In this document: positions 1 through 64,000 of the stretch, piece by piece
How positions within the stretch are numbered: position 1 is the first letter of the stretch
Layout: the number at the start of each line of letters is the position of its first letter
Source of the DNA: Acidimicrobiia bacterium
GTDB lineage: Bacteria > Actinomycetota > Acidimicrobiia > Spongiisociales > ZC4RG35
Reading direction: 5' to 3'
DNA: 64,000 nt
NCBI GenBank assembly: GCA_965216905.1
Contig: OZ244213.1
Location: 1,210,735 to 1,274,734 of the forward strand
Made by a program: the position numbers and the translations under genes
The notes under the pieces: model-generated
What the model was told of the DNA's origin: nothing
The model's input: the letters and a program-made list of their open reading frames with translations, nothing else
Databases searched by the model: none

Positions 1-336
1 CAGGCGAGCGGGTCCCCACACGCGAAGCTGGCCGCAACACTCCGCCACGTGCTCCCCCCGAAGGTGGCCGGACCCATCGCGCTACTCGAGGCGACCGACT
101 TCGACGTGGTCGTCATGGCCCACTCCGGTCTCGACGGGTTCGCTCGCGTGTCCGACATATGGAGAGGCGGGATGGTGGGCACCGAGGTGCACGTCGATTT
201 CCGCCGAATTCCCCGCCGCGAGATTCCGGCCGACCGAGCCGGTCGAGAACGATGGATTCACCGGCTCTGGGTCGGGATCGACGTATGGGTCGAGGGCAAT
301 CGAGCCAGTCCGGTCCGTGGGCGATCAGGTGGGTGA
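1..336 (+). CDS. 3' end of a CDS that starts before the window; product unknown.
   Basis: Frame 1 is open from base 1 to the stop at 336. Composition is normal and it converges on the following minus-strand gene. No family recognised. Confidence 0.25.
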   Translation, partial: QASGSPHAKLAATLRHVLPPKVAGPIALLEATDFDVVVMAHSGLDGFARVSDIWRGGMVGTEVHVDFRRIPRREIPADRAGRERWIHRLWVGIDVWVEGNRASPVRGRSGG

Positions 337-356
337 CGGGCCAGGCGAGGTCGATC

Positions 357-1160
357 TCACCGGCGGTCGAGCGCCGCCACCAGGTCCTCGGCGCTCGCAG
401 CCCACTCGTCGGCTCCACATCGTTCGGCGACCGCGGAGTCGGTGATCGCGCTGCCACCCACGATGATCGCCACCGGTGGGCGGTGGCGGCGCAGCGCCGC
501 CACCGCCGCGGCCGCATCGTCGATCGCCTCGCGGAGGGTCACCGACAAGACCACCGCATTCGCTTCCGCCCGGGTGACGGCCGCCACCAGCGAATCGACG
601 GGGACCGCGCAGCCGAGGTCGTAGGTCTCCCAGCCTTCGAGCCGCAACAGATCGGCCAACATCGCCGTCGCCAGAGCATGCTGGTCGGCTGCCGGGGTCG
701 CCAGAACCACCCGACCCCTACTGCGGCCCCGCCGAGCAAACCGAGGGCTCAGGCGCCCGATCAGCCGCAGTGCGACCGCCGTGGCCAGATGCTCCTCGTC
801 CACGCCGATCTCGCCGGCCTCCCACCGCGAGCCAATCGAGTGAAGCGCCGGGGTCATCAGGCTGAGGTAGACGTCGGACGCGCTGGTACCGGACGCCATG
901 GCCGCCTCCACGACTCCCCAGGCGCCGGCCGCATCGCCGGCGATCATCCGCGATTCGAGACGCTCGGTCCAGTTCGCCGAGCCTCGCCCGACCGGACGAG
1001 TCGATGCTCCGAACGACTCCACCGCATCGGCCTCGACCACCCACTTGCCACCCGACTTGCTGGCAGGCAGCAATCCCAACCGCACGTATCGGTAGGCGGT
1101 CATGTAGTGCACGCCAAGGGCGTCTGCGGCTTCTTGAAGGGTCATGGAATCAGTGGACAT
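357..1160 (-). CDS. MerR-family transcriptional regulator with a C-terminal cobalamin (B12)-binding domain (LitR/CarH-like).
   Basis: N-terminal MerR HTH (LQEAADALGVHYMTAYRYVRLG). C-terminal Rossmann-like B12-binding domain with a DxHxx(G/A)-like motif (ADQHALA). 267 aa. Confidence 0.72.
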   Translation of the reverse strand: MSTDSMTLQEAADALGVHYMTAYRYVRLGLLPASKSGGKWVVEADAVESFGASTRPVGRGSANWTERLESRMIAGDAAGAWGVVEAAMASGTSASDVYLSLMTPALHSIGSRWEAGEIGVDEEHLATAVALRLIGRLSPRFARRGRSRGRVVLATPAADQHALATAMLADLLRLEGWETYDLGCAVPVDSLVAAVTRAEANAVVLSVTLREAIDDAAAAVAALRRHRPPVAIIVGGSAITDSAVAERCGADEWAASAEDLVAALDRR

Positions 1161-1217
1161 ACAAACTGGTTGTCTATATTATCACTAAACCCGCCCTCCG
1201 GAGAATCAGAGGCTTCC

Positions 1218-1514
1218 ATGAACGTCGAACTACCCATCCACGACGAGGAGTTGCTCCTCGAATGGCGCGACCTCGCCGCCTGCAACGCCGCCGATCCCGA
1301 TCTCTTCTTCCCCGCCGGGGAGACCGGCCCGGCTGCCGGCCAGATCCAAGCCGCCAAGCGCATCTGCGGCGGTTGCGACGTTCGCGAAGAGTGTCTCACC
1401 TATGCCATCGAGACCAACCAGGTGGCCGGGATCTGGGGTGGGGTCACCGAAGACGAACGGCGTCCGATTCGGCGCAAGTGGCTGGCGGAACGACGACGCC
1501 GCCGAGCTTCGTGA
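1218..1514 (+). CDS. WhiB-family (Wbl) Fe-S transcription factor.
   Basis: 98 aa. Four Cys (CNAAD...C..GGC...EEC), the GIWGG motif and a basic C-terminal tail, all typical of Wbl proteins. Confidence 0.85.
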   Translation: MNVELPIHDEELLLEWRDLAACNAADPDLFFPAGETGPAAGQIQAAKRICGGCDVREECLTYAIETNQVAGIWGGVTEDERRPIRRKWLAERRRRRAS

Positions 1515-1570
1515 ACTCGGATCCAACCGCCGGCCTCGCCGTCGACGTGCCGGTCGACCAGCTCCGTCGG

Positions 1571-2143
1571 ATGCGCGGCATGAACGCTGCCTATCACCGG
1601 CGCTTCTTCACCGACGTCTGGCTGACCGCCGGTTCCGTGCTGGCCCTCTTCGTCGCCGGAACCGCCCTATCGGACGTCCTCTTCCTCGCCATCCCGGTCG
1701 TGGCGCTGCTCGGGGCGAACCAGACGGCATTCGACGCCTCCTACCTGACGTTCTCGCGTCAGTACGCCGCCAGCATCGAGCGGGAACTCAACGACGCAAT
1801 CGGGGCAGATGTCCTCGTCGCCCATCGACTCGAGGCCGACTATCTCTACCCCCTCGGGGTGCGGAAGGTGGTGACCGTGCCAGTACGCGGCCCACTCACC
1901 TGGTTCGGTTTCATGACGTTCTTCTACACGGCGCTGGGTATCGCCGCCTTCGGTGTCGGTCTCGTCCTCGGAGTGCGGGCGCTGGGATGGGGGTGGGTTG
2001 CCGCCGCCTACCTGGTGGGCCTCGGCGGCCTGACCCTCTCGTCGCTGGCGACGGGAGGTTGGTGGTTCGTCGGCGGCGCCGGGGAACGCCGTCTCGAGGC
2101 CGTCCTCGACGGCTACCGAATCCCACCGGCTGCCGGGCGGTGA
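1571..2143 (+). CDS. Hypothetical polytopic membrane protein.
   Basis: About 190 aa with several hydrophobic helices (FFTDVWLTAGSVLALFVAG..., WFGFMTFFYTALGIAAFGV...). Start chosen at the in-frame ATG after the wbl stop. No family recognised. Confidence 0.45.
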   Translation: MRGMNAAYHRRFFTDVWLTAGSVLALFVAGTALSDVLFLAIPVVALLGANQTAFDASYLTFSRQYAASIERELNDAIGADVLVAHRLEADYLYPLGVRKVVTVPVRGPLTWFGFMTFFYTALGIAAFGVGLVLGVRALGWGWVAAAYLVGLGGLTLSSLATGGWWFVGGAGERRLEAVLDGYRIPPAAGR

Positions 2144-2144
2144 G

Positions 2145-3161
2145 GTGACCGCGCGGCCCGCGGCGACCGCGTTCTGTCAGAATCCCGACGTGATCGTCGA
2201 CGCGGCCCTCTACATCGACGGCCGGCGGGACCCGAAACCCTTCTCGCTCGCCGGTGCCCGCTCGGCCGCGCGCCGGGACGGCACCTTCTGCTGGATCGGG
2301 CTGTATGAGCCCGATGAGTCGGAGTTCGAATCGGTCCGCTCTGCCTTCGACCTCCACGAGTTGGCGGTGGAAGATGCCATCCAAGCCCACCAGCGTCCCA
2401 AGCTGGAGCTCTACGACGACACCCTGTTCGTGGTTCTCAAGCCGGCCCGCTACCTCGACGCGGAGGAGACGGTCGATCTCGGCGAAATTCTCCTGTTCAT
2501 CGACGACGACTTCGTCGTCGCGGTCCGCCACGGCGAAGCCAGCCAACTGATCACCGTCCGGTCGACGCTGGAGACGCAACCGGAGGAGTTGCGGATCGGC
2601 TCGGGCGCGGTGCTCCTCGCCGTGGTGGAGCGAGTCGTCGACGACTACACCCAGGTGCTCCTCGGACTCGAGAACGACATACGCGAACTCGAGAAGGAGG
2701 TGTTCTCGGAGACCTCCGGCGCTCCCACGGAGCGGATCTACAAGCTGAAGCGCGAAGTCGTGGAGTTCGCCCAGGCCACCAACCCGCTGCTCAGTCCCCT
2801 GGACCGATTGGCCAGGGGGCGGTTCGGAGCGATTCATCCCGACCTGCGGGAGTACTTTCGGGACACCCACGACCAGCTCCAGCGCCAGGTGGACCAGATC
2901 TCGACCTTCAGCGATCTTCTCACCTCGATCCTCGACGCCAACCTCACCCAGGTGGGCGTTCGCCAGAACGAAGACATGCGGAGGATCTCGGCCTGGGTGG
3001 CGATGGCGGCGGCGCCCACGCTGCTCGCCGCGGTCTGGGGCATGAACTTCGACCGGATGCCAGAACTCCAGTGGCGAATCGGATACCCGCTCGCCCTCGT
3101 GCTGATGCTCTCGATCAGCGGATTCCTCTACTCACGCTTCAAGCGGTCGGGCTGGCTCTGA
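2145..3161 (+). CDS. corA: CorA-family Mg2+/Co2+ transporter.
   Basis: 338 aa. Two C-terminal TM helices with the GMN motif (AAVWGMNFDRMPE) and a CorA-like acidic soluble domain. Confidence 0.85.
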   Translation: MTARPAATAFCQNPDVIVDAALYIDGRRDPKPFSLAGARSAARRDGTFCWIGLYEPDESEFESVRSAFDLHELAVEDAIQAHQRPKLELYDDTLFVVLKPARYLDAEETVDLGEILLFIDDDFVVAVRHGEASQLITVRSTLETQPEELRIGSGAVLLAVVERVVDDYTQVLLGLENDIRELEKEVFSETSGAPTERIYKLKREVVEFAQATNPLLSPLDRLARGRFGAIHPDLREYFRDTHDQLQRQVDQISTFSDLLTSILDANLTQVGVRQNEDMRRISAWVAMAAAPTLLAAVWGMNFDRMPELQWRIGYPLALVLMLSISGFLYSRFKRSGWL

Positions 3162-3215
3162 GTCGCTACTGCCGAGGATCCCGTCGGCGCCGACGCTCGC
3201 TCTACCATCGACGGC

Positions 3216-4487
3216 ATGCCAGCCACGGTCGTGCTCGGAGCGCAATGGGGTGACGAGGGCAAGGGAAGGGTCACCGACTACTTCGCCAGGTCCGCCGACT
3301 ACGTGGTGCGGTATCAGGGAGGCAACAACGCCGGCCACACGATCATCGTCGGCGATCGGAAGTTCGCGCTGTCGATGATCCCCTCCGGCGTGATGTACCC
3401 GTCCTGTGTACCGGTGATCGCCTCGGGGTGCGTGATCGATCCAACCGTCCTCCTCGGCGAGGTCGACATGCTCACCGACGAGGACATCGACCCGTCGGCG
3501 CTCCGGATCTCGTCGAACGCTCATCTGATCATGCCGTACCACCGCAAGCTCGACGCGGTGATGGAACGCTATCTGGGACGAAACCGGATCGGCACGACCA
3601 AGAAGGGCATCGGGCCGGCCTATACCGACAAGTACTCCCGGCGCGGCATCCGCGTGCAGGACCTCTTCGACGAGAAGATCTTCCGAGACAAGGTCGAGGC
3701 GGCGCTGGACGACACGAACCGTGTTCTCACGCGGGTGTACAACCAGTTGCCGATGACCGGAGAACGGATCGCCGACGAGTACCTGGGCCACGCGGAACGC
3801 CTTCTGCCGTTCGTCGAGGACACCTCCTTACTGCTGTGGCGAGCACTCTCCGAGGGAGAGAGCGTGCTGTTCGAGGGCGCCCAGGGGACACTGCTCGACA
3901 TCGATCACGGCACGTATCCGTTCGTCACGTCCTCGAACCCGACCGCCGGAGGGGCAGTGATCGGCTCGGGTATCGGTCCCAAAGCGATCGACCGAGTGGT
4001 GGGAGTTGCGAAGGCCTACATCTCCCGGGTGGGTACGGGACCGTTCCCCACCGAGCTCGCCGACGAGACCGGCGACCGCCTCATCGAGCTGGGGGGCGAG
4101 TACGGGACCGTGACCGGGCGACGCCGGCGGTGTGGTTGGCTCGACCTGGTGGCCCTCCGCTATGCGGTGCGGGTCAACTCCCTCACCGATCTCTTCCTGA
4201 CCAAGCTCGACATCCTCTCGTCGTTCGACCGGATCGGGGTGGCGGTCGGGTATCGGACGAGTGACCAGTCCTTCGACGAGTTTCCTCGCCAGCAGCGGGT
4301 GTTGTACGACTGTGTGCCCGAGATCGAATACCTACCCGGGTGGCGGGAAGACATCTCCGACTGCCGAGACTTCGCCGAGCTGCCGGAGGCGGCTCGGGAC
4401 TACGTCCACGCCGTCGAGGACGCGGCCGGTGTCCCCATTCCGTGGGTCTCGGTCGGTCCGGAGCGACATCAACTCGTGTCTCGATGA
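3216..4487 (+). CDS. purA: Adenylosuccinate synthetase.
   Basis: The N-terminus GAQWGDEGKGRVTDY (P-loop) and full-length PurA-like sequence (423 aa). Confidence 0.95.
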   Translation: MPATVVLGAQWGDEGKGRVTDYFARSADYVVRYQGGNNAGHTIIVGDRKFALSMIPSGVMYPSCVPVIASGCVIDPTVLLGEVDMLTDEDIDPSALRISSNAHLIMPYHRKLDAVMERYLGRNRIGTTKKGIGPAYTDKYSRRGIRVQDLFDEKIFRDKVEAALDDTNRVLTRVYNQLPMTGERIADEYLGHAERLLPFVEDTSLLLWRALSEGESVLFEGAQGTLLDIDHGTYPFVTSSNPTAGGAVIGSGIGPKAIDRVVGVAKAYISRVGTGPFPTELADETGDRLIELGGEYGTVTGRRRRCGWLDLVALRYAVRVNSLTDLFLTKLDILSSFDRIGVAVGYRTSDQSFDEFPRQQRVLYDCVPEIEYLPGWREDISDCRDFAELPEAARDYVHAVEDAAGVPIPWVSVGPERHQLVSR

Positions 4488-5737
4488 AGGTACTCCTGAT
4501 CGGCTCCGGTGCCCGCGAGCATGCGCTCGGGTGGGCACTGCGACGGAGTACTCGCGTCACCGAGCTGTTGAGCCTCCCCGGCAATCCAGGTCTGGCCGCG
4601 CTCGGGAGCACCGTCGAGGGTGTGACGCCGACCGATGTGGGGGCGGTGGCTGCGGTCGCCCGAGTCCACGGCGTCGATCTCGTCGTCGTCGGCCCGGAGG
4701 CCCCATTGGCGGCCGGGATCGTCGACGCGCTCGACCGGCTCGGCATCCCGGCATTCGGACCAACCCGGCGCGCCGCCCGTTTGGAATCGTCGAAATCGGA
4801 GGCCAAGCGAGTCATGGAGGCGGCCGGCGTCCCGACACCGGGTGCCGCCACCTTCGACGAGGCGGCGGCGGCCCACTCCTACCTGGCGTCCCAACCCGGT
4901 CCGTACGTGGTCAAGGCCGACGGTCTCGCCGCCGGCAAGGGCGTCTTGGTCACCGCCGACCGCTCCGCCGCCGGCGCGTGGGTCGATCGATGTCTGGCGG
5001 GGGGCTTCGGTGAGGCGGGAACCCGGGTGGTGATCGAAGACTTCGCCGCCGGGCCCGAGTTGAGCGTCTTCGCCGTCTGTGACGGAACCGACGCGGTGGC
5101 CCTCGAGCCGGCCCGGGACTACAAGCGGCTCGGCGACGGCGACGCCGGACCCAACACCGGCGGGATGGGCAGCTACTCCCCGGTCACCCTTCACCCGGGT
5201 CTGGTCGAGGACGTGCTCGACCGCGTCATCCGCCCGACCCTCGCTCAGATGGCCGCCGAGGGGACGCCCTACGTCGGGTTCCTCTACGCCGGGCTGATCC
5301 TCACCGACGGTGGACCGCAGGTGATCGAGTTCAACGCACGGCTCGGCGATCCGGAGACCCAGGTCGTCCTCCCTCGATTGCAGAGCGACCTGGTCGACCT
5401 GATCGAGGCCGGGCTGGGTGGCGAGGTGCGCTCCGTCGAGCCGGCCTGGACGGCGGACCACGTCGTCAACGTCGTGCTCGCCTCACCGGGATATCCCGAG
5501 GATGCCCACATCGGGCAACACCTCACCGGAAACCTGCGGTCGGCCGAACGTTCCCTCGTCTTTCACGCCGGAACGGCCGAAGACGCCGCCGGCCGGCTGG
5601 TCACCGCCGGCGGTCGGGTCCTGAGCGTGGTGGGCCTCGGCGCAGATCTCGCGTCGGCCCGCGAGGTGGCGTACGACCGCGTCCGCGGCATCTCGTGGGC
5701 CGGAATGCAGTACCGGACCGACATCGCCGCGGGGTGA
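4484..5737 (+). CDS. purD: Phosphoribosylamine--glycine ligase.
   Basis: The N-terminus MKVLLIGSGAREHALGWAL and an ATP-grasp core (YVVKADGLAAGKGV). The ATG overlaps the purA stop (ATGA). Confidence 0.93.
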   Translation: MKVLLIGSGAREHALGWALRRSTRVTELLSLPGNPGLAALGSTVEGVTPTDVGAVAAVARVHGVDLVVVGPEAPLAAGIVDALDRLGIPAFGPTRRAARLESSKSEAKRVMEAAGVPTPGAATFDEAAAAHSYLASQPGPYVVKADGLAAGKGVLVTADRSAAGAWVDRCLAGGFGEAGTRVVIEDFAAGPELSVFAVCDGTDAVALEPARDYKRLGDGDAGPNTGGMGSYSPVTLHPGLVEDVLDRVIRPTLAQMAAEGTPYVGFLYAGLILTDGGPQVIEFNARLGDPETQVVLPRLQSDLVDLIEAGLGGEVRSVEPAWTADHVVNVVLASPGYPEDAHIGQHLTGNLRSAERSLVFHAGTAEDAAGRLVTAGGRVLSVVGLGADLASAREVAYDRVRGISWAGMQYRTDIAAG

Positions 5738-5781
5738 TCGCCGAACGGAGTCCGATCCGGCCACGCAGCTGATCTCCGGAC

Positions 5782-6117
5782 TCACTCCTCCATCGGGATG
5801 TCCGGGATGGCCCGAACCTCGCTCGACCCGTACCGGCTCGACGGCAGCTTGGCGGCCCACTCCTTGGCTTGTTCGACGTCCTCCACATCGACGATGTAGT
5901 AGCCACCGAGCACCTCGCGGGTCTCGGCGAATGGCCCATCCGTGACCAAGGTCTCACCGTCGCGAACGCGGACCGTCACTGCACTCGACACCTCGTCCAA
6001 GGGGTCGCCCGCCACCAGAACCCCCGCCTCCTGCAACTCCCGGGTGTAGTCGAACCACTCCTGCATCTCGGAGTCGCCCCCCTCCGGCGGGGTATAGATC
6101 AACAGCATGTAGCGCAT
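5782..6117 (-). CDS. YciI-like protein (DGPF domain).
   Basis: 111 aa. The N-terminus MRYMLLIYTPPEG and DGPFAETREVLGGYYIV are signature YciI-family motifs. Confidence 0.8.
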   Translation of the reverse strand: MRYMLLIYTPPEGGDSEMQEWFDYTRELQEAGVLVAGDPLDEVSSAVTVRVRDGETLVTDGPFAETREVLGGYYIVDVEDVEQAKEWAAKLPSSRYGSSEVRAIPDIPMEE

Positions 6118-6139
6118 CTGCTCTCCTTTCTCGTCTCTC

Positions 6140-7342
6140 TCACGACGAACCGGTTCGACCCACTTCGACAGCCAACGGCGCCGCCAAGGGGCCGACCGGC
6201 TCCACCACCACCGCGTCCAGTCGGAGCCACTCCGACAACAGCTTCAGCTCGGCGGCGAGCGCCGCCGCGACGTCGGCCACGTCGACGTTCGGCTCATGGT
6301 GCGAGGCCCGCACCAACAGCCGTCCAGCTCGGCGGTCCGCCTTCAGGTCCACCCGGGCCACCAGCCGGTCACCCCACAGGAATGGGAGCACGTAGTACCC
6401 GTACACCCGCTTGGCGGCCGGCACGTAGATCTCGATGCGGTACCGGAACCCGAAGATCCGCTCGGTCCGATCACGATGCCACACCAAGGGATCGAAAGGA
6501 GCCAGCAGCGCCCGGGCCTCCGCCTTTCGGGGCTGCACGGCCTCCCGGTGGATGAAGCCAGGTTCTCTCCAGCCCTCGACCTCTGCTCGAACGACGTCAC
6601 CGCGCTCGACGAGACGAGGCATCAAACGTCGGGCGTCTTTGATCGGAAGCCGGTGGTAGTCGGCAAACTCCCGCACCGTGCCCACACCGTGCGAGCGAGC
6701 GCCCAACGCCAAGAGCTCGACGATCGCCTCGTCCCGTGGGACGTCGGGCGCTTCGATCACCGACGGAGGATGGACCCGCTCGGCGAGGTCGTAGACGCGG
6801 GTGAAGCGGGGTCGATCCGCCACCGTGATCGAACCGCAGGCGAAGAGATGCTCCAGCGCGACCTTTCCCTTGCCGTAGCCCCACCATGGGCCGGTGCGGT
6901 GGCCGGGATCCTCCAGATCGGAGACGGTCACCGGCCCACGCCGCCGCACCTCGGCCAGCACTTGCTGGACGTACCCCGGATGCTCGGCTTCGAAGTCGTC
7001 CATCCGCCACCAGCTGCGACCCTCGATCATCCGATGACGGAGCAGCGGACGGTGCCGAACCGGGAGAACCGACGCCTCGTGCCCCCAGTACTCGAACATC
7101 TCCCCCGATCGCCACAGCCATCGGTCCAGGGCATCGGTCGGGTACGGGCCGAGTCGGGAGAAGAAAGGAAGGTAGTGCGCCCGTGCGACGACATTGACCG
7201 AATCGAGCTGGACGAGCGAGACATCATCGACGACCCGCCGAAAGTGCCGAACATCCACGCGCCCGGAAGGCCGGGGGCGAAGCAGCCCCTGGGCGGCGAG
7301 TGCCATCCGACGGGCGGAACGGGCAGAAACGGCGACGGCCAA
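6140..7342 (-). CDS. Winged-helix DNA glycosylase-like protein of the YcaQ/AlkZ (DUF1006) family. Start uncertain.
   Basis: 400 aa resembling the YcaQ/AlkZ family (LLRPRP, FEYWGHEASVLP, YVLPFLWGDRLVARVDLKADRRAG). Family recall only; no search was run. Confidence 0.55.
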   Translation of the reverse strand: MAVAVSARSARRMALAAQGLLRPRPSGRVDVRHFRRVVDDVSLVQLDSVNVVARAHYLPFFSRLGPYPTDALDRWLWRSGEMFEYWGHEASVLPVRHRPLLRHRMIEGRSWWRMDDFEAEHPGYVQQVLAEVRRRGPVTVSDLEDPGHRTGPWWGYGKGKVALEHLFACGSITVADRPRFTRVYDLAERVHPPSVIEAPDVPRDEAIVELLALGARSHGVGTVREFADYHRLPIKDARRLMPRLVERGDVVRAEVEGWREPGFIHREAVQPRKAEARALLAPFDPLVWHRDRTERIFGFRYRIEIYVPAAKRVYGYYVLPFLWGDRLVARVDLKADRRAGRLLVRASHHEPNVDVADVAAALAAELKLLSEWLRLDAVVVEPVGPLAAPLAVEVGRTGSS

Positions 7343-7393
7343 TGAGCGACCGACCCTAACCGCACCCCGCCGATCAGGCAGTGGTGGGCGTGA

Positions 7394-7978
7394 TCAGTTC
7401 TTCGGCGTGGAAGGCCGAGTCGCCTGCGGGGTGGTGGCCTGAGTCACCGACGTGGACGGCGTGCTCACGACGGGGGGATCGTCCGACTGACCGGGTGGAT
7501 CATCAGACTGCCCGGGGGGATCGTCCGGCTGACCCGGTGGATCATCAGACTGCCCTGGGGAGTCGTCGGACTGGCCCGGGGGCTCTTCCGGTGCATTCCC
7601 GCGCTCTTCGGCGATGTCCTGGCCGCGCGACCGCACCTCGTCGTACGCCTCGCCCAGGCCGCCGGCGGCCGACGGTGGCCTGGTGCCGTCGATGAGGTCC
7701 TGAAGCACCTCCTGGGCGGTCACGCTGGCCTCCCTGGCGCGAGTCGAGACGATCGAGTCGAGCGCCATGATCGCCTTGGCGAGACCCGCATCGATGGTCA
7801 CGTCGGAATCATGGTGATCGATCCGAGCCTGCGCGGCGACGGCCCCGGCTTCGACGCCCTGGATGGCCGCAGCCAGTTGCTGCGGGTCGACCGAGCTGGC
7901 GCCGGCCTGGCCGACCACCAGCAGCAGGGCGGCCGAGCCACCCAGCAGCGATCCAAAGAGACGCCGGATACTGAACAT
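7394..7978 (-). CDS. Secreted protein with a heptad P-G-Q-S-D-D-P repeat region.
   Basis: The N-terminus MFSIRRLFGSLLGGSAALLLVVGQAGA fits a signal peptide. A structured N-terminal domain is followed by five PGQSDDP repeats and an S/T/P-rich tail. Confidence 0.6.
   Translation of the reverse strand: MFSIRRLFGSLLGGSAALLLVVGQAGASSVDPQQLAAAIQGVEAGAVAAQARIDHHDSDVTIDAGLAKAIMALDSIVSTRAREASVTAQEVLQDLIDGTRPPSAAGGLGEAYDEVRSRGQDIAEERGNAPEEPPGQSDDSPGQSDDPPGQPDDPPGQSDDPPGQSDDPPVVSTPSTSVTQATTPQATRPSTPKN
7475..7579. repeat. Five tandem copies of a 21-bp unit (encoding PGQSDDP on the minus strand).
   Basis: Directly visible: gggGGATCGTCCGaCTGaCC / GGTGGATCATCAGACTGCCC alternating units from about 7475 to 7579. 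Confidence 0.8.
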
Positions 7979-8010
7979 ACGAAGGTCAAGTCTCCTGGTT
8001 GCGGGACGCG

Positions 8011-8457
8011 TTACAGGTCGAGTCGATCCCGGTACTCCGGGCAGATGATCTCGACTCCCGCCCCGAGGATCACACCCCCCAGCCGCAGCTCGTCCGTGGT
8101 CACGACCTGCATCGGGTCGCGGTCGGAGACCGCTCCCACGTAGGCGGTCATGACCTCCTCCACGGTGAGCCCCTGGCCGAGCAGGTCACAGAACAGCACT
8201 GCCGTGCCGATGACCCCTTCCGGGTCTTCCAGCGCCACCCCTTCCTGCCCCGTTCCCCGAGTGGCATCGTCGACGGCGGCCAGGAAACTGGCCAGGAGCG
8301 GGATGTCGGCGGGCGCCATCACCTCGGGGACCGAAGACGTCGTCGAGTCGTGCACCTCCGTCGCCTCGGTCGGGGGCGGCACCAAGGTGCGGACCGGCGA
8401 TACCGAGGCGCAGGCGGCCAGCAAGAACATCAGGACCAGTGGGAGCCCTCCACGCAC
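8011..8457 (-). CDS. Putative lipoprotein.
   Basis: Signal peptide with a lipobox (LLAACAS), 148 aa, and two conserved-looking Cys (LFCDLL, ICPEY). Function unknown. Confidence 0.55.
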   Translation of the reverse strand: MRGGLPLVLMFLLAACASVSPVRTLVPPPTEATEVHDSTTSSVPEVMAPADIPLLASFLAAVDDATRGTGQEGVALEDPEGVIGTAVLFCDLLGQGLTVEEVMTAYVGAVSDRDPMQVVTTDELRLGGVILGAGVEIICPEYRDRLDL

Positions 8458-8518
8458 CCGGACAGGGTATCGCCGGCCACACCGATTGCACCTGTTCGGC
8501 CTGCAAGAATCTCCGGGC

Positions 8519-9814
8519 GTGATACCTCGCTACACCCTGCCCGACATGGCCGCGATCTGGTCGGACCAGCACCGCCTCGAGCTTTGGCAACGAGTCGAAG
8601 GGCTCGCCCTGGAAGGGTGGGAGGCGCTGAACATGGTGCCGGCCGGGGTCGGCCGGGCGGTCCTCGACGCCACCACTCCGACACCAGCGCAGGTCCGGGC
8701 CAGGGAAGAGGTCACCAACCACGACCTGGCTGCATTCGTCGACGTGCTCGCCGACGCAGTCCCGCACGGCTCCGAGTGGGTCCACTTCGGTCTCACCTCC
8801 TCCGATGTGCTCGACACGGCCGGCGGCGTCATGCTGGTGGAGGCGGCCGATCTCCTCCTCTCCGACGTGCGCCACCTGTTCGACGCAGTGAAGTCCAGGG
8901 CCCTCCAACACCGGGGAACGGCCATGATCGGCCGGACCCATGGAATCTGGGCAGAACCGACCAGCTTCGGTCTGAAGCTGGCCACCTGGGCATTCGAAGC
9001 GGCGAGAGGTCACGCCCGGCTCGCCGCCGCCCGGCAGCGAGTCGCGGTCGGAAAGATCAGCGGCGCCGTGGGGACCTACGCCCACTGTCCGCCGTCGATC
9101 GAGCGGCACGTGTGCACCGCGCTCGGCCTGGAACCGGAGCCGGCCTCCACTCAAATCGTCCAACGCGACCGACACGCCGAGTTCCTCGCGGTGCTGGCCC
9201 TCATCGGAGCCTCGGTCGAGCGATTCGCAACCGAGATCCGCCATCTGCAGCGGAGCGAGGTGGGCGAGGCGCGCGAGGCGTTCCGTCCGGGGCAGAAGGG
9301 CTCGTCGGCCATGCCCCACAAACGGAACCCCATCGTCTCCGAGCGCATGACCGGCATGGCCCGGCTCCTGCGCGGGTATGCCGTCACCGGACTCGAGAAC
9401 GTGGCGTTGTGGCACGAACGTGACATCAGCCATTCATCGGCGGAGCGGGTGGTCCTCCCCGACGCCTGTCTCACCCTCCACTACATGCTGGTCACCTTCA
9501 CTCGACTGGTGGAGCACCTGGTGGTCGATGCCGACCGCATGGCCGAGAACCTCACCGCCACCAACGGCCTCATCGCCTCCCAGGCCGTCCTGCTGGAGCT
9601 GGTCGGGGATGGCATGAGCCGTGACGACGCCTACCGGGTCGTCCAGCGCAACGCGTTGCGCTCCTGGGACGAGGGCAGCCCGCTCCTCGAGCTGCTCGAC
9701 GCCGACCCGGAAGTCTCACTCTCTCGCGAAGCCCTGTCCGATCTGTTGGCTCCGGCTCGGTTCCTCCGGGAGACCGGAGTGGTCTTCCAGAGACTGGCGG
9801 AACTGGAGATCTGA
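8519..9814 (+). CDS. purB: Adenylosuccinate lyase.
   Basis: The N-terminus [16 protein letters not shown], typical of PurB, with a GTG start. Fumarate-lyase signature [11 protein letters not shown]. Confidence 0.93.
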
Positions 9815-9817
9815 ACG

Positions 9818-10216
9818 ATGAGCGGAAGTCCGGACATCGACCCCACCCGGCTGGGCGAACTCCTCGAAGCAGACCGGTACGCCCGGCATCTGGGTATCCG
9901 CCTCGTGGACGATGCGAGCGTCACCGTCGAGATGACCATCACCAAAATCCACCTGAACTTCCTCGGAGGCCTGCACGGCGGTGCCTTGTTCTCGCTGGCC
10001 GACTGCGCACTCTCGCTGGCTTCGAACCACGACTCGACGGCGGTCGCCATCGACACCCACCTCGCCCTCACCGGCCAGGCCGAGGTGGGCGAGACGATCT
10101 CGGCCCGGGCGGAGGAGATTCACCGCGGCAGACGCACCGGGACGTACCGCATCACCGTTCGTCGCCAGGACGAGCGCGTGATCGGCATCTTCACCGGAAC
10201 CGTCCTTCTCGTGTGA
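9818..10216 (+). CDS. PaaI-family (hotdog fold) thioesterase.
   Basis: 132 aa. HGGALFSLAD motif of 4HBT/PaaI thioesterases. Starts 4 nt after the purB stop. Confidence 0.8.
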   Translation: MSGSPDIDPTRLGELLEADRYARHLGIRLVDDASVTVEMTITKIHLNFLGGLHGGALFSLADCALSLASNHDSTAVAIDTHLALTGQAEVGETISARAEEIHRGRRTGTYRITVRRQDERVIGIFTGTVLLV

Positions 10217-10273
10217 TGCGTCGGGGTCCGGCCGTCACGGCGGCACCGGTGGCGGCGCTACGCTGCCGTCTCG

Positions 10274-11149
10274 GTGGTGGCACTGGCACACGTCGCTTCG
10301 GGAAAGGTGCGGGAGATCTACGAGGTCGACGCCGACCACCTGTTGTTGGTCGCCACCGACCGGGTCTCCGCCTATGACTCGATCCTCGAGCCGCCGATCC
10401 CCGACAAAGGCCGCGTCCTGACCGGGATCGCCGCGTTCTGGTTCTCGGTCATCGACACCCCCCACCATCTGGTCGGGCTCGACGTGTCGACCGTGTCCGA
10501 CGATCCCGACCTCCGGGGCAGGTCGATGCTCGTTCGACGCGCCGACATGCTCCCGATCGAATGCGTCGTGCGCGGATACCTCGCCGGATCTGCGTGGCGT
10601 GAGTACGCCGCCGGCGGCGGTCCCGCCACCGAGCACCTCTCTCCCGGCCTCGACCGCTTCCAAGCGCTCGCCGAGCCGATCTTCACACCCGCCACCAAGG
10701 CCTCGTCGGGACACGACCAGAACGTGACCACCGCCCAGGCAGCATCGCTGGTCGGCGCCGACCTCATCGAAGAGCTCCGCAGGCGATCGATCGAGATCTA
10801 CCTCCGGTTGGCCGAGCACGCCCGGTCCCGTGGGTTGGTGCTGGCCGACACCAAGCTCGAGTTCGGCATGGTGGACGGTGAGCTCGTGCTGGCGGACGAG
10901 GTCGGGACTCCCGACTCGTCGAGATATTGGCGGTCGGAGCCGGTTCCCGGAGGTGAGCCGCCGGCCGGCCTCGACAAACAGTACGTCCGCGACTGGTTGG
11001 ACGCGGCCGGCTGGAACCACGATCCCCCGCCGCCCCGCCTCGACGACGACGTGGTTGCCGGGCTCAGACGTCGCTACGTCGAGGCGTTCGAGCGCCTCAC
11101 CGACACTCCGTTTCCCGCCTATCTGGAGGACCCGAACCGATGGACGTGA
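10274..11149 (+). CDS. purC: Phosphoribosylaminoimidazole-succinocarboxamide (SAICAR) synthase.
   Basis: GKVREIYEVD...LLLVATDRVSAYD is the classic PurC N-terminus. 291 aa. Confidence 0.93.
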   Translation: MVALAHVASGKVREIYEVDADHLLLVATDRVSAYDSILEPPIPDKGRVLTGIAAFWFSVIDTPHHLVGLDVSTVSDDPDLRGRSMLVRRADMLPIECVVRGYLAGSAWREYAAGGGPATEHLSPGLDRFQALAEPIFTPATKASSGHDQNVTTAQAASLVGADLIEELRRRSIEIYLRLAEHARSRGLVLADTKLEFGMVDGELVLADEVGTPDSSRYWRSEPVPGGEPPAGLDKQYVRDWLDAAGWNHDPPPPRLDDDVVAGLRRRYVEAFERLTDTPFPAYLEDPNRWT

Positions 11150-11379
11150 CCGTACACATCACCCGCCGGCCGGAGATCGCCGACCCCCACGGGTCGACGG
11201 TCCGGCGGGCGCTGCAGACCCTGGGACACGAGGGCGTTCGTTCGGTCCGTCTCGACCGGACGTTCCACCTCGAGGTCGATGGCGACGATCGCGACGACGT
11301 CCGGCGACGCGTCGTGGACATGTGCGAACGGCTGCTGGCCAATCCGGTGCTGGAGGACTTCGAAGTGGTGGTCGAATGA
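11140..11379 (+). CDS. purS: Phosphoribosylformylglycinamidine synthase subunit PurS.
   Basis: 79 aa. VTVHITRRPEIADPHGSTVRRAL is typical of PurS. Overlaps the purC stop. Confidence 0.9.
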   Translation: MDVTVHITRRPEIADPHGSTVRRALQTLGHEGVRSVRLDRTFHLEVDGDDRDDVRRRVVDMCERLLANPVLEDFEVVVE

Positions 11380-12035
11380 CGCGGGTGGCGGTGGCGGTGT
11401 TCCCCGGCTCGAACTGTGAGCACGACGTCGCCCATGCGCTCCGCCTGGCCGGCGCCGACCCCGAGTTGGTCTGGCATCGAGACGATGACCTGGCGGGCGC
11501 CGACGCGGTGGTCCTCCCCGGGGGCTTCGCCCACGGCGATGCACTCCGCACCGGTGCGATCGCCCGCTTCTCCCCCATCATGGAGCCGATCGTCGCCATG
11601 GCCGAGACGGGCCGGCCGGTGTTGGGAATCTGCAATGGATTTCAAATCCTGTGCGAGGCCGGGCTGCTGCCGGGTGCACTGATCGCCAATCGGGACCTCG
11701 CCTTCCTCTGTCGGTGGGTGGAGGTCGAGATCGTCGAGACCGACACCGTCCTCACTTCCGGGTGTTCGGTCGGAGACCGACTGCGCATCCCGCTCAACTC
11801 CTACGAGGGCAACCACGTGGACCCGGCGGGCGAGGCGAGAGTGGTCGTCCGATACACGGAGGATCCCAACGGCTCGACCGATCGGGCGGCCGCCATCGCC
11901 AACACCGAGGGCAACGTGGTCGGGATCATGCCCCATCCCGAGCGGGCGGTGGAGCACGTCCTCGGTTCGGTCGACGGCTTGCGCCTGCTCGAAGGTTTTG
12001 TGACGGCATCGGCCAAGGACGCAGCCGGTGTCTGA
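11376..12035 (+). CDS. purQ: Phosphoribosylformylglycinamidine synthase glutamine amidotransferase subunit.
   Basis: [14 protein letters not shown]...GICNGFQIL...HPE is the class I GATase triad context. The ATG overlaps the purS stop. Confidence 0.93.
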
Positions 12036-14274
12036 TCTGCAGATGGCGCCGGAAGAGGACGCCTACACGCCGACCATCGACGATGGAGCCGAGACGGTCT
12101 ACCGACAGTTGGGCATGACCGACGACGAGTACCGATCCGTCCTGGAGATCCTCGGCCGTGAACCACGACCGGCAGAACTGGCGATGTACTCGGTCATGTG
12201 GTCGGAGCATTGCTCGTACAAATCCTCGCGGGCACATCTCGGCCGATTCCCCAGCGAGGCGCCCTGGGTGGTGGTCGGTCCCGGCGAAAACGCCGGTGTG
12301 GTGGACCTCGGCGACGGCTGGCTGGCCGCGCTCCGGATCGAGAGTCACAACCATCCGAGCTTCGTCGAACCGTACGAAGGTGCAGCCACCGGGGTCGGAG
12401 GCATCATCCGGGACGTCTTCACCATGGGCGCCCGACCGATCGCGCTGTGGGACCAGATCAGGTTTGGGCCACTCGCCGACGCCAAGAACCGGTACCTGTT
12501 CTCTGGAGTGGTCTCGGGAATCGCCGGTTATGGCAACGCGGTGGGTGTTCCCACCGTCGGTGGCGAGACGGCCTTTGCCGCGTCGTACGCCGGCAACCCG
12601 CTCGTCAACGTCATGTGCCTCGGGCTGATGCGGCGCGAGCAACTGGTTCTCGGGACCGCCGGATCGCCCGGCAACCGGGCGATCCTGCTGGGAGCAGCCA
12701 CCGGCCGGGACGGTATCGGGGGTGCCTCGGTGCTGGCCTCGGCCTCCTTCGACGATGCGGCGGTCGCCAAGCGTCCCTCCGTCCAGGTCGGCAATCCGTT
12801 CGAGGAGAAGAAGCTGATCGAGGCCTGCCTGGAGCTCTATGAACGGTCTCTGGTTGCCGGTGTCCAGGACTTGGGTGCCGCCGGCCTCTCCTGTGCCACG
12901 AGCGAGCCGGCCGCCCGGGCGGGGGTGGGGATGGAGGTGGATCTGGACCGCGTCCATGTGCGCGAGACCGGAATGACCGCACCCGAACTCTTGATGTCCG
13001 AGTCCCAGGAGCGGATGATGGCCTTCGTCGAGCCGCACCTCGTCGATGAAGTGCTGGAGGTCGCCCGGCGATGGGAGATCGACGCATCGGTCGTGGGCAC
13101 GGTGACCGAAGGGACGTCCCTGCGCGTCCACCACCAGGGTGAGCTGGTCGCCGAACTCCCGGCGGCCTCACTCACCGAGGACGCACCCCGCCTCGACCGA
13201 CCTCTGGGTGAGCCGGCCTGGATGGAAGACCTGTGGTCGAACACGCTCACGTTCGTGGCACCACCCGACGTGGCGACCACCCTGCTGAACCTGCTCGACG
13301 ACCCTTCGATCGCTTCACCCGCCTGGGCCTACGAGCAGTACGACCACATGCTCTTCCTGAACACCATCGTCGGCCCGGGGAACGATTCGACGCTGCTCCG
13401 CATCAAAGGCACCGACAAGGCGATGGCCGTCTCCACCGACGGCAACGGACCCGTCTGCCTCCTCGATCCATGGCGGGGGGCGGCCCGGTTGGTGTACGAG
13501 GCCGCGCTGAACGTCGCTCTGGTCGGAGCGCGTCCGCTGGCGGTCGTCGACAACCTCAATTTCGGCAATCCGGAGAAGCCGGCCGTCATGTGGCAGTTCC
13601 AGCAGTCGGTGGACGGCATCGCCGACGCGTGCCGGATGCTGGACATTCCGGTGGTCGGCGGAAATGTGAGCTTCTACAACGAGACCGACGGCCATGACAT
13701 CTACCCGACTCCGATCGTCGGGCTCTTGGGTTTGGCCGATCCGGCGCCCGCCGACCCTCCGCGCCTCGGCGGTGCCGCCGAAGGAATGGAGTTGTGGCGA
13801 TTCGGCCCGGACTGGGCGACCAACCTGGCGGGTTCGGCCTTCGAGGAGATGGCGTTCGGGCATCTGGGAGGCCGTCCGTCGGCCCCTGACCCGACCATCG
13901 CCAAGGCGGCGATCGCCACCGCGATGACCCTGGCAACCGAGGGCCTGGCTCCGGCGGTGCACGACATCTCCGACGGTGGCCTGGCCGTGGCGGTCGCAGA
14001 GATGGCGATCGCCTCCGGGGTCGGGGTGGCTGTCGAGTACGCCGACTGGCGGAGCCTGTTTTGTGAAGATCCCCATCGCTTCATCGCCGCGGTCCGGCCG
14101 TCCGACGCCCAGCGGGTGCTCGAGATCTCCCTCGCCGAGGGTCTACCGGCGGCCCGAATCGGTACATTCGGTGGGCCGGAGATCACCTTCGCACGAGGGG
14201 CTCGGAAGGCAACCGTCGACCTGGCGACCGCCGCCACCACCTATCGCCAGGCGATCCCTCGCCGGATGAGCTGA
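12028..14274 (+). CDS. purL: Phosphoribosylformylglycinamidine synthase subunit PurL (FGAM synthase II).
   Basis: 748 aa. AIR-synthase-related duplicated domains ([20 protein letters not shown]). Overlaps the purQ stop. Confidence 0.93.
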
Positions 14275-14406
14275 AGCGTCGCCCCCTGCCTGGCACGATG
14301 CCGCCCTGGCACGATTCGGCCCCGCCATACTTCGACCCTGGCCCAAATGGCCCTGTCACGAGTCGCCCTGTCACAAATCGGCGGGCGGTGGTGTTCAAGA
14401 GGTGCA

Positions 14407-14925
14407 ATGGACAGACATCCGACCGACACGAGCGAGTCGCCCGACCTGGCCACGGTGATCGTCGCCTCACAACATCGGCTCGTCCCGCTCATCGCCAGAA
14501 TCGTCGACGACGATGCGGAGGACGTGGTGCAGGAGGCTCTCGTCCGGCTCGCCGACCACGAGGTGTCGCAGCGTCCGGCCGTCGAGATCTCCGCGTGGCT
14601 GCGTCGCGTGAGCATCAACCTGGCTTTCAACCGGCGAAGAGACGTCGCCCGATGGCGCGACCGATCGAGGCGGGGCGGTGCGGGCGTCGGAGCAGACGTC
14701 GAGGACCCGGCGGAGGCATCGATCCGCACCGAGGAGCGTGAGCAGGTCCGTCAGACGCTGGACGCCCTCGGCCCGGTCCAGCGGGCGATCTTGCTTCTCC
14801 GATACTCGGGGTACAGCTACGCCGAGATCGCCGCGACTCTGGAGCGTCCCGTCTCGTCCATCGGAACCACCCTGGCCCGCGCCGAGCGGGCCTTCCGCCT
14901 GGCCTACGAGGAGATGTACCCGTGA
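14407..14925 (+). CDS. ECF (sigma-70 family, group 4) RNA polymerase sigma factor.
   Basis: Region 2 (DAEDVVQEALVRL) and region 4 HTH (ILLLRYSGYSYAEIAATLERPVSSIGTTLARAERAF). Start set at the internal ATG and is uncertain; the ORF is open from 14347. Confidence 0.82.
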   Translation: MDRHPTDTSESPDLATVIVASQHRLVPLIARIVDDDAEDVVQEALVRLADHEVSQRPAVEISAWLRRVSINLAFNRRRDVARWRDRSRRGGAGVGADVEDPAEASIRTEEREQVRQTLDALGPVQRAILLLRYSGYSYAEIAATLERPVSSIGTTLARAERAFRLAYEEMYP

Positions 14926-15956
14926 CCCACTGCCCACCCATCGGAACCTGGCGAGCGTGGCTCGACGAGGAGACATCCATCGTCGGGCCGGACGAGCACC
15001 TGGCTGCCTGTCGAGGGTGTGCCGAGACGGTCGCGGACCTCCGCGCCGACGCGGCGTTCACCGCGGGTCGCATGGCCCGGCTGGGGGAGACTCGGACCCT
15101 TCCTCCGGCGACGGTGCATCCGCTTCCCTCCCGGAGGGCGCTTCGCGGGCACCGATCGACCTGGCTGAAGTCGCTGGTTGCGGCGGCGGCCGCGTTGGTG
15201 CTGGTGTTCACTCCGTTCGGTCAGGATGCCGCCGAGGCGTTCCTCGCAGCCTTCCGAGTCGAACGTTTCGATCTGGTTCGGGCGACCGCGCTGGAGGCCT
15301 TCCAGACGGCCGAGACCCTGGCCGCGCTCGGATCCATCGACGACGGGGCGGCCGTGCCCATCCCTTCCACGGCTTCGATCGAGGAGGCTTCGGCTCAGAC
15401 CGGACTCGACGTATCCGATCTCGCCGGCCTGAGCGACGGAGCGGTACTCGTGGTTCCCGAGTCGTCGGTGACCTGGACGCTCGACGGTGAGCGGGTGGCC
15501 GCTCACCTGGCAGAACAGGGCTCATCGATACCGGTCCCCTCCGAGCTCGACGGGACCGTCGTGACTATTCGTCGAGCGCCCGCCGTGGTCGCCGCGGTCG
15601 GAGCGATCGATGATCCCGAACTGATCGTCGCCGTTTCCGGTCCCGTGACCGCCAACACCATGGACGGGATGGGTCTGGGAGACCTTCGGGCGTTCTTGTT
15701 GGAACTGCCCGGTATTCCCGAGGGAGTCACCAATCAGCTGGGTGCGATCGAGGACTGGCAGACCACGCTCCCGATTCCGGTTCCCGTCGACCACGGCTCG
15801 GCTTCGATCGAACGCATGGGCGGAGTCGAGGTGGTGACCTTCGAGGTCGACGCCCTCGGCACCGGGTTGATGTGGCTGGACGGCGAGCAGATCCAAGCGG
15901 TGATGGCGCCGAGCGAGGCTCGTGCCCGGGAAGCGTTCGAGCAACTCTCCGGGTGA
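14922..15956 (+). CDS. Membrane-anchored anti-sigma factor with a ZAS-type zinc-finger motif.
   Basis: N-terminal HLAACRGCAE (Hx3Cx2C), one TM helix (LVAAAAALVLVF) and a roughly 240-aa extracytoplasmic domain. The GTG overlaps the sigma-factor stop (GTGA). Confidence 0.7.
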   Translation: MTHCPPIGTWRAWLDEETSIVGPDEHLAACRGCAETVADLRADAAFTAGRMARLGETRTLPPATVHPLPSRRALRGHRSTWLKSLVAAAAALVLVFTPFGQDAAEAFLAAFRVERFDLVRATALEAFQTAETLAALGSIDDGAAVPIPSTASIEEASAQTGLDVSDLAGLSDGAVLVVPESSVTWTLDGERVAAHLAEQGSSIPVPSELDGTVVTIRRAPAVVAAVGAIDDPELIVAVSGPVTANTMDGMGLGDLRAFLLELPGIPEGVTNQLGAIEDWQTTLPIPVPVDHGSASIERMGGVEVVTFEVDALGTGLMWLDGEQIQAVMAPSEARAREAFEQLSG

Positions 15957-16873
15957 CGACACCGACGGAGACACCCGTGGCGGCGCTCGAGGGCGTCACC
16001 AAGCGGTACGGCGGTGTCACTGCCCTCGACCGGGTCACGTTCCGGCTCTGGCCCGGGGAGGTCTTCGGTCTGCTCGGGCCGAACGGCGCCGGGAAGAGCA
16101 CCGCCGTCAAGATCCTGCTGGGTCTGGTGCACGCCACCGAAGGGACGGCCACCCTCGATGGCCGTCCCTCACGCGACCATCGAGCTCGTCGGTCGGTGGG
16201 GTATCTGCCCGAGCTGTTCCGGTTTCAGCCATGGATGACCGGACGTCAGCTCCTCCGCTTCCACTCCGAACTGGCCGGCATCGACATCGACGAGGAAGCC
16301 ATCCAGTCAACCCTGCACGAAGTGGGTATGGCCGATGGTGCCGACCGCACCATCCGGACATATTCGAAGGGGATGTCCCAGCGGATCGGTCTGGCTCAGG
16401 CGATGCTCGGCAACCCACGCCTCGTGATCCTCGACGAGCCCACCTCGGCGCTGGACCCCGTCGGCCGCCGCGAGGTGAGGACGGTCATCGCCCGCCTCCG
16501 TCGGCGGGGCGTGGCGGTGATCCTGAACAGTCATCTCCTCGGAGAGGTCGAACAGGTCTGCGACCGGGTCACGATCCTCGACCGGGGCCGCGTCCGGTTC
16601 GCCGGGAGCCTCGGTGATCTCGTGGGTCGCAATCAAACGGTCGAGGTCACCGTCGACACCGTCGACGGTCGCCTGATCCGTCACTTGCAGACGATCGGCG
16701 AAGTGGCGGTGGTGGATGACACCCGGGTGATCGTGAGTGTGCACGACGCGTCGGAGGCCGACGCGGTGGCCCGGGCGGTCCACGACGCCGGGCGGCGCCT
16801 GCTGGCGCTGGTTCCCTCCCAGCCGTCGCTCGAGGACGTCTTCGTCTCGATGGTCGAAGGGGGCGACCGGTGA
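15953..16873 (+). CDS. ABC transporter ATP-binding protein.
   Basis: Walker A GPNGAGKST, Q-loop, signature YSKGMSQR, Walker B LVILDEPTSALD and an H-loop. The GTG overlaps the anti-sigma stop. Confidence 0.9.
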   Translation: MTTPTETPVAALEGVTKRYGGVTALDRVTFRLWPGEVFGLLGPNGAGKSTAVKILLGLVHATEGTATLDGRPSRDHRARRSVGYLPELFRFQPWMTGRQLLRFHSELAGIDIDEEAIQSTLHEVGMADGADRTIRTYSKGMSQRIGLAQAMLGNPRLVILDEPTSALDPVGRREVRTVIARLRRRGVAVILNSHLLGEVEQVCDRVTILDRGRVRFAGSLGDLVGRNQTVEVTVDTVDGRLIRHLQTIGEVAVVDDTRVIVSVHDASEADAVARAVHDAGRRLLALVPSQPSLEDVFVSMVEGGDR

Positions 16874-17694
16874 TCATCTTGCGGGCAACACTGCGTGAGA
16901 TGCTGGGGCGGCGAGTCCTGCTGTGGGGTGGCATCCTCAGCGTTGCGTTCATCGGTCTCTTCACGCTCGGTCTGACGATGATCAGCCGCGAGCTGGGGAC
17001 CGGGGCGGACGAGGTGGAGATCGTTGGAACGATGCTGGCGCTCCTCGCCCTCTACGTCGTGTCCTTCCTCGGCGCCTTCCTCGGTCTGGCATTGTCGGCC
17101 GGCGCGGTCGCCTCCGAGATCGATCAGGCGCTCATCCACGCCGTGGCGGCCAGGCCCATCACTCGACGGAGCTGGCTGCTTCAGCGGTGGACGGCGCTGG
17201 CTGCGGTGGTCGGCGTCTACGTGGCGGTGATGTCGACGGTGATGATGCTGCTCGCCACATCGTTCCTGTCGTACCAGCCGCTCGCCCCGATCGCCACGGT
17301 CGCCCTGATGGCGCTGGAAGCGGTGGTGATGACGACGATCGGTTTGCTCTTCTCGACCCGTGTCTCCGCAGTGGCGGCAGGCGTGATCACATTCTCGGCG
17401 TTCGGGTTGGCCTGGCTCGCGGGGATCGTCGAGTTCATCGGTTCCCTTCTGGGGAACTCGGCATTGGTGAACACGGGGATCATCACCAGCCTGGTGGTGC
17501 CGACCGACGAGTTGTGGAGGGGGGCTTCCTTCTACGCGGCGAACGCCAGCTTCGTGGACACCGTGATGGACCAGGTGGAGCTCCCCTTCGCGTCCGGTAC
17601 GCCACCGGCCGGGCCATTCCTCCTCTGGTCCGTGGCGTACATCCTGGCGATGCTGTGGCTGGCCACCCGCTGGTTCGAGCGGCGCGACCTCTGA
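16870..17694 (+). CDS. ABC-2 type transporter permease.
   Basis: 274 aa with about six TM helices. The start overlaps the ATPase stop (ATGA). Confidence 0.75.
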   Translation: MIILRATLREMLGRRVLLWGGILSVAFIGLFTLGLTMISRELGTGADEVEIVGTMLALLALYVVSFLGAFLGLALSAGAVASEIDQALIHAVAARPITRRSWLLQRWTALAAVVGVYVAVMSTVMMLLATSFLSYQPLAPIATVALMALEAVVMTTIGLLFSTRVSAVAAGVITFSAFGLAWLAGIVEFIGSLLGNSALVNTGIITSLVVPTDELWRGASFYAANASFVDTVMDQVELPFASGTPPAGPFLLWSVAYILAMLWLATRWFERRDL

Positions 17695-17744
17695 GCTTCG
17701 GCCGGGCGGATGCGAGGGCTACCTGACCGATCAAGCCCTAAGGT

Positions 17745-18881
17745 GTGGCGCCGATGCCACAAACCATCGGAATCCTCACGGCGGGCGGTGACTCGCCCGG
17801 CCTCAATGCCGCGATCCGCGCCATCGGCAAGGCGGCGGAACGCCGCCACGGCATGCACGTTCTGGGGTTCCGAGACGGCTTCCAAGGAGTCATCGCCAAC
17901 CGCGTCGTGCGCCTGGACGGCGATTCGCTGTCCGGCATCCTGACCAAAGGCGGAACGATCCTCGGGACGAGCCGACTGAAAGTCCACAAGGTTGACATCG
18001 GAGACGGCGAGATCGTGGACATGCGGCCCATGATCCAACGCGTGGTCGAGGGTCACGACCTCACCGCCCTCGTCTGTCTCGGAGGTGGCGGAACGCAGAA
18101 GAACGCCCTCCGGCTCCACAAGTCGGGCATCCCGGTCATCACCCTCCCGAAGACGATCGACAACGACGTCTGGGGCACCGATACGACGTTCGGGTTCGAC
18201 ACGGCCCTGTCCATCGCCTCGGAGGCGATCGATCGCCTGCACTCGACCGCCCACTCCCACCATCGGATCATGGTGGTGGAGATCATGGGCCACAACACGG
18301 GCTGGTTGAGCCTGGGGTCCGGTCTCGCCGGAGGAGCGGACGTCATCCTGATCCCCGAGATCCCGTACTCGGTCGAGTCGGTCGCCGAGTCGGTCCTCCA
18401 GCGAAAGGCGGCCGGATCCAACTTCTCGATCGTGGCGGTGGCCGAGGGTGCCAGCGCCGCCGACATCAGAATCCGGCATGACGAGATCATCGCCGACCTC
18501 GAGGCGGCCGACGACGAGGACGACGACACGAGCGAGCTGCGTCGCGAGTTGCATGAACTTCATGCCTCAGAGCGTCGTTCGACCGAAACCCTGGCGGACC
18601 GACTCGAGGAGGCCACGGGCCTGGCGTCGCGGGTCACGATCCTCGGCCACGTGCAGCGAGGAGGAACCCCGTCGCCCGCCGACCGCGTCCTCGCCACCCA
18701 CCTGGGAACCGCAGCGGCCGATGTGATCGCCGAAGGGACGACTGGGGTGATGATCGCGATGCGGAACGGCCAAGCCGTCCCGGTTCCGCTGACGGACGTG
18801 GCAGGACGCCGCAAGGCGGTACCGCTCGACCATCCATGGATCGATGCTGCGCGACGGCTGGGGGTCTGCCTGGGCGACTGA
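17745..18881 (+). CDS. pfk: 6-phosphofructokinase (ATP- or PPi-dependent).
   Basis: [25 protein letters not shown] and MGHNTGWL motifs of the PFK-A family. About 378 aa with an acidic insertion. Confidence 0.9.
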
Positions 18882-19128
18882 CGGCAATCCGGCGGTCGAG
18901 CGGCCTCCGGAGGCAAGCGGCAACGGTGGTCATCCGGATAAGGAGCCTCGGCGATCGGCGAAGCGGGCGCACGTGACGTTCTGTGCGACGTGACTCCACC
19001 CGGTGCGGCAGAGCCTCATCACCGGAGGCGGGGCCCCCTGTCAACCCCGCCTGCGGTTCAACCCCCTGGGTGCCCCCACCCTGGCCGACGATCTCGCCGT
19101 GCGGTATCGATCAAGGTACGAACCCATG

Positions 19129-19169
19129 CCGATCGGGTCAATGGGTCGAGCGGGCCATTGACCGATCGG
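19129..19169 (+). promoter_or_regulatory. Near-perfect 15-16 nt inverted repeat (hairpin) in the MFS transporter leader.
   Basis: CCGATCGGGTCAATGG-N10-CCATTGACCGATCGG, about 60 nt upstream of the start at 19231. It overlaps an 11-codon uORF (ATGCCGATCGGGTCAATGGGTCGAGCGGGCCATTGA). Confidence 0.4.
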
Positions 19170-19230
19170 CCTCCGCGGGCCGGTGGCCGGGACGCTCCGG
19201 CCGCGCCGTCGACGTTCGTCGTAACCTGCC

Positions 19231-20700
19231 GTGGTGGACGACCACATCCTGTCTCCCCCATACCGGCGCGCCTCGATCGCCATCTACGTGGCGGTGGCCC
19301 TCGCAGCGTTCGAGGGAACGGCGGTGGCCGCCGTGCTCCCGCAAGTGGCGGGAGACCTGGGGCGGTTGGACCTGCTCCCCTGGGTCGTGACCGGATATCT
19401 GTTCGCCGGCGGTGTTGCGATCGTCGTGGCCGGACCCGCCATCGACACGCTGGGAACTCGAACGGTGTTTCGATGGTCGGTGCTGACCTTCACCGTCGCC
19501 GGGACCGCCGCCGGACTCGTCGAATCGATGCCAGCGATGGTGGCGGTCCGGCTCCTCCATGGATTCGGCGGCGGTGCGCTGGGTGCCGCGTCGGTCACCG
19601 CGGTTGGGCTCGTCTTCCCCCTCAAGATGGTGGGCAGGGCATTCGCGGCGAACTCCACCGTCTGGGGTGTGATGGGAGTGGCCGCACCGGGAATCGCCGC
19701 CTTCATGGTGACCACGTTGTCGTGGCGATGGGTTTTCCTCGTGAACCTCCCACTGGGCATCCTGGCGTTGGTGGCGGGTTGGTCGATCCTCCCCGGTGCC
19801 GCATCCGGCGGTCCCGGCCAACGCCGGTTCGACCTCGTCGGGACCGCGTTGGTGGCATGTTTCACATTCGCGCTGCTGGTCGCCATCGACTCGCTCGACG
19901 CCTCCTCGGCGTGGTGGATCCTGGTCGCCGCCACGACCGCCGGCGCATACGCCATCCATGCCCACCGGGCGTCTGAGCCCGTGCTCCGCCCCGGCCTCCT
20001 CATCGCACAGCCGTACGGTTCGATCGGCGGCTCGATCGCGTTGATGCTGGCGGCAGCGATCGCCATCAACACGTATGTGACCCTGTACGTGTCGGTCGGC
20101 CGCGGTGCGTCGCCGAACCTGACCGCTTGGTCGGTCTTCTTCTTCGTCATCGGCTGGACCGCCGGAGCCAACCTCTCCAGCCGGCTCCTCGACCGGCTTG
20201 CCGAGACGAGCGTCATGCTGACCGGCTCACTCACGACGCTGACGGGCCTGATCCTGGTGACGGTGGCATCGGCTGCCACGTGGCCCCTTTCGATGGTGCT
20301 CGCCGGCCTCTTCCTGGCCGGGTTCGGGGTGGGGAACGCCACCAACGCAGGGATCACGTTGCTCCGGTCCGTGACACCCGACCAGACCATGGGGCGAGCG
20401 AACTCGGCTCACCAGTTCCTCCGCAATCTGGGATTCACCCTCGGCTCAGCCATGGGGGGCGCCGTCCTGCTGCTGACCGTTTCCCGAAGGCTCGGAAGCA
20501 TCGCGGCGGTCGAATCGCTCCTGGCCGGTGAGGCGAATGCGATGCCCGAGGTTGCCGGGGCCGTCGCCCGGGGCTACACCGCCATCGCGGCGACATCGGT
20601 GGTGGTGACGGTCGCCGCCGTCGTGCCGATGCTCATGCTCCGGAGACACCTCGCCGAGGCGCGAAGACAGAAGCGTGCCACCGGAACGTCCCCGGCGTAG
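19231..20700 (+). CDS. MFS transporter (likely drug:H+ antiporter type, 14 TMS).
   Basis: 489 aa. MFS signature around GTRTVFRWSVL and multiple TM helices throughout. Confidence 0.85.
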   Translation: MVDDHILSPPYRRASIAIYVAVALAAFEGTAVAAVLPQVAGDLGRLDLLPWVVTGYLFAGGVAIVVAGPAIDTLGTRTVFRWSVLTFTVAGTAAGLVESMPAMVAVRLLHGFGGGALGAASVTAVGLVFPLKMVGRAFAANSTVWGVMGVAAPGIAAFMVTTLSWRWVFLVNLPLGILALVAGWSILPGAASGGPGQRRFDLVGTALVACFTFALLVAIDSLDASSAWWILVAATTAGAYAIHAHRASEPVLRPGLLIAQPYGSIGGSIALMLAAAIAINTYVTLYVSVGRGASPNLTAWSVFFFVIGWTAGANLSSRLLDRLAETSVMLTGSLTTLTGLILVTVASAATWPLSMVLAGLFLAGFGVGNATNAGITLLRSVTPDQTMGRANSAHQFLRNLGFTLGSAMGGAVLLLTVSRRLGSIAAVESLLAGEANAMPEVAGAVARGYTAIAATSVVVTVAAVVPMLMLRRHLAEARRQKRATGTSPA

Positions 20701-20703
20701 CGA

Positions 20704-21993
20704 TCACCGAGCCAGGCGAAGCCGCCACATGGCGACGGCGGCGATCACTCCGGTGGCGATCGCGGCCGGTACGAACGGAGGCTCGGACCGGCGCTCCGCA
20801 AACGGGACCGCAGTGGGGTCTTGCTCGAAGGCCTCTGATGGATCCCCGTTGGCGTTGATGTCGGACACGTCACCGCCGTCGGTCAGATCGGTGGTCTCCG
20901 CTCCGTCGAGCGCCGAACGAGCGGTCACCATGAACTGCACCTCCACCCCTTCGGTCGCCGGCCGGTCGGCCGGGAGTTCGATCGCCATCTCGATCGCCCG
21001 GCTCGTGCCCACGTCGATGGCTTCGTCGGCCGGGAGGCCACCGGTGACCGTGCCGTCGGCCGCCACCCGCATGTCCTCGGAAGGGGAGAAGTCCAGCCGG
21101 AACTGGCCGGCATCCGGTACGGAATCGACGGGAACCCCGAGTTGGCCCAACGAACCCGCGAACGTGACCGCTTCGAGGGGAACGCCGCCGAGGTTCTCGA
21201 TCACGAGCCGAAGCCTCAAGTGCGAGTCCGGCGACGCTTCGTCTGCGAAATGGATCGCCAGCGCGCCCCCGACCTGCGGGCCGCAGATCGAGATGTCTCC
21301 GATGCCGCTCAGCCGGCCGTTCGGCCCGCCGCCATCGACATGGGAGACGACCAGCCGCGTGACCGGTCCGGCGACCGCCAGCTCGACGTTGGAGAGGTCT
21401 GCGTCGTTGTCGCTCGTCGCCACGCCCTGAAAGGTGCCATCGGCGTCGGCCGATGCTCTGGCGGCGACGCCGACCTGAGCCGTGACCGATTCGGTGATGT
21501 CGTCGACCCCGTCGAAGGCTCGCACCCGAACGACGTCTCGGAAGGCCTCGGAGGCGGCGTCGACATCGAGGAGTTCGAACTCGAGTCCCCGCACGGGATG
21601 GTCGAACGTCAACTCGAGACCGGTGCTCTTGCCTTCGTCCGCTCCCGGATGGAAGAACGCTACATATCCGGCGTCTCCGCTGAGCGTCTCGTCCGTCACC
21701 CAGATTCGGCTGTTCCCCTGGGCCCCGACCTTCGGCTCGACCGTGACGCCGCCGATGGCGAATGGCTCGACCGCCCGATCGGCGGACTGCGCGGCCCAGT
21801 CGTAGGAGACGGGGTTTCCACATTGGAACTCGGCCGGTGCAGCCGACCCCACGACCGGCATCCATACGACAACTCCACCCAGGGCCATCGCGGCAAGGAC
21901 CCGGACGGCTCGACCGGCATGAAACGGCGCGATGAGATTCACACCGTTTCTATCGGCCGCAAGCAGTCGAAGTGAAGGGGGCGGCCGGCTCAT
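20704..21993 (-). CDS. Secreted, cell-surface-anchored Asp-rich protein with a C-terminal TM helix plus basic tail.
   Basis: Signal-peptide-like N-terminus (RAVRVLAAMALGGVVVWMPVVGSAAPA), about 400 aa of acidic beta-rich sequence, then the C-terminus PFVPAAIATGVIAAVAMWRLRLAR. Composition is protein-like, unlike the overlapping plus-strand ORFs. The start (ATG at 21993) is uncertain. Confidence 0.55.
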   Translation of the reverse strand: MSRPPPSLRLLAADRNGVNLIAPFHAGRAVRVLAAMALGGVVVWMPVVGSAAPAEFQCGNPVSYDWAAQSADRAVEPFAIGGVTVEPKVGAQGNSRIWVTDETLSGDAGYVAFFHPGADEGKSTGLELTFDHPVRGLEFELLDVDAASEAFRDVVRVRAFDGVDDITESVTAQVGVAARASADADGTFQGVATSDNDADLSNVELAVAGPVTRLVVSHVDGGGPNGRLSGIGDISICGPQVGGALAIHFADEASPDSHLRLRLVIENLGGVPLEAVTFAGSLGQLGVPVDSVPDAGQFRLDFSPSEDMRVAADGTVTGGLPADEAIDVGTSRAIEMAIELPADRPATEGVEVQFMVTARSALDGAETTDLTDGGDVSDINANGDPSEAFEQDPTAVPFAERRSEPPFVPAAIATGVIAAVAMWRLRLAR

Positions 21994-22026
21994 CCCCGCC
22001 GCCGTGGGGCGGTACAGTCGACGGCC

Positions 22027-22821
22027 ATGGACGGCCTCCCATCTCTCGACGCACTCCACCTCGAGGTGGACGAGAACGGGATCGCCACGATGACCCTCGA
22101 CAATCCTCCGGTGAACACCGTCGGAATCACCGGACATCGCGAACTGACCTATGTCTGGCCGGCGCTCGACCAACTGCCCGAGGTCCGGTGCGTGCTCATC
22201 CGGGCCAATGGCCGTGCCTTCTCGGCAGGCGGTGACTTCGAGCTGCTCGAACACATCCGCCGCGATCCTCGGAACGCCGCCGCGGTGATGACCGAAGCCG
22301 GCGATCTGGTCCGGAACATGATCGACTTCTCCAAACCGGTCGTTTCGGCGATCAACGGCGTGGCGGTCGGCGCCGGACTGGCCGCTGCGCTCCTCGCCGA
22401 CGTGCCGGTGGCGGGCCGCTCCGCCCGCCTGCTCGACGGACACGTCAGTCTCGGTGTGGCCGCCGGGGATCATGCCGTGGTGCTGTGGCCGTTGCTGATC
22501 GGCATGGCCAAGGCCAAGTACCACCTGCTGACCAACGAACCGATCGACGGCGTGGAGGCCGAGCGGCTGGGGCTGGTGTCGCTGGTCGTCGACGATGACG
22601 ACCTTCAAGCCACGGCTCGAAGAGTTGCCGAACGGCTGGCGGCCGGGAGTCGCTCGGCGATCTCTTGGACCAAGAAGACCCTCAACCACTGGCTGCGAGC
22701 CGCCTACCCCGCGTTCGACGCCTCTCTCGCCCATGAGTTCCTCGGGTTTCTCTCGCCGGACGTCGAAGAGGGGATCGCCGCCGTCCGCGAGAAGCGGGCT
22801 CCCCGATTCGAGGAGGGCTGA
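22027..22821 (+). CDS. Enoyl-CoA hydratase/isomerase (crotonase) family protein.
   Basis: 264 aa. The crotonase fold motif AINGVAVGAGLAAALLADV and an oxyanion-hole region. Confidence 0.85.
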   Translation: MDGLPSLDALHLEVDENGIATMTLDNPPVNTVGITGHRELTYVWPALDQLPEVRCVLIRANGRAFSAGGDFELLEHIRRDPRNAAAVMTEAGDLVRNMIDFSKPVVSAINGVAVGAGLAAALLADVPVAGRSARLLDGHVSLGVAAGDHAVVLWPLLIGMAKAKYHLLTNEPIDGVEAERLGLVSLVVDDDDLQATARRVAERLAAGSRSAISWTKKTLNHWLRAAYPAFDASLAHEFLGFLSPDVEEGIAAVREKRAPRFEEG

Positions 22822-22862
22822 CCGTTCCGAAGCCGGTCGACGGTCGACCTAGACTCGACCCG

Positions 22863-24278
22863 GTGACCGAGGGGAAACCGGGCGAGGCATGTGGAGTGTT
22901 CGGGATCTATGCGCCCGGACGCCACGTGGCGACGAACATCTTCTACGGCCTCTTCGCCCTCCAGCATCGCGGGCAGGAGTCGGCGGGGATCGCCACGTCC
23001 GACGGACAAACGCTGACCGTGTTCAAGGACCTCGGCCTCGTCTCTCATGTGTTCGGCGAAGCGGATCTCGCCAGCCTGGAGGGACACGTCGGGGTCGGAC
23101 ACACCCGCTACTCGACGACCGGCTCGTCCGGCCGGTGGGAAAACTCCCAACCGGTGCACCGCCAGATCGGCAACACGTCGATCGCGCTCAGCCACAACGG
23201 GAATCTCACCAACACCCGCCGGCTGGCCGAAGATCTCGGCGTGCGGGGGGCCAGCACCGACTCCGACCTGATGCTCGAGATGATCGCCCGGCAGGTCGAC
23301 GACGAGCGATCCGACGGGAGGGGCCTCGAGCATGCGCTCGCCGCCTCCCTCCCTTCCTTCGAAGGAGCCTTCTCGCTGGCGGTCATGGACCAGGGACGTC
23401 TGATCGGAGTCCGCGATCCGCACGGCTTCCGCCCGCTGTGCCTGGGTCGGATCGACGACACCGCTTGGGTCCTCAGCTCCGAGACCTCGGCGCTCGATTT
23501 GCTGGGCGCCCGGTTCATTCGAGAGGTCGAACCGGGCGAGATGGTGATCATCGATGCCAACGGAGTCCGCAGCCGCCACCCCTTTGCGCGCACCGACCCG
23601 CGGCTCTGCGTGTTCGAGTTCGTGTACTTCGCCCGCCCCGACAGCCACCTCTACGGACGGAACGTGTTCGCCGCTCGTCAGGAGATGGGACGGAAGCTGG
23701 CGGGCGAGCATCCCATCTCGGCCGACGTCGTGGTGCCGGTACCCGAGTCGGGGATCCCGGCCGCCCAGGGCTTCAGCGAACGCTCGCTCATCCCGTATGC
23801 AGACGGTCTCGTCAAGAACCGCTACATCGGACGCACCTTCATCGAACCGACCCAGCTCCTGCGCGATCGAGGGATCCGCCTCAAGCTCAATCCGATCGAA
23901 TCGACGTTCTCGGGAAGACGGGTGGTGCTCGTCGACGACTCGATCGTCCGAGGTTCCACGACCCGCCAGCTCGTACAGATGGTTCGCGACGCCGGGGCCA
24001 GGGAGATCCACCTTCGGGTGTCGTCCCCCCCATACCGCTGGCCGTGCTTCTACGGCATGGACACATCGGATCAGAATCGGCTGCTGGCCGCCCGGATGAG
24101 CGTCGACGAGATTCGGGCGTACCTCGGCGTCGAGACGCTCGGCTATCTCTCGTTGCCCGCGCTGATGGAGGCGAGCGCCGGTTCGACCGCGGGGTTCTGC
24201 ACGGCGTGCCTGTCCGGGGACTATCCCACCGACGTGACCCAGGCGGAGGGCAAGTTCGTCCTGGAACCCGCCACGTGA
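22863..24278 (+). CDS. purF: Amidophosphoribosyltransferase.
   Basis: A propeptide followed by CGVFGIY (the N-terminal nucleophile Cys), then a PRTase motif (VVLVDDSIVRGST) and the C-terminal Cys cluster typical of the 4Fe-4S type. Confidence 0.93.
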   Translation: MTEGKPGEACGVFGIYAPGRHVATNIFYGLFALQHRGQESAGIATSDGQTLTVFKDLGLVSHVFGEADLASLEGHVGVGHTRYSTTGSSGRWENSQPVHRQIGNTSIALSHNGNLTNTRRLAEDLGVRGASTDSDLMLEMIARQVDDERSDGRGLEHALAASLPSFEGAFSLAVMDQGRLIGVRDPHGFRPLCLGRIDDTAWVLSSETSALDLLGARFIREVEPGEMVIIDANGVRSRHPFARTDPRLCVFEFVYFARPDSHLYGRNVFAARQEMGRKLAGEHPISADVVVPVPESGIPAAQGFSERSLIPYADGLVKNRYIGRTFIEPTQLLRDRGIRLKLNPIESTFSGRRVVLVDDSIVRGSTTRQLVQMVRDAGAREIHLRVSSPPYRWPCFYGMDTSDQNRLLAARMSVDEIRAYLGVETLGYLSLPALMEASAGSTAGFCTACLSGDYPTDVTQAEGKFVLEPAT

Positions 24279-25276
24279 CGTCGTACGCCGACGCCGGCGT
24301 CGACCTGGCCGGCGCTGCCCGACACGTCGGTCGGATCGCAGCCAGCGTCACCGACACGTGGGGGCCATCAGTGGTGGGAGGGTTCGGCGGATTCGCAGCC
24401 GGTGTCGAACTGCCGGCCGGGTATCGCCGTCCGGTTCTGATGATGTCGACGGACGGGGTCGGGACCAAGATCGAGTTGGCCCGCGCCACCGGCAACTGGG
24501 AAGGCATTGGACAGGATCTCGTCGCCATGTGCGTCGACGATCTCGCCGCATCGGGTGCGCGGCCGATCGGATTCGTCGACTACATGGCGGTGGGACGTCT
24601 CGACGAGGTACGGGACGCGGCCATCGTGGCCTCCATCGCCTCGGCCTGTGCAGAGATCGGCGTGCCGCTGCTCGGAGGCGAGACCGCCGAGCACCCCGGC
24701 GTGATGGAGGCCGGCCAGGTCGACTTGGCAGGTGCGGCCGTCGGGATCGTCGAGCGAGGCGCCGAGATCACCGGCGCGGCGATATCGCCGGGCGACGTCG
24801 TGATCGGCCTCTCCAGCCCGAATCTCCGAAGCAACGGCTTCTCGCTCGTACGCAAGGTGTTCGAAGGCGCCGACCTCGACGACATGGTCGGCGACCGCAC
24901 CTTGGGAGCGACCTTGCTCGAACCGTCGGTGCTCTATGCGCCGGCGGTGCTGGCGGCGATCGAAGACGGCGACGTCCACGGCTGCGCCCACATCACCGGT
25001 GGGGGGATCGTCGAGAACCTGGCACGGATCCTTCCCGAGGACTGCGACGCCGTGATCGAATCCACCTCATGGACACCTCCCCCGGTGTTCGCACTCGTCG
25101 CCGAGCAGGGTGCGATCGATCGCAGTTCCATGTTCGGCACCTTCAACATGGGATTGGGCTTCTGCATCGTGGCCAACCCGGCATCCGTGGAACGGCTCCT
25201 CGAAATCGTCGCACGGCACCGGCCGTTCGTCGCCGGGCACATCCGTGCGGGCGAAGGCGATGTCGTCTTGACCTGA
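24275..25276 (+). CDS. purM: Phosphoribosylformylglycinamidine cyclo-ligase (AIR synthase).
   Basis: The N-terminus VTSYADAGVD with GGFGGF...MSTDGVGTK. The GTG overlaps the purF stop. Confidence 0.93.
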   Translation: MTSYADAGVDLAGAARHVGRIAASVTDTWGPSVVGGFGGFAAGVELPAGYRRPVLMMSTDGVGTKIELARATGNWEGIGQDLVAMCVDDLAASGARPIGFVDYMAVGRLDEVRDAAIVASIASACAEIGVPLLGGETAEHPGVMEAGQVDLAGAAVGIVERGAEITGAAISPGDVVIGLSSPNLRSNGFSLVRKVFEGADLDDMVGDRTLGATLLEPSVLYAPAVLAAIEDGDVHGCAHITGGGIVENLARILPEDCDAVIESTSWTPPPVFALVAEQGAIDRSSMFGTFNMGLGFCIVANPASVERLLEIVARHRPFVAGHIRAGEGDVVLT

Positions 25277-25423
25277 GTCGCTTCAGACGGCAAGCCGTGC
25301 CGTCCGATACGATGCAGGTGATGTTCGTCTTGTCGCCGCGGATGGATCGGAGCCACCTGTTCGCCGCTCCCTAGATCGGGGTCGATCGCCGTCTGTCCGT
25401 CCCCGACCAAGGAGAACCACACC

Positions 25424-26698
25424 ATGTCCGACCTCGTTCAGCGCCATCGCGACGTCATCGCGCCCGTCATCGCCTTCGATACCGATCTCGTCATCGAACG
25501 AGCCGAGGGGATCTGGATCCACGACGCCAACGGGAACCGGTGGGCCGACTTCGCCTGTGGAACGGCGGTCACCAACCTCGGACACAATCACCCTTCGGTC
25601 GTGTCCGCGGCGCACGCCCAACTCGATCGCCTGATCCACTCGGGCTGCATCTTCCGCTATGACACGATCGTCGAGGAGGCCGAGCGTCTCCGGGCGATCG
25701 CCCCGGCCGGAATCGACATGTTCGGCTTCGCCAACTCCGGCGCCGAAGCGGTGGAGGCTGCCGTCAAGCTGGCGAAGAAGCACACCGGTCGCCAAGGCGT
25801 CATCGTGTTCCGGGGTGCCTTCCACGGACGAACGATGGGATCGGTCTCGTACACCACCTCCAACGCCAAGTACCGGGACGGGTATCACCCGGTCCTGGGA
25901 TCGGTGTTCGTCGCACCCTTCCCCCACCCGTATCGATGGGGCGTAGACGAGGCGACCGCCACGGAGCGGTCACTCGACGAACTCCGGCTGATGCTCAAGC
26001 ACGAGGTCAGTCCGGCCAACATCGCCGCGTTCCTGGTCGAGCCGGTGCAGGGTGAAGGCGGGTACTACCCCGCCCCGGAGCCGTTCCTCGAAGCCCTCCG
26101 CCACATCGCCGACGAACACGGCATCCTGCTGGTCTTCGACGAGGTGCAGACCGGTTTCGGCCGGACCGCCGAGTGGTTCGCGTCCGACCACTACTCCGTC
26201 GACCCGGACATCGTCGCCCTCGGCAAGGGCATCGCCAACGGACTACCGCTGTCCGCCTACGGCGCACCGTCGGAGATCCTCGGCGACTGGGCGGTCGGTT
26301 CGCACGGGACCACCTTCGGCGGCAACCCGGTGGCATGTGCCGCGGCGGTGGCGGTGATCGACACGATGGGTGACCTGCTGCCCCATGCCCGGGAGCTGTC
26401 GGCCCACGCCTTCGAGCGTTTCGCCAAGCTGGCGACCGACCACCCGACCATCGGCGACGTGCGGGGTCTGGGCCTGATGATCGGCATCGAGTTGGTCGTG
26501 GACGGTGATCGCACGCCGAACAAGGAGGCGTTCGCATCGATCCAGCGCTACTGCATGGAGCGCGAGTTGGTGATCATCGAGTGTGGACCGGACGGCAATG
26601 TCATCCGATTCATCCCGCCGTTGGTCACCACGATGGAGCAGCTCGACTGGTCCATCGACCTGATCGATGCGGCACTGGCCGAATACGAATCACGTTGA
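25424..26698 (+). CDS. Class III PLP-dependent aminotransferase (GabT/ornithine aminotransferase-like).
   Basis: 424 aa. LVFDEVQTGFGRTAEWF and the AKGIANGLPL lysine region. Confidence 0.88.
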   Translation: MSDLVQRHRDVIAPVIAFDTDLVIERAEGIWIHDANGNRWADFACGTAVTNLGHNHPSVVSAAHAQLDRLIHSGCIFRYDTIVEEAERLRAIAPAGIDMFGFANSGAEAVEAAVKLAKKHTGRQGVIVFRGAFHGRTMGSVSYTTSNAKYRDGYHPVLGSVFVAPFPHPYRWGVDEATATERSLDELRLMLKHEVSPANIAAFLVEPVQGEGGYYPAPEPFLEALRHIADEHGILLVFDEVQTGFGRTAEWFASDHYSVDPDIVALGKGIANGLPLSAYGAPSEILGDWAVGSHGTTFGGNPVACAAAVAVIDTMGDLLPHARELSAHAFERFAKLATDHPTIGDVRGLGLMIGIELVVDGDRTPNKEAFASIQRYCMERELVIIECGPDGNVIRFIPPLVTTMEQLDWSIDLIDAALAEYESR

Positions 26699-26744
26699 CG
26701 GCCGGTCTCGGGAACCAACCGCCCGCCGCGGTCGTCGAAGCATC

Positions 26745-27626
26745 ATGACAACCACACGATCCATGCTGTCGATCGCGCTCGCCGTGACGCTCCTCCTGGG
26801 AGCATGCGGAGCGGAATCTTCCTCCTCCGATACCGTCGGAGTCGACACCACCGCCACCGAATCACCCGGGACCACCGGGGCCGGAGCCGAGCCGGCGAGC
26901 GGTGGCGGTGAGTCCGGCGTCCTGCTCGAGATCGGCAATCGAGGCGGTTTCGTGATGATCGACTTTGCGCTCCGCCAGTTCCCGACGTTCGTGCTGACCG
27001 CCGACGGCACGCTCTACAGCCAGGGACCGGTGGCCGAGATCTTCCCGGGTCCGGCAGTCCCCAACATCGTCCGCGGCACCGTCGGTGAGGATGTGATGGC
27101 CCGGGTCCTCCAATACATCGAGGACATGGCGCTCGCCGACGTCGAGGACGTCTTCATCGATGACGCCGCCTCGGTCATCGCCGACGCTCCGGAGACCTAC
27201 GTCACGTATTTCGACGGGAACGGCGCCCACACGATCTCGGTATATGCCCTCGGGCTGGATCAGCGGCCGATGGACGCTCGGGTGGGTCAGCTCACCGGGC
27301 TGATCGACACGCTGACGTCCGCAGCCGCCACGTCGACCGAGTCCTATGTACCCGAGCGATTCGAGCTGCATGCATTCGACGGCGGAGCCGGGGACCCCGA
27401 CCTGGCCAACACCATGCCGTGGCCGCTGGACGTGGCCTATGACGACATCGTGGTGGGCGAGACGGGGACCGGATGCGTTCTGGTCGAGGGTGCGGCGGCC
27501 GACGAGCTCTACCCGGTGATCGCCAAGGCCAACGAGCTGACCCGATTCGACGACGGCACCGCCGAGCGCGGGCTGGTCTTCAAACCCCTGTTCCCCCATC
27601 AGTCCTCCGACTGCCGCCCGCTCTGA
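26745..27626 (+). CDS. Putative lipoprotein.
   Basis: Signal peptide plus lipobox LLGACGAESSSS and an S/T/G-rich linker. About 293 aa, unknown function. Confidence 0.6.
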   Translation: MTTTRSMLSIALAVTLLLGACGAESSSSDTVGVDTTATESPGTTGAGAEPASGGGESGVLLEIGNRGGFVMIDFALRQFPTFVLTADGTLYSQGPVAEIFPGPAVPNIVRGTVGEDVMARVLQYIEDMALADVEDVFIDDAASVIADAPETYVTYFDGNGAHTISVYALGLDQRPMDARVGQLTGLIDTLTSAAATSTESYVPERFELHAFDGGAGDPDLANTMPWPLDVAYDDIVVGETGTGCVLVEGAAADELYPVIAKANELTRFDDGTAERGLVFKPLFPHQSSDCRPL

Positions 27627-27653
27627 GCGCGTTCCCCCGCCAGGCGCTTCTCG

Positions 27654-27688
27654 CGACCCAAACGGTACGGTTCCCGTACCGTTTGGGT
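27654..27688. terminator. Perfect 15-bp stem hairpin between two convergent genes.
   Basis: GACCCAAACGGTACGG-TTCC-CGTACCGTTTGGGTC lies between the lipoprotein gene (+) and acs (-). There is no clean U-tract on the plus strand. A T-run (tttttat, 27690-27696) flanks the 3' side of the plus-strand hairpin. On the acs transcript this tract precedes rather than follows the hairpin. Confidence 0.5.
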
Positions 27689-27710
27689 CATAAAAAGGCT
27701 GCGGGCGGGG

Positions 27711-29657
27711 TCAGTCGGTCGGAGACTGGGCCTTGGCAGCGATCTCGTTGACGATGGACTCGTTGGCGAGGGTGGTGACGTCGCCGAGTTGACGGTTCTC
27801 TGAGATGTCCTGCAGGAGCCGGCGCATGATCTTCCCCGATCGGGTCTTGGGAAGGTCGGGGGTGAACACGATCGACTTCGGCTTGGCGATGGGACCGAGG
27901 GTGGTGGCCACGTGATTGCGGAGGTCGCCCATCAACTGCTCGTCGCCCTCCTCGGAACCCCGCAGCGTGACGAACGCGGCGATCGCCTGACCGGTGAGTT
28001 CGTCCTTCCGACCCACCACCGCCGCCTCCGCCACCCGCGGGTGAGACACGAGCGCCGACTCGACCTCGGTGGTCGAGATGTTGTGCCCGGACACCAGCAT
28101 GATGTCGTCGACCCGGCCCAGCAGCCAGAAGTAGGCGTCGTCGTCTCGTTTGGCGCCGTCCCCAGGGAAGTACCGCCCCGGGAACTTGCTCCAATAGGTC
28201 TCGACAAACCGTTCGTCATCGCCCCAGATCGTCCGAGCCATCGACGGCCACGGGCGATCGATCACCAGGAATCCACCACCGGGAATCCCCACGTCGGTCC
28301 CAGACTCGTCCACCACGCTCGCCTTGATGCCGGGAAATGGTCGGGTCGCCGACCCCGGCTTGGTGGCGGTGACCCCGGGGAGCGGGGTCAGCATGATCCC
28401 ACCGGTCTCCGTCTGCCACCACGTGTCGACGATCGGGCAGCGCTCGCCACCGATGTTGACGTGGTACCAGATCCATGCCTCGGGATTGATGGGTTCGCCC
28501 ACCGTCCCCAGCAGTCGCAGGGAACTCAGGTCGTGGCGGGCCGGATACTCGTCGCCCCACTTCATGAAGGCCCGGATGGCCGTCGGGGCGGTGTAGAGGA
28601 TCGTGACGCGGTAGTCCTCGACGATCTGCCACAACCGGTCGAAGTCGGGATGGTTGGGAGCGCCTTCGTACATCACGGAGGTGGTGCGATTGGCCAGCGG
28701 CCCGTAGACGATGTAGCTGTGCCCGGTGACCCATCCGACGTCGGCCGCGCACCAGTAGACGTCGTCGTCCGGCTTGACGTCGAACACGTACGAATGTGTT
28801 GTCGTGATACCGGTGAGATAGCCGCCCTGCGTGTGGACGATGCCCTTCGGCTTCCCGGTCGTTCCCGACGTATAGAGGATGTAGAGCGGGTCCTCGGCAT
28901 TCAGGTGCACCGGCTCGCACGCGGTGTCCCGTCCATCGACGAGATCGTGCCACCACACGTCACGGCCCTCGGACATCGTGACGTCGTTCTCGGTCCTCCG
29001 GACGACGACCACCGTCTCGACATCGGGGGTCCGGGCGAGGGCGACGTCGGCGTTCGCCTTGAGCGGAACGACGTTGCCCGCCCGCCACGAACCGTCCTGA
29101 GTGATGACGACTTTGGCGTCGGCATCGAGGATGCGGCTGGCCAGCGCATCCGAGGAGAATCCTCCGAACACGACCGAATGCACGAGTCCGAGCCGGGCAC
29201 ACGCCAGCATGGCGATCGGCAGTTCGGGGATCATCCCCATGTAGATGGCGACGCGGTCTCCCCGCTCCAACCCCAGCGACCTCAGTCCGTTGGCGAACCG
29301 GCCGACCTCGTCGGCGAGCTGACGATACGTGATGTCGCGTGTGTCGCCCGGCTCGCCGATCCAGTGGTAGGCGACCTGATCGCCGTGGTCGTCCAGATGC
29401 CGGTCGAGGCAGTTGTACGAGACGTTGAGCACGCCGTCCTCGAACCACTTGTAGAAAGGCGGGTTGGAATCGTCGAGGCCCTCGGTCGGCTCCTCGTACC
29501 ACGTGATCCGCTGGAGCGCCTGCTGCTTCCAGAAGGCTTCGTAGTCGGCCTCGGCCTCCTCATGGATACCCGGCCGCGCGTTCGCCTGTGCGGCGAAGTC
29601 CGACGGGGGAGGAAAACTGCGATCTTCTCGCAGTAGGTTCTCGAGTGTCTCGCTCAC
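27711..29657 (-). CDS. acs: Acetyl-coenzyme A synthetase (AMP-forming).
   Basis: 648 aa. [27 protein letters not shown] and the conserved C-terminal lysine region [14 protein letters not shown] start preceded by GGAGAGGAG. Confidence 0.92.
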
Positions 29658-29786
29658 GGCGGGTCTCCTCTCCGCCCGCCGGACCGGCGGGCACCGGCTT
29701 TCGTTATCGACGACCAACCTTACGTCCCGTGCCGAAATCGAGCCATGTGACGGCCACTCGCCGGAGGGCGCAGTAGGTTCTCCCAG

Positions 29787-30221
29787 GTGCGGCCCGTCGT
29801 CTACACCCGGAAGGTTCGATACTCGGACACCGACGCCCAGGGCATCGTGTTCAATGCCAACTACCTCCGCTATCTGGACGACGCCCAGACCGACATGTTC
29901 GAGGCGATGGGTCTGGGCGGGCTGATATTCCGTGATCGCGGCTTCGAATGGGTCGTCGCCCGAACCGAGATCGACTACCGCTCGACCGCCACCCTCGGCG
30001 AAGTCCTGCGGACCGAGGTGCACGTATCCGACCGTGGCAATACCTCGTTCACCGTACGGGGGAGGATCGTCGTGGAGACCGAGGATCGAGTCGTGGCCGA
30101 ATCCCGGCAGGTTCAGGTCGTCGTCGATGCGGTCTCGTTTCAACCGACACCGATTCCGGACTTCTTCATCGATGCGATCACCGCGGTCCAGGGTGAGCCG
30201 CCCTCGGACGGCCGTCGATGA
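29787..30221 (+). CDS. Acyl-CoA thioesterase (hotdog fold, YbgC/4HBT-like).
   Basis: 144 aa. [21 protein letters not shown] is the catalytic Asp region of YbgC-like thioesterases. Confidence 0.75.
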
Positions 30222-30889
30222 AACCGGTGTTGATCTTCGACGTCAACGAGACGCTCCTCGACCTCGCGCCGATGCGGGCCGTCTTCACCGACCTGTTCGG
30301 CTCGCCCGAGCCGCTCGGCGAGTGGTTCGCCCGGCTGCTCCACGGCTCGCTCGTGGCCAACCACCTCGACGACTACCGGACGTTCGGTTCCATCGGTGTC
30401 CGGGCGCTCCTGGGGCTGGCCGCTCGCCGCGGGGTGGAACTCGACGAGGCGCAGGCGCGGGATGCGGCGGCGACCATCCGGGATCTCCCGCCACACCCGG
30501 AAGTGCCCGGTGCACTCGGTCGCCTCCACACGGCCGGATTCCGACTGGCGACGCTGACGAACGGCGATCCCGAGGCGGTCGGCACCCAGCTCGCCAACGC
30601 ATCCCTCGACCAGCTGATCGAGGCTGCGCTGAGCGTCGAAGCGAGCCGGCGCTTCAAACCGGACCCGGCGCCATACGTCTGGGCCTGCCGTCATCTGGAC
30701 GTGCGCCCGGCGAATGCGATGCTGGTGGCCGCCCACGACTGGGACATCGCCGGAGCGCACCGAGTGGGCATGAAGACCGCCTTCGTGATGCGGCCGGGGG
30801 TGCGATGGAACCTCCCCGGGGAGCCTCCCGGACTCGTCGTCGAGGACCTCCTCGACCTGACCCGACTACTGACGGAGGACGACACGTGA
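30218..30889 (+). CDS. HAD-superfamily hydrolase (haloacid dehalogenase type II-like).
   Basis: The N-terminal DVNETLLD (DxD/DxxT motif I), motif II LTNG and a C-terminal hhhhD motif. Overlaps the upstream stop. Confidence 0.8.
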
Positions 30890-31407
30890 TTCACCCCTCG
30901 GAAGAAACCTATGCTTCATTGCTGGCCCTGCGAACGGTTCGAAGGTTCCGCTCTGAGCCGGTGGGCGAATCGGACCTCCATCGGATCCTCGAGGCCGGAC
31001 GATGGACGGGCAGCGCCAAGAACCGGCAGGACTGGACCCTGCTCGTGCTCACCGAACGGGCCCGAATCGATGAGCTGCGGGCGTGCGGCGACTTCACGAT
31101 GCCGCTCGAAACGGCCACCGCAGTCCTCTGCCCCATCCGCCATCCGAGCGGCTACCCATGGGACATGGGCAGGGTGTCGCAAAACCTGATGCTGGCCGCC
31201 GCGGCCATCGGGGTGGGCTCGTGCCCGGTGACCCTTCACGACGAAGACTGCGGTCGCGCCGTCCTGGGCATCCCCGACGACCACGAGTGCCGCATCGTCC
31301 TTGCGATGGGCTACGCCGACGAGACTGCCGAGCGGACCGTTCGGCGATCGAGTCCGCTCAGCGGTCGCAAACCGCTCGACGCCATCGTCCGGTTCGAGCG
31401 GTTCTGA
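30886..31407 (+). CDS. Nitroreductase-family protein.
   Basis: 173 aa. RRFRSEPV...SAKNRQDW is typical of NADH/FMN nitroreductase-like proteins. The GTG overlaps the HAD stop (GTGA). Confidence 0.78.
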   Translation: MIHPSEETYASLLALRTVRRFRSEPVGESDLHRILEAGRWTGSAKNRQDWTLLVLTERARIDELRACGDFTMPLETATAVLCPIRHPSGYPWDMGRVSQNLMLAAAAIGVGSCPVTLHDEDCGRAVLGIPDDHECRIVLAMGYADETAERTVRRSSPLSGRKPLDAIVRFERF

Positions 31408-32958
31408 TCAGCCCGGCCAGGGGGCGGGCTGGGAAGCGACTCGGTTGCCATGCTGCCAGGCGGCCAGCACCGACGTCTCCGCCGACCGTCCCACTCCTTC
31501 GGTGAGCGGATCCCGGTCGAGGACGGCGAACGAGGCGAGATCGCCCCGGCCGAACCCGCTGCGGAGATACATGCCCACGGCGGTGTCGGCATCGAGGCTC
31601 TCGTCACGATTGAGCGTGTGCCGGCGTGCGGCGGCAATCGCCGTCCAGGGGTTGGGGTCTTCGACCGGGCAGTCCGAACCTCCGAGGAGCACGACCCCCG
31701 CCTCGTGCAGCGACCGGAACGGATACGTGAACTGGGTGCGCTGCGGACCAAGACGGTCGGGCACCCAATCGCCTTCACTGCGGAGGAATGACGGCTGCAC
31801 CGAGGCAATCACACCGAGACGGGCCATCTGCTCGACCAATCCCCGACTCAAGACCGACGCATGCTCGACCCGCAACCGGTTCGGTTCCACGCCTTCGCCG
31901 ACGAGCCGCTCGAACAGTGCGAGAACGGCGGTGTTCGCCCGATCACCGATCGCATGAATCGCCACCGAGCCGCCGAACTGCAGTGCCTTGTCGACCAGCG
32001 GACGCGAGCGAGTCGGATCCAGCCGGAGAATGCCATTGGTGCGCGGCCGATCCGAGAACGAGGCCCACATCGCCGCCGTGTGGCCGCCGAGACTCCCGTC
32101 GGCAAAACCCTTCCATCCGCCGAAGCGGATGTTCGGTGGCGCGTCCTCGATCCGGCGAACGGCCGATTCCAACTCGCCCACCGCTTCGGTGATGACGAAC
32201 ACCCGAATCGTGAGCGGCACCTCGGCCGCCACAGCCAGCAGATGATCCAACTCACCGCCGCCTCCGCACCACAGCGAACCGGAGGCGGTGACCATTGCAT
32301 CGATCGATCCGATTCCGAGACCGGGCAACCCCGCGAGCACCGCGGTGAGCCGGCGCAGGTCCGGCTCCGGCCCCTCGGCCGCCAACCCCTCCGATATCAA
32401 ACCGATGGCGGACTCCCGCAGGATGCCAGTCGGCCGGCCGTCGGCGTCCCGGTCGATGGTCCCTCCGGGAGGATCGGGTGTGCCCTGTCCGATTCCGACC
32501 CGCTGCAATGCGGCCGAGTTCGCCACCGCGATGTGACCGCAGTGCCGCTGGAGGACCAGCGGTCGCGACGGCTCGATCCGGTCGAGGGCGTGCCGGTCGG
32601 GCAGCCCGCCCTCCAGCCGGCCATCGTCGAGCCGGTTGCCGAAGATGGGACCGTGGGGCTGCGTCTGCCGATGGAGGTCGACCATCTCCGAGAGATGAGT
32701 GAGTGTGGATGCACCGCCAACCGACAGTCCGGCGAGGGTCTGCAGGTAGCCGAGCGGATGGAAGTGGCTGTCGGTGAGCATCGGAAAGACCACACCGCCG
32801 GGGAACGAGACCTCGGCCACGTCATGGCCTCGAAGATGGTCGGCCGGCCCGATGGCCTCGATGTAGCCATCCGCCAGCCGGATACCGGTCGCTCCATCGA
32901 CCAGGTCCGGGGTCCGGATCGAGTCGACCATCAGCAGGGTCTTGAACCGGCTGGTCAC
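31408..32958 (-). CDS. Amidohydrolase-family metal-dependent hydrolase (amidohydrolase 3-like).
   Basis: 516 aa. The N-terminal HxH-like motif (TDSHFHP) and C-terminal GSDCPVEDPNPW are typical of this family. Confidence 0.8.
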   Translation of the reverse strand: MTSRFKTLLMVDSIRTPDLVDGATGIRLADGYIEAIGPADHLRGHDVAEVSFPGGVVFPMLTDSHFHPLGYLQTLAGLSVGGASTLTHLSEMVDLHRQTQPHGPIFGNRLDDGRLEGGLPDRHALDRIEPSRPLVLQRHCGHIAVANSAALQRVGIGQGTPDPPGGTIDRDADGRPTGILRESAIGLISEGLAAEGPEPDLRRLTAVLAGLPGLGIGSIDAMVTASGSLWCGGGGELDHLLAVAAEVPLTIRVFVITEAVGELESAVRRIEDAPPNIRFGGWKGFADGSLGGHTAAMWASFSDRPRTNGILRLDPTRSRPLVDKALQFGGSVAIHAIGDRANTAVLALFERLVGEGVEPNRLRVEHASVLSRGLVEQMARLGVIASVQPSFLRSEGDWVPDRLGPQRTQFTYPFRSLHEAGVVLLGGSDCPVEDPNPWTAIAAARRHTLNRDESLDADTAVGMYLRSGFGRGDLASFAVLDRDPLTEGVGRSAETSVLAAWQHGNRVASQPAPWPG

Positions 32959-33728
32959 GGGCGTTCACCCACGGTTTCGGTGAGTGCCGCGTGGAGGTGG
33001 CCGTTGGTGGCGATGATTCCCTGTTCTCCGAGCCGGTGAGGCGAGCCACGGTACCCGGAAACCGTCCCGCCGGCCTCACCCACCAGCGGAATTCCGGCGG
33101 CGACATCCCACGGTCCGAGCGCCGGCTCGAAGTAGCCATCGAGCCGCCCACAGGCGACCCACGCCAGGTCGAGCGCCGCCGATCCGCCGCGCCGGATTCC
33201 CTGCACCCGTCGGAGTGTCCGCCCCACCACGTCCGAATACTCGGCCGCTCGCTCTTGTCGGTCGTAGGGGAAACCGGTGGCAACCAGCGCTTCGGTGAGC
33301 GTCGCAGTGTCCGACACGCCGATGGCCCGTCCGTCCAACGTGACTCCCGAACCTCGTTCGACCGCAAAGACCTCATCACGCCAGACGTCGTGGATGACTC
33401 CCACCAGTGGCTCGTCGCCATCCCACGCGGCAATCGAGACGGCCACGTGCGGAACCCCGTGGACGTAGTTGACCGTTCCGTCCAGCGGGTCGATGAACCA
33501 GACCCGCCCAGTTCCCCGGGCACCTCCCCGTTCCTCTCCGACGAGGCGATCGTCGGGACGGTTCGTACGAATGACGGAGACGATGGCCTCCTCGGCTGCT
33601 CGGTCGACCTCCGTCACCGGATCCACCGCACCCTTGAACGACGTTTCGACGGAGCCTCCGCCGCCGGCACGGATGATCTCGGCGGCGACGGCGGCCGCGG
33701 CGATCGCGACATCGAGGTCGATGGGCAC
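32955..33728 (-). CDS. Inositol monophosphatase family protein (SuhB/ImpA-like).
   Basis: WFIDPLDGTVNYVHG (IMPase motif A) and WDVAAG (motif B). Overlaps the amidohydrolase start. Confidence 0.85.
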   Translation of the reverse strand: MPIDLDVAIAAAAVAAEIIRAGGGGSVETSFKGAVDPVTEVDRAAEEAIVSVIRTNRPDDRLVGEERGGARGTGRVWFIDPLDGTVNYVHGVPHVAVSIAAWDGDEPLVGVIHDVWRDEVFAVERGSGVTLDGRAIGVSDTATLTEALVATGFPYDRQERAAEYSDVVGRTLRRVQGIRRGGSAALDLAWVACGRLDGYFEPALGPWDVAAGIPLVGEAGGTVSGYRGSPHRLGEQGIIATNGHLHAALTETVGERP

Positions 33729-33801
33729 ACGGGGACCCTACCCGGGACCTCGCGGTCCCGATCCGTTCCGGGTCGGCGGCACTCGATGCGAGAATCACTG
33801 G

Positions 33802-35268
33802 GTGCGGTCCTCCCTCATCGCGCTGGCTCTCGGGCTCGTCAACGTCCTGGCGTTCCCGCCGTATGGCCACGGATGGCTCGTCATCCCGGTGATGACGGGC
33901 CTGCTGTGGCTGCTCCGAACCGCCGGTTCGCACCGGCGGGCAGCCGGGGTCGGGGCAGCGTTCGGCGTTGGCTTCTTCGGCGCTCTGTTTCCGTGGATCG
34001 CCGAGCTGGGGTTGGTGGCCTTCATCCCCCTGCTCCTCAGCCAGACATTGTTCACCACCGGATACGGTCTCGGCCTCCACCTGGCTCGAAGTCGACCACC
34101 GGGAGTGTGGACGATCTGCGCCGTCGGCGGATGGGCCCTGGTCGAGTGGCTGCGAACTCGGGTCCCGTTCGGCGGATTCGGATGGGGGCTGGTGGGTCTT
34201 CCCGCCGGGGAGTACGCCTCCCTCCGGCCGATGACCGCCTGGGTCGGGATCTCTGGATGGTCGGTCGTCATCGTGACGGTGAGCGCGCTCCTGGCATGGC
34301 TGATCACCGAGCGCACGCGAACCGCACTGGTCGCGCTGGTCGGTGCGGTGGCGGCGGTGGCCGTGGCGGCGGTGGTGGCCTTCCAGACGGTCTCCTGGCC
34401 GGGAGGAGAAACCGTCCGGGTCGCCATCGTCCAGGGCAGCTCGCCCTGCCCGGGCACGCACTGCGCCGACGAGCAGCGCCTCACCTACGAGTCCCACCTC
34501 CAACTGACCCGTTCCATCGAGCCGGGAACCGTCGACCTGGTGGTGTGGGCGGAGAGTGCCCTGTGGTTTCGGTCCGACCCGGCCGAGGACCCCGAGGTGG
34601 GAAGCGATCTCGCCGCCGAGGCCGAGCGGCTGGGAGCCACCCTCATGGCGGGCGCGGATCGACCCGATGGTGACGATGCATTCATTCGAACCAACACCGT
34701 GTTCGGCGAGAACGGAACACTGGTCGGCGAGTACCGGAAGACCCACCCGGTTCCGTTCGGTGAGTATGTGCCCTTCCGACCGCTCTTCGACTGGATTCCG
34801 GCCCTCTCCCAGGTTCCGAGGGACATGGTGCGCGGCCCGGGTCCGGTCCGATTCGATACCGGGTTTGGACCGTTCGGCTCGGTGATCTCTTTCGAGGGAA
34901 GCTTCGCCCGATATCCCCGATCGACGGTCTCGGCGGGTGCCGACCTGCTGGTCGTCGCCACCAGTCAGAACAGCTATCCATACTCGCACGCGTCGGCCCA
35001 ACTGATCGGAATCACTCGGATGCACGCGGCCGCCCTCGGAGTCGACGTGGTCCACGCCGCCATCACCGGACGGTCGGCCATCATCGGCGATGGCGGGGTG
35101 ATTCGAGCTCAGACGGACCTGGTGGAGCCCACGGTTCTCTACGGGGAAGTCCGGATGCGAGACGATGGCCCGACGCCGTATGCCGCGGCCGGGGACTGGC
35201 TCCAGGTGCTGGCGGTGGCCGCGGTGCTCGCAGTCGCCCTGCGACGTCTTCAGCAGCTCGATTTCTGA
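33802..35268 (+). CDS. lnt: Apolipoprotein N-acyltransferase.
   Basis: An N-terminal multi-TM region followed by a CN-hydrolase domain (VVWAESA; catalytic E-K-C context). 488 aa with a GTG start. Confidence 0.85.
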   Translation: MRSSLIALALGLVNVLAFPPYGHGWLVIPVMTGLLWLLRTAGSHRRAAGVGAAFGVGFFGALFPWIAELGLVAFIPLLLSQTLFTTGYGLGLHLARSRPPGVWTICAVGGWALVEWLRTRVPFGGFGWGLVGLPAGEYASLRPMTAWVGISGWSVVIVTVSALLAWLITERTRTALVALVGAVAAVAVAAVVAFQTVSWPGGETVRVAIVQGSSPCPGTHCADEQRLTYESHLQLTRSIEPGTVDLVVWAESALWFRSDPAEDPEVGSDLAAEAERLGATLMAGADRPDGDDAFIRTNTVFGENGTLVGEYRKTHPVPFGEYVPFRPLFDWIPALSQVPRDMVRGPGPVRFDTGFGPFGSVISFEGSFARYPRSTVSAGADLLVVATSQNSYPYSHASAQLIGITRMHAAALGVDVVHAAITGRSAIIGDGGVIRAQTDLVEPTVLYGEVRMRDDGPTPYAAAGDWLQVLAVAAVLAVALRRLQQLDF

Positions 35269-35338
35269 CACGCCGGGCGGTGACGAGCCGGAATCCCGGC
35301 GGGGTGGCCAACCGAGGGGTTCGACCTATCGTGACGGC

Positions 35339-37279
35339 ATGGCCTACGACTACGCATCGGCAACCGCCGCGTCCATCGAGAGCGAAGCGGCGTCGGCGAT
35401 CGCCGACGCCGACGTCCTCGTCTCCGGGCTGTTGGAGTCGGAGCCGAGCTACGGCGGGACGCTGGGTGTTCTCGACCAGATCGCCGATCGGTTGGGTCGT
35501 GTGTGGGGCGAGACGGCGTTTCTGGGTTACGTCCACCCCGACGCAAGTGTCCGGGAAGCGGGTCGCCGGGTCGAGGAACAGCTCGCCAAGTGGAGTGTGG
35601 CGCTGGCCTTCCGTGACGACGTCTACGACACGGTACGGCGGTTTGCAGAGACGACCGAGGCCGCCGCCCTCGACGGTGAGCAGGCGCGCCTCCTCGAGTT
35701 CACGCTTCGCGATTTCCGAAAGGCGGGCCATGACCTGGATCCCGACGATCGCCGGCGCCTCCAGGAACTGAACGAGCGGCTCGTCGAGCTCGGAGTGGCT
35801 TTCGAGCGCAACATCGCCGAAGACCAGTCCCGGCTCCTGCTCACACCCGACCGCACGGCCGGCCTGCCCGAAGGCTTCACCGACGGGTTGGAGCCCGATC
35901 CTCAGTCCGACGGATGGTGGGTCACGATGGCCTACCCACACGTCATCCCGATCCTCGACAACGCCGAGGATCGGGACCTGCGCCGGGAGGTGTATCGACT
36001 CTTCAACAACCGGGCATCCGACTCCAATCGGGAGGTGCTCGAGGAGGCGGTCGCCATCCGGGAAGAGATCGCCCGCCTGTTCGACTGTGCGTCCTGGGCT
36101 CAGCACAAGCTCGAAGACCAGATGGCATCGACGCCGGAGCGTGTCCATGCGTTCTACGACGACCTCCGGGCTCCGCTGACGGAGGCGGCCCGAGATGAGA
36201 TCGACCGAATGCGTGACCTGCTGGCCGCCGACACCGGCGAGGAAGTGCTTCAGGTGTACGACTGGCGGTACTACGACACCCAACTCCGGAAACGCGACTA
36301 CGGCGTGGACCAGTCCGAAGTGGCGGCCTACTTCCCGCTTGCACGAGTGCTCGACGGCATCCTCGACATCACGGGCGAGGCATTCGATCTCGACTACGTG
36401 CGAGTGAAACCTCCGGTTTGGCACCCCGACGTCTCCACGTATGAGATCCGGGATCGCCCGACCGGCGAACGTATCGGGCACTTCCATATGGATTTGTATC
36501 CTCGAGAAGGCAAGTACAGCCATGCCGCCGCGTTTCCCCTGGTCCCGGGACGCCGGCGCGAAGACGGTTCCTACCAGCAACCGGTGTCGGCGATCGTCGC
36601 CAACTTCACGAAACCGACCGATACCAGACCATCGCTCCTCCTCCACTCGGAGGTGCTCACCTTCTTCCACGAGTTCGGCCACATCCTCCACCAGACCCTG
36701 ACCCGCGCCGAGCTCACCCGGTTCGCCGGCACCTCGACCGAGCGAGACTTCGTCGAGGCGCCTTCCCAGATCATGGAGCATTGGGTGTGGCAGCCGACCG
36801 TGTTGGCCCGGTTCGCCCGTCACCACCAAACCGGCGAGCCGATCCCCGACGAACTGGTTGCCAAGCTGGTGAAGGCTCGGCGGCTCAACGTCGCAATCAC
36901 CAAGCTGCGCCAGATGCAGTTCGGTCTTCTCGACATGACGCTCCACGGTCCCGCCCGTCGGAAGGATCTGGACGCCATCGTGCGAGACACGACTGCGCTG
37001 TCGTTGTTCCCCTTCGTGGAGGGCACCTTCTACCCGGCCAGTTTTGGCCATCTGATGGGCGGTTACGACGCCGGCTACTACGGCTACCTGTGGGCGGAGG
37101 TCTACGGGGACGACATGTTCTCCCGGTTCGACGGCGGGGTCGATCCCGAGGTCGGCCGGGCCTACCGCACCGAGATCCTCGAACGGGGCGGCACCCGGGA
37201 TGCCCTCGAGCACATCCGCGCCTTCCTCGGCCGGGAGCCCAGCAACCGGGCGTTCCTGGACAAGCTCGGAATCGACTGA
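35339..37279 (+). CDS. M3-family zinc metallopeptidase (oligopeptidase A / thimet oligopeptidase / Dcp-like).
   Basis: HEFGH zinc motif (FFHEFGHILH) with a downstream Glu (FVEAPSQIMEHW). About 646 aa. The start is uncertain because the ORF is open from 35165. Confidence 0.88.
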   Translation: MAYDYASATAASIESEAASAIADADVLVSGLLESEPSYGGTLGVLDQIADRLGRVWGETAFLGYVHPDASVREAGRRVEEQLAKWSVALAFRDDVYDTVRRFAETTEAAALDGEQARLLEFTLRDFRKAGHDLDPDDRRRLQELNERLVELGVAFERNIAEDQSRLLLTPDRTAGLPEGFTDGLEPDPQSDGWWVTMAYPHVIPILDNAEDRDLRREVYRLFNNRASDSNREVLEEAVAIREEIARLFDCASWAQHKLEDQMASTPERVHAFYDDLRAPLTEAARDEIDRMRDLLAADTGEEVLQVYDWRYYDTQLRKRDYGVDQSEVAAYFPLARVLDGILDITGEAFDLDYVRVKPPVWHPDVSTYEIRDRPTGERIGHFHMDLYPREGKYSHAAAFPLVPGRRREDGSYQQPVSAIVANFTKPTDTRPSLLLHSEVLTFFHEFGHILHQTLTRAELTRFAGTSTERDFVEAPSQIMEHWVWQPTVLARFARHHQTGEPIPDELVAKLVKARRLNVAITKLRQMQFGLLDMTLHGPARRKDLDAIVRDTTALSLFPFVEGTFYPASFGHLMGGYDAGYYGYLWAEVYGDDMFSRFDGGVDPEVGRAYRTEILERGGTRDALEHIRAFLGREPSNRAFLDKLGID

Positions 37280-37342
37280 GCCGGGAGGCCGGCCGGCTCG
37301 TACCCATCGAAGGCGCCGCCTGGCCCACCGGCTGCCTCCGGG

Positions 37343-38176
37343 TCAGCGTGCCCTATCCAGCGCTCGAGCCAGCGTCCCGAGAACGGTCGGATCGTGTGGT
37401 GGGGGGAGGTAGACGATCACATGGTCCGCGCCGTCGGCGACCGCCGCGGCCACGCGGGCCGCGGTCGCGTTCGGGTCGTCCGTCGCCCGCACCTGGGTCG
37501 ACACCTCAACGGTCGTCGGGTCCCGCCCGATCGCACGACACGCCTCGTGGAGCACGGCGATCTTGCGACGGAAGTGCTCGTCGTGGGACGGATAGTTCCA
37601 GTGGTCCGCCCACCGGGCGGCAGCCGGGATCAGCCGCTGCTCGCCCCTGCCACCCACGACGATCGGTGGTCGCGGTCGCTGAAGCGGCTTGGGGTTGCAG
37701 TAGGCGCCGGCCAGCCGATAGTGCCGGCCTTCGAAATCGACCGACTCTTCGGTCAACAGGCGGTGGATGACCTCCAGCCCCTCCTCGAACATGTCGAAGC
37801 GTCGGCCCAGCGGTGGAAGCTCGATGCCGTACGCCCGGTGCTCGGGTTCGAACCATCCCGCCCCCAGGCCAATCTCGAGGCGTCCGCCCGACACGTGGTC
37901 CAGCGTGGCGGCGATCTTGGCGTGCACCGCCGGATGTCGGTAGGTGTTCGACGCCACCATCAGACCCACCCGGATCCGGCTGGTCAGGGCGGCCAGAGCC
38001 GACAGCACGGTCCAGGCCTCGAAGCAGTCGCCGTCGTCGTTCCCTCCGAGAGGGTAGAAGTGGTCAAAGGCCCAACATGCGAAGAATTGCTCGATCCGGT
38101 CCGCCTCGGTCCAGAAATCGACGAGGTTCGGCCAGGTGGTCTCCTGCTGGGCGGTCTTGACCGACAGCCGCGTCAC
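37343..38176 (-). CDS. Luciferase-like monooxygenase (LLM) class F420-dependent oxidoreductase.
   Basis: 277 aa. RLEIGLGAGW and TIM-barrel LLM motifs. Confidence 0.8.
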   Translation of the reverse strand: MTRLSVKTAQQETTWPNLVDFWTEADRIEQFFACWAFDHFYPLGGNDDGDCFEAWTVLSALAALTSRIRVGLMVASNTYRHPAVHAKIAATLDHVSGGRLEIGLGAGWFEPEHRAYGIELPPLGRRFDMFEEGLEVIHRLLTEESVDFEGRHYRLAGAYCNPKPLQRPRPPIVVGGRGEQRLIPAAARWADHWNYPSHDEHFRRKIAVLHEACRAIGRDPTTVEVSTQVRATDDPNATAARVAAAVADGADHVIVYLPPPHDPTVLGTLARALDRAR

Positions 38177-38664
38177 TCGTGAATCCGAGCGGTATCGGGC
38201 GTCGTGACGAGGATGCCGTCGTCATCTGCGTAGACCCAGCCGCCCGGCCGGAACTCGATGCCCGCAATGGTGATGTCGACGCCGCGTTCGCCCTCCCCGA
38301 GCTTGTTGCTGCGACGGGGGACCGCCGCCCGAGCCATCACCCCGACGGCCATGGTGCCGATCTCGGCCGAGTCGCGGATGCATCCGTCGATCACCACGCC
38401 ACCCAGCTTCCTAGTCATGGCGATACCCGCCAGACGATCCCCCAGCAACGCCACCCGAACCGAACCACCTCCATCGACGACCACGACCGAGCCCTCCGGC
38501 ACGGTCTCCAGCGCACCGAGCACCAGCACGTTGTCCTCGAAGACACGAACCGTCTCGATCGGTCCACAGAATCGACGGATGCCGCCGAAGTGGCGCAGCT
38601 CGGGACGGGCGGTGGGCACGTCGGGATGTGCATCCGAGAGGTCGGTGGTCGTCCAGGCCGTCAT
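38173..38664 (-). CDS. RraA-family protein (RNase E regulator / HMG-CPA aldolase-like).
   Basis: 163 aa. GSVVVVDGGGS and GGVVIDGCIRD are typical of RraA/MenG-like proteins. Overlaps the LLM gene. Confidence 0.8.
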   Translation of the reverse strand: MTAWTTTDLSDAHPDVPTARPELRHFGGIRRFCGPIETVRVFEDNVLVLGALETVPEGSVVVVDGGGSVRVALLGDRLAGIAMTRKLGGVVIDGCIRDSAEIGTMAVGVMARAAVPRRSNKLGEGERGVDITIAGIEFRPGGWVYADDDGILVTTPDTARIHE

Positions 38665-38813
38665 ACCCGAAGGTTACGGGCTGGTCGGAGGGGACGCACC
38701 CGGCCTCGCCGCGTGTCGGCCGAGCATGGAAAGAGGGCCCCGGCTGGGATCCGGGGCCCTCTCGTGTGTCGACGCCGCACCCGCGGAGGGGAGGACGGGG
38801 AGCGTCGAACGGC

Positions 38814-39008
38814 TCAGGTGCCTTCTGGGAGGATTCGACCCCGCACTCGGGGATACTTGACCGGAGCATGGGAGAAACAGAACTCACGGCGGTTGTAGCG
38901 GCTCAGCTTGGTGTCGCAGTCCTTCTTGGCGCACACCCGACCATCACCAAAATCCCGTGAGGGTCTGGTCACTCCCTTGATGGTCTTTCCTTTGACGACG
39001 TCTGCCAT
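38814..39008 (-). CDS. Small basic zinc-ribbon-like protein of unknown function.
   Basis: 64 aa (MADVVKGK...RVCAKKDCDTKLSRYNRREFCFSHAPV...) with a Cx4C...Cx2H arrangement. A strong RBS (GGAAGGAGGG-N6-ATG) precedes it. It is divergent from csoR. Confidence 0.5.
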   Translation of the reverse strand: MADVVKGKTIKGVTRPSRDFGDGRVCAKKDCDTKLSRYNRREFCFSHAPVKYPRVRGRILPEGT

Positions 39009-39227
39009 GCGATGCCCTCCTTCCAACTGGGGCCTCGTTGAAAGCAACCGATCCGCAATGCCGAACATTCCGGTTTCCGATCGCATCTTCCGACCGTCAC
39101 CCACTCTGACGGCGATCCGCTAAAGGCTCGGTAAAGCCCACCTCGGATCATTCCTTCACCCCTTAGACGCCACCACCGGGCCCTTTGGTTCCCGTCGATC
39201 TCCGCCTCGACAACGGTCGGAGCCGGA

Positions 39228-39584
39228 ATGTGGTTTGGACACACCCCACCCCCGGAGGGGTGGTATGTTGTGCCTGTGAAAGCCTCCCACAAGATCTCGG
39301 CGTTGAATCGCCTCAAGACGGTCCGCGGTCATCTCGACGCGGTGATCGGCATGGTGGAGAACGAGCGCTACTGCCCCGAGGTCATGAAGCAGATCTCGGC
39401 GCTGCAGGGTTCGCTCGAACGGACCAATCGCACGATGCTGCAGAATCACCTGGAGACCTGTTTCGCGAGCGCGGTGGCGGAGGGGCGATCGGACGAGATC
39501 GTCGACGAACTGATGGAAACCATGAAGTACACGGGCGCCTTGACCGGCCCCACGAGCAGCGAGGAAGACTCCCATGACCTCTGA
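39228..39584 (+). CDS. csoR: CsoR-family metal-sensing transcriptional repressor. The true start may be an internal GTG.
   Basis: Cys/His ligands in RYCPEV and QNHLETC, the C-H-C arrangement of CsoR (DUF156). Directly upstream of copZ-copA. Confidence 0.8.
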   Translation: MWFGHTPPPEGWYVVPVKASHKISALNRLKTVRGHLDAVIGMVENERYCPEVMKQISALQGSLERTNRTMLQNHLETCFASAVAEGRSDEIVDELMETMKYTGALTGPTSSEEDSHDL

Positions 39585-39798
39585 GATCACATTTGCGGTC
39601 GACGGAATGACCTGTGGCCACTGTGTCGGCACCGTCGAATCCACCCTCGAACAAGCGCCCGGGGTCGAGGCGGCGAACGTCGACCTCGAGGCTGGACGCG
39701 CTTCCATCCGGGCGGCCGAGGACATCGACATCGAGGCACTGGTCGACGCCGTCGCCCAGGCCGGCTACACCATGCGGGCCCTGGCTGCCGATGAGTGA
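39574..39798 (+). CDS. copZ: Copper chaperone (HMA domain).
   Basis: 74 aa with the GMTCGHC metal-binding motif. Confidence 0.85.
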
Positions 39799-41938
39799 GC
39801 AACTCACGTTCGATGTCGACGGTATGAGTTGCGCGGCGTGCGCCTCTCGCATCGAACGCACCCTGAACGGCGTCGAGGGCGTGGAGGCTGCGGTGGTCGA
39901 CTTCCCGTCCGCACGTGTGCACGTACGGACCGCCGCCCCCGAGCTGGAACGGCAGCTGATCGAGGCCATCGACGCGATCGGATACGAGATCGCACCGCAC
40001 GATCCAGAGGATCGGACCGACCCTGCCCTCCGGCACTCCGATGAGGAACGGACCCAGTGGCGGCGGTTTTGGTCGGCCGCGGCGTTCACCGCCCCGCTCC
40101 TGATCCTGGCGATGGGTGGATTCGAGGGCGGGTGGTCGCGGGTCGCCCAGGCGATCCTCGCCGCTCCGGTGGTCTGGATCATCGGAATGCAGTTCCACCG
40201 GGCTGCCGTCAAGGGCCTCCGGTCGGGCGGCATGACGATGGACACCCTCATCTCGTTGGGTACATCGGTTGCCTACCTCGGGTCGGTGTGGGCACTCTTC
40301 TCGGGCGGCCCGGTCTTCTTCGAGACCGCGGCGGTCATCGTCACGCTCATCACCCTCGGCCGTGCATTCGAGGCTCGCGCCAAAGGTCGCGCCTCCGGGG
40401 CGGTGAGCGCCTTGCTCAAACTCGGAGCCAAGGAGGCGACCGTCATCGACGGCGATCGCGAACGCCGGGTACCGGTCGAGCAGTTGATGCCGGGCGACGT
40501 CATGGTCGTGCGGCCCGGCGAGAAGATCCCGACCGACGGAGTGATCCGCTCCGGCAGATCGACGATCGACGAGTCGATGCTGTCCGGCGAGGCGATCCCT
40601 GTCGACAAGCAGACGGGTGATCCCGTCTACGGCGCCACGGTCAATCACCAAGGGCTGCTCCATGTGGAGGCGACCAAGGTCGGCGCCGAGACGGCCCTGG
40701 CCCACATCGTCGCGCTCGTTGAGAACGCCCAGGCGTCGAAGGCCCCGGTTCAGCGACTCGCCGACCGGGTCTCTGCGGTGTTCGTTCCGACAGTGGTCGC
40801 CATCGCCGTGGTCACCCTCGCCGTCTGGCTGGCCCTCGGGGGCGACGCCGAGGATGCGATCCGGGCGGCCGTCGCCGTGCTGATCGTCGCCTGCCCGTGC
40901 GCGCTCGGCCTGGCGACACCCACGGCCGTCATGGTCGGGAGCGGGCGAGGAGCCGAGCTCGGTGTGCTGTTCAAGGACGCCGAGGTGTTCGAACGGGCGC
41001 AACGGGTGGACACCGTGATGTTCGACAAGACCGGCACCCTCACGAGTGGCGAGATGACCCTCACCGACGTCATCGCCCAGGACGACCCGGAGACGTTCCT
41101 CTCGAGGGTGGCGTCGGTCGAGAACGGATCAGAGCACCCGATCGCTCGGGCGGTCGTCGCCGGCGCCATCGAGCGGGGTGTTCACCCGGCGACGCCGGAC
41201 GACTTCACCTCCTTTGCGGGGGCGGGCGTCGCCGGGTCGATCGGGGGTGTCCGGGTGGTGATCGGGAAGGAGAAGCTGGTCGCCGACCAGGGATTGGTCG
41301 CACCCGGCGACCTGCTCGTGAGGATGGGCCAACTCGAGGCCGAGGCCAAGACGGTGTTCCTCGCCGGATGGGAGGGGGAGGTTCGAGGGCTGGTGGCGGT
41401 CTCCGATCAGGTTCGACCCAGCGCGGCCGACACCATCGAGGAGCTGGACCGGGAAGGTTTCTCCACGGCGATGATCACCGGGGACAACGCCACCACGGCG
41501 GGCGCGATCGCCGGTCGGATCGGTCTCGACGAAGTCCACGCCGAAGTGCTCCCCGGCGAGAAGGCGAGCATCGTCGACGCAGCCCGCCGAGCCGGTCGCG
41601 TCGTGGCCTTCGTGGGCGATGGCATCAACGACGCCCCGGCACTGGTCACGGCCGATCTGGGTGTGGCGATCGGAACCGGTACCGACGTCGCCATCGAGTC
41701 CGCCGACGTCGTACTCGTCGGCGCCGACCCCGTCGGCGCGGCGACCGGTCTCCGGCTGGCCAGACGGACCTTCCAGACGATCCGCGGCAACCTGTTCTGG
41801 GCGTTCTTCTACAACGTGGCCGCCATCCCGCTGGCGGCCGCCGGGTTGCTCGACCCGATGATCGCTTCCGGAGCGATGGCCTTCTCATCGGTCTCGGTGG
41901 TCATGAACAGCCTCCGGCTGCGGCGATTCCAACCATGA
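39791..41938 (+). CDS. copA: Copper-translocating P1B-type ATPase.
   Basis: N-terminal HMA domain (GMSCAAC), a TM CPC motif ([11 protein letters not shown]), DKTGTLT and GDGINDAP. The ATG overlaps the copZ stop. Confidence 0.93.
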
Positions 41939-41973
41939 CTTGGGCCGCTCAACGATCGGGGTAATGTCGCCGG

Positions 41974-42803
41974 ATGGCGACGATTGCACAGACGGAGTCA
42001 ACCGAGCTGGTCTCCCAGTTCGGCGAAGTCGAAGGGTTGGACTGGGTCGTCGCTGCGAGCATCGTCGTCGTCACGATCGTTGCGTCGCGAATCGCATTCC
42101 GGCTGGTCGCCAAGGCGGTCGGAAAGACGAACGCCGGCGATTCCGTGTCGCGGATACTCGGCCGCCTGGTCAGCTGGCTGATCGTCGTCATCGGGCTCTG
42201 GTTTGCTCTCAACACGATCGGGGTGGCCCTTGGACCGCTGATCGGCGCGCTTGGCATCGCCGGACTGGCCCTGGCCTTCGCGTTCCAGGACATTCTCGAG
42301 AACCTGATCGCCGGCCTGTTGATGCTGCTGCGCAGGCCGATCACGATCGGAGACGAGGTGGTCACCAACGACTACGAGGGCAAGGTCGTCGACATCACCC
42401 TTCGCGCCGTGGAGATCAACACGTTCGACGGAGAACGGGTGTACGTGCCCAACGCCATGGTCTGGAAGAACCCCCTGACCAACACCACCAAGACTCCGAC
42501 GAGGCGCACCACACTGGACGTCGGCGTTTCCTACGACGCCGATCTCGACCAGGTGAAAGAACTTCTCGAGAAGACCGCTCGAACGGTCGAGGGCGTGAGT
42601 CCCAACCCCTCACCGGAGCGCTGGCGCACGAGTTCGGCGACAACTCGGTCAACTTCGCGCTGCGGTTCTGGCACTCGGCCCAAACTGCGCAGATGTGGCG
42701 AGTCCGCGACCGGATGACCCGCGCCGTCAAGCACGAACTGGACGAGGCGGGTATCGAGATCCCCTTCCCACAGCGAGTGGTCCACCTGCCGTCGGCCGAC
42801 TGA
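41974..42803 (+). pseudogene. MscS-family mechanosensitive channel. The reading frame is interrupted by a 1-nt shift at a C-homopolymer, around 42606-42610.
   Basis: The N-terminal 210 aa sit in the frame of ORF 41974 (TM helices plus beta domain: ITIGDEVVTNDYEGKVVDITLRAVEINTFDGERVYVPN). The conserved C-terminus (LTGALAHEFGDNSVNFALRFW...IEIPFPQRVVHL) sits in the frame of ORF 41940. Adding one C at CCCC (42606-42609) restores a canonical MscS. Confidence 0.65.
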
Positions 42804-42821
42804 GCGTCACCCGACTGAACG

Positions 42822-43661
42822 TCACCCTTCGTTGAGGAACCGTTCGATCTCCTCGACGAGCCGCTCGCCCGGATCGACGTCGCCGTCGCCGGTCAGCGTT
42901 TCGGCTTCCAGGTCTTCCACGTAGCTCTCCAGATCCGAGTCCTTGACCGCCAAATCGACCTGGCCCCGAAAGTCGGCCGCCTCCCCGGCCAGGCTCGACG
43001 TGTCGAGCCTGATCCCGGCGATGTCGAGGACCTTGTCCAGCAGGGCGAGGCCTCCCGGCGGGTAGTCCTGGTTCGAGAGGTAGTGGGGAACCGCCGCCCA
43101 CAGCGAGGTGACCGACATCGCCCGGCTCTGCAGCGTCTGATTCAACACGCCCACGATGCCCGTCGGGCCCTCGTAGTCGGACGGAAACAGCTGGTACTCC
43201 TCCAGCATCTCCTCCCGCTCCGTGACGCCGATGACCGGAACCGGCAGGGTGTGTGGCACCTGCCCGATGAACGCCCCGAGAGTCAACACTTCGGTGACTC
43301 CGACGGCCGCCAGGGTGTCGCCGACGGCTCCGGAGAACACCTTCCACCGTGCATGTGGCTCGTCGCCTGTCACGACCACCAGGTCTCGGTCGAGGCCGGG
43401 AACGGACAGCGCATGGAAGACGATGTCGGGCCAGTCGATCCGCCGGCGGCCGAACTCGTCGAGCATGACATGGGGCCGCCGAACCTGGAAGTCGAAGAAC
43501 TCGTCCGGATCGATGCTCGCGAATCGGAAACCGGCGAGTTCGTCCACCAGGTACCCGGCGGCCATGGAGGCCGCCGAGCCGGCATCACCCCATCCCTCGA
43601 ACGCGACCACGGCGATCGGGTTGCTGAGAACCGGACGCTCTTCCCACACCACGATGTCCAT
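42822..43661 (-). CDS. PAC2-family protein (proteasome assembly chaperone-like).
   Basis: About 280 aa. VVAFEGWGDAG, and a C-terminal region typical of actinobacterial PAC2 proteins. Start taken at MDIVVWEE. Confidence 0.72.
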   Translation of the reverse strand: MDIVVWEERPVLSNPIAVVAFEGWGDAGSAASMAAGYLVDELAGFRFASIDPDEFFDFQVRRPHVMLDEFGRRRIDWPDIVFHALSVPGLDRDLVVVTGDEPHARWKVFSGAVGDTLAAVGVTEVLTLGAFIGQVPHTLPVPVIGVTEREEMLEEYQLFPSDYEGPTGIVGVLNQTLQSRAMSVTSLWAAVPHYLSNQDYPPGGLALLDKVLDIAGIRLDTSSLAGEAADFRGQVDLAVKDSDLESYVEDLEAETLTGDGDVDPGERLVEEIERFLNEG

Positions 43662-43707
43662 CGCGGCAGCGTACCCGCCCCTGCGATCCACCGGCGACGG
43701 GCCGTCC

Positions 43708-45066
43708 TCAGAGGGTCCGCTGGAGGAAGGTCATCGTCCGGCCCCATGCCTGGTCGAGAGCATGGACCGCTTCAGGATCGCCGTTCCGGTAGAACTCCCA
43801 ACCCATCGCCCGATAGGTCTCGAACGTGGCATCCAACCCCAGCTCGCGCATCGCCATCTCGAGCCGGTAGGCGGTGTGCGGGGATGCCTGCTCGTCCAGC
43901 TCTCCATTGTGTCCGAGGAAGGCGGCCTTGGCCGACGCCAGGTCGGGCTCGAGGTCGGGCCACGCGTTCACCGCACCGAAGGTGACACAGCCGGTGATGC
44001 TGGGTGATTCGCCGGCGAGCCACAGCGCCAGTCCCCCACCGATGCCAAACCCAACGAGCGCCACCGAACCGTCGACCGCCGGATGCTTCCTGGTCGCTTC
44101 GACGGCCTGCGTGAGACGCGCGGAGACGTCCCGGCTTCGGAGCTTGGCCGGCGCAGCCGACGCCTCGTCCTCGGAGCCGGGTCGGTCGTACAACGCCACC
44201 GGAACGACCACGTACCCGGCGTCGAGGAGCGATTCGGTGGCGGCGATTGCATAGTCGTCCATACCCCACCGATCGGGGAGCACGATCACCGCCGGACCCG
44301 AGCCGGATCTGGGCAGCTCGAAGCGGAACGGTGCCGACACCCACCCCGACTCTCGGCTCGCCCGACGAATCTCGCGCGCACGCGTCTCGATGGCGTTGGT
44401 GGCTAGCCGCCGCTCGAGCTGGAGCCCTTCCGAGAGGCTGAGGTCGGCGCCCTCGAGAACCGATTGCCGGTTGGCACGAACGGTGCCCTGCGGGAACCGG
44501 GCGATACGCTCGGCGATCTCGATCGCAGCCTGGCGAGCCGAACCGTCGGCGACCACCAGGTTGACGAGCCCCACGGCGTGTGCCTCTTCTGCGTCCATGG
44601 GACGGCCGGTCAACAGCATCTCGAGTGCCATCCCCTCTCCCACGAGCCGCGGCAGTCGTTGCGTGCCTCCGTCCATCAATGGCCGGCGCGACCGCTGCGG
44701 CTGGAATCCGAACACCGAAGACAGGCCACAGACACGCAGATCGCACCACAACGCCATCTCCAGCCCTGCCGACAGACACGGGCCCTCGATTGCGGCGATG
44801 ACCGGTTTGCTCAGACCGCTGTGGGTGAATCCGAAGACGGGCTCCGCCGTCCCGGTTTCGTCGTCGGTTGCAGTGGGCCGACCCACCGAGAAGGCCTCTC
44901 GGGTGCCGGTGACGACCGCCACGTCGAGATCGGGATCGGTTTCGAACCTTCTCCAGACGCGATCGAGCTCGGATGCCGTCTCTGCATCGATCTCATTCCG
45001 ACCGTCGCCGACGTCTATCGAGACGACTGCGATCCGGTCGACGGTGCGCGTCTCCACCGTCATCAT
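43708..45066 (-). CDS. Fusion of an N-terminal crotonase-fold (enoyl-CoA hydratase-like) domain and a C-terminal dienelactone hydrolase (alpha/beta hydrolase) domain.
   Basis: The N-terminus AIEGPCLSAGLEMALWCDLRVCGLSSVFGF is the crotonase oxyanion region. The C-terminus PAVIVLPDRWGMDDYA...GFGIGGGLAL...H is DLH-like. One continuous 452-aa ORF. Confidence 0.7.
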   Translation of the reverse strand: MMTVETRTVDRIAVVSIDVGDGRNEIDAETASELDRVWRRFETDPDLDVAVVTGTREAFSVGRPTATDDETGTAEPVFGFTHSGLSKPVIAAIEGPCLSAGLEMALWCDLRVCGLSSVFGFQPQRSRRPLMDGGTQRLPRLVGEGMALEMLLTGRPMDAEEAHAVGLVNLVVADGSARQAAIEIAERIARFPQGTVRANRQSVLEGADLSLSEGLQLERRLATNAIETRAREIRRASRESGWVSAPFRFELPRSGSGPAVIVLPDRWGMDDYAIAATESLLDAGYVVVPVALYDRPGSEDEASAAPAKLRSRDVSARLTQAVEATRKHPAVDGSVALVGFGIGGGLALWLAGESPSITGCVTFGAVNAWPDLEPDLASAKAAFLGHNGELDEQASPHTAYRLEMAMRELGLDATFETYRAMGWEFYRNGDPEAVHALDQAWGRTMTFLQRTL

Positions 45067-45167
45067 TCACCCCCGCACTCCTCGTCCAACAGCATGGCAT
45101 GCCTGGCTGTCCTGTCGACCGCCGATCACCACACGAATTCGTGTGCCCCCGAATAGGGTCTTGGCCC

Positions 45168-45539
45168 ATGTTCCTGAAGTGGTTGCACGTTGTTTCGATG
45201 TCGGTGTGGGTCGGCGGGCTCATCACCATGGGTGGGCTGGTGGCGGCGCTGCGACGGAATGGCGCTGCCCGGGAGACCTTGCAGACCCTGGCGCGGGGAT
45301 TCGGTCGGGTGTCGTGGGCGGCCATGGCCGTCGCCGTCCTGACCGGTTCGTGGATGGCGATCGACTTCATCGACCAGCCGCTCCTCGCCTGGAAGCTCGG
45401 CCTCGTGGTGGCGGTGGCGGCGCTCGCCGCCTTTCACCAGATCGCGTCCCGCAGCCAATCTCCGGCGGCACGTGGAGCCGTCCAAGCCGTCATCCTCGTC
45501 CTGTCGTTGGCAGCCGTCTGGGTGGGCATGCAACTCTGA
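45168..45539 (+). CDS. Small polytopic membrane protein (3-4 TM), unknown function.
   Basis: 123 aa and hydrophobic throughout (MFLKWLHVVSMSVWVGGLITMGGLVAAL...). Loosely resembles the CopD C-terminal region. Confidence 0.5.
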   Translation: MFLKWLHVVSMSVWVGGLITMGGLVAALRRNGAARETLQTLARGFGRVSWAAMAVAVLTGSWMAIDFIDQPLLAWKLGLVVAVAALAAFHQIASRSQSPAARGAVQAVILVLSLAAVWVGMQL

Positions 45540-45583
45540 TCGCCGGGCCAACGCGGTCAGGAAGGGATTCGAGGAAACGCGAT

Positions 45584-45608
45584 GCGGCCCCGGGTCACCC
45601 GGGGCCGC
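45584..45608. terminator. GC-rich hairpin between two convergent genes.
   Basis: GCGGCCCCGGG-TCA-CCCGGGGCCGC, an 11-bp stem, between the membrane protein (+) and bS22 (-). Confidence 0.5.
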
Positions 45609-45615
45609 ACTGCGG

Positions 45616-45705
45616 TCACTTGCGCTTGTGGCGATTCGCTTTGAGACGCTTCCGATACTTGTGCTTGGACATCTTCTTCCGGCGCTTCTTGACGAGCGAG
45701 CCCAT
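45616..45705 (-). CDS. 30S ribosomal protein bS22 (actinobacterial small basic ribosomal protein).
   Basis: 29 aa, MGSLVKKRRKKMSKHKYRKRLKANRHKRK. It closely matches the mycobacterial bS22 pattern MGSVIKKRRKRM.KKKHRKLL. Confidence 0.78.
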   Translation of the reverse strand: MGSLVKKRRKKMSKHKYRKRLKANRHKRK

Positions 45706-45764
45706 TTGTTCACCTCGATGGTCGATCTGGCGGATACTCAGCTTGGTGGCAGTCGGCATGCTGG

Positions 45765-46637
45765 TCAAACCGCACCGGCGGGCGCCACCCCGGGATCGAG
45801 GACACGACCTTCGCCTTCCAGCGCCTGCTCCAGGGCGGTCGTGACGCTCTCGATCCGTACGGCATCCACCAATGCGATCACCGAGGGCCCGGCGCCCGAC
45901 CACGCGGCGTGGGCTGCACCCGCCGACCGAGCCACATCCATCAGCCGCCCCACCTCGGGCCACGACGCCAGTCGATGACTCTCGTGGATCTCGTCGCCCG
46001 CGGCCTCGGCGAGCAGTGCCTCGTCGGCGACCATCAGCCCGGCGATGAGCGCGGCGACTCGAGCAGAGGTGCGGACGACCTCGTCCGTTCGGTATGCGCC
46101 GGGGAGCACCGCCCGAGCCTCCCGGGTCGCCAGCGCCACGGATGGCACGGCCACCAACGGCCGGAGTGAAGGGTTCCAGGGCAGGCGGTGGACGTTTCCA
46201 CCCGGCGAGCAGAGCACCAGACCGCCGTACACGGCGGCCGCGGCATTGTCTGGATGGCCTTCGACGGTGGCGACCAGCTCATAGAGTCGTTGGCGCGGAT
46301 GTTCCTCACCGTGCGCCCGCCAGGCGGCCAGGGCTCCTGCGACGTGCGCGGCGGACGACGACCCCAGCCCGCGGGCGACGGGGATGGTGCTGGAGACGGT
46401 CAGGCGAAGTGGTCGATCCTCCCCGACTGCGAGCCGGGCGGCGATCAAGACTGCGTCCTCGGCCGGGTCGATCGACTCGGTCTGCTGCTCGTGTTCCACC
46501 GACCACTCCTCGGCCGGCGCGGCCTTCACCGTGCAACGGATGTCGAGCGCCACCGCCAGACAGTCGAACCCCGGTCCGAGGTTCGCCGACGAGGCCGGCG
46601 CCGAGGCACAGGCGGGTTGGGAGTCGGTGGCCGGCAT
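45765..46637 (-). CDS. thrB: Homoserine kinase.
   Basis: GHMP kinase motif SSANLGPGFD and PVARGLGSSSA. The ORF is open to 46697; the start chosen is the ATG at MPATDSQ. Confidence 0.88.
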   Translation of the reverse strand: MPATDSQPACASAPASSANLGPGFDCLAVALDIRCTVKAAPAEEWSVEHEQQTESIDPAEDAVLIAARLAVGEDRPLRLTVSSTIPVARGLGSSSAAHVAGALAAWRAHGEEHPRQRLYELVATVEGHPDNAAAAVYGGLVLCSPGGNVHRLPWNPSLRPLVAVPSVALATREARAVLPGAYRTDEVVRTSARVAALIAGLMVADEALLAEAAGDEIHESHRLASWPEVGRLMDVARSAGAAHAAWSGAGPSVIALVDAVRIESVTTALEQALEGEGRVLDPGVAPAGAV

Positions 46638-46778
46638 GGCGGGAAGTGTACGGCGCGTGCCACCGGCCGGTTCTGAGGATGGGTGGGGCCGGCTCACGCC
46701 AAAGCGACGCTGCCGATGGCCGACATCCGGCCCACCGGTGAGACTCGAGCGAGCGTCAAACGGCTACCGTCGGCACGC

Positions 46779-46994
46779 ATGGCCGAGATCCTGGGTTTCG
46801 ACACGCTGTTCGCGGAGATGATCCTTGGCGTGGGACTGGCGTTGATCGCCGGCAACCTGTTCGCTTGGTGGAAGCACCGCACCGGACAGCGACCGGCCGA
46901 CGTCGAAGGCGAATATCGCGGAGGTCGGGTGGCCTTCCTCTCGACCGTCGGACTCGTCATGACCATCTGGGGCCTGGCAAGCCTGTTCGGTTGA
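46779..46994 (+). CDS. Small 2-TM membrane protein (hypothetical).
   Basis: 71 aa. MAEILGFDTLFAEMILGVGLALIAGNLFAWW...VGLVMTIWGLASLFG. Immediately upstream of tRNA-Gly. Confidence 0.35.
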   Translation: MAEILGFDTLFAEMILGVGLALIAGNLFAWWKHRTGQRPADVEGEYRGGRVAFLSTVGLVMTIWGLASLFG

Positions 46995-47057
46995 CCGGGA
47001 CCGCAGGCCGCTTTCCCTCGCACGCAGCGGGTCGGTATCCTCCCCCGGGACCCACCA

Positions 47058-47128
47058 GCGGGTGTAGTTCAATGGTAGAACACGAGCTTCCCAAGCTCGG
47101 AACGAGGGTTCGATTCCCTTCACCCGCT
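47058..47128 (+). tRNA. tRNA-Gly (anticodon CCC).
   Basis: Cloverleaf read manually. Acceptor GCGGGTG/CACCCGC, D-arm GTTC-AATGGTA-GAAC, anticodon stem CGAGC/GCTCG with loop TTCCCAA, and T-arm GAGGG-TTCGATT-CCCTT. 71 nt, with no encoded CCA. Confidence 0.88.
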
Positions 47129-47165
47129 CGAACGTGACCCTCCGACCACCCATCCGGACGCGCCG

Positions 47166-47726
47166 ATGATCTTCTCCGACCGTACGATTCACGCCGCCCT
47201 CGACGAGGGTCGGATCGAAATCGACCCCCTCGATCGGTCCTTCATTCAACCGTCCAGCGTCGACCTCCGGGTCGACGCCTCGTTCCGGGTGTTCGAGAAC
47301 CACCGATACCCCCACATCGACCCTCGCGCCGCCCAAGAGGATCTGACCACCGCGGTCACCGTCCCGGACGACGAGCCGTTCATCCTCCATCCCGGAGAGT
47401 TCGTCCTCGGGTCGACGCTCGAACGAGTCCGCCTCGGCGAGGACGTCGTGGCTCGGCTCGAGGGCAAATCGAGTCTCGGGAGGTTGGGACTGTTGATTCA
47501 CTCGACCGCCGGCTTCGTCGATCCCGGATTCGACGGGTACCTCACGCTCGAGCTCTCCAACGTCGCCAACCTCCCCATCGCCATCTACCCGGCGATGCGC
47601 ATCGGCCAGATCAGCTTCTATCAGATGACGACGACCGCCCAGCATCCGTACGGCAGCAGGGAAGCCGGCTCGAAGTATCAGGGTCAGCGAGGACCCACGC
47701 CCAGCCGCGCACACGTCGACTTCTGA
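47166..47726 (+). CDS. dcd: dCTP deaminase.
   Basis: 186 aa. PSSVDLRV, and GFVDPGFDG...TLEL, the dUTPase-fold Dcd motifs. Confidence 0.92.
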
Positions 47727-47926
47727 ACCTCCGCCCGCGTTGCTCGGCAAGCAGCGGATCGGCCGCGGAACGTCGTGCGATGGGCGGATGAGATTTCTCG
47801 GTCGTTCGCTCAAGAATCTGCGAGGTGCGGCCGATAGGAGTGGTACAAAGCGAATCGCACACCAAAACTCTCCTCGGAGTCCCTCCCTTCCTCCGAATCT
47901 CCCTCCCCACTGGTGAGCGATACGTC

Positions 47927-47966
47927 GAACGAGCGGCCTTGCCCGGGCCGCTCGTTCTCTTTTTCC
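47927..47966 (+). terminator. Canonical rho-independent terminator within the 312-bp dcd / SLH-protein intergenic region.
   Basis: GAACGAGCGGCC-TTGCCCG-GGCCGCTCGTTC, a 12-bp perfect stem, followed by TCTTTTTCC. It lies 200 nt after the dcd stop and 72 nt before the next start. Confidence 0.65.
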
Positions 47967-48038
47967 GGCACGCGTATCTGGCGAACCCTTCCCGGCTCTG
48001 AGAACAAGACAACGGAGGCGTCGAGCGAGGAGACAGAC

Positions 48039-49484
48039 ATGCGACGGATGGGCACGATGCTGGTGGGAGCGATCATCATGGCGCTGGCGGTCCCCGCCAT
48101 GGCCGCCCCGGTCTCACCGGTGGGTACGTTCACCGACGACAACAACAGCGTCCACGAAGCCGACATCGAAGCCATCGCCACCGCCGGCATCACCCGCGGC
48201 TGCAACCCACCCACCAACGACAACTACTGCCCAGACGACCCCGTCACCCGCGCACAAATGGCCAGCTTCCTCACCAGAGCACTCGGCCTCACCCCCATCA
48301 CCCCCACCCCACCCAGCGGAACCTTCACCGACGACGACACCAACATCCACGAAGCCGACATCGAAGCCATCGCCGCCGCCGGCATCACCCGCGGCTGCAA
48401 CCCACCCACCAACGACAACTACTGCCCAGACGACCCCGTCACCCGCGCACAAATGGCCAGCTTCCTCACCAGAGCACTCGGCCTCACCCCCATCACCCCC
48501 ACCCCACCCAGCGGAACCTTCACCGACGACGACACCAACATCCACGAAGCCGACATCGAAGCCATCGCCGCCGCCGGCATCACCCGCGGCTGCAACCCAC
48601 CCACCAACGACAACTACTGCCCAGACGACCCCGTCACCCGCGCGCAAATGGCCAGCTTCCTCACCAGAGCACTCGGCCTCACTCCGATGCCGCCGCCATC
48701 GGTGAGCGATGCGCATCTGTCGCGAGTGTTCTTCTTCTCGCCGCTGGCGCCACCCTCCACACCGGACGGGCCGTATCTGGCGACGGTCGCCCGGTACGGC
48801 GAGTCCGCCGCCACGCCCGACGACCTGCTCGACATGCTCCTCGACGGTCCGTCCGCATCCGAGGTGGCCGACGGGTTCTCGACCAACATCCCGGAAGGGG
48901 TGGTCTCCAACGAACCGGTGGCAGTCGCCGGCGGGACGGCCACCGTCGACCTGTCGGAGAACTTCGACGACGGGGGTGGCAGCGCCGCGATGCTGGGTCG
49001 ACTGGCCGAGCTGACGTTCACCCTCACCGGTCTTCCCACCATCGAGCACGTGCAACTGGAGCTGGACGACGTCCCGGTGGCGGTCTTCTCCTCGGAGGGC
49101 ATCCTGATACCGCCCGGCGGCCTCGACCGGGAGTACTTCCTCCCGACCGAAACCGAGGAGGGACCGGGCGTGGCGCCGGACATCATGCCGGAGGCGCCCG
49201 CCCACGGCGAGGCGGTGGAGAGCCCGATCGAGGTACGTGGACTCTCTCGAACCTTCGAAGCCACCGTCGAGTGGGAACTCCTCGATGCCGGCGGCGCCGT
49301 CATCGCCCAGGGCTTCGAGACCACGGGCAGCGGGACGGCAACGATGCTCCCGATGGAGATCGACATTCCGTACGTCACCGCGGGGATCCAGATGGGCACC
49401 CTGAACCTGTGGTGGACATCGCCGGCGGACGGTGCCCCGGCCCGCTCCGATCAGCGCTCGGTCCGGGTGTGGCTGACCCCTTGA
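48039..49484 (+). CDS. Secreted protein with three tandem SLH-like repeats, followed by GerMN-like and Gmad2-like (Ig-like) domains.
   Basis: Signal peptide MRRMGTMLVGAIIMALAVPAMAAP. Three copies of about 65 aa each (FTDDDTNIHEADIEAIAAAGITRGCNPPTNDNYCPDDPVTRAQMASFLTRALGL). The C-terminal two domains resemble spore-germination GerMN/Gmad2 folds. Confidence 0.7.
   Translation: MRRMGTMLVGAIIMALAVPAMAAPVSPVGTFTDDNNSVHEADIEAIATAGITRGCNPPTNDNYCPDDPVTRAQMASFLTRALGLTPITPTPPSGTFTDDDTNIHEADIEAIAAAGITRGCNPPTNDNYCPDDPVTRAQMASFLTRALGLTPITPTPPSGTFTDDDTNIHEADIEAIAAAGITRGCNPPTNDNYCPDDPVTRAQMASFLTRALGLTPMPPPSVSDAHLSRVFFFSPLAPPSTPDGPYLATVARYGESAATPDDLLDMLLDGPSASEVADGFSTNIPEGVVSNEPVAVAGGTATVDLSENFDDGGGSAAMLGRLAELTFTLTGLPTIEHVQLELDDVPVAVFSSEGILIPPGGLDREYFLPTETEEGPGVAPDIMPEAPAHGEAVESPIEVRGLSRTFEATVEWELLDAGGAVIAQGFETTGSGTATMLPMEIDIPYVTAGIQMGTLNLWWTSPADGAPARSDQRSVRVWLTP
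48120..48700. repeat. Tandem direct repeat of 195 bp, about three copies; copies 2 and 3 are identical.
   Basis: The minus-strand ORFs 48224..48418 and 48419..48613 translate to the same 64 aa, so the underlying DNA is identical over at least 2x195 bp. Copy 1 is slightly diverged. Confidence 0.85.
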
Positions 49485-49517
49485 CCCGCGGCGGTAGCCA
49501 CCCACGCTGAAACCCGG

Positions 49518-49609
49518 GCACAACCCACCGGCACAACCCACCCGGCACAACCCACCGGCACGACCCTGCTGGGAGTGAAGGACCGCGATCGGACCTCACT
49601 CCCAGCGGG
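49518..49609. repeat. 3.5 tandem copies of a 13-14 bp unit (GGCACAACCCACC), followed by a hairpin terminator shared by the convergent SLH-protein and dnaB genes.
   Basis: cgGGCACAACCCACCGGCACAACCCACCCGGCACAACCCACCGGCACGACCC, then CTGGGAGTGA...TCACTCCCAG inverted repeat (49567-49609). Confidence 0.6.
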
Positions 49610-49612
49610 TTG

Positions 49613-50962
49613 TCAGTCCCGGCCGATGTTGGCGAACAGGGTGTACTCGGGCATGAACGTCATCTTCACGACGCCGGTCGAGCCCGCCCGATGCTTCGCC
49701 ACCATCACCTCGGCCACTCCCCGGTCATCGGACTGCTCGTTGTAGTACTCGTCGCGATAGATGAAGATCACGACGTCGGCGTCCTGCTCCAACGAACCGG
49801 ACTCGCGGAGATCGCCGAGCCGGGGCCGCTTGTCTTCTCGGCTCTCGAGGTTCCGGTTCAGCTGGCTCACGGCGATGATCGGGACGTCGAGTTCCCGGGC
49901 CAGGTTCTTGAGCGAGCGGGAGATCTCGGCGATCTCCTGCTGGCGGTTCTCACGGCTCGACCCCTGCATCAGTTGGAGGTAGTCGATGACGATCAGATCC
50001 AGCCCGTGGCGTCGCTTCAGCCGGCGCGACTTCGCACGAATGTCGGTGACGGTCACCACGGGCGAATCGTCCACGAAGACAGGAGCCTTGTAGAGCCTTC
50101 CGGCGGCGTCGGTGAGCCTCGGCCAGGCCATGTCGCCGATCTGTCCGGTCTTCAGCTTCATCGAATCGATGCGTGCCTTGGAACACAGCATGCGCTGTGC
50201 GACCTCTTCCTTGGACATCTCCAGCGAGAACACAGCAACCGGTCGTCCCTGATCGACCGCCACGTTCATGGCGATGTTGGCGGTGAGGGCGCTCTTCCCC
50301 ATGGCCGGACGGGCGGCGATGATCACCAGGTTGGCCGGGTGCAGCCCCGTCAGCTTCTTGTCGAGATCGGTGAATCCGCTGGAGAGGCCGGTGATGTCGG
50401 AGCCCTGGGCTTCGAGCCGTTCCAACTCTTCCAACGTGGAGAAGAACAAGGGCCCGATGGGCTGCATCGTGTCGCCCACCTTGCGCCCGGCGACCGACAG
50501 GACGGTCTGTTCGGCCCGATCCAAGACCGTGTGGATCTCGTCATCGAGGCGGAACGCCAGGTCGGTGATCGAGGAGCCCGCCTTCATGAGGTGACGCCGC
50601 TGGCTGTGCTCCTCAACGATCCCGGCGTAGAACTCGACGTTCGCCGCCGACGGGACGATGTCGAGCAGCCGGGTGATCCCCGCCACTCCGCCCACTCGCT
50701 CCAGCTGGCCGACCCGGCGAAGCTCTTCGGCCACCGTGATCGCATCGATCGCCTGGTTGGCGTTGAACAGGTCACGAATCGCGGTGTAGATCGCCTGATG
50801 TGCCGGGAAGTAGAAGTCTTCAGGGCTCAGCTTGTCCATGACGTCGCTGGCGGCATCGTTGGAGAGCAGGATCGAGCCGATCACCGACTCCTCCGCCTCT
50901 ACCGAGTGGGGCGGGACCTTCGCTCCGGCGCGCTCGCCGCGATACTCCTGGGCCGTCGTCAC
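49613..50962 (-). CDS. dnaB: Replicative DNA helicase.
   Basis: 449 aa. Walker A ARPAMGKSAL, the DnaB N-terminal domain (PHSVEAEESVIGSIL), and no intein. Confidence 0.93.
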   Translation of the reverse strand: MTTAQEYRGERAGAKVPPHSVEAEESVIGSILLSNDAASDVMDKLSPEDFYFPAHQAIYTAIRDLFNANQAIDAITVAEELRRVGQLERVGGVAGITRLLDIVPSAANVEFYAGIVEEHSQRRHLMKAGSSITDLAFRLDDEIHTVLDRAEQTVLSVAGRKVGDTMQPIGPLFFSTLEELERLEAQGSDITGLSSGFTDLDKKLTGLHPANLVIIAARPAMGKSALTANIAMNVAVDQGRPVAVFSLEMSKEEVAQRMLCSKARIDSMKLKTGQIGDMAWPRLTDAAGRLYKAPVFVDDSPVVTVTDIRAKSRRLKRRHGLDLIVIDYLQLMQGSSRENRQQEIAEISRSLKNLARELDVPIIAVSQLNRNLESREDKRPRLGDLRESGSLEQDADVVIFIYRDEYYNEQSDDRGVAEVMVAKHRAGSTGVVKMTFMPEYTLFANIGRD

Positions 50963-51206
50963 GCTCAGCTCCTCCCATTGTCACGGTGCCCGGGATGGCA
51001 TGTCCTTCATACCGGACCCGTATGACAGAACGCGTCAACGCAGCCGGCCGAGGGGAAGTGCGGCCACCGTACCCGTCCCAACCAGAGCGCGGAAACGCGA
51101 TAGCTCGACGGGGACTCATCGGTCCTCCCCGGCCGTCCCGCGATTCAACCGAGCCGAGTCGGGTACGCCATCGACGAACGGCTCGCGAGAGAGAAGGAGG
51201 CCCGCC

Positions 51207-51785
51207 GTGGCGGACAACACGGTTTCGGAGGCGAAGCGAGAAGCGGCGGAGGTCAAGGACCTCGCCCAGGAGGAAGCAAGCAAGGTCAAGGACCAGGCAC
51301 TCGACGAGGCTCGGGACATCGCCGATGAGGCCCGCGAACGATCTCGGCGCCTGGCCGACCAGGCCGGACGGCGGGTCCGCTCGGAGGCCGAAAGGCAAGC
51401 GGCCGTGGTGGCCTCGGGCGCACGCCGGTTGAGCGGCGAACTTCGCAGCATGGCCAACCGACCCGAAGGCCCCGAGGGAATGGCAACGGCCGCGCTGCGA
51501 GGGGCGTCGGAGTGGATCGAGGGACGGCTCGCACGGTATGAGCAGGGCGGACTGGAAGGGGTGGTGAAGGACGTCGAGCGGTTCGCTCGGCAGCGCCCGG
51601 CGGCATTCCTCGCCGGTGCGGCGGCCGCCGGCGTGGCGGTCGGTCGGGTGCTCCGCAATCGCCCCGACGGCTCGTCACCATCACCAGACGTCGACTCGCC
51701 GTCCAACATCGCGGCCGCACCGGCCGGGGCGCCGGATCTCCCGGCATCGTCGGACCCGGTCGTCCGCCCCGGGGGAACCGAATGA
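51207..51785 (+). CDS. Coiled-coil, membrane-associated protein (alanine/glutamate-rich, YtxH/phasin-like) of unknown function.
   Basis: GTG start preceded by GAGAGAAGGAGG. The N-terminus KREAAEVKDLAQEEASKVKDQALDEARDIADEARER is a likely coiled coil. Hydrophobic segment AAFLAGAAAAGVAVG near the C-terminus. Confidence 0.55.
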   Translation: MADNTVSEAKREAAEVKDLAQEEASKVKDQALDEARDIADEARERSRRLADQAGRRVRSEAERQAAVVASGARRLSGELRSMANRPEGPEGMATAALRGASEWIEGRLARYEQGGLEGVVKDVERFARQRPAAFLAGAAAAGVAVGRVLRNRPDGSSPSPDVDSPSNIAAAPAGAPDLPASSDPVVRPGGTE

Positions 51786-52189
51786 CAATGGACTCGGGCC
51801 GACAGGATGAGAAGTCGCTGCCGCAACTCATCACGCAACTGGCCGATCAGGTCGGCGACTTGATCTCGACCGAGATCTCCCTCGCCAAGGCCGAGATCAC
51901 CGCCGAGATCAGGAAGTCCGGACGGGCAGGAGGGATGCTCGGAGGCGCGGCCGTGCTCGGCAATCTCGCAGTCCTGCTCTTCGGGCTCGCGGCCGCCTGG
52001 GGATTGGCAGCGATCCTCGACATCGCCGTCGGTTGGGGTTTGCTCATCGTGGCGACCGTCGTCGCCGTGTCGGCGGGCGGCCTCTTCGCGGCCGGCCGAA
52101 ACACCCTGAAAGAGGTCGACCCGGTTCCCGAGCGGGCGATCGAAACCCTGAAGGAGGTCCCATCGTGGACACGAGAGCAGAAGAACTAG
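51782..52189 (+). CDS. Holin-X-like protein (putative actinobacterial holin superfamily III; annotated elsewhere as phage holin family protein).
   Basis: 135 aa. An N-terminal amphipathic region (LPQLITQLADQVGDLISTEISLAKAEI), then two TM helices (GMLGGAAVLGNLAVLLFGLAAAW, LLIVATVVAVSAGGLFAAG). The start overlaps the upstream stop (ATGA). Confidence 0.6.
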   Translation: MTMDSGRQDEKSLPQLITQLADQVGDLISTEISLAKAEITAEIRKSGRAGGMLGGAAVLGNLAVLLFGLAAAWGLAAILDIAVGWGLLIVATVVAVSAGGLFAAGRNTLKEVDPVPERAIETLKEVPSWTREQKN

Positions 52190-52752
52190 AGCGCCGGGCA
52201 CGCCGGCAACGCTCCGACGTCGAGGAAACCATCGAAGAGATCGGAGATCGCGTCAGTCCCCGCGGGGTCTACGAGCGTCAGCGGCGAAACGTCCGTCAGA
52301 CCATTGGGGGATGGAAGGAGTCGGTGATGGGCTCACCGGCCTACGACTCCAACCACGTGTCCGACGCCGTGTCGAGTGAGAGCGGCTTGCTCGACCGGGC
52401 CGGCGACACGTTGGCGGAGGCACCCGCCGCAATCGAACGTCACACCCGCGGCAATCCGCTCGCCGCTGGGCTCATCGCGTTCGGAGCGGGTCTCCTCGCC
52501 GCCTCGGTGGCGCCACCGAGCGATCGTGAACGCCGGATGGTGGCACAGCGTGAGACACAGGTTCGCCGGGTTGCCGAGGACGTGAAGGACGCCGCCCAGG
52601 AGGTGGGGTCCGACCTGAAGGACGAGGCCAAGCGCCATATCCAAGAGGTGAAGGAGTCGGCCGCGGATTCGCTCGAGACGGTGAAGGACGAGGCTTCCGA
52701 CCGCGCCAAATCGATCAAGGACAAGGCAGAGAAGGCGGCCGATCGGATGTGA
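52165..52752 (+). CDS. DUF3618-like protein (coiled-coil, one TM, then a KE-rich C-terminal repeat region).
   Basis: GTG start preceded by AAGGAGG. EELERRARRQRSDVEETIEEIGDRVSP, TM NPLAAGLIAFGAGLLAASV, then a C-terminus with repeated DxKDxAxE-like units. Overlaps the holin-like gene by 25 nt. Confidence 0.6.
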   Translation: MDTRAEELERRARRQRSDVEETIEEIGDRVSPRGVYERQRRNVRQTIGGWKESVMGSPAYDSNHVSDAVSSESGLLDRAGDTLAEAPAAIERHTRGNPLAAGLIAFGAGLLAASVAPPSDRERRMVAQRETQVRRVAEDVKDAAQEVGSDLKDEAKRHIQEVKESAADSLETVKDEASDRAKSIKDKAEKAADRM

Positions 52753-52849
52753 GCTCTTCCGGGGTGGGTCCTCGCCACCCGAGCGATCCACCCCGGAGCC
52801 CATCCCTCGCGGCCACGTTGGAACAGACGCGGCGTCGCCGGAGTTTCGG

Positions 52850-53986
52850 CTAGTCCCCGCTCTTTCCGAAGCCGGTCGGACCTCGCCGACGCTCCCAGGG
52901 TGTGGGGCCGGTGGCGATTCGGGAACGCATCTGCCCCATCCGGGGCTCGATGACGAACTCGACGAACACGAGCTTCAGGATGGCGGTGACCGGCAAGGCC
53001 AAGAGCGCGCCGGCCACCCCGGCCAGCGCCCCGCCCGCCAGGAAGGCGACGATCACAGCCGGCGGACTCAGGTCCACGGTGTGACGCATGATCTTCGGAA
53101 CGACGAGGTAGTTCTCGAGCTGCTGATAGAGGACGATGAAGGCGAGGGAGGCGACGAACGCTTCGAGTCCGTGGGTGGCAGCCACTCCGAGTACCGCCAC
53201 CGAACCCAACACCACGCCGACGACGGGGATGACATCGGTGAACCCGACCCAAGCCGCCAGGGCGACTGCGTAGTCCAGGCCGATCACCTGGAATGCCGCG
53301 AACGACACCACGAACGCCACCAACGAGACCAGCAGATTTCCGGCGACGAAGCCCGAGATTCGGTCGACCGATTGGTTCAACACGTGGAGGACGTCGGGCC
53401 GGTCCTCGCGCTGCACGAGCCGGAGGAGGAACCGCTTCATGTCGGGGAACGCATACGAGAAGTACGGCGTCAGGATCCCGACGGTGACGAGATTCACCAC
53501 TCCGGCTCCCACGCTTCCGAGCGTGGCGACGGCGACCGACTCGTTGTCCGCCACCAATGACCCCGGGTCGAGCCGGCCCAACACCTCGCCGATTGGACCA
53601 CCACCGGCTTGGAGATCGTCGAACAGCACGGGTAGGGCGTCGACTGCATCAGCGAGCTGGGTGACGAGGGCGGGGACGACGGCCACCAAGAAGCCTCCCA
53701 CCACCACGCCGCCGGCGGCCATGACGATCGCCAGGGCCATCGCTCGGGACAGTCCCCGGTGTTCAAACCATGCGAGCGCCGGCTGGACGCCCAAGGCGAG
53801 AACGAAGGATGCGGCGACGATCAGGAGGATGGGCCGCAGCTCGAGCACGAGCAGGAGCACGACGACCACCCCGATGAGTACGACGCCGATCTTCAACCAG
53901 TAGCTGATCGGCGGCCAGCCGAGGTCGCCTCGCATCTGGCCGCCCGACCGCGTGGTCTCATCGGCTTTGGGGGCATCGTCGGGCAC
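52850..53986 (-). CDS. AI-2E family transporter (UPF0118 / PerM-like).
   Basis: 378 aa with 8 TM helices. FVVSFAAFQVIGLDYAV...VIPVVGVVLG...LALPVTA is typical of this family. Confidence 0.85.
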   Translation of the reverse strand: MPDDAPKADETTRSGGQMRGDLGWPPISYWLKIGVVLIGVVVVLLLVLELRPILLIVAASFVLALGVQPALAWFEHRGLSRAMALAIVMAAGGVVVGGFLVAVVPALVTQLADAVDALPVLFDDLQAGGGPIGEVLGRLDPGSLVADNESVAVATLGSVGAGVVNLVTVGILTPYFSYAFPDMKRFLLRLVQREDRPDVLHVLNQSVDRISGFVAGNLLVSLVAFVVSFAAFQVIGLDYAVALAAWVGFTDVIPVVGVVLGSVAVLGVAATHGLEAFVASLAFIVLYQQLENYLVVPKIMRHTVDLSPPAVIVAFLAGGALAGVAGALLALPVTAILKLVFVEFVIEPRMGQMRSRIATGPTPWERRRGPTGFGKSGD

Positions 53987-54038
53987 GCCCGATCGAGTAC
54001 CCGCCGTGACGAGATTGAATCCCGGGACCGGGTTTCGT

Positions 54039-54491
54039 TCAGGCGGGGATCACGTCCAGCGTGATCGGGAACTCCACCTCCGGATGGAGCTTCAGCCACA
54101 CCTCGTGCAACCCGATCGCCTTGATCGGCGTACGGATGTCGACCGATCGCTTCTCGACCTCGACACCGGTGAACCGAACGATCCCTTCGACCACGTCGTT
54201 GGTTCCGATCGATCCGTAGAGCTTGCCCTCGTCTCCGGCCTGGGCGGCGAGCACGACCCGGGTCCCGGCCAACTGGGTGGCGATCCGCTCGGCCGCCTCG
54301 CGGGCGCTCCGATCCGCCACCTCCCGGGCCTCCCGCAGGCGTTCGGCCTGCGTCAGCGCACCCTCGGTGGCCTTGATGGCCTTCTTCTTCGGCAGCAGGA
54401 AGTTGCGGGCATACCCGTCCGACACGTCCACCATGTCGCCCCGCTTTCCAAGCGTGCCGACGTCTTCGAGGAGAATCAGCTTGATGCTCAT
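54039..54491 (-). CDS. rplI: 50S ribosomal protein L9.
   Basis: [38 protein letters not shown], the classic L9 N-terminus. Confidence 0.93.
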
Positions 54492-54766
54492 CGGTTCCCC
54501 ACGTACGGGAGCAGGGCCATTTCGCGTGCGTTCTTGATGGCCACGGCGACGGCGCGCTGATGGCGCGGACAGTTCCCGGTCACGCGACGGGCGCGGATCT
54601 TGGCGCGGTCGGACATGAACCGGCGCAGCAGTGCAACGTCCTTGTAGTCGACATGGTCGACCTTCTCGGTGCAGAAGTGACAGACCCGGCGTTTGACCCG
54701 CCGGCCGCCGGCATCGGGACGGCGGCGCCGGCGTTGGCTGCTCTTGTTGTTGGATGAACGTGCCAT
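54488..54766 (-). CDS. rpsR: 30S ribosomal protein S18.
   Basis: 92 aa. [43 protein letters not shown]. Confidence 0.9.
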
Positions 54767-54779
54767 GGGTGCTCCTGAA

Positions 54780-55223
54780 TCAGAATGGTGCTTCGTCGGG
54801 GCCGTAGTCGGTACGGGCCACCGGTCCGGGCGGTGGAGGCGTCGAGCCTCCGAAATCGCCACCACCCTGCCGGGTGGTCCGGGTCACGGTCGCCGTCGCC
54901 CAACGGAGGCTGGGACCGATCTCGTCGATCGCCACCTCGACGATCGACCGCTTGTCGCCCTCGTTGGTCTCCCAGGAGCGCTGCTCGAGCCGACCGGTGA
55001 CGATCACCCGCATCCCCTTCTGGAGGGACTCGGCTGCACTCTCGGCCTGTTCACGCCACAGGGTGCCGCCGAAGAACGACGTATCCTCCTGCCACTCGCC
55101 ATCGCTCCCGCGCCAGCGACGATTGACGGCCATCCGAATCTTGGCCATTGCCACACCGGACGGGGTGAACCGCAGTTCCGGATCGTCGACGAGGTTGCCG
55201 GTCAGGGTCACGTTGTTGGACAT
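54780..55223 (-). CDS. ssb: Single-stranded DNA-binding protein.
   Basis: OB-fold N-terminus ([33 protein letters not shown]), a Gly/Pro-rich linker and the acidic tip DEAPF. Confidence 0.92.
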
Positions 55224-55316
55224 GGATGCTCCTTTCGTCCGCCACCGTCGAGCGTCACTCCCGGTCTCAGACCATGGTGACGTGCGCCGGTGACAGGAAT
55301 CTCGATGTGCTTCCGG

Positions 55317-55604
55317 TCAGCCGCTCGCACGGGTGAACTTGTGACGAACGACTTCGTCCTGCAGCGACAACGCCCGATCCATGAGATCGACGATCTCGAC
55401 ATCCGCCGCGAAGCCGAAGACCGTGTAATAGCCCTCGGAAAGGTGGTTGATGTCATAGGCGAAGCGCCGCTTGCCCCAGACATCGGTGGTATTGACCTCG
55501 GCTCCGGAGTCGCCGAGAGCTTTCTCGATGTCGGCGACCAACGCCTTCACATCGTCCTCGGCGAGTTCGGGCCGATGAATGGTCATCAGCTCATAACTGC
55601 GCAT
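55317..55604 (-). CDS. rpsF: 30S ribosomal protein S6.
   Basis: 95 aa, MRSYELMTIHRPELAEDDVKALV...RRFAYDINH. RBS AGGAGG upstream. Confidence 0.92.
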   Translation of the reverse strand: MRSYELMTIHRPELAEDDVKALVADIEKALGDSGAEVNTTDVWGKRRFAYDINHLSEGYYTVFGFAADVEIVDLMDRALSLQDEVVRHKFTRASG

Positions 55605-55809
55605 AGTTCCTCCTGTGGACATCGGCTCGGAGGCCGAAGGCCCCGTCGCGGTACAGCAGCACCGGAGCGGAGCAGGTGGTGGGCCGCACGACGACTGCAC
55701 AACGGCTGCCGGGCGGCGTGAACGCCACCAGCCTACCGGTCGGGAATCCACGCCGAGAAATCGCGGCGGGAAATCGCGGCGGCGAGCGGGCCGCCGGGGA
55801 GCGGGCTGG

Positions 55810-57462
55810 TCAGCCGCCCGCCTGCCGTCGCAGTTCGAGGTAACGGGGCGCCAGCAGATCCTCGTATGGAAGTCGGATCGTGAAGCACGCACCTCCCAGG
55901 CGTTCCGACTCCCGGTAGCCGGCCTCGCCGGCATGGGCGAGGGCGAGATCGCGTACTCGGGCCAGCCCCAGCCCGGCACCGGGGATGGCGGCATCGAGCT
56001 GGTGCGCACCTCGCTCGAAGCGGCCCCAGATGGCCTCTTCATGCCGGGAGGCGACCCCCGGTCCGTCGTCGTGGACCTCGATGAGGCGTGCGGTCCCGTC
56101 GCGGCGGATGACGATGGTGATCGAACCGCCGCCGTAAGTCTTGGCGTTCTCCACGAGCGCTCCCACCATCTGCCGCAGACGTCGCGGGTCGGCCATCACC
56201 TTCACGTACGGCTCGACCTCGGCCCGGACTCGCCAACCGCTCAAGTCGCCTTCGAACACGTCCATCAGCGCTCGCCGCACGAGCACCTTGCCGTCGACCG
56301 GACGCGGGTCGACCGACACCGTGTCCAACTCGGCGCGGGCGAGGGCCGCCATGTCGCTCACCAGGTCGACGAGCCGTTTGGACTGCCGGTAGATGATGGC
56401 GGACATGTCCTTGGCCTCTTCGGCGGGCAAGCGGTCCCAAGATGCGGTGAGCACCTCGGCAAACCCGGCGACGGCGGTGAGCGGCGTCCTCAGTTCATGC
56501 GACATCGAGGCCAGGAGTTGATCGCGTTCCAACTCGACCAGCCGGCGGTACTCCCGCACGGTGGCCCAAGTTCGGCCGATCAATGCCGTCATCACGGCCA
56601 CGGCTCCGGCTCCGAGCGTCGCCGGAAGAGCCTCGCCGCGTACCAACGTCGAGCCGACCACCGCCGCCACCGCCACCGCCGGAACGTAGGGGACCAGCAG
56701 GCCCAGCCGAGCGGGTCGGGCGATGATCTGGCGACTTCGGTCCTGTGGCCTGACGAGCATCCATGGCAGCAAACCGAAGAGCGAAGCGGCGACCGACTCC
56801 GCCGTGTGCAGAACCCCGGCACCGACCCCGGAACTCATCAGGATCGGGAGTGATGCCCCTGCGGTCACGGCTGCCACGAGGGTGACGAGACGACGGTCGT
56901 CGACGTACCGGCTCTGGCGAAGCGAAACCACCATGACGGCGCCGGTGACGGTCGCCGTGAGGAGCATCCCCGCGAACGGAAGCCCGGGTACGAATCGGTT
57001 GAGGAGTACCAGGACCGCCGCCACGCCGGCCGCAGCATCGAATCTGATCCGGAGGCGTCCGAACACCGAAGCTCGCAGGTACGGGAGCCGGAGGAGGCCG
57101 ACGACCACGAGCCCGTGGAACGCCGCGATCGTGGCGTCGATCTGGGCTGGTGCGCCGAGCGCCAGTCGCGCCGCGACCACCCGTCCCAACCCCAGGACGA
57201 GGGCGGCCAGTCCGACCAGACCCCACGCGGCCGCCTCGCTCCGACCGGGCACCGCCCGGGTCGCCACGATCAGTGCACCGGCGAGGATCAGCAACCCGCC
57301 GGGAACGACGTCGAGCCAGGGAACCGGCAACGACAACGCCGAGACGAACGCCACGATCACCGCAGCAACGGTCACGACCCTCCCGCCGATCGAACCCACC
57401 CACGGCACCGGAATGGTGGCCGCCAGCGGGGGCCGATCGAACGGGGTTGCCTGTGACGCCAT
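55810..57462 (-). CDS. Sensor histidine kinase with a large polytopic N-terminal membrane domain.
   Basis: HisKA H-box SMSHELRTPLTAV, and the HATPase N (VENAKTYG), G1 (DDGPGV) and G2 (GAGLGLA) boxes. The N-terminal 330 aa hold about 9-10 TM helices. No response regulator is adjacent. Confidence 0.8.
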   Translation of the reverse strand: MASQATPFDRPPLAATIPVPWVGSIGGRVVTVAAVIVAFVSALSLPVPWLDVVPGGLLILAGALIVATRAVPGRSEAAAWGLVGLAALVLGLGRVVAARLALGAPAQIDATIAAFHGLVVVGLLRLPYLRASVFGRLRIRFDAAAGVAAVLVLLNRFVPGLPFAGMLLTATVTGAVMVVSLRQSRYVDDRRLVTLVAAVTAGASLPILMSSGVGAGVLHTAESVAASLFGLLPWMLVRPQDRSRQIIARPARLGLLVPYVPAVAVAAVVGSTLVRGEALPATLGAGAVAVMTALIGRTWATVREYRRLVELERDQLLASMSHELRTPLTAVAGFAEVLTASWDRLPAEEAKDMSAIIYRQSKRLVDLVSDMAALARAELDTVSVDPRPVDGKVLVRRALMDVFEGDLSGWRVRAEVEPYVKVMADPRRLRQMVGALVENAKTYGGGSITIVIRRDGTARLIEVHDDGPGVASRHEEAIWGRFERGAHQLDAAIPGAGLGLARVRDLALAHAGEAGYRESERLGGACFTIRLPYEDLLAPRYLELRRQAGG

Positions 57463-57561
57463 GGGTTTCGTTCTGTGTCTCGAGAGCGTGTCCGATGAAT
57501 GCATCGGCAATCGAGGCTCCGCGCTGTAGATGGCCCATCCCGAGTCGAAGGGCTGCAACCC

Positions 57562-58143
57562 TCACTCGCCGAGGAGCAGGGTGCCGATCTCTACATCACC
57601 CAGCAGTCCGGCCGGCGTCTCGAGCGCCCACCGGACCGGCTGCGAGGAGGAGTACCCCGGGCACGGAGCCTCCTCGCAGGGGATCATCGGTATCAATTCC
57701 ACCATCCGTCCACGGGCATCGAACAGTGCGAGATCGAGTGCTACGAGCGTGTTCCGCATCGTGAATCTGACGACCTGTTCGCCCGGAAGCACGAACAGCA
57801 TGCCATCGAAGTCGCCGAACTCCTCCACCTCCTGCAACCCGGTTGCTCGGTCACCGGGCTGGACCGCCACGACGACGGTCAACTCCCGCTCACCGAGTCG
57901 AATCCGGGACACGTCGAACGGTGGGAGATCTCCGTAGTCCAGTCGCTCGACCTCGACCGGCGAGGTGTCGGTCGCCGGAGTGACGGTCGTTGCGGGCCGC
58001 GTTGCAGAAGGTTCCGCCTGCTCGACGATGGACGGCACCGTGGTCGGCAGTCCATCGATGCGACCGTTCGACGATCGGGGCGCGGCCGCACATGCGACCG
58101 TCGCCAGCGCCAGCACGACGACGGCCAGGCACCGCCGGATCAC
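57562..58143 (-). CDS. DUF192-like lipoprotein.
   Basis: Lipobox LALATVACAA. FTMRNTLVALDLALFDARGRMVE resembles the DUF192 (COG1430) core. Confidence 0.55.
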   Translation of the reverse strand: MIRRCLAVVVLALATVACAAAPRSSNGRIDGLPTTVPSIVEQAEPSATRPATTVTPATDTSPVEVERLDYGDLPPFDVSRIRLGERELTVVVAVQPGDRATGLQEVEEFGDFDGMLFVLPGEQVVRFTMRNTLVALDLALFDARGRMVELIPMIPCEEAPCPGYSSSQPVRWALETPAGLLGDVEIGTLLLGE

Positions 58144-59075
58144 CGCTCGGAGAACTCCTGGATGAGTTCTCGGGCGGCCTCTTCACCCATGTGGTAGCTC
58201 TCGGCTTCGGCGGGGAACTCGCCGGAACCGACGTCGGTGACATACGCCGCCAGCGCGGAGACCGCTGCGTCCCGCAAGTTGCCGTACGAGCGGACGAACT
58301 TGGGGTAACGCCCCGCACCGAGGCCCAGCACATCGTGGAACACCAACACCTGTCCGTCGGTCTCGGGACCGGCACCGATGCCGATGGTCGGAACGCCGAC
58401 CTCCTCGGTGACGATCCGGCCGAGCACGTCCGGGATGCCCTCGAGCACGATGGAGAAGACTCCGGCGGATTCCAGCGCCCGAGCATCGTCGACGAGCTCC
58501 CTCGCGCTCTCGACATGTTTGCCTTGCACTCGGTATCCGCCCATCGCGTGAAACGACTGAGGGGTCAGGCCGAGATGTCCCATCACCGGGATCTCGGCGT
58601 CGACGATGCGCTCGATGGCCGGGACACGGTTGGCTCCACCTTCGAGCTTCACGGCCTCGGCTCCGCCCTCCCTCACCAACCGGCCGGCATTCCGGACCGC
58701 GTCCTCGGGGGTGACGTGATAGCTCATCCAGGGCATGTCGACGACCACCAGACAATGAGGCTTCGCCCGCTTGACGGCCGCGGCGTGGAGAAGGATCAGG
58801 TCGACGTCGACTTCGAGAGTGGTCTCGAAACCGTGGACGACGTTGCCGACCGAGTCACCGACCAGGATCATGTCGACCCCCGCCTCGGAAGCGATCATGG
58901 CGGTCGGGTAGTCGTAGGCGGTGACCATCGTCAGCTTGTCCCCGCCCTTCCGGGCCCTCACTCCGGGAACGGTCACTTTCGACGGTGCCTCGCGAGGCTT
59001 CTTGGCCGGACCGTCGGATTTTGGCGAGTCGGGCTTGGGCGAGTCGGACTTCGGGGTCGTCGGCCCCTGGGGCAT
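58140..59075 (-). CDS. panB: 3-methyl-2-oxobutanoate hydroxymethyltransferase (ketopantoate hydroxymethyltransferase).
   Basis: LTMVTAYDYPTA, VDMILVGDSVGNVVHG and GHLGLTPQS. The ORF is open to 59225 through a low-complexity N-terminal extension; the start (ATG at MPQGPT) is uncertain. Confidence 0.85.
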   Translation of the reverse strand: MPQGPTTPKSDSPKPDSPKSDGPAKKPREAPSKVTVPGVRARKGGDKLTMVTAYDYPTAMIASEAGVDMILVGDSVGNVVHGFETTLEVDVDLILLHAAAVKRAKPHCLVVVDMPWMSYHVTPEDAVRNAGRLVREGGAEAVKLEGGANRVPAIERIVDAEIPVMGHLGLTPQSFHAMGGYRVQGKHVESARELVDDARALESAGVFSIVLEGIPDVLGRIVTEEVGVPTIGIGAGPETDGQVLVFHDVLGLGAGRYPKFVRSYGNLRDAAVSALAAYVTDVGSGEFPAEAESYHMGEEAARELIQEFSER

Positions 59076-59273
59076 GGCGGTCACTGAGACGCCGCAGTCG
59101 TTGGCATGCCGGTCATCGGGTGCTCCTGTCTCCCCACCGCGCATCGGCGTGGTTGAGGGATGTCGCGTGCCTGGTTCTCGAGAGCGTCCGACCTCGACCG
59201 CCCACCCAAGGGTCGCCCGTGTCAATACTCCTGGCCATCGTACCGGGAGCCGCCGCCAGTGTCGGGCGCCGGT

Positions 59274-60047
59274 TCAACCCGCATCGGCCAGACGGGCACG
59301 CAGCCACGCCAAGTCGGCGCGGTGGGCATCGGCATCTCCCGGCGTCTCCACGATCACCGGGGCGGCCGCCATCCGGACGAGTTCCACCAGCTCGGACTCC
59401 GGGATGGCACCATCGCCCAGGTTGGCGTGCCGGTCGCGGCGCGAATCGAACGGATCCCGAGAGTCGTTGCAGTGGACGAGATCGATGGTGCCCACCGCGT
59501 CGACGAGACGCTGGGCCAGTTCGTCCAACGGCTCGCCGCCCGCCCAGGCATGGCACGTATCCAACACGAACCCCGGCCCCAAGTCGCCGATCTCGTCCCA
59601 GAGACGCCGAATCCACTCCACCCGCCGGACGACGGCGTTGTCACCTCCGGCGGTGTTCTCGATCAGGACCGGAACCTCGGTGTCGAGCGACTGGAGGGCT
59701 TTGCGCCAGCGGGGCGGGGCGTCCTCGAGGCGGCCATCGCCGGTCACGTGACCTCCGTGGACGACCACACCGGCAGCCGCGACGGCAGCCGCAGCATCAC
59801 ACGTCTCCTGCAGGATCCGGCGGCTGGGAATCCGGACCCGGTTGTTGTCGGTCACCGGGTTGATCAGATATGGCGCATGGACATACAGCGGCAGCTCGTC
59901 GGCGATCAGCTCCTCGGCGTCCGAACGCGGAGGAGGCTTCTTCCATGACTGGGGGTCGGCCAGGAAGATCTGGACCACTTCGGCGCCCCGGGCGGTGGCC
60001 TCTTGCAACGGCGTCCCATTGGGGACATGCGCTCCGAGCCTGATCAC
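59274..60047 (-). CDS. nfo: Endonuclease IV (AP endonuclease family 2).
   Basis: LGAHV, HAPYLINP, IENTAG, DTCHA, HCNDS and DRHANLGDG match the three-metal-site motifs of E. coli Nfo. The upstream part of the ORF (to 60215) is Arg/Gly-rich and likely non-coding. Confidence 0.85.
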   Translation of the reverse strand: MIRLGAHVPNGTPLQEATARGAEVVQIFLADPQSWKKPPPRSDAEELIADELPLYVHAPYLINPVTDNNRVRIPSRRILQETCDAAAAVAAAGVVVHGGHVTGDGRLEDAPPRWRKALQSLDTEVPVLIENTAGGDNAVVRRVEWIRRLWDEIGDLGPGFVLDTCHAWAGGEPLDELAQRLVDAVGTIDLVHCNDSRDPFDSRRDRHANLGDGAIPESELVELVRMAAAPVIVETPGDADAHRADLAWLRARLADAG

Positions 60048-60766
60048 AGACTCTCGGGATCCTCGACGTCCCCGACCTCGGGCGCGCCGGCCTCTGCCTC
60101 CTCCAGCGCCGCCGCCGCCAGCGCTCCCAGCTCGGTGGCCACATCGACGTGACGCACATCCCAATCCGACGCCAACAGGGCCAGCGTGTGATCGTCGAGC
60201 CGACGAGCGCCCCACGGTTCGTCCGGTATCGATGCCGGGCTCGTGAAACGAAGCCAGAGGACCGGCAGTTGGATGCCCTCATCGCCAACCGTTCCGCTCC
60301 CCAGGTCCTCCACCTCGCCCCAACCGACGAACCACGGAGCCCGAAAGGGACCTCGCACCCGCAGCCGTATCCCGGCGCGGTCGGCGGTGATCACCTTGGT
60401 CGGCGACAGCAGCTCCCGCATTCCCCAGATCGCCAGCCCCAGCCCCACCACCACCAACGCCACCGCCCAGACGGTGTCACGCGGCTCCGGAAGTTGGGTG
60501 TCCTCCGGCCGGAACAGCAGTTCGCGAAGGAAGTTGGTCAACCGCCGTCTGGTGAGCAGGTCCAGACCTGCCACGAGCATCGGGATGGCCATGACCGCCA
60601 ACCCCCACATCCGCCACGCCGAGCGTCGGACCTCCACCGGGGGCACATGGCGGCCGGGTCGACCGCCCCGGTCGAACGAGTTCCCGTGTGACGGTTCGCC
60701 TCCGGGATTCCCGCCCACCGCCGGCCCGTCGGCTCGGGGTCCGCCGTTCGGCTGACCGGCCGTCAT
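60044..60766 (-). CDS. Hypothetical 2-TM membrane protein.
   Basis: 240 aa. TMs MWGLAVMAIPMLVAGLDLL and VWAVALVVVGLGLAIWGM, with a PH-like soluble C-terminal part. Overlaps nfo and pyrE by 4 nt. Confidence 0.5.
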   Translation of the reverse strand: MTAGQPNGGPRADGPAVGGNPGGEPSHGNSFDRGGRPGRHVPPVEVRRSAWRMWGLAVMAIPMLVAGLDLLTRRRLTNFLRELLFRPEDTQLPEPRDTVWAVALVVVGLGLAIWGMRELLSPTKVITADRAGIRLRVRGPFRAPWFVGWGEVEDLGSGTVGDEGIQLPVLWLRFTSPASIPDEPWGARRLDDHTLALLASDWDVRHVDVATELGALAAAALEEAEAGAPEVGDVEDPESL

Positions 60767-61326
60767 CCCGGCGCCAACCGATCCGCTTCGAACAGCGGCT
60801 CGTACGGGATGCCGCGTTCCCTCAGGCGCGACGCCACCGCGCCGTCACTCCGGTCGACGATCGACACGACCTGAACGACCTCCAATTCACAGCCGGCCGC
60901 AACGTCGAGAGACTCGACGATGGCACCGCCGGTGGTGGTGGTGTCCTCCAGGATGACCACCTTGTCCCCGGCCCTGACAGGTCCGACCAACCGACCACCC
61001 ACCCCGTGACCCTTGGCGGTCTTGCGAATCGAGAAGGCCCGCAGCGGCCTGCCTCGTCCGGCCGCAGTGATCGCCGTCGCCACGGCGATCGGATCGGCGC
61101 CCATGGTCATCCCTCCAACCGCCTGCACCTCTGGACCGAGCACCTCGAGCACCGCCCGACCGACCAGCACGGCGCCGGGGCCGTCGAAGGTCGTCTGCCG
61201 GGCGTCGACGTACCAATCGGATTCCGCACCCGAGCGCAGGACGAAACGCTCACCGCGCCGAACCGCATGGCGTCGGAGATGGTCCAACAGCTCGGCGCAC
61301 ACCGGACTCAAGTTCTGCACGCTCAC
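60763..61326 (-). CDS. pyrE: Orotate phosphoribosyltransferase.
   Basis: 187 aa. PRPP-binding motif VVILEDTTTTGGA. GTG start. Confidence 0.9.
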   Translation of the reverse strand: MSVQNLSPVCAELLDHLRRHAVRRGERFVLRSGAESDWYVDARQTTFDGPGAVLVGRAVLEVLGPEVQAVGGMTMGADPIAVATAITAAGRGRPLRAFSIRKTAKGHGVGGRLVGPVRAGDKVVILEDTTTTGGAIVESLDVAAGCELEVVQVVSIVDRSDGAVASRLRERGIPYEPLFEADRLAPG

Positions 61327-61435
61327 GGCCGATGAGATTGGCACACGTGAGGCAGCGACCCAACATCGCCTTCCGTGCTTGCCCGAGCCGACGACCGCCC
61401 TGCCCCCGGCGGTCGTCGCCTTGTTGGGGCGTGCT

Positions 61436-62329
61436 TCATCCACCGCACCCGATGGTCGCAACGGCCGAGAACACTCCCGCACGGTCACGATCGAAGAGCC
61501 ACGCACCGGAGCCCTCGGAGAAGCGGACGCCCAGCCCCACCTCGTCCACACCATCTCCGTCGGCATCGACGAACGCCTGATAGCGCAGCGAAGCCGGCTC
61601 GACGTCCGGACTGCCTCGCTCGTCGAGCCGAACGACGAAGGCGTCGAGGAGCTGGGCCGGTACCTCGCCGGCGGATGTCTCGTGGCGTCGGGTGTAGGCG
61701 AGCGAGTAGTCCCCGTCCGCGGCCGGAGTGAAGTTGGGATTCGAGAGCCGCTCGGCGACGCCGAAACGCTCCGCGGCACCGTCCCCGTCGACGTCTACCT
61801 CATACAACTGCGGAAAGCCGGGGTTTGGGTCGGTCACGCCGAGCTCGGTCAGCAACCGAGCCACGACGTGTCGATCCTCCTCGTCGGGCTCGACCGCCGT
61901 CACCGGGTGCGGCGTCACATCCCACGGAGCGGCCACTGCCAGTCCCGCCACCTCCGACGGGAGCAGATCAGGTCGCATACGCACCTCGAGTGAGCCTTCG
62001 ATCAGGCCACAGCCGGCCACCGGCGCATCCCCGACGGCAACGGACGGCTCCCGGCCGACGGCGTGCACCTGGTACCGCTCGCCTCCGGCGATGGGCACCG
62101 CACCCTGGGCCTGGATCCAGGTCGCCCCGTCCCAGACGGCCAGCACGCCCTCGGCGGCCACCACGACGGCGTCTCGTTCTCCGGGAAGCTCGGGGATGGT
62201 GTCTCCCGGCGGAGCCGTCTCCACGGCTGCTTCCGGAAACGGAGGCGGAACCGGGATCGTGGTCGGCCCCGGCTCGGCCTGACAGGCTCCGACGAGCGCC
62301 GCCAACCCGACGAGCACGACACGCCACAC
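61436..62329 (-). CDS. Putative lipoprotein of unknown function.
   Basis: VWRVVLVGLAALVGACQAEPG (lipobox LVGAC) with an acidic, beta-rich mature domain. The GTG start is inferred; the ORF is open to 62533 through an R/S/T/P-rich stretch. Confidence 0.5.
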   Translation of the reverse strand: MWRVVLVGLAALVGACQAEPGPTTIPVPPPFPEAAVETAPPGDTIPELPGERDAVVVAAEGVLAVWDGATWIQAQGAVPIAGGERYQVHAVGREPSVAVGDAPVAGCGLIEGSLEVRMRPDLLPSEVAGLAVAAPWDVTPHPVTAVEPDEEDRHVVARLLTELGVTDPNPGFPQLYEVDVDGDGAAERFGVAERLSNPNFTPAADGDYSLAYTRRHETSAGEVPAQLLDAFVVRLDERGSPDVEPASLRYQAFVDADGDGVDEVGLGVRFSEGSGAWLFDRDRAGVFSAVATIGCGG

Positions 62330-62333
62330 GATG

Positions 62334-63107
62334 TCAGCGCCCGAACCGGCGCTCTCGACGGGTGTAGTCGCGCAGGGCGCGAAGCAGGTCCACGCGGCGG
62401 AACGCGGGCCAGAACACGTCGACAAAGGCAAACTCGGAGTACGCCGACTGCCACAGGAGGAACCCCGAGAGTCGCGACTCGCCCGAGGTTCGGATAAGGA
62501 GGTCGGGGTCGGGCAGGTCCGAGGAGTAGACATGGCGGCCGATGGAGTCGGCGTCGATCCGAGATGCCATGTCGTCGGCTTCGACTCCGGAAGCGGCGAG
62601 ATCGGCCACCAAATCCCGAACCGCGTCGACGATCTCCTGCCGGCCCCCGTATCCCATGGCGATCGTCACCCGCGCGATGCCGTCCGCGGCGCGTTGTTCG
62701 GCGTCCTTGGCGGCCGCCACCACCCGGTCCGGCAACAGGTCGAGGCTTCCGACGAACCGCAGGTGCATGTCGTGGCGAGCGCACTCGTCGGGCAGCCGGC
62801 CGAACAGCTCGCACAGGACGTCGAAGTACGGCTCGAGTTCCTCGGCCGGACGGTCCAGATTCTCTCGGGAGAGCACCCACCCGGTGATGGCGGGGATACC
62901 CAGGTCCGACGCCCACCCGATGACTTCCTCGAATCGGGCCATCCCCACCCGGTAGCTGTCCGTGTACGAGGCCAGCCCTTCGGATCGGGCATACCGGCGA
63001 TGACCGTCGAGGATGATCCCGATGTGGCGTGGGAATCGCTCCTGGTCGAGCGATGCCAGCAACCGATCCTCGTAGAGCTTGTAGAGAAGGTTGGATGGTC
63101 TGCGCAT
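62334..63107 (-). CDS. uppS: Isoprenyl transferase (undecaprenyl/decaprenyl diphosphate synthase).
   Basis: HIGIILDGHRRYA, VLSRENLDRP, GYGGRQEIV and RTSGESRLSGFLLWQSAYSEF are the cis-prenyltransferase motifs. Confidence 0.92.
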   Translation of the reverse strand: MRRPSNLLYKLYEDRLLASLDQERFPRHIGIILDGHRRYARSEGLASYTDSYRVGMARFEEVIGWASDLGIPAITGWVLSRENLDRPAEELEPYFDVLCELFGRLPDECARHDMHLRFVGSLDLLPDRVVAAAKDAEQRAADGIARVTIAMGYGGRQEIVDAVRDLVADLAASGVEADDMASRIDADSIGRHVYSSDLPDPDLLIRTSGESRLSGFLLWQSAYSEFAFVDVFWPAFRRVDLLRALRDYTRRERRFGR

Positions 63108-63281
63108 CCCACCGCCATCGTACCGACAAAGGGGAGGGCTTCGACTCGATCACACGGTCCCCTCGCCACCGCCGAGGTCGGTTCAGCCCGGTCCGCCTCG
63201 ACGAGGGTCCTTGTCCAGTCCGTCGGTGTGCCGACACGATGCTTCGTGACTACGTCCGTTCAATCCGTACCATCTCAGCCA

Positions 63282-63959
63282 ATGGATGGGATGCATCTCG
63301 AGCGCCTGACGCTGGGTCGGATTCAGAACCCGGTCCGCGGCTTGCTGCATGGCACCGCCGCGATCGCGGCGACCGTCGGGTTGGTCTTTCTGCTCGCCGC
63401 CAATCCAGGCGGCCTTTCGCTCGGAGTCTCTCTGGCCATCTATGGGGCGAGCCTGGTCATCATGTTCACCTTCTCCTCGCTCTATCACGCGGTTCGATGG
63501 TCCGCCGAGTGGAAGGCGCGCATGCGACGCCTCGACCACGCCGCCATCTTTCTGGTGGTTGCCGGGACGTTCACTCCCTTCGCCATGGTTGCCCTCGACG
63601 GCGCCTGGCGGGCGGTCAGCCTGACGACGGTGTGGGTGGCGGCCGTGGTGGGAATCGTGCTGAAGCTCACCGAGAAGCGGGTCCGCCTCGGCCCGTCGGT
63701 CACGATTCAAAACGTGATGGGTTGGGCGGCCGCGATTCCGATGGGACGGATCGCAGCCCGGCTGGGAGGCGACACCGTTGCGTTCATCGCCGCCGGCGGC
63801 GCCTTGTACACCGTGGGGATGATCTGCTTTCTGACGAAGTGGCCGCGCCTGTCACCGCGGGTCTTCAGCGCCCACGAGCTGTTTCACGTGCTGGTCGTCG
63901 CCGCATCCTCGGTTCACTTCTACGCGGTCGCCACCCGGGTGTTGCCGGCCGTCGCCTGA
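63282..63959 (+). CDS. Hemolysin III-family (PAQR/YqfA-like) membrane protein.
   Basis: 225 aa with 7 TM helices. SSLYHAVRWS...RRLDHAAIF and a C-terminal HELFHVLV motif, characteristic of the HlyIII family. Confidence 0.85.
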   Translation: MDGMHLERLTLGRIQNPVRGLLHGTAAIAATVGLVFLLAANPGGLSLGVSLAIYGASLVIMFTFSSLYHAVRWSAEWKARMRRLDHAAIFLVVAGTFTPFAMVALDGAWRAVSLTTVWVAAVVGIVLKLTEKRVRLGPSVTIQNVMGWAAAIPMGRIAARLGGDTVAFIAAGGALYTVGMICFLTKWPRLSPRVFSAHELFHVLVVAASSVHFYAVATRVLPAVA

Positions 63960-64000
63960 GACAAACCCGGCCGCGGCGGGAGTTTCGATGAGCAACACTG

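Follow-up and report, generated by a model that had tools for sequence, protein, structure and literature searches.

Within the window, by which we mean the whole 64-kb stretch of Acidimicrobiia DNA analysed, the gene at 357-1160 probably encodes a CarH-like repressor that would depend on AdoCbl and light, carry an HTH_17 DNA-binding domain and control both itself and a divergent wbl-orf3 unit, possibly extended to corA. We give this reading a probability of about 60%. It builds on the observed domain architecture of the regulator, its ligand and photoreceptor motifs and its fold, on a promoter associated with a conserved site, and on a gene order and a context of light-related genes that recur in other genomes. 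The features concerned are the following.

1-336, plus strand: 3' end of an acyltransferase gene, convergent with the regulator gene
357-1160, minus strand: regulator gene, 267 aa, defined from the open reading frame and Pfam
1154-1159, plus strand: -35 hexamer TGGACA of the predicted wbl promoter, overlapping the regulator ATG (1158-1160, minus strand)
1161-1173: near-palindrome ACAAACTGGTTGT, 5/6 arm pairs, within the 17-nt promoter spacer
1176-1189: operator-like block ATATTATCACTAAA (core 1178-1189, ATTATCACTAAA), overlapping the wbl -10 and the expected transcription start
1177-1182, plus strand: -10 hexamer TATTAT of the predicted wbl promoter, from the promoter match
1218-1514, plus strand: wbl, 98 aa, WhiB1-like paralogue, Pfam Whib (PF02467) at E 1.4e-23
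1511-2143, plus strand: orf3, 210 aa, helical membrane protein, whose GTG start overlaps the wbl stop (GTGA, 1511-1514)
2145-3161, plus strand: corA, CorA-like Mg2+/Co2+ transporter gene, 1 nt past the orf3 stop

Known B12-based photoreceptors activate the expression of carotenoid genes, of ECF sigma factors and of photolyase. In the literature searched, no WhiB-like target of a B12 photoreceptor was found, and neither an HTH_17-B12 regulator paired with wbl nor its operator or regulon is described. The fusion of HTH_17 to B12-binding domains appears in domain surveys (PMC8717448, PMC11796333). If the proposed reading is true, light would be found to feed into the Wbl family, for which the upstream signals are little known beyond mycobacteria and streptomycetes. 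The reading would also provide a second DNA-binding solution for CarH-like sensors, the combination of HTH_17 with a 12-bp palindrome, which may serve optogenetic tools. In the Acidimicrobiia, which are common in freshwater and marine metagenomes, it would define a compact light regulon, with heliorhodopsin and a family of uncharacterised membrane proteins among its members. The candidate operator, the predicted promoter and the protein all have coordinates at base resolution.

Domain architecture of the regulator

Pfam recognises three domains in the regulator, namely HTH_17 (residues 6-50, nt 1011-1145, E 1.4e-10, 41.7 bits with a cut-off of 27), the four-helix bundle B12-binding_2 (residues 66-137, nt 750-965, E 2.8e-14) and the Rossmann module B12-binding (residues 149-264, nt 369-716, E 5.6e-17). 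The initial annotation had described a MerR HTH joined to a cobalamin-binding domain. The HMM search of the C-terminal region bears out the cobalamin-binding half of this description, both B12 models being found, and revises the other half. The protein scores 16.4 bits against Pfam MerR, below the cut-off of 28.2, and 33 bits against the NCBIfam excisionase family TIGR01764, above the cut-off of 28.8; by these sequence profiles, the helix-turn-helix is an excisionase-type HTH_17 and not a Pfam MerR domain. Against the NCBIfam CarH equivalog NF052513 (TransRegCarH), the score is 68.2 bits for a cut-off of 400, and the B12 module alone aligns. The recognition helix reads HYMTAYRYV and the RxWERRY motif of CarH is absent. 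The helix-turn-helix GVHYMTAYRYVRLG is invariant in the family, including a sister group of 74 loci that is presented below.

The public annotation of an identical protein (P0001, 262 aa) places the start of the regulator at ATG 1145. We favour ATG 1160 because the orthologue in L122 shares the resulting N-terminus, with MSSDSM where the window reads MSTDSM.

Sensor motifs and structure model

The CarH-type photoreceptors are defined by a Wx9EH four-helix bundle and by the His-ligand motifs of the Rossmann module, and Wx9EH separates photoreceptors from other B12 binders (PMC9304148). The bundle of the regulator contains G110xxW113 and E123-H124, with W113-x9-E123-H124 intact; among the relatives, W and H are found in 103/103 and E in 102/103. 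The Rossmann module contains D159xH161xxA164...S206xT208...G235G236, where H161 is the conserved His ligand. The regulator keeps H161, G183xxxP187, S206xT208 and G235G236, all invariant or nearly so over 103 family members. Its spacing (D159-x-H161-x-x-A164, 41 residues, S206-x-T208, 26 residues, G235-G236) follows the Rossmann cobalamin motif D/ExHx2G/P-x41-SxT/V-x22-27-GG with a sole deviation, Ala164 at the G/P position of the B12 loop, a residue common to 11/103 relatives.

The signature of light-responsive proteins is composed of GxxW, EH, GxxH and GxxxP (PMC11796333). Three of these elements are found in the regulator (G110xxW113, E123H124 and G183xxxP187), which has AxxH (A158xxH161) at the place of GxxH. 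Glycine occupies this position in 96/103 relatives and Ala158 is unique to the window regulator among the 103 proteins.

The top PDB sequence match of the regulator is CtMerR (8JBS, E 9.5e-21). In a fold search with the AF2 model (pLDDT 92.3), photocobilin 8J2W superposes with an rmsd of 1.7 Å over 205 columns, CtMerR is also among the best matches, and full-length TtCarH aligns over 280-295 columns. The N-terminal domain of the model presents a beta-alpha-alpha-beta-beta-alpha winged-HTH topology, similar overall to the CarH domain in the fold comparison, and no MerR dimerisation coiled coil is seen after the HTH in this model. The proposal of a CarH/LitR-like sensor architecture is therefore supported by the His ligand, by the Wx9EH motif and by the fact that CtMerR, photocobilins and TtCarH come out best in the sequence and fold comparisons.

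The divergent promoter region

The regulator and wbl genes diverge from a 57-bp spacer (1161-1217) which had been called strikingly AT-rich, and the GC figures agree: 47% GC for the spacer and 30% for its first 30 nt, in a window of 67.4% GC. The region 1152-1192 is the sole place in the 64 kb where a 30-nt window reaches <=34% GC. The spacer sequence as originally quoted starts at 1151, inside the regulator coding region, and needs correction.

A sigma-70-like promoter is predicted for wbl, TGGACA (1154-1159)-17-TATTAT (1177-1182), with a match at 10/12 positions, and TGGACA or TGGACG is found at an equal 17-nt distance in L082, L095, L122 and L003. The -10-like element reported earlier is the TATTAT of this promoter and is located inside the conserved block described hereafter. 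On the minus strand, GATAAT/TAATAT (1176-1183) would be the likeliest -10 of the regulator gene.

The near-palindrome ACAAAC-TG-GTTGT, to which the initial annotation had drawn attention, exists at 1161-1173. An equal or better inverted repeat is obtained in 53% of spacer shuffles, a repeat search of the window returns no match to it, and the element is absent from the aligned spacers of orthologous loci. Being at chance level and not conserved upstream of orthologous wbl genes, it was rejected as an operator.

The conserved operator-like site

The sole block conserved in ten aligned spacers corresponds to window positions 1176-1189, while the spacer and the flanks of the -35 vary. Its conservation runs 7 nt past the -10 (CACTAAA). 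The family consensus TTTAGYRCTAAA is the inverted repeat TTTAG-YR-CTAAA and, where an ECF sigma gene lies opposite the regulator, the site is the palindrome TTTAGTGCTAAA. The spacers of related loci hold either one 12-bp inverted repeat or two. The 64-kb window has a single copy of the site, with 0.00 expected by chance; no further site of at least 12 bits is found in it, so the window offers no added targets.

A matrix scan of 1.09 Mb of related loci detects 51 sites of at least 15 bits and 29 of at least 20 bits, compared with 3-10 and 0-1 in block shuffles that keep the local composition. Among the sites outside the matrix training set, one or more fall in each regulator-wbl spacer that was newly sampled. 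Others are located upstream of ECF sigma genes (L003, L023, L161 and L169), of acyltransferase-photolyase (L122) and of heliorhodopsin-regulator (L079), and upstream of or between amine oxidase and SDR genes (L068 and L099). No site was found at a whiB locus linked to pdtaS (L170), and the motif is absent from the 74 loci of the sister group. Because the HTH is invariant in this motif-free group as well, the specificity of the HTH for the motif is not arguable from sequence.

At wbl-type promoters the site spans the -10 and the next 7 nt, and at ECF-type promoters the -10 coincides with the right half of the site. This shift of the site relative to the -10 fits an operator better than a sigma promoter element. 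In essentially every motif-bearing locus the site is adjoined by the regulator gene, with wbl, SDR, ECF sigma, orf3 or heliorhodopsin on the opposite side. The conservation of such a site across genomes suggests that light switches wbl on.

The wbl-orf3-corA unit

The identification of 1218-1514 as a WhiB-like gene is confirmed by Pfam Whib (83.7 bits against PF02467, with a cut-off of 23.6). The protein possesses the cysteine arrangement C-Xn-C-X2-C-X5-C of Wbl proteins (Cys22, Cys50, Cys53 and Cys59), the G[IV]WGG turn as GIWGG at 71-75 and a basic C-terminus in the form of the Arg-rich RRKWLAERRRRR tail. Of the features linked to the [4Fe-4S] cluster of Wbl proteins and to their binding of sigma-A region 4, the ligand residues and the FFP and WGG motifs are visible. 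Its best PDB match is WhiB1 (E 2e-24).

The arrangement of the genes indicates that wbl and orf3 are translationally coupled. The GTGA overlap between them, together with the 1-nt gap before corA, argues for one transcript divergent from the regulator, and corA is probably part of it. In the Acidimicrobiia, the light island described in the next section has orf3 as its most frequent partner gene. The orf3 product has no Pfam match even at E <=1, its homologues are annotated as hypothetical in 419/419 cases, and the search of PDB folds with a confident AF2 model gives no match (best E 0.32).

The 64-kb window harbours no photolyase, SDR, CMAS, amine oxidase, heliorhodopsin, second wbl or second B12 regulator gene. 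An Rfam scan of the window identifies no cobalamin riboswitch, one tRNA being the only match.

Gene neighbourhoods of related regulators

The HTH_17-B12 family is large and appears limited to the Acidimicrobiia. Its gene maps were established from tblastn, Pfam and called genes. A first genome scan gathered 80 loci, with a wbl gene nearby in 1/80, and the link to wbl first seemed unconserved because 74 of these 80 loci belong to the sister group. In the latter, the regulator has on one side a gene of 151 aa for which Pfam gives no match and on the other a set of imuA'-like, imuB-like and dnaE2-like genes. A smaller group (L003, L023, L034, L068, L075 and L079) has the upstream motif of the regulator in common with the window, and its regulators neighbour photolyase, acyltransferase, RskA anti-sigma, ECF sigma, SDR, CMAS-type methyltransferase, amine oxidase or heliorhodopsin genes. 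Sampling via orf3, carried out in metagenomes, and via wbl reversed the impression left by the first scan, and revealed several arrangements.

Regulator opposite wbl-orf3, as in the window: L082, L095, L122, L131, L136, L145
Regulator opposite SDR-wbl-orf3: L003, L102, L113
Regulator opposite ECF sigma-RskA-orf3: L123, L147, L150, L157
Regulator opposite orf3: L084, L023

A wbl gene is found opposite the regulator in the window and in about 15 related loci. The wbl homologues of 76, 71, 69, 68 and 63% identity that were sampled have an HTH_17-B12 gene divergently upstream in 5/5 cases, and a photolyase gene follows convergently in 4/5 of these loci. Going by these maps, the pairing of the regulator with wbl is not an accident of the window genome.

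The usual island is made of ECF sigma, RskA, acyltransferase, sometimes DUF1295, photolyase, the convergent regulator, the divergent wbl-orf3, sometimes corA, and then purA, purD and an AlkZ-like gene. The downstream purA, purD, AlkZ-like order is common to the window and the related islands. The acyltransferase, of which the window holds the 3' end, is part in related loci of an operon with ECF sigma, RskA, sometimes DUF1295, and photolyase. Photolyase flanks most of the orthologues and is missing at the window locus.

A wbl homologue of 54% identity, P0224 in L170, adjoins pdtaS and has no regulator nearby. In Mycobacterium tuberculosis, whiB1 is located next to the pdtaS histidine kinase gene (Rv3219-Rv3220c). 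Since the pdtaS-linked gene is P0224 and the window gene is linked to the regulator, the window wbl, which does not show the pdtaS synteny of a WhiB1 orthologue, is an island-specific WhiB1-like paralogue. The placement of the window protein is unstable between two neighbour-joining trees.

Proposed mechanism and alternative explanations

In CarH, the AdoCbl-bound oligomer represses in the dark and photolysis releases it (PMC9304148, PMC6739363). By analogy, we infer that the window regulator binds the conserved site, uses AdoCbl, responds to light and acts as a repressor. In the dark, an AdoCbl-bound oligomer would occupy 1178-1189 and would thereby cover the -10 and start of wbl as well as the back-to-back -10 of the regulator, excluding the RNA polymerase. 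In the light, the Co-C bond would be photolysed and the repressor would leave the DNA, allowing the transcription of wbl-orf3, perhaps with corA, and of the regulator gene. The WhiB1-like Fe-S protein would then regulate the light or photo-oxidative response at a second tier, either alongside the ECF sigma factor that is found at this position in related genomes or in its stead. Several observations count against the reading. The window site is a single 12-bp repeat, where CarH tetramers bind 3-4 tandem repeats; the window protein has Ala158 and Ala164 in its B12 motifs; the photolyase gene is missing from the locus and a cobalamin riboswitch from the window; the HTH is shared with the motif-free sister group; and the tree placement is unstable.

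Going further, an excisionase-type cobalamin photoreceptor may directly control a dedicated WhiB1 paralogue in the Acidimicrobiia, a broader proposal to which we grant slightly less than even odds. Light would thereby be relayed to an Fe-S, sigma-A-binding factor, maybe adding a redox or photo-oxidative check, in parallel to or instead of the ECF sigma factor of LitR-LitS. The same operator would tie in photolyase, heliorhodopsin and orf3.

Other explanations accommodate part of these observations. The conserved TTTAGYRCTAAA block might be the target of an unlinked regulator or of a different factor belonging to the light island; the B12 protein would then be a member of the regulon or act elsewhere. 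Such an option takes strength from the invariance of the HTH in the motif-free sister group and from the fact that the protein is tied to the site by co-occurrence alone. We nevertheless consider it unlikely, for practically all loci with the motif have it beside the regulator gene, whatever gene is opposite; an inverted repeat suits a dimeric HTH protein, and the different offset to the -10 at wbl-type and ECF-type promoters fits an operator and not a sigma promoter element. The signal, on the other hand, could be the supply of cobalamin instead of light, B12-replete cells repressing a corA-containing operon for cobalt/B12 homeostasis. This would agree with the position of corA, 1 nt after orf3 in the window and adjacent in L087, L102, L113, L131 and L136, and with the existence of the B12-binding fold in non-photoreceptor corrinoid proteins. 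However, the unit has no corA in L163, L165 or L167, and in L161 corA is set apart from it; the neighbours that are conserved include photolyase and heliorhodopsin, all of them genes of light regulons. With the photoreceptor motif Wx9EH intact (PMC9304148) and photoreceptors as the best sequence and fold matches, a sensor of cobalamin supply appears distinctly improbable.

It could also be argued that no regulatory link exists, the AT-rich spacer accommodating two strong back-to-back promoters and the gene order being inherited synteny. A good -10 hexamer does lie inside the conserved block, and the flanking purA-purD-AlkZ-like synteny is conserved too. Yet conservation extends 7 nt past the -10 (CACTAAA) while the spacer and the -35 flanks vary, and the palindromic form of the block is encountered at other island operons with a different promoter geometry, which leaves little room for this explanation. 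A last possibility is a MerR-style activator that remodels the promoter upon illumination. In its favour, HTH_17 is part of the wider MerR/excisionase-like HTH group, and proteins of the MerR family are often activators. In MerR activation, the site is placed between the -35 and the -10, which are separated by an over-long spacer of 19-20 bp. The wbl promoter has an optimal spacer of 17 bp with the site over the -10 and start, a geometry on which activation of the MerR type was rejected, and the MerR dimerisation coiled coil is missing after the HTH in the model; an activator is therefore scarcely credible. The dark-bound, light-released repressor that we prefer is compared below with known systems.

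Comparison with known systems

The window regulator has the module order of CarH from Thermus thermophilus, Bacillus megaterium and Myxococcus xanthus, that is, a winged HTH followed by a Wx9EH bundle and a Rossmann B12 module with its His ligand. Its gene adjoins the presumed targets, and an overlap with core promoter elements is common to the window site and to CarH operators (PMC9304148). The two differ in their DNA-binding domains: CarH and LitR have an N-terminal MerR-type domain with an RxWERRY recognition helix (PMC9304148), whereas the window protein has a Pfam HTH_17 with the helix HYMTAYRYV. They also differ in the DNA site, a 12-bp inverted repeat in the window and tandem 11-bp nnnnTnnACAn repeats for CarH, and in the residue following Trp, which is not a His in the window regulator (W113-E114). 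The presumed targets are likewise distinct, comprising wbl, orf3, ECF sigma, photolyase and heliorhodopsin, and no carotenoid genes are seen adjoining the window regulator.

The LitR-LitS system of Streptomyces follows a two-tier logic where a B12 photosensor controls the gene of a transcription factor (PMC11519972). Among the relatives, L123, L147, L150 and L157 indeed have a divergent ECF sigma with its anti-sigma. The window and about 15 related loci differ from LitR-LitS by having a WhiB-like Fe-S protein opposite the regulator. The DNA-binding domain of LitR is, moreover, of the MerR type.

CtMerR of Chloracidobacterium thermophilum (8JBS/8JBT) shares GxxW, EH and GxxxP with the window protein and, like it, is devoid of the second His. 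It comes from another phylum and has another DNA-binding domain, and the window regulator has AxxH instead of GxxH. The response of CtMerR to light with AdoCbl has been demonstrated, its DNA site and target genes not being described (PMC11796333).

On the side of the presumed target, the window wbl product and WhiB1 of M. tuberculosis (5OAY, 6ONO) have in common the four Cys, the G[IV]WGG turn and the basic tail. They differ in that the M. tuberculosis-like pdtaS synteny belongs to P0224 (54% identity) and not to the window wbl.

The photocobilins (8J2W, 8J2Y) provide the nearest fold for the B12 module of the window regulator. They differ by their biliverdin-binding domain, associated in one of them with a diguanylate cyclase, and by having no DNA-binding domain (PMC10979010). 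The photocobilin of 8J2Y comes from an Acidimicrobiaceae bacterium (PMC10979010), and some members of the HTH_17-B12 family bear the JGI name 'light-induced transcriptional regulator'.

A B12-sensor gene at the head of a mutasome cassette

The larger sister group of the regulator family, which accounts for most of the related loci L001-L080 and includes Ilumatobacter coccineus, has the gene order 151-aa gene, regulator, MT3502_N (ImuA'-like) and IMS (ImuB-like), with a PHP/pol III alpha (DnaE2-like) gene further along the cassette. A Pfam search with the 151-aa gene gave no match. Since the regulator precedes ImuA'-like, ImuB-like and DnaE2-like genes, a B12-sensor gene heads a translesion 'mutasome' cassette in these loci, for example:

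L008 3900-4000, sister-group locus
L171 5474-9551, sister-group locus

In the family alignment, the helix-turn-helix GVHYMTAYRYVRLG (residues 16-29 of the window regulator) is invariant across the motif-bearing and sister groups. Despite this shared helix-turn-helix, none of the sister-group loci contains the TTTAGYRCTAAA site. The palindrome GCTGCGTTACGCAGYG is present in many of these loci, with a TACGGT -10 element following about 20 nt downstream.

The light island and its membrane protein

Nothing else in the light island is as constant as orf3 (window 1511-2143, plus strand), which in 80 metagenome loci adjoins photolyase, acyltransferase, SDR, CMAS, amine oxidase or heliorhodopsin genes. 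Its family of uncharacterised membrane proteins comprises 419 homologues, found only in Acidimicrobiia, and has no match in Pfam; a confident AF2 model predicts four long helices, and comparison of this model with PDB folds returned no match.

A photolyase gene lies between the acyltransferase and the regulator in L102, L122, L161, L163 and L167. No photolyase occupies this position in the window (336-357), where the two gene ends are 20 bp apart, and L169 likewise lacks it. At another locus, heliorhodopsin is directly upstream of the regulator, and an operator-like TTTAGCACTAAT is located 26 nt ahead of the heliorhodopsin start:

L079 3097-4828, same strand, heliorhodopsin (Pfam 1.2e-99) and regulator

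A second WhiB type

Acidimicrobiia possess a second WhiB type, P0224, which is 54% identical to the window wbl product:

L170 4001-5769, P0224 gene and adjoining PdtaS-like histidine kinase gene

This PdtaS-linked position is the known synteny of M. tuberculosis whiB1, which marks the window wbl as a paralogue.

Other features of the window

Two 8-nt arms that form a perfect inverted repeat, TCATGGAA / TTCCATGA (1142-1149 and 1214-1221), flank the regulator-wbl spacer, the same TTCCATGA surrounding the wbl ATG and the regulator's second ATG (1145); the repeat probably arose by chance. Further along, a crude gene call gives:

7394-7978, minus strand, predicted secreted protein with a C-terminal tandem repeat of PPGQSDD

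Follow-up and report, generated by a model that had tools for sequence, protein, structure and literature searches.

The 64-kb stretch of DNA analysed here (the window) was found to carry, between purL (12028-14274) and pfk (17745-18881), four genes in the order ECF sigma factor, anti-sigma factor, ABC ATPase and ABC-2 permease, all on the plus strand, as are the other features described below unless stated otherwise. The four open reading frames and both neighbours were recovered as given in the initial annotation, though position 14275, at which that annotation began, is the first base past the purL stop codon and nothing more. Consecutive genes overlap by 4 nt at 14922-14925, 15953-15956 and 16870-16873, and the overlapping start and stop codons read GTGA at all three junctions; ATGA, offered as a variant, occurs at none. 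Four-base overlaps are frequent in high-GC operons, and by themselves these are therefore unremarkable. Separate transcription of the ABC genes, which the initial annotation had named as an objection to a single operon, found no backing in a sequence scan: no internal sigma-70-like promoter and no convincing internal terminator were detected within the operon, although coding regions contain three weak terminator-like hairpins where 1.1 ± 1.0 would be expected. The four genes are probably co-transcribed. The GC content is 66-70% throughout, with no anomaly suggestive of horizontal transfer, and a search of Rfam disclosed no RNA element in or around the operon at E ≤ 0.1. A role in anti-phage defence was considered and dismissed, as PADLOC yielded only generic ATPase matches.

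The first gene (14407-14925) is predicted to encode a 172 aa sigma factor with sigma-2 and sigma-4 regions, matching Sigma70_r2 (28.9 bits, cut-off 24) and Sigma70_r4_2 (46 bits, cut-off 25.7) in Pfam and the sigma70-ECF model TIGR02937 (55.3 bits, cut-off 42.9), and has the features of an ECF (group IV) sigma-70 factor. The start is most likely the ATG at 14407, since the public annotation of an exactly matching sequence and the lengths of homologues agree on it; the alternative start at 14347 (192 aa) was rejected, as it would place two upstream repeats and the conserved promoter described below inside the coding sequence. The nearest relatives of solved structure are generic ECF factors, namely 6in7_B (deposited as 'RNA polymerase sigma-H factor'), RpoE and M. 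tuberculosis SigE, SigL and SigH, and no equivalog or subfamily model was matched at its cut-off. Assignment to a characterised ECF group with a known ABC partner, the other objection that had been foreseen, was examined for ECF31 (SigY type), the one characterised group of this kind, and failed: with the SigY model NF007216 the score was 42.2 bits, where 194 is the cut-off, and no YxlC- or YxlD-type regulator is encoded at positions +1 and +2, which are occupied by a 344 aa zinc-type (ZAS) protein and the ABC ATPase. In the main text of PMC7826278, ABC transporters are tied only to ECF258 and ECF234.

The direct repeats reported upstream of the sigma gene are real and more extensive than had been noted. 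A repeat search gave four direct copies of the 19-nt unit CGCCCTGkCACGAnTCGGC at 14286-14382, namely R1 (14286-14304) and R2 (14302-14320), which carry TGGCAC, and R3 (14349-14367) and R4 (14364-14382), which carry TGTCAC; the copies are 79-100% identical to the reference copy and are spaced by 16, 47 and 15 nt. The suggestion that they form an autoregulated promoter held for R4 only, which coincides with a conserved -35 box and is the sole copy conserved in other lineages, and not for R1-R3, which are specific to this genome. The latter were also rejected as extra promoters, because GTT is found at N18/19 in none of them and they are absent from other lineages, and a sigma-54 promoter at the TGGCACG of R1 and R2 was discarded because the sequence does not place the GC of a -12 element in the proper register.

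The predicted ECF-type promoter extends from 14369 to 14395 and comprises the -35 box TGTCAC (14369-14374), an 18-nt spacer and GTT (14393-14395), the last lying inside the -10 region TGGTGTT (14389-14395). GTT ends 11 nt ahead of the sigma ATG, and the mRNA would therefore be leaderless or nearly so. This promoter was found immediately upstream of the sigma gene in every related locus whose sequence includes the upstream region, and the consensus TGT[C/A]A[C/G]-N18/19-GTT, with CGGTGTT as -10 region, occupies a fixed place there in nine distinct lineages; the window has TGGTGTT whereas all other loci have CGGTGTT. Across 242 kb the strict motif occurs exactly once per locus, each time just upstream of sigma, and the extended motif is unique within the window. 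Shuffling of 200-nt upstream regions produced a loose form of the motif in 0.08% of cases; in its N18 form, 0.25 matches are expected per window and three were seen. Loose matches at 16015-16041, in the ATPase gene, and on the minus strand at 58242-58216 and 9425-9398 are without CGGTGTT and were treated as chance occurrences. The promoter appears to be dedicated to the cassette, and it is probably autoregulated by the sigma factor that the cassette encodes.

The second gene (14922-15956), the start of which overlaps the sigma stop codon, encodes a 344 aa protein identified as an anti-sigma factor from its zinc motif and profile matches. Residues 1-56 (14922-15089) correspond to an anti-sigma domain of the class I ZAS type with C4, H26, C30 and C33 as candidate zinc ligands. 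The N-terminal Hx3Cx2C motif claimed for this protein is present (H26/C30/C33, nt 14997-15020), and in the family motif C/H-x21-H-x3-C-x2-C these three residues are invariant in 77 of 77 members, with Cys (61 members) or His (16 members) at position 4. Two features of class I ZAS proteins, an H/C-x(~23)-H-x3-C-x2-C motif and an adjoining ECF sigma gene, are thus found here. Among solved structures the domain matches the profiles of RsiW, ChrR and 3hug_B, a chain which we take to be RslA. The zf-HC2 model is matched by 19 of the 77 relatives, while the window protein stays below threshold (no match at E 0.01). It would be expected to bind zinc and to inhibit its cognate sigma factor.

A signal of a different kind, cytoplasmic thiol or redox stress perceived through the zinc-cysteine motif as in RsrA, with the outer domain merely anchoring or stabilising the protein, would fit the invariant C/H-H-C-C ligand set and the matches of the N-terminal domain to zinc-type anti-sigma factors; sensitivity to redox conditions has also been suggested for RslA of M. 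tuberculosis, which is membrane-bound. We nevertheless consider this improbable. Conservation in the family is highest in the 240-aa outer domain, with several near-invariant motifs, which is unexpected for a passive anchor. In addition, the zinc motif of RsiW is structural and not sensory, and such a motif occurs in about half of the membrane-bound class I anti-sigma factors (PMC7406223).

A hydropathy scan picked out a single hydrophobic stretch, about residues 79-103, that follows a variable cytoplasmic linker, in agreement with the one transmembrane helix that had been proposed (placed at about residues 82-103, 15165-15230). Basic residues (consensus RWR) flank the segment on its N-terminal side, and residues 104-344 (15231-15956) were therefore placed outside the membrane; at 241 aa, this domain has the size of roughly 240 aa first estimated. 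Conserved motifs include AAAxFLxxFR just past the membrane, LRxFLLxLPGLP and DWRxTLPIPVPxD. The initial annotation had assigned the domain to no family, and this stands for the window protein, for which Pfam and NCBIfam searches gave no match. It needs qualifying, as the protein belongs to a large unannotated family that splits into 663 or more clusters at 50% identity, all named members being 'hypothetical protein'; 12 of 77 members weakly match DUF4367 (PF14285) in their C-terminal part (best E 3.9e-9; none for the window protein at E ≤ 0.01). Two of these matches, inspected singly, were below the gathering score and covered profile positions of about 60-110 at the extreme C-terminus, and the link to DUF4367 is best read as a remote, partial relationship and not as membership.

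The structure of the outer domain was predicted with confidence as a mixed alpha/beta fold. The best fold matches were to envelope proteins that bind lipids or lipoproteins and to the sensors RseB and MucB of sigma-E pathways, and the predicted fold may be distantly like those of RseB/MucB, LpqN and TP0453; the similarity to RseB/MucB covers about 90-100 residues at only about 9% identity. Members consisting of the outer domain only would have argued that it is an accessory of the transporter. One such candidate (P0085, ~290 aa) proved to be a gene-calling artefact, as the full reading frame (L017, 611-1753) has the zinc motif. The other form of ~290 aa, P0092, lies 80 nt from a contig end.

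The third gene (15953-16873) encodes a 306 aa ABC ATPase, with 110.6 bits against Pfam ABC_tran (PF00005; cut-off 25, E 1.2e-31). Its translation contains the motifs GPNGAGKST, YSKGMSQR and LVILDEPTSALD, and the Walker A, signature and Walker B elements of an ABC ATPase (DrrA/NosF/ABCA-like) are all present. A C-terminal DrrA-type regulatory domain is indicated by DrrA1-3_C (23.6 bits, under its cut-off). The NCBIfam drrA subfamily model was matched with E 8e-59, but the score of 199 bits falls short of its cut-off (312), and therefore no specific subfamily was assigned; the nearest solved chains are ABCA nucleotide-binding domains, NosF (E 1.4e-56) and Rv1218c. The fourth gene (16870-17694) encodes a probable ABC-2 (type V) permease of 274 aa, NosY/COG1277-like, with about six hydrophobic segments in the hydropathy profile. 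It scored 23.4 bits against ABC2_membrane_2 (PF12679; cut-off 27.2), a family found in nearly all its homologues (40-56% identity), which are named 'Cu-processing system permease' or 'ABC-2 type transport system permease' by their sources.

Thus, the transporter is, as judged by family relationships, a NosFY/DrrA-like type V exporter, taken as an exporter because of its ABC-2 fold family and as no gene for a binding protein adjoins it. Of the bacterial structures solved, NosF is the nearest to the ATPase, and the permease homologues bear NosY-like names, but the cassette does not belong to the NosDFY systems of copper-enzyme (N2O reductase) maturation, as inspection of the annotated genes around it, in the window and in related loci, showed no nosD, nosL or nosZ. 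The NosY-type names were carried over automatically from COG1277 and KEGG and are not evidence of copper function. The match to Rv1218c is equally a likeness to exporters of the DrrAB/Rv1218c type, and the earlier proposal of an envelope-active compound as substrate is purely inferential.

Every related locus with enough sequence was found to carry all four genes in unchanged order between unrelated flanks (L001-L006 from Acidimicrobiia MAGs, the P0008 contig, L007 and L008 from Chloroflexota, L009-L012, L014 and L016). These loci come from Acidimicrobiia, Chloroflexota and metagenomes, at least two phyla; the cassette recurs in many uncultured Actinobacteria and Chloroflexi, and the order is kept down to 24% anti-sigma identity (L014) with neighbours that differ in each lineage. 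In two lineages the anti-sigma and ABC genes are separated by 108-142 nt, the gap in L014 containing a strong hairpin, and translational coupling is therefore not universal. It is the conservation of cassette and promoter across lineages, and not the overlaps, that goes beyond chance. The four genes might still be chance or loose neighbours, the sigma/anti-sigma pair regulating genes elsewhere and the transporter having an unrelated housekeeping role, given that the ABC families involved are very common, that four-base overlaps are frequent in high-GC genomes and that the search for other promoter copies in this genome covered 64 kb. Such a reading is strongly disfavoured by the synteny, the gene order being kept in every lineage examined while the flanks change each time, and it seems to us very improbable.

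The self-contained sense-and-export module of the initial annotation is thus supported by the conserved gene order, the unrelated flanks and the conserved ECF-type promoter upstream of sigma. We consider it probable, at roughly 0.6, that an autoregulated ECF sigma/anti-sigma pair is here hard-wired to an ABC-2 exporter as a self-contained envelope sense-and-export cassette. At rest, the N-terminal zinc domain of the membrane-anchored anti-sigma factor would keep sigma at the membrane. The 240-aa outer domain, as its modelled fold suggests, may detect a cue of hydrophobic or lipid-like nature on the outer side of the membrane, upon which the anti-sigma factor would be destroyed, most likely through regulated proteolysis. 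The freed sigma would then transcribe its own operon from the conserved promoter, the induced exporter would remove or neutralise the compound, and new anti-sigma, translationally coupled to sigma output, would reset the switch. Against this reading stand the TGGTGTT of the window in place of CGGTGTT, the gaps between anti-sigma and ABC genes in two lineages and the three weak hairpins inside coding regions.

Alternatively, the transporter may itself be part of the sensor, with the outer domain docking on the permease or accepting extracted material, and sigma release would then measure transporter load. The strict co-occurrence of anti-sigma and ABC genes in every lineage sampled fits this, as do the overlaps that in most lineages favour matched production of subunits, and the motif found in 242 kb only before the cassette, which may be its sole target. 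The permease and ATPase are nearest to NosY and NosF, which use a periplasmic partner, and the outer domain resembles lipid and lipoprotein carriers. BceAB reporting to BceS, or NosD sitting on NosY, would be parallels. Co-occurrence is, however, equally expected if the exporter is a mere regulated output, and the gaps between anti-sigma and ABC genes in two lineages also speak against it; we hold transporter sensing to be possible but rather unlikely. The same tentative standing is given to its specific form, a fused RseB/LolA-like outer domain that would receive a lipidic substrate from the NosFY-like pump or read the pump cycle in a flux-sensing ECF pathway. To our knowledge, flux sensing has so far been described for two-component systems (BceS-BceAB) and not for ECF sigma factors.

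With regard to the preferred sense-and-export reading, the closest characterised analogue is the B. subtilis sigY-yxlCDEFG operon (ECF group 31), to which group the cassette does not belong. Both are autoregulated operons, on prediction in the case of the cassette, with an ECF sigma factor, one or more negative regulators and a two-gene type V exporter, YxlF2G2 being listed as such (PMC11466899). The main text of PMC7826278 has ECF31 regulated by YxlC and YxlD. YxlC is small, whereas the cassette encodes a 344 aa zinc-type class I anti-sigma factor with a large outer domain; yxlD and yxlE counterparts are absent between the anti-sigma and ABC genes, and the hosts are Actinobacteria and Chloroflexi instead of Firmicutes. 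A bioinformatic ECF group described in the main text of PMC7826278 likewise combines an anti-sigma factor having an uncharacterised outer domain with adjoining ABC transporter genes, but that domain is DUF4179 and the phylum is another, while the family found here is related to DUF4367.

RsiW-SigW of B. subtilis and RslA-SigL of M. tuberculosis share the N-terminal Hx3Cx2C domain, one transmembrane helix and an extracytoplasmic C-terminus, and RsiW and RslA are the best sequence-profile matches of the anti-sigma factor among solved structures; their outer domains are unrelated, however, and neither has a translationally coupled ABC transporter. In E. coli RseA-RseB and P. aeruginosa MucA-MucB (sigma-E/AlgU) the periplasmic sensor is a separate protein, whereas the anti-sigma factor of the cassette has the domain fused into its own chain; RseA lacks the zinc motif, and the RseA-RseB/MucA-MucB operons have no transporter. 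BceRS-BceAB resembles the cassette as a self-contained resistance module of dedicated regulator and dedicated ABC transporter, the latter possibly doubling as co-sensor. It relies, however, on two-component signalling and on a type VII permease of the FtsX fold whose outer domain is large, in place of an ECF sigma/anti-sigma pair and a small ABC-2 permease (274 aa), and the cassette contains no histidine kinase or response regulator gene.

The cassette is a variant of an envelope stress module of a type already known and not a new principle, as links of ECF/anti-sigma pairs with ABC exporters are on record for B. subtilis SigY and for ECF258, a bioinformatic group. With its single promoter, sigma factor, sensor and pump it forms a compact, portable unit, widespread in the poorly studied Acidimicrobiia and Chloroflexota, and the sigma/promoter pair (TGTCAC-N18-GTT) could serve as an orthogonal expression switch. 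Given the apparently dedicated promoter and the uncharacterised sensor family, discovery of the inducer would give a large orphan family a function. It would also put to the test the idea of an ABC transporter as the input of an ECF pathway, and transporter-load sensing, if true, would make this a flux-sensing ECF pathway.

ORF reading and domain search revealed four ORFs on the + strand, flanked by purL (12028-14274) and pfk (17745-18881). These encode a sigma factor (start at 14347 or 14407, end at 14925), a 344-aa protein (14922-15956), an ABC ATPase (15953-16873) and a 274-aa membrane protein (16870-17694). The sequence at each of the three junctions is GTGA, such that each start codon overlaps the stop codon of the previous gene; the overlaps given as GTGA/ATGA in the initial annotation are therefore present, though none is ATGA. 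The four-gene operon proposed there was confirmed by the ORFs, by these junctions and by a gene order that is kept in related loci. GC content is even (66–70%) across the cassette region, a search of which against Rfam revealed no RNA element. A consensus scan of 13800-18200 detected no sigma-70-type promoter, and three weak terminator-like hairpins (1.1 ± 1.0 expected) were located in this segment, within coding sequence.

The start of the sigma factor gene was placed at the ATG at 14407, giving a protein of 172 aa, because this exact protein occurs in a public collection from which the 192-aa version is absent, and because the N-termini of homologues match it in length. The spacer between purL and the sigma factor gene is therefore 132 nt and includes all of the upstream repeats. 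The protein passes the Pfam models Sigma70_r2 and Sigma70_r4_2 and the ECF superfamily model TIGR02937. None of the NCBIfam equivalog or subfamily models came close to its cut-off (SigY, for example, scored 42 bits against 194), and the closest solved structures are generic ECF sigma factors. Possibly it belongs to an ECF group already included in the re-classification lists (PMC7826278).

The cassette is located within a cluster of purine biosynthesis genes (8150-25400), with purB (8150-9814), purC (10274-11149) and purQ (ending at 12035) on the purL side, and purF (22863-24278) and purM (AIRS domains at approximately 24.4–25.3 kb) on the other. Within the roughly 8.6 kb from purL to purF lie the cassette, pfk, an MFS transporter gene (19231-20700) and a 676-aa ORF on the opposite strand (20704-22734, - strand). 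This ORF had no Pfam match; at its end, basic residues come after a hydrophobic stretch (..AAIATGVIAAVAMWRLRLAR) that might anchor the protein in a membrane, and its N-terminal portion may be spurious, given the GC-rich DNA. Only 50 nt (17695-17744) separate the permease stop codon from pfk, and this gap includes an imperfect hairpin (AGGGCT..AGCCCT, approximately 17714-17738) and no T-rich terminator. In this genome pfk may be transcribed by read-through from the cassette; in other lineages it lies outside the conserved module.

The 344-aa protein had no match in Pfam or NCBIfam. The Hx3Cx2C motif and single membrane helix recognised initially were borne out, as the N-terminus carries the zinc motif C4...H26-x3-C30-x2-C33 and there is one hydrophobic segment (approximately residues 79-103). 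Basic residues precede this segment, which places residues 104-344, here called the outer domain, outside the membrane. A word-indexed search recovered only 8 relatives, while 1.84 billion cluster representatives, searched exhaustively with a profile, yielded 2539 at E ≤ 1e-3, of which 663 reached E ≤ 1e-30, a score that needs the outer domain in addition to the short zinc domain. All relatives with a source name are labelled “hypothetical protein”. In an alignment of 77 sequences H26, C30 and C33 are invariant, and position 4 is occupied by either Cys (61 sequences) or His (16). These residues make up the classical ligand set of zinc-binding anti-sigma (ZAS) proteins; zf-HC2 was matched by 19 of the 77. 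The family profile hit RsiW, DdvA and ChrR in their anti-sigma domains, and likewise one further solved chain, which we take to be RslA. Many of the related proteins P0040-P0092 are about 290 aa and apparently devoid of the zinc domain. One of them, P0085, was rejected as a zinc-less member, its start codon having been miscalled: the full ORF (611-1753 of locus L017) contains the ZAS motif. Metagenome gene calls therefore under-count the anti-sigma domain in the family statistics.

The best-conserved part of the family is the outer domain, with the motifs AAAxFLxxFR directly after the membrane, LRxFLLxLPGLP and DWRxTLPIPVPxD in the 77-sequence alignment. This conservation, together with what has been published on membrane-bound ZAS proteins (PMC7406223), makes a purely cytoplasmic redox role of the zinc motif, though possible, less likely. 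The initial statement that the outer domain matches no family held for the window protein and not for all of its relatives, as 12 of the 77 members match Pfam DUF4367, with only the last 50 or so residues covered in both matches inspected singly. An AlphaFold2 model calculated from the same alignment had a mean pLDDT of 85, exceeding 90 across the outer domain. Foldseek comparison of this model with the PDB gave nothing at E ≤ 1e-3; the top match was LolA (0.012), with RseB further down the list, and each match spans only about 90–110 residues at approximately 10% identity. The outer domain is therefore without a close solved relative, and on the basis of the model it may resemble, at a distance, envelope proteins, several of which are lipid- or lipoprotein-binding or act as sensors of periplasmic stress. 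Ala is found at A103, A104 and A105 in 50, 66 and 38 of the 77 sequences, respectively, and this Ala-rich stretch just outside the membrane is, speculatively and by analogy with RsiV, a candidate target for signal-peptidase-like site-1 cleavage.

The ATPase has a DrrA/NosF/ABCA-like nucleotide-binding domain with a weak DrrA-type regulatory domain at its C-terminus. The permease is a small ABC-2 protein scoring slightly below the PF12679 cut-off; its homologues carry PF12679, and their NosY-like names were assigned automatically. Six MAG loci from Acidimicrobiia/Actinomycetes (L001-L006) all have the order sigma factor, anti-sigma factor, ATPase, permease. L001 is flanked by succinate dehydrogenase genes upstream and other ORFs downstream, and not by purL and pfk. 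The order is also kept, with different neighbours, in the P0008 contig (31% identity), L007/L008 (permease assigned to Chloroflexota by NCBI), L009-L012, L014 (24% anti-sigma identity) and L016, and the short contigs L013, L015 and L017 agree with it as far as their sequence extends. An overlap of 4–23 nt is found at most junctions; the P0008 contig and L014 have gaps of 108–142 nt between the anti-sigma gene and the ABC genes. The 108-nt gap of L014 includes a perfect 11-bp stem-loop without a T-run (2153-2182, GGGGTAGAAGG-gaaacagt-CCTTCTACCCC), which could set a different ratio of regulator to pump expression in that lineage. A single fused ORF of 580 aa (9014-10756) covers both ATPase and permease in L001, and in L004 and L005 the genes are broken into several tblastn segments (around 8000-10800); these look like assembly indel errors and not biology. 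The strict co-occurrence of the genes, the NosFY-like components and the carrier-like outer domain are compatible with the main rival explanation, in which the ABC transporter forms part of the sensor, but none of them demonstrates it.

Alignment of the upstream regions disclosed a single conserved element, TGT[C/A]A[C/G]-N18/19-GTT (14369-14395 in the window), where GTT is part of CGGTGTT across the loci and of TGGTGTT in the window. Its spacing and the GTT are similar to the -35 and -10 elements of ECF promoters, for example those with GGAAT-N18-GTT. When upstream regions of 200 nt were shuffled, 0.08% contained the loose motif. The strict motif was found exactly once per locus when both strands of 242 kb (window and loci) were searched, always on the coding strand directly upstream of the sigma factor gene, with a single occurrence in the 64-kb window. 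The end of GTT is 11 nt from the start codon in the window, L001-L006 and L009, suggesting a leaderless or near-leaderless mRNA. The loose pattern TGTCAC-N18-GTT recurs at 16015-16041, about 60 nt into the ABC ATPase gene; it is without the conserved CGGTGTT and, as probably a chance occurrence, was rejected as a second promoter.

The direct repeats, initially suggested to be an autoregulated promoter or operator, comprise a 19-nt unit present four times (R1-R4, starting at 14286, 14302, 14349 and 14364). The promoter reading fits R4, which includes the conserved -35 box, and fails for R1-R3, which lack both a matching -10 element and a counterpart in the L001-L006 lineage. R3 carries a second TGTCAC, 15 nt upstream of the one in R4, and R1 and R2 have TGGCAC. 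R1-R3 (14286-14367) consist of CCTGGCACGAT twice and then a second CCCTGTCAC, upstream of the conserved promoter, and could be sigma-4 sites acting as decoys or auxiliaries, the operator of another regulator or scars of duplication; the simplest origin of the repeats is tandem duplication of the -35 region. In L014 (262-281) an additional GTCAC 10 nt upstream of the -35 TGTCAC (ggtcactgccTGTCAC) echoes R3/R4, and a doubled -35-like element may thus recur in some lineages.

With gene anatomy, family assignments and the conservation of cassette and promoter established, the best-supported reading of these sequences is that the cassette is an autoregulated ECF/anti-sigma switch, which would have the co-transcribed type V exporter as its main and possibly sole output. 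In such a switch a hydrophobic envelope cue would be bound by the outer domain, the anti-sigma factor would be eliminated through proteolysis and the pump would export the inducer. The conserved cassette and promoter support in outline the self-contained sense-and-export module proposed initially. The closest characterised system is sigY-yxlCDEFG of B. subtilis, which is ECF31 and whose YxlFG is a type V exporter without known function (PMC7826278, PMC11466899). The cassette differs from ECF31 in that the SigY model is not matched, YxlC, YxlD and YxlE are missing and the anti-sigma factor is of another type. The main text of the ECF re-classification links ABC transporters only to ECF258 (Firmicutes, DUF4179 anti-sigma) and ECF234 (PMC7826278), and no description of the cassette was found in literature searches on DUF4367 with anti-sigma factors or on ECF with ABC-2 proteins. 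The cassette is widespread and uncharacterised, and of a kind already known, namely an ECF sigma/anti-sigma pair with a dedicated ABC exporter. Although unsurprising to a specialist, it is a clean, testable module that combines an orphan sensor domain with a well-defined promoter.

Follow-up and report, generated by a model that had tools for sequence, protein, structure and literature searches.

A conserved structured RNA between dcd and dnaB in a clade of Acidimicrobiia, probably a small RNA with C/U-rich single strands

The interval that separates dcd from the convergent dnaB gene in the window analyzed here (the whole stretch of 64,000 nucleotides from an Acidimicrobiia bacterium) contains an RNA element that is conserved in sequence and structure, that shows compensatory changes in two of its stems (P1 and P3), and that lies on the dcd strand. 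Comparison with related loci showed that a promoter-like motif located upstream travels with this element, and that the element is, as judged from its neighbors in each genome, independent of the SLH/GerMN gene that follows it in the window. An independently transcribed small RNA (sRNA) appears to be its most likely identity, and we favor, with moderate confidence, the proposal that positions 47809-47966 form an sRNA gene belonging to a family hitherto undescribed and restricted to one clade of Acidimicrobiia, and that the product of this gene would act by pairing with Shine-Dalgarno regions. The Acidimicrobiia, an abundant actinobacterial class found in soils, sediments and waters, are for the most part uncultured and, to our knowledge, almost nothing is known about their RNA regulators. 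The features of the locus are as follows.

47058-47129: tRNA-Gly(CCC), just 5' of dcd
47166-47726, + strand: dcd (dCTP deaminase; Pfam PF22769 DCD, 3.9e-49), the conserved upstream neighbor of the element
47727-47808, + strand: spacer from the dcd stop to the promoter-like motif, not conserved
47809-47835, + strand: promoter-like motif CTCAAG-N15-GCCGAT, in which 47809-47814 would be the -35 and CGAT (47832-47835) the core of the -10, both putative
47836-47849, + strand: purine-rich stretch and ACAA(A/C) motif, AGGAGTGGTACAAA
47850-47864, + strand: 5' arm of P1, GCG-A-AUCGC-A-CACCA, paired in the MFE structure with 47911-47925
47865-47873, + strand: J1, C/U-rich single strand AAACUCUCC, unpaired in the MFE structure
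47874-47896, + strand: P2 hairpin, formed by UCGGAG (47874-47879), the loop UCCCUCCCUUC (47880-47890) and CUCCGA (47891-47896)
47897-47910, + strand: J2, C/U-rich single strand AUCUCCCUCCCCAC, unpaired in the MFE structure
47911-47925, + strand: 3' arm of P1, UGGUG-A-GCGAU-A-CGU, complementary to 47850-47864
47927-47957, + strand: P3, terminator hairpin of 13 bp (9 G-C) with the 5-nt loop UGCCC
47958-47966, + strand: U tract UCUUUUUCC, directly 3' of P3
48039-49484, + strand: ORF for a secreted protein with three SLH domains, GerMN and Gmad2 (Pfam)
49613-50962, - strand: dnaB (Pfam DnaB and DnaB_C), conserved and convergent, bounding the variable interval

The gap between dcd and the SLH/GerMN ORF amounts to 312 bp and had been described in the original prediction as a C/U-rich region of lower GC content. 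The C/U-rich stretch does exist, spanning 47866-47910, whereas the dip in GC is marginal (0.61-0.62 versus 0.64-0.73 nearby). When folded as a whole, the 312-bp region yielded a z-score of -0.81, with neither strand beating its shuffles, and its first 82 nt (the spacer at 47727-47808) folded no better than shuffled sequences (z = -0.17). In contrast, 47842-47966 gave a single-sequence fold of -47.3 kcal/mol (z = -5.7), and a single structure accounted for 48% of the ensemble. The 312 bp are therefore not one unit, and the conserved element occupies approximately 47842-47966, enclosing the terminator hairpin as its 3' part (P3). The spacer that precedes the motif is shorter in the relatives (about 18-40 nt), some of which carry in it a small hairpin and a U run.

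The architecture of the element is defined by the long-range stem P1, which encloses P2, J1 and J2, leaving three C/U-rich single strands within a large loop. The CUCUCC of J1 is almost invariant in the 13 copies that make up the family (the window and 12 homologous loci, denoted here by L-numbers, from Acidimicrobiia MAGs and metagenomes), and J2 is kept in all of them as a UCUCUCYCC-type sequence, the C/U-rich strand that it displays in the window being UCUCCCUCCCC. The loop of P2 is C/U-rich in every copy, with a length of 9-12 nt (11 nt in the window), and its stem, UCGGAG/CUCCGA, is invariant in 13/13. The single-sequence MFE folds of the homologs displayed the same P1, P2 and P3, even though the sequences of P1 and P3 differ by lineage: the arms of P1 read, for example, AUCGC-A-CACCA/UGGUG-A-GCGAU, AUCGCCUGC/GCGGGCGGU, CCGCCCGC/GCGGGCGG and CCCACCGU/ACGGUGGG.

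The reality of this structure was assessed by covariation. A covariance model (R1) was built from an N-padded structural alignment made by hand, followed by CM realignment, and it scored all copies at 68-98 bits. In the CM alignment of the 13 distinct sequences, 95.8% of the cells were paired, versus 32-50% with slid partners; these cell counts are inflated by the close relationship of several of the sequences, and CM alignments lean towards the structure used to build them, P1 having first been aligned by hand. Changes on both sides of a pair (that is, compensatory ones) occurred in 16 pairs: ten in P1, out of its 12, six in P3 and none in P2. Shuffled alignments reached the observed values in 0/500 cases for four of the five measures and in 8/500 for the fifth, further pair types. 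In the hand alignment, 97.4% of the cells pair, compared with 33-47% for slid partners, and 15 pairs show changes on both sides. When MAFFT and RNAalifold were used without any structural alignment, only P2 and P3 were recovered, the latter with five compensatory pairs, and P1 was missed because its arms diverge in sequence. The alignment is also informative with respect to the strand: UG occurs three times in two P1 columns and GU twice in P3 and, given that these G-U pairs would be A-C mismatches on the other strand, the structure can be assigned to the + (dcd) strand. As for its coding potential, the P2 loop measures 9, 10, 11 or 12 nt depending on the copy, and J1 and J2 vary by 1-3 nt, so that no reading frame runs across the conserved core. 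The idea of a small ORF (two 58-aa ORFs are found at 47740-47916 and 47825-48001) was discarded, given the frame-breaking indels in the core and the compensatory nature of the substitutions. The element thus combines a structure backed by covariation with no coding potential, as expected for an sRNA gene.

The distribution of the element was established in several ways. A blastn comparison of the gap with all fetched loci gave one match, from window positions 47866-47906 to L001, with 90% identity. L001 belongs to the closest genome (its dcd is 83% identical), and there the element comes after a different gene, a 274-aa TPR-like ORF located 3' of dcd; a GC hairpin of different sequence comes next, and then non-coding 118-bp tandem repeats. 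Scanning metagenomes with the pattern CTCTCCTCGGAGTCC-N6-10-CTCCGA provided seven more loci, all with the same layout; the P2 hairpin lies at the heart of both the blastn match and this pattern. A prospective test was also carried out, in which dcd homologs were chosen by protein identity alone (83-88%) and their contigs were then searched with the model. The element was found just downstream in five of the six look-ups (L096/97, L098, L099-104, L105 and L106/107), with scores of 68-85 bits, and the sixth (L108/109), which does not carry it, contains a gene for an ECF sigma factor immediately 3' of dcd. All 13 canonical copies lie on the dcd strand, 18-85 nt downstream of dcd itself or of a TPR-like ORF (271-274 aa) that follows dcd, and dnaB converges on dcd and the element in L091, L093, L094, L098, L099-104 and L105.

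In more distant Acidimicrobiia, whose dcd is 72-81% identical, the model finds only a rearranged variant, present in L003 and L004. The CM search of 87 other loci produced weak matches only, among which those in L003 and L004 correspond to this real variant; two other matches, in L036 and L049, were judged spurious. This variant, which is followed by surE, is found about 1 kb away from dcd and on the opposite strand. It keeps the promoter-like motif, a GGAG/CUCC hairpin with the loop UCCCCCCUUC, the outer stem and a terminal GC hairpin, and its fold has a z-score of -4.5.

The motif that precedes the RNA bears on its possible autonomy. The sequence CTCAA[G/C]-N14-15-GCCGAT precedes most of the 13 copies, with degenerate forms in L089, L095 and L096 (CTTCAG...GCCGAA, CTTTAG... 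and ...GCCGAC). Its hexamers and the length of the spacer between them are conserved and the sequence of that spacer is not. The window contains two exact matches, versus 0.04 expected, and the strict motif appears 14 times in 162 kb of loci from the clade, 12 of them directly upstream of the element or of its L003/L004 variant. The distance from CTCAAG to CGAT is 16-17 nt, a spacing that would be compatible with a -35/-10 pair. A scan with the sigma-70 consensus gave no match at the motif, and its CGA(T) -10 core and AAC/AAG -35 may resemble promoters of the ECF type. In 13/13 copies, GCCGAT is followed by a purine-rich run and, 10-14 nt after it, by ACAAC or ACAAA; transcription probably starts within this segment, at 47836-47849 in the window. 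The best evidence that motif and RNA may form one unit independent of dcd comes from the L003/L004 variant described above.

These observations have to be weighed against the main rival explanation, which sees in the element a structured 3' UTR of the dcd operon with no promoter of its own. In that case it would work as a composite terminator or as an element of stability, might be processed into an RNA derived from this 3' UTR, and the motif would serve some other purpose. The constant orientation and proximity of the 13 canonical copies with respect to dcd or the TPR-like ORF agree with this explanation, as does the fact that most copies have no clear terminator between dcd and the element: because nothing obvious stops the transcription of dcd in them, a dcd 3' UTR could be the sole form in which the element is produced. 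Moreover, P3 stands at the end of a convergent gene, where a terminator is expected; a similar stem with a C/U-rich loop plus a terminator is found after a small ORF elsewhere in the window (38726-38830, - strand); and C-rich stem-loops have been hypothesized to be alternative terminators (cited in PMC6486639). However, a terminator needs neither an invariant 17-nt core nor three conserved C/U-rich strands, and CTCAA[G/C]-N14-15-GCCGAT is almost exclusive to the element. In L003/L004, where the RNA is placed on the other strand and away from dcd, this motif has moved along with it, and in L094 and L106, a small hairpin and a U run lie between the upstream ORF and the motif. A dcd 3' UTR is held to be a minority possibility, yet one to be taken seriously, and the sRNA is preferred. 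The region at 38726-38813 of the - strand was also considered as a second copy of the element (19 bits) and was rejected: it lies in the 3' UTR of the small ORF, and its "promoter" falls inside coding sequence.

The terminator deserves separate consideration. The original prediction placed a strong terminator shortly before the SLH/GerMN gene and held terminators to be rare in the window, and both statements were borne out. Folded alone, P3 reaches -24.7 kcal/mol (z = -6.6, with 0/200 shuffles equally stable). The sequence immediately following the hairpin is TCTTTTTCC, so that in the window copy a GC-rich stem-loop runs directly into a U tract, as in a canonical intrinsic terminator, and 72 nt separate the end of the site from the ATG at 48039. 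No other terminator-like site in the 60 kb scanned (window positions 1-40000 and 44001-64000) has a long stem; all others there have 5-8 pairs, in numbers as in shuffled sequences. All 13 copies keep P3 fully (100%) paired, and six of its 12 pairs have changed on both sides. What sets it apart from a canonical terminator is that it forms one domain of a larger conserved RNA and that the U tract is mostly missing in the family: the stem is kept in all members, whereas a full U tract is absent from 11-12 of the 13, whose tails are of the GCGUCAG-, UCGUGC- or AUUACC-type, the partial U tract of L105 (CUUUAGUUUGG) being the closest to that of the window. In this small sample, U-richer tails tend to accompany downstream genes on the same strand, which would fit a role in insulating such genes. 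Across 80 genomes, essentially no canonical terminators were found after dcd, and P3 probably ends dcd read-through too, as most copies show no obvious terminator from dcd to the element. The alternative contemplated from the start, that the terminator is simply the 3' end of dcd, is thus partly retained, insofar as P3 probably serves dcd as well.

A different notion was that the region might be a cis-acting leader, a riboswitch or an attenuator, with P3 as the expression platform for the downstream gene (SLH/GerMN in this genome), and the segment GGTACAAAGCGAATCGCACACC had been likened to cyclic-dinucleotide riboswitches. This segment corresponds to the 5' leader and the 5' arm of P1, and the resemblance found no support in Rfam. 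At the gathering score, Rfam 15 detected only tRNA and no riboswitch in the whole window; at E<=10, no family matched 47650-48120, including ydaO (ydaO-yuaA), c-di-GMP-I/II and 6C; and at E<=5, none matched the element in five homologous loci. With the ydaO and c-di-GMP-I/II riboswitches, the element has in common the position upstream of a cell-envelope gene and the terminator hairpin, and nothing else; unlike them, it has no match to their covariance models, and its downstream gene is not conserved. Indeed, SLH/GerMN does not follow dcd in any of 80 dcd loci from species-representative genomes (0/80), where the content between dcd and the convergent dnaB varies, and the element is present in 12 other loci that have no SLH/GerMN gene. 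The closest SLH/GerMN orthologs (<=60% identical) adjoin a divergent LigB gene instead, and their upstream regions of about 195 bp have in common with that of the window only the RBS and the start codon. An exact-protein look-up returned no identical database records for the dcd and SLH proteins of the window. Because it is absent after dcd in the 80 loci and its orthologs occur elsewhere with unrelated upstream regions, the SLH/GerMN gene is best described, on these comparisons, as lineage-specific cargo in the variable dcd-dnaB interval and not as the conserved partner of the element; a cis-regulatory leader of this gene was rejected, since the element is not conserved upstream of the orthologous genes.

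A leader in the broader sense could still draw on the same-strand gene that begins 72 nt after P3 in the window, on the Septum_form lipoprotein gene (L090, L105) and surE (L003/L004) located 35-60 nt after P3, and on the possibility that a P3 devoid of a U tract lets the conserved promoter feed such genes by read-through. Nevertheless, these same-strand genes are mutually unrelated (Septum_form is found downstream in L090 and L105 and as a remnant in L094), and the gene downstream of the element is convergent, mostly dnaB, in L089, L091-93, L095, L096, L098, L099-104 and L106. Furthermore, no conserved alternative (antiterminator) pairing was seen, and the strong U tract of the window favors insulation over controlled read-through. 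The comparative data have already largely refuted this reading, to which we assign a very low probability. Of the two options initially raised for the region, a riboswitch or an sRNA, the compensatory changes and the promoter-like motif of its own speak for the latter, whereas the riboswitch or expression platform is not upheld. This corrects a tempting but mistaken annotation, in which a wall-protein gene would be preceded by a cyclic-dinucleotide riboswitch.

The closest known parallel to the element is the 6C sRNA of Mycobacterium, whose C-rich loops bind the G-rich RBS regions of panD and dnaB and repress both, in a pairing that is independent of chaperones and requires neither Hfq nor ProQ (PMC6486639). 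Like 6C/B11 (RF01066), the element would be a small RNA of high-GC Gram-positive bacteria, with C-rich loops on stable stems and a terminal hairpin; in addition, 6C targets dnaB, and the element adjoins dnaB and exposes CCUCC/CCCUCCC strands. However, it does not match the RF01066 model (E<=10 in the window, E<=5 in five loci). Whereas 6C consists of two hairpins with C-loops, the element has one hairpin (P2) and two junction strands inside a closing stem. The loops of 6C are made of C only; those of the element, a predicted sRNA, are C/U-rich, and it occurs in Acidimicrobiia, downstream of dcd. A second group for comparison is that of sRNAs of the MicL and DapZ type, which share a terminator with the upstream gene and have their own promoter. 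The element resembles them in lying 3' of a conserved same-strand gene, in having a promoter-like motif after the ORF and in the final hairpin for both transcripts, and differs in that those sRNAs are Hfq-dependent, enterobacterial and unrelated in sequence, and in that its promoter is a predicted one. Finally, sRNAs of the RoxS/FsrA type from Firmicutes contain several C-rich single-stranded motifs whose presumed partners are Shine-Dalgarno sequences; they differ from the element in phylum, in sequence and in structure, with no sign of common descent. Of these sRNAs, RoxS is named in PMC8216469. A literature search for a described RNA motif associated with dcd or with Acidimicrobiia found none. 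We would therefore rate the element as an RNA family that is new but of a known type, a C-rich-loop sRNA that is 6C-like and not a member of 6C.

All these observations can be integrated in a model in which a transcript of about 115-130 nt would be made from the CTCAAG-N15-GCCGAT motif as a separate sRNA. P3 would be its terminator, and would also end dcd read-through, the full U tract having presumably been acquired in this genome. By its anatomy and by analogy with 6C, the exposed CCUCC/CCCUCCC strands could bind target mRNAs at their G-rich Shine-Dalgarno regions, and this pairing might repress translation with no need for a chaperone. The SLH/GerMN gene would have been inserted downstream of the element, and it is probably shielded by the strong U tract from the transcription of both the sRNA and dcd. 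What is gained is a candidate sRNA family with clear limits and with covariation in its favor, a usable covariance model, and a candidate promoter motif from which a regulon could be defined. The fixed genomic address, from dcd to dnaB, makes the element easy to find in MAGs and metatranscriptomes. The proposal extends the idea that high-GC bacteria lacking Hfq use C-rich single strands as sRNA seeds; since no new principle is involved, its importance is moderate, and what it offers is a concrete and testable riboregulator in a poorly studied class.

Regarding possible targets, a crude duplex scan gave -27.6 kcal/mol for the dnaB start and -31.8 kcal/mol for SLH, against a background of -22.6 +/- 7.0, so that neither they nor dcd are outliers, in a type of scan that is too unspecific for anti-SD-like seeds, given that any Shine-Dalgarno site matches CCUCC. 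The RBS of dnaB, GGGAGGAG, is complementary to CCUCCC, as is any such site. That the scan points to no preferred mRNA partner among the neighboring genes would suit another reading, according to which the RNA binds a protein or the ribosome and not mRNAs, either sequestering, like a sponge or decoy, some factor with specificity for C/U-rich single strands or mimicking the CCUCC tail of 16S rRNA. The clustering of three C/U-rich single strands points in the same direction, as does the P2 stem, whose invariance without covariation implies that its sequence matters beyond pairing. On the other hand, the precedent documented in the phylum is direct, chaperone-independent pairing with mRNAs, and we know of no protein of this group that recognizes C/U-rich single strands. 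This reading is regarded as improbable, and mRNA pairing by the sRNA is preferred.

A more ambitious version of the sRNA proposal can be put forward tentatively, as something rather unlikely in its entirety: that the element is the first member of a clade-specific riboregulator that stands in for 6C in Acidimicrobiia, an sRNA driven by an ECF-like sigma factor and endowed with three anti-SD-like strands, accompanied by a second small RNA and by an insertion hot spot. If this were true, the translation of replication, division or envelope genes would be throttled, dnaB being the obvious candidate. The dcd-sRNA-dnaB junction would constitute the insertion hot spot, in which SLH/GerMN and the Septum_form lipoproteins come under the sRNA promoter by read-through, and the same class of promoter would drive at least one more small RNA, at 61307-61432 of the window.

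In the order of genes around dcd, the arrangement tRNA - dcd - putative sRNA - dnaB, with dnaB on the minus strand, appears to be the ancestral one, since a tRNA is found close to dcd not only in the window but also in the homologous loci L089 and L092. The window copy is the following:

47058-47129, plus strand: tRNA-Gly(CCC), 36 nt upstream of dcd

Judged from the window and related loci (L090, L096, L105, L106 and L108), the interval from the structured RNA element downstream of dcd to dnaB, which is convergent, appears to be a hot spot for insertions. It contains:

L090 and L105: Septum_form lipoprotein
L096: 765-aa protein with no Pfam match
L106: DksA/TraR zinc finger and a PIN/FitA-like toxin-antitoxin pair
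Window: SLH/GerMN gene

L108 and L109 are devoid of the element and have a gene for an ECF sigma factor directly after dcd. The dnaB of L106 (4946-6567, minus strand) carries an intein, Pfam Intein_splicing being placed between two DnaB_C segments.

Within the SLH/GerMN gene (plus strand), 48224-48418 and 48419-48613 are tandem repeats of 195 bp, identical to each other and coding for SLH-like modules, with a third, diverged copy upstream, and these repeats account for the strong C-over-G skew at 48100-48700. Locus L001 has a tandem repeat of its own, of 118 bp and at least 2.6 copies (5570-5880), which starts directly after the element, reaches the contig end and probably broke the assembly. 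Because its period cannot be divided by three and stops occur in every copy, it is apparently non-coding.

The promoter-like motif found 5' of most copies of the element, CTCAAG-N15-GCCGAT in the window, has a second exact match there:

61307-61432, plus strand: motif (61307-61333) and two-hairpin stretch

The stretch 3' of the motif is about 90 nt long and forms two hairpins (z = -3.0), the second of which is terminator-like (CGACGACCGCC-CUGCCCCC-GGCGGUCGUCG, then CCUUGUUGGGG). The stretch is located between two convergent ORFs, both without a Pfam match and separated by a gap of about 100 nt, and it may represent a second small RNA sharing its promoter class with the element.

The covariance model built from copies of the element (R1) also gave a weak match in the window, at 38726-38830 on the minus strand (19.4 bits). 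This stretch folds into a stem, UCGACGC/GCGUCGA, around the C/U-rich strand UCCCCGUCCUCCCCUCC, followed 3' by ACAC, the hairpin GAGAGGGCCCCGG-AUCCCAG-CCGGGGCCCUCU and UUCC. A small cysteine-rich ORF (…CAKKDCDTKLSRYNRREFCFSH…) lies directly 5' of it, and an RraA-like gene (38173-38664) lies about 65 nt beyond. The theme is similar to that of the element, but the match was not counted as a family member.

Two further dcd loci present a rearranged variant of the element, preceded by the same promoter-like motif:

L003, 5516-5644, minus strand: rearranged variant
L004, 5613-5740, minus strand: rearranged variant

The variant is encoded on the strand opposite to dcd, and surE comes next, about 35 nt further. 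Just 5' of its motif there is a further hairpin, CACCCUCAGCC-ACUCCCUCCC-GGCUGGGGGUG, whose loop is C/U-rich.

Follow-up and report, generated by a model that had tools for sequence, protein, structure and literature searches.

A conserved actinobacterial three-gene operon built around a YqjE-family membrane protein, a likely counterpart of proteobacterial yqjD-yqjE-yqjK

Three consecutive genes in the window, the whole 64,000-nt stretch of DNA that was analysed, form a real operon that is conserved across Actinobacteria. By profile comparison, the middle gene product (g2) and E. coli YqjE both fall within PF07332. We favour the view, which we hold to be likely though well short of certain, that g1-g2-g3 is a stress-induced operon for a stoichiometric inner-membrane complex and corresponds, in Actinobacteria, to the yqjD-yqjE-yqjK operon of Proteobacteria, and we infer its biochemical role. 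The features of the locus are as follows.

49613-50962, minus strand: dnaB, flanking the triad
51142-51166, plus strand: SigB/SigF/SigH-type promoter-like motif GATTCAA-N12-GGGTAC, its -10 element ending 41 nt before the g1 start codon
51207-51785, plus strand: g1, GTG start with GAAGGAGG 6 nt upstream, 192 aa
51782-52189, plus strand: g2, ATG start within ATGA, 4-nt overlap with the g1 stop, 135 aa
52165-52752, plus strand: g3, GTG start with GAAGGAGG 7 nt upstream, 25-nt overlap with g2, 195 aa
52758-52797, no strand assigned: GC-rich hairpin in the gap where g3 and the permease gene converge
52850-53986, minus strand: gene of the AI-2E family transporter (the permease), PF01594, E 2.4e-44
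53997-54021, minus strand: second GATTCAA-N12-GGGTAC promoter-like motif, ending 10 nt upstream of the permease GTG
54039-54491, minus strand: rplI, followed by rpsR, ssb and rpsF

The preliminary description of this DNA had reported three coupled plus-strand genes at 51207-52752, joined by an ATGA at 51782 and a 25-nt overlap at 52165, and every checkable detail of this proved correct in the gene models. The AI-2E transporter gene that it placed on the minus strand between rplI and dnaB was likewise confirmed by the PF01594 match. In addition, the exact 192-, 135- and 195-aa products are present in a public protein collection, which means that an independent gene caller arrived at the same boundaries for all three genes. 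Downstream of g3, the RNA of 52745-52850 folds at -58.4 kcal/mol (z = -3.8), a stability reached by none of 200 shuffles, and the hairpin at 52758-52797 probably terminates transcription in both directions, though it lacks a T-tract.

Conservation of the triad was assessed in 80 loci across Actinomycetota that were picked through g2 alone, by two motifs of one g2 subfamily; the motif patterns were taken from a narrower alignment, and the broad g2 alignment had no conserved stretch. The order g1-g2-g3 is found in 78 of the 80 loci, a rate that applies to this one g2 subfamily and not to the whole of PF07332, since its two motifs were used to pick the loci. Gene by gene, the counts are 78 loci for g1, 80 for g2 and 79 for g3, with invariant order and strand, in Acidimicrobiales, Streptomyces, Actinoplanes, Thermobifida, Glycomyces, Amycolatopsis and others. 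These are the only genes conserved across the 80 neighbourhoods, and metagenome contigs with independent gene calls carry the same triad. The spacing of the reading frames also recurs: g1 and g2 overlap by 4 nt (ATGA) in 49/78 loci, with most others within 3 nt, and the overlap of g2 with g3 is exactly 25 nt in 69/78. The 78 loci and the recurring overlaps support the co-conserved, overlap-coupled membrane module that the preliminary description had proposed, and the lack of co-conservation that it had named as counter-evidence is clearly not what is seen. Its placing of the module as an insertion between rplI and dnaB does not generalise, as rplI, ssb and dnaB are within 6 kb of the triad in none of the 80 related loci. 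Because dnaB and rplI are never near the related loci, the triad is a portable operon whose position here is incidental, and its local setting between these two genes has no wider meaning. A homologue of the AI-2E permease is near the triad in a single locus of the 80; the permease is not a conserved partner of the triad and is apparently co-regulated with it in this genome.

The assignment of the middle gene to the holin-X family was upheld. Against PF07332 'Holin-X' (Phage_holin_3_6 / YqjE, COG5393), g2 scores 94.6 bits (cutoff 28.4; E 5.5e-27) over profile positions 2-115 of 116, and E. coli YqjE itself matches this profile with 75.8 bits (E 3.5e-21). Aligned directly by hhalign, g2 and YqjE match over their full length (124 columns, E 3.9e-5), and JGI applies the label YqjE to many homologues of g2. 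The N-terminal amphipathic helix and two-TM hairpin typical of PF07332 are seen in g2, both in its AF2 model (pLDDT 79; helices 13-79, 83-111 and 117-134) and in its Kyte-Doolittle hydrophobic segments (49-85 and 69-106), and are followed by a conserved C-terminal PVPE..ETLKE..W helix. Given that PF07332 includes E. coli YqjE, the relevant comparison for the triad is the yqjD-yqjE-yqjK stress operon, a link absent from the preliminary description.

The third gene had been called DUF3618-like. While g3 scores 22.6 bits against DUF3618 (PF12277), just under the gathering score of 24.9, its membership is clear by orthology, since all 24 aligned g3 orthologues match the family (best E 9.4e-16). 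The protein begins with a basic DUF3618 helix; then come a G-N-P motif and, at residues 97-117, a membrane helix of the glycine-zipper type, and it ends in an acidic region of about six 11-residue amphipathic repeats. This charge pattern is a family trait: 91% of members have a net positive charge over the N-terminal 60 aa, and 92% a net negative charge over the C-terminal region. Its repeat length is reflected in a hydrophobicity autocorrelation at lag 11 of +0.53 (family mean +0.48).

In the g1 protein, the 11-residue amphipathic repeats come first, within a long N-terminal helix; the conserved F-A-R-x-R-P motif then leads into a short membrane helix of the Gly/Ala-zipper type at residues 131-150, and a disordered Pro-rich tail forms the C-terminus. 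In the AF2 model (pLDDT 76), helices at 3-83, 90-114, 116-129 and 131-150 precede the disordered tail, and F126, A127, R128, R130, P131, G142 and R147 are invariant in the family. This family comprises at least 2,400 clusters at 50% identity (2,411 at E<=1e-30), and Pfam scans of the window copy and 24 family members found no family for it. The hydrophobic stretch is only ~15-18 residues long and falls below the 19-residue Kyte-Doolittle threshold, so it is not certain that g1 spans the membrane; likewise, with 40-80 aa of tail beyond the anchor, g1 is not strictly tail-anchored. One g1 homologue is labelled ElaB/YqjD by JGI. A DUF883 profile was built from YqjD, ElaB, YgaM and close homologues, and its sensitivity is limited by the YqjD homologues found, all of them enterobacterial and at least 80% identical. 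The C-terminal glycine-zipper of this profile aligns by hhalign with the g1 anchor, conserved proline included, at E 1.3e-4 and a probability of 54%, over only 29 columns of a compositionally biased membrane segment. None of 24 g1 family members matches the Pfam DUF883 models (PF05957 and PF19029), and the sequence evidence for equating g1 with YqjD is weak. A list of S. coelicolor tail-anchored proteins (PMC3087755) holds no sequence like the g1 or g3 anchors. A Tat signal was considered for the 'RRRP...FL' motif of g1 and dropped; the motif adjoins the C-terminal helix, and the sole mention of 'holin' in the paper on Tat tail-anchored proteins is unrelated.

Thus g1 and g3 each combine a proline-initiated glycine-zipper membrane helix with LEA/apolipoprotein-like 11-residue amphipathic repeats. 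The 11-residue periodicity is clear in both proteins, and the N-terminal repeats of g1 resemble the C-terminal repeats of g3 (hhalign E 5.7e-6, with cross tblastn matches). Weak profile matches to apolipoprotein, YtxH, LEA_4 and CsbD are far under the family thresholds and reflect repeat composition. PDB searches with the three family profiles returned compositional helix matches only, among them, for g1, mycobacterial ATP synthase subunit b at 8e-5 and otherwise designed helical repeats, apolipoprotein A-I and SHERP, and the long-helix AF2 models reach a pTM of only 0.33-0.42. An NCBIfam scan gave weak coiled-coil matches only, and the PADLOC models of anti-phage defence marginal ones (ZorA 9e-4, LeoBC 4e-3, ~14-16 bits). 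The repeat architecture points to tethers that would bind the membrane surface or ribosomes.

The region upstream of g1 is consistent with stress regulation. Both GATTCAA-N12-GGGTAC sites were first found by an a-priori consensus scan; this pattern, defined post hoc from the two sites, matches only them in the 64-kb window and nothing in 100 shuffles. The motif upstream of g1 differs by one mismatch from the published SigH consensus GTTT-N~15-GGGTA. In a simple scan allowing at most one mismatch, this consensus is found upstream of g1 in 30 of 78 orthologous loci (38%), compared to 2.6% of control windows, and no sigma-70-like promoter was found in 50900-52900. Because the second putative motif ends 10 nt before the permease GTG, the permease mRNA would be leaderless or near-leaderless. 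In Actinoplanes SE50/110, SigH overexpression raises ACSP50_4921-4923 (DUF3618, Holin-X and an unknown protein, described as being in the 'same operon') as well as ACSP50_3380-3383 (PMC11205660); this SigH-induced operon, matched by annotation alone, probably corresponds to the triad. In Proteobacteria, YqjD is RpoS-controlled (10.1101/2024.08.16.608256), and PA3040-3042 are induced by stationary phase and envelope stress (PMC11302039). Of the role suggested in the preliminary description, the stress component fits the SigB/F/H-type motif and the SigH induction of the likewise annotated Actinoplanes operon (PMC11205660), while nothing was found in support of membrane permeabilisation or export.

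These observations can be assembled into a mechanism for the proposed complex. An alternative sigma factor of the SigB/SigF/SigH type would transcribe the operon from the motif at 51142-51166, and the 4-nt and 25-nt overlaps would couple the translation of g1, g2 and g3. The g2 protein would insert as a helical hairpin with both ends cytoplasmic and serve as the membrane hub, onto whose Gly/Ala-rich hairpin g1 and g3 may each pack one proline-initiated glycine-zipper helix. In this arrangement, g1 would extend a cytoplasmic arm of ~125 residues of 11-mer amphipathic repeats, with its Pro-rich tail pointing outward. The basic DUF3618 helix of g3 would be cytoplasmic, and the positive-inside rule would then put its acidic array of 11-mer repeats on the outer face. 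The repeats, which resemble those of LEA proteins, apolipoproteins and YtxH, could bind and stabilise membrane surfaces when cells face osmotic stress, desiccation or stationary phase; alternatively, under the same stresses, they may serve, like YqjD, as tethers for ribosomes or other cytoplasmic partners.

A narrower version of this explanation, which we consider unlikely, is membrane-tethered ribosome hibernation. [quoted passage not shown] The basic N-terminus in 91% of g3 family members would suit ribosome binding, and YqjE-centred synteny defines the YqjD archetype in Proteobacteria (10.1101/2024.08.16.608256); however, the survey in the same preprint lists no Actinobacteria among the DUF883 phyla. 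The operon adjoins the rpsF-ssb-rpsR-rplI cluster in this genome, yet such proximity to ribosomal genes is conserved in 0/80 loci. With the same low probability, the triad may be an unrecognised actinobacterial equivalent of YqjD/ElaB hibernation in which a YqjE homologue joins two anchored, seemingly unrelated proteins of the g1 and DUF3618 families; the LEA-like arms would shield the membrane and keep membrane-proximal ribosomes silent when cells face desiccation, osmotic stress or stationary phase. If hibernation were true, YqjE would be a conserved membrane hub and two very large orphan families would gain functions.

It is also conceivable, at quite low probability, that g2 and the N-terminal helix of DUF3618 form the core of an adaptor for variable cargo, in which whatever domain is fused behind the helix, amphipathic repeats here and beta-propeller enzymes elsewhere, is docked to the membrane via g2. 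Four Acidimicrobiales loci (L052 and L084-L086) illustrate such an arrangement: the gene behind g2 encodes a DUF3618 N-helix joined to a beta-propeller of the GSDH type (~570-600 aa), the 25-nt overlap is kept and, in L084-L086, an NHL/GSDH gene stands in place of g1. However, the beta-propeller variant is confined to few loci and repeat proteins are the partners in 78/80; an adaptor role is compatible with the proposed stress-induced complex and does not exclude it.

We think it improbable that g2 oligomerises to form membrane lesions, either as a holin-like permeabiliser or as an export pore of a non-lytic kind, that would bring about lysis, depolarisation or the release of proteins under stress while g1 and g3 acted as antiholin-like regulators: the Pfam/TCDB name 'Putative Actinobacterial Holin-X', the class II holin-like two-TM topology of small g2 with its charged termini, the growth inhibition by YqjE overexpression in E. 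coli, as cited in PMC11302039, and the wrinkled, deformed cell surface of the Actinoplanes SigH overexpression strain (PMC11205660) would fit, but PA3041 overexpression has no growth effect (PMC11302039), the operon is chromosomal and kept across the phylum with fixed partners, and searches for phage relatives of g2 and for neighbouring lysis genes came back empty. Specifically, PHROGs has no family for g2, tblastn of 50,697 phage genomes gave no match, IMG/VR contigs hold no relative, a BFVD fold search with the g2 model gave no structural match (best E 1.1), and no endolysin or other lysis gene is conserved beside the triad in the 80 neighbourhoods. This bears out the absence of phage context remarked on in the preliminary description, the 'holin-like' reading of which goes back to a database name for a family that includes E. 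coli YqjE. The 'holin' label is unsupported, and the triad is most likely not a lysis device.

Comparison with known systems places the triad more closely. Class II phage holins, like TCDB 'Hol-X', are small proteins with two TM segments and charged ends, a likeness that gave rise to the database name. True holins are encoded by phages or prophages, usually by an endolysin, whereas g2 has neither phage-encoded relatives nor an adjacent endolysin, and it differs from them in its long N-terminal amphipathic helix and fixed chromosomal partners. The label 'Phage holin family protein' is carried by thousands of actinobacterial chromosomal genes; it is unsupported here and misleading, for example in the Actinoplanes SigH study. 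The operons of that study (ACSP50_4921-4923 and ACSP50_3380-3383 of Actinoplanes sp. SE50/110) have the same annotations as the triad (DUF3618, Holin-X, unknown) and are described as one operon; the likeness is by annotation alone, and several Actinoplanes loci among the 80 carry the triad. What is known of them is limited to their entries in a transcriptome table for SigH overexpression, and the authors read them as holins (PMC11205660). Among membrane-anchored general-stress proteins with repeats of this kind, those of the B. subtilis YtxH/CsbD/GsiB type, group-3 LEA proteins and exchangeable apolipoproteins share with the triad 11-residue amphipathic helical repeats and, putatively, a stress-sigma regulon but, unlike g1 and g3, are encoded without a YqjE-like partner.

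The yqjD-yqjE-yqjK operon of E. coli and PA3040-PA3042 of P. aeruginosa encode a DUF883 tail-anchored ribosome-binding protein, YqjE and YqjK, and their middle gene belongs to PF07332, as does g2. As in these systems, a YqjE-family gene is central in a tightly packed three-gene operon, and gene order and three overlapping or abutting reading frames are common to both. The first gene of yqjDEK, like g1, encodes a helical or coiled-coil protein ending in a proline-initiated glycine-zipper anchor, the proline of which is functionally important in YqjD (10.1101/2024.08.16.608256). The third gene, for a small membrane protein, begins within the end of yqjE, just as g3 begins within g2, and RpoS control there has a parallel in the putative SigB/H-type motif at the triad. 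Differences are also evident: g1 has double the length of YqjD, carries 11-mer repeats of the LEA-like kind and a predicted extracytoplasmic Pro-rich tail, and lacks a Pfam DUF883 match. In place of a downstream YqjK (PF13997), the triad has g3, a DUF3618 protein with a C-terminal repeat array and no detectable similarity to the YqjK or YqjD profiles (hhalign against YqjK, E 0.28). The host phylum, Actinomycetota, is absent from the published DUF883 survey. Viewing the triad as a YqjE-centred stress operon ties three orphan families (the g1 family, PF07332 and DUF3618) to an experimentally tractable proteobacterial system. If g2 is a hub that docks glycine-zipper-anchored partners, this would explain why yqjE is the syntenic constant beside DUF883 genes.

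The preliminary description had placed three overlapping plus-strand genes, here g1, g2 and g3, at 51207-52752, and they are present exactly as it stated. The public protein collection holds exact products of 192, 135 and 195 residues from a 3.48-Mb contig, and thus an independent gene caller picked identical boundaries. The triad and its surroundings are arranged as follows:

47058-47129, plus strand: tRNA-Gly(CCC) gene, just upstream of the dCTP deaminase gene (47166-47726)
49613-50962, minus strand: dnaB, flanking the triad
51207-51785, plus strand: g1, GTG start with GAAGGAGG 6 nt upstream, 192 residues
51782-52189, plus strand: g2, ATG start within ATGA, 4-nt overlap with the g1 stop, 135 residues
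52165-52752, plus strand: g3, GTG start with GAAGGAGG 7 nt upstream, 25-nt overlap with g2, 195 residues
52850-53986, minus strand: AI-2E transporter gene, flanking the triad
54039-54491, minus strand: rplI, followed by rpsR, ssb and rpsF

The base composition of the insert showed no difference from its surroundings. Nearby, the plus-strand gene at 47913-49484 contains a 195-nt tandem repeat (48129-48682, 2.8 copies, 98% identity) encoding repeated SLH domains, and its product additionally bears Germane and Gmad2 domains; copies so nearly identical point to a recent duplication or to gene conversion. Between this gene and the 3′ end of dnaB, positions 49512-49566 hold a short tandem repeat of 13/27 nt (GGCACAACCCACC, about 4 copies).

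The three genes are conserved together. Relatives of g2 alone, limited to one genome per species, defined 80 loci spanning Acidimicrobiales, Streptomyces, Actinoplanes, Thermobifida, Glycomyces, Amycolatopsis, Nonomuraea and others. Searching the six-frame ORFs of these loci with the window proteins recovered g1 in 78, g2 in 80 and g3 in 79, with constant order and strand throughout; one exception to the full triad is a contig end and the other a variant with a DUF3618 beta-propeller fusion. The overlaps are conserved as well, with the same 4 nt between g1 and g2 in 49 of 78 loci (most others fall within 3 nt of that) and exactly 25 nt between g2 and g3 in 69 of 78. Metagenome contigs with precomputed gene calls also have this arrangement. 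In all-against-all clustering, g1, g2 and g3 were the sole genes kept across the 80 loci; no dnaB, rplI or ssb turned up in any of them, and a single one had an AI-2E permease. The operon is therefore portable, and the position between rplI and dnaB, to which the preliminary description had drawn attention, is particular to this genome, with no support for any significance of the location. Some genomes hold two copies (Actinoplanes sp. NPDC023801 and the Acidimicrobiales MAG DATARN01; loci L005 and L040, L054 and L055), and locus L050 has an additional g2-like gene on the opposite strand (1323-1820, minus).

Four Acidimicrobiales loci (L052, L084-L086) carry, after g2, a DUF3618 N-helix fused to a GSDH-type beta-propeller of about 570-600 aa, which retains the 25-nt overlap with the g2 homologue:

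L052, 3828-5537: DUF3618-propeller fusion gene
L084, 6381-8177: DUF3618-propeller fusion gene
L086, 1916-3712: DUF3618-propeller fusion gene

In L084-L086 an NHL/GSDH propeller gene also stands in place of g1. The variant suggests that the constant pair of the operon is g2 with the DUF3618 helix.

The outer proteins share a repeat architecture. Although g3 itself matches DUF3618 slightly under the gathering score, 24 of 24 aligned orthologues match the family (best E 9e-16). Its basic N-terminal helix leads to an invariant G-N-P, behind which come a glycine-zipper hydrophobic helix and, at the C-terminus, an acidic run of 11-residue repeats (lag-11 autocorrelation of hydrophobicity +0.53, with a family mean of +0.48). 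No family for g1 was found in Pfam, NCBIfam or PHROG; a full-library profile search gave relatives in 2,411 50%-identity clusters at E<=1e-30. The labels that g1-family members carry in their source records are mixed (YjbJ/CsbD, V-ATPase subunit H, ElaB/YqjD, DUF3618). Its N-terminal 11-residue repeats form one 80-residue helix in the model, and are followed by an invariant F-A-R-x-R-P, a short Gly/Ala-rich hydrophobic helix and a disordered Pro-rich tail. The repeat regions of g1 and g3 are mutually alike (hhalign E 5.7e-6, with reciprocal tblastn matches within the window).

The g2 protein matches PF07332, "Putative Actinobacterial Holin-X" (E 5.5e-27), and its AlphaFold model (pLDDT 79) has a long N-terminal helix leading into a transmembrane hairpin and then a short C-terminal helix. 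As the preliminary description had noted, phage context is absent: g2 has no PHROG family, no tblastn match at E<=0.01 in 50,697 phage records, no relative on IMG/VR contigs and no significant match among predicted viral structures (best E 1.1). Clustering of the genes in the 80 loci found no lysis gene conserved near the triad, and defence-system models gave no match to it. "Holin-X" is here a database label without support, and the proposed holin-like permeabilisation is not supported. Many g2 homologues carry the JGI label YqjE, and E. coli YqjE matches PF07332 (E 3.5e-21) and can be aligned to the g2 family across 124 columns.

A search around the operon turned up no sigma-70-type promoter. 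Before g1, a motif at 51142-51166 (plus strand) fits the published SigH/SigB-type consensus, GTTT, about 15 nt, GGGTA (PMC11205660). With up to one mismatch allowed across the nine core positions, the SigH-type motif occurs upstream of g1 in 30 of 78 orthologous loci, compared with 2.6% of control windows drawn at random from these loci. An extended pattern, GATTCAA-N12-GGGTAC, set post hoc on sites that the a-priori consensus had already found, has exactly two copies in the 64-kb window:

51142-51166, plus strand: copy before g1
53997-54021, minus strand: copy ending 10 nt before the AI-2E permease GTG

This last spacing would imply a leaderless permease mRNA. A strong hairpin at 52758-52797 (z = -3.8) separates the two convergent units, which appear co-regulated given their identical motifs, so that the insert between dnaB and rplI looks like a small stress island. 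In the same intergenic region as the g1 site, the minus strand holds a perfect GTTT-N18-GGGTA (51066-51096) directed at dnaB with longer than typical spacing, which may have arisen by chance or may mark a stress-responsive promoter of dnaB. In Actinoplanes SE50/110, SigH overexpression strongly raises ACSP50_4921-4923 (DUF3618, Holin-X and an unknown protein, marked as one operon) and ACSP50_3380-3383 (PMC11205660), both likened to the triad solely through their annotations. In many Streptomyces loci (L069, 7058-8113, and about 15 others) the gene immediately after g3 encodes a YihY/BrkB-like membrane protein, paralleling ACSP50_3383 in the SigH-induced cluster.

The triad is best read as a YqjE-centred stress operon; of the earlier reading, the coupled, stress-related membrane module stands. 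Direct observation covers gene structure and conservation, the family assignments, the repeats, the lack of phage relatives and the enrichment of the motif; we infer that the proteins form a complex whose topology and biochemical role would be as follows. A general-stress sigma factor would drive g1-g2-g3 as a single mRNA, and translational coupling would give matched protein amounts. The g2 protein would be a membrane hub to which g1 and g3 dock via proline-initiated glycine-zipper helices. Charge distribution would place the g1 arm in the cytoplasm and, probably, the g3 arm outside. These 11-mer amphipathic arms could attach to membrane surfaces, or to partners in the cytoplasm such as ribosomes, under osmotic, desiccation or stationary-phase stress. 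This result corrects a widespread "holin" annotation, and a YqjE-centred operon makes three large orphan families testable.

The closest known system is yqjD-yqjE-yqjK of E. coli K-12, which has the same packing: yqjD codes for a coiled-coil protein anchored at its C-terminus (DUF883), yqjE for a PF07332 protein like g2, and yqjK for a small membrane protein whose start overlaps the yqjE end by 11 nt. YqjD, ElaB and YgaM, all under RpoS control and C-tail-anchored, are 50S-binding inhibitors of translation; the conserved proline opening their glycine-rich membrane helix is functionally important, the archetype is defined by yqjE- and yqjK-like neighbours, and Actinobacteria are not among the phyla given for DUF883 (10.1101/2024.08.16.608256). 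The homologous P. aeruginosa operon PA3040-3042 is induced by stationary phase and envelope stress, and its overexpression does not inhibit growth (PMC11302039). The g1 anchor segment aligns with the C-terminal part of DUF883, and the proline is among the aligned positions (E 1.3e-4, probability 54%, 29 columns); given the shortness and biased composition of the segment, this is no more than suggestive. No similarity of g3 to YqjK or YqjD was found. The homology to yqjD-yqjE-yqjK is therefore firm for the central gene and architectural for its two partners.
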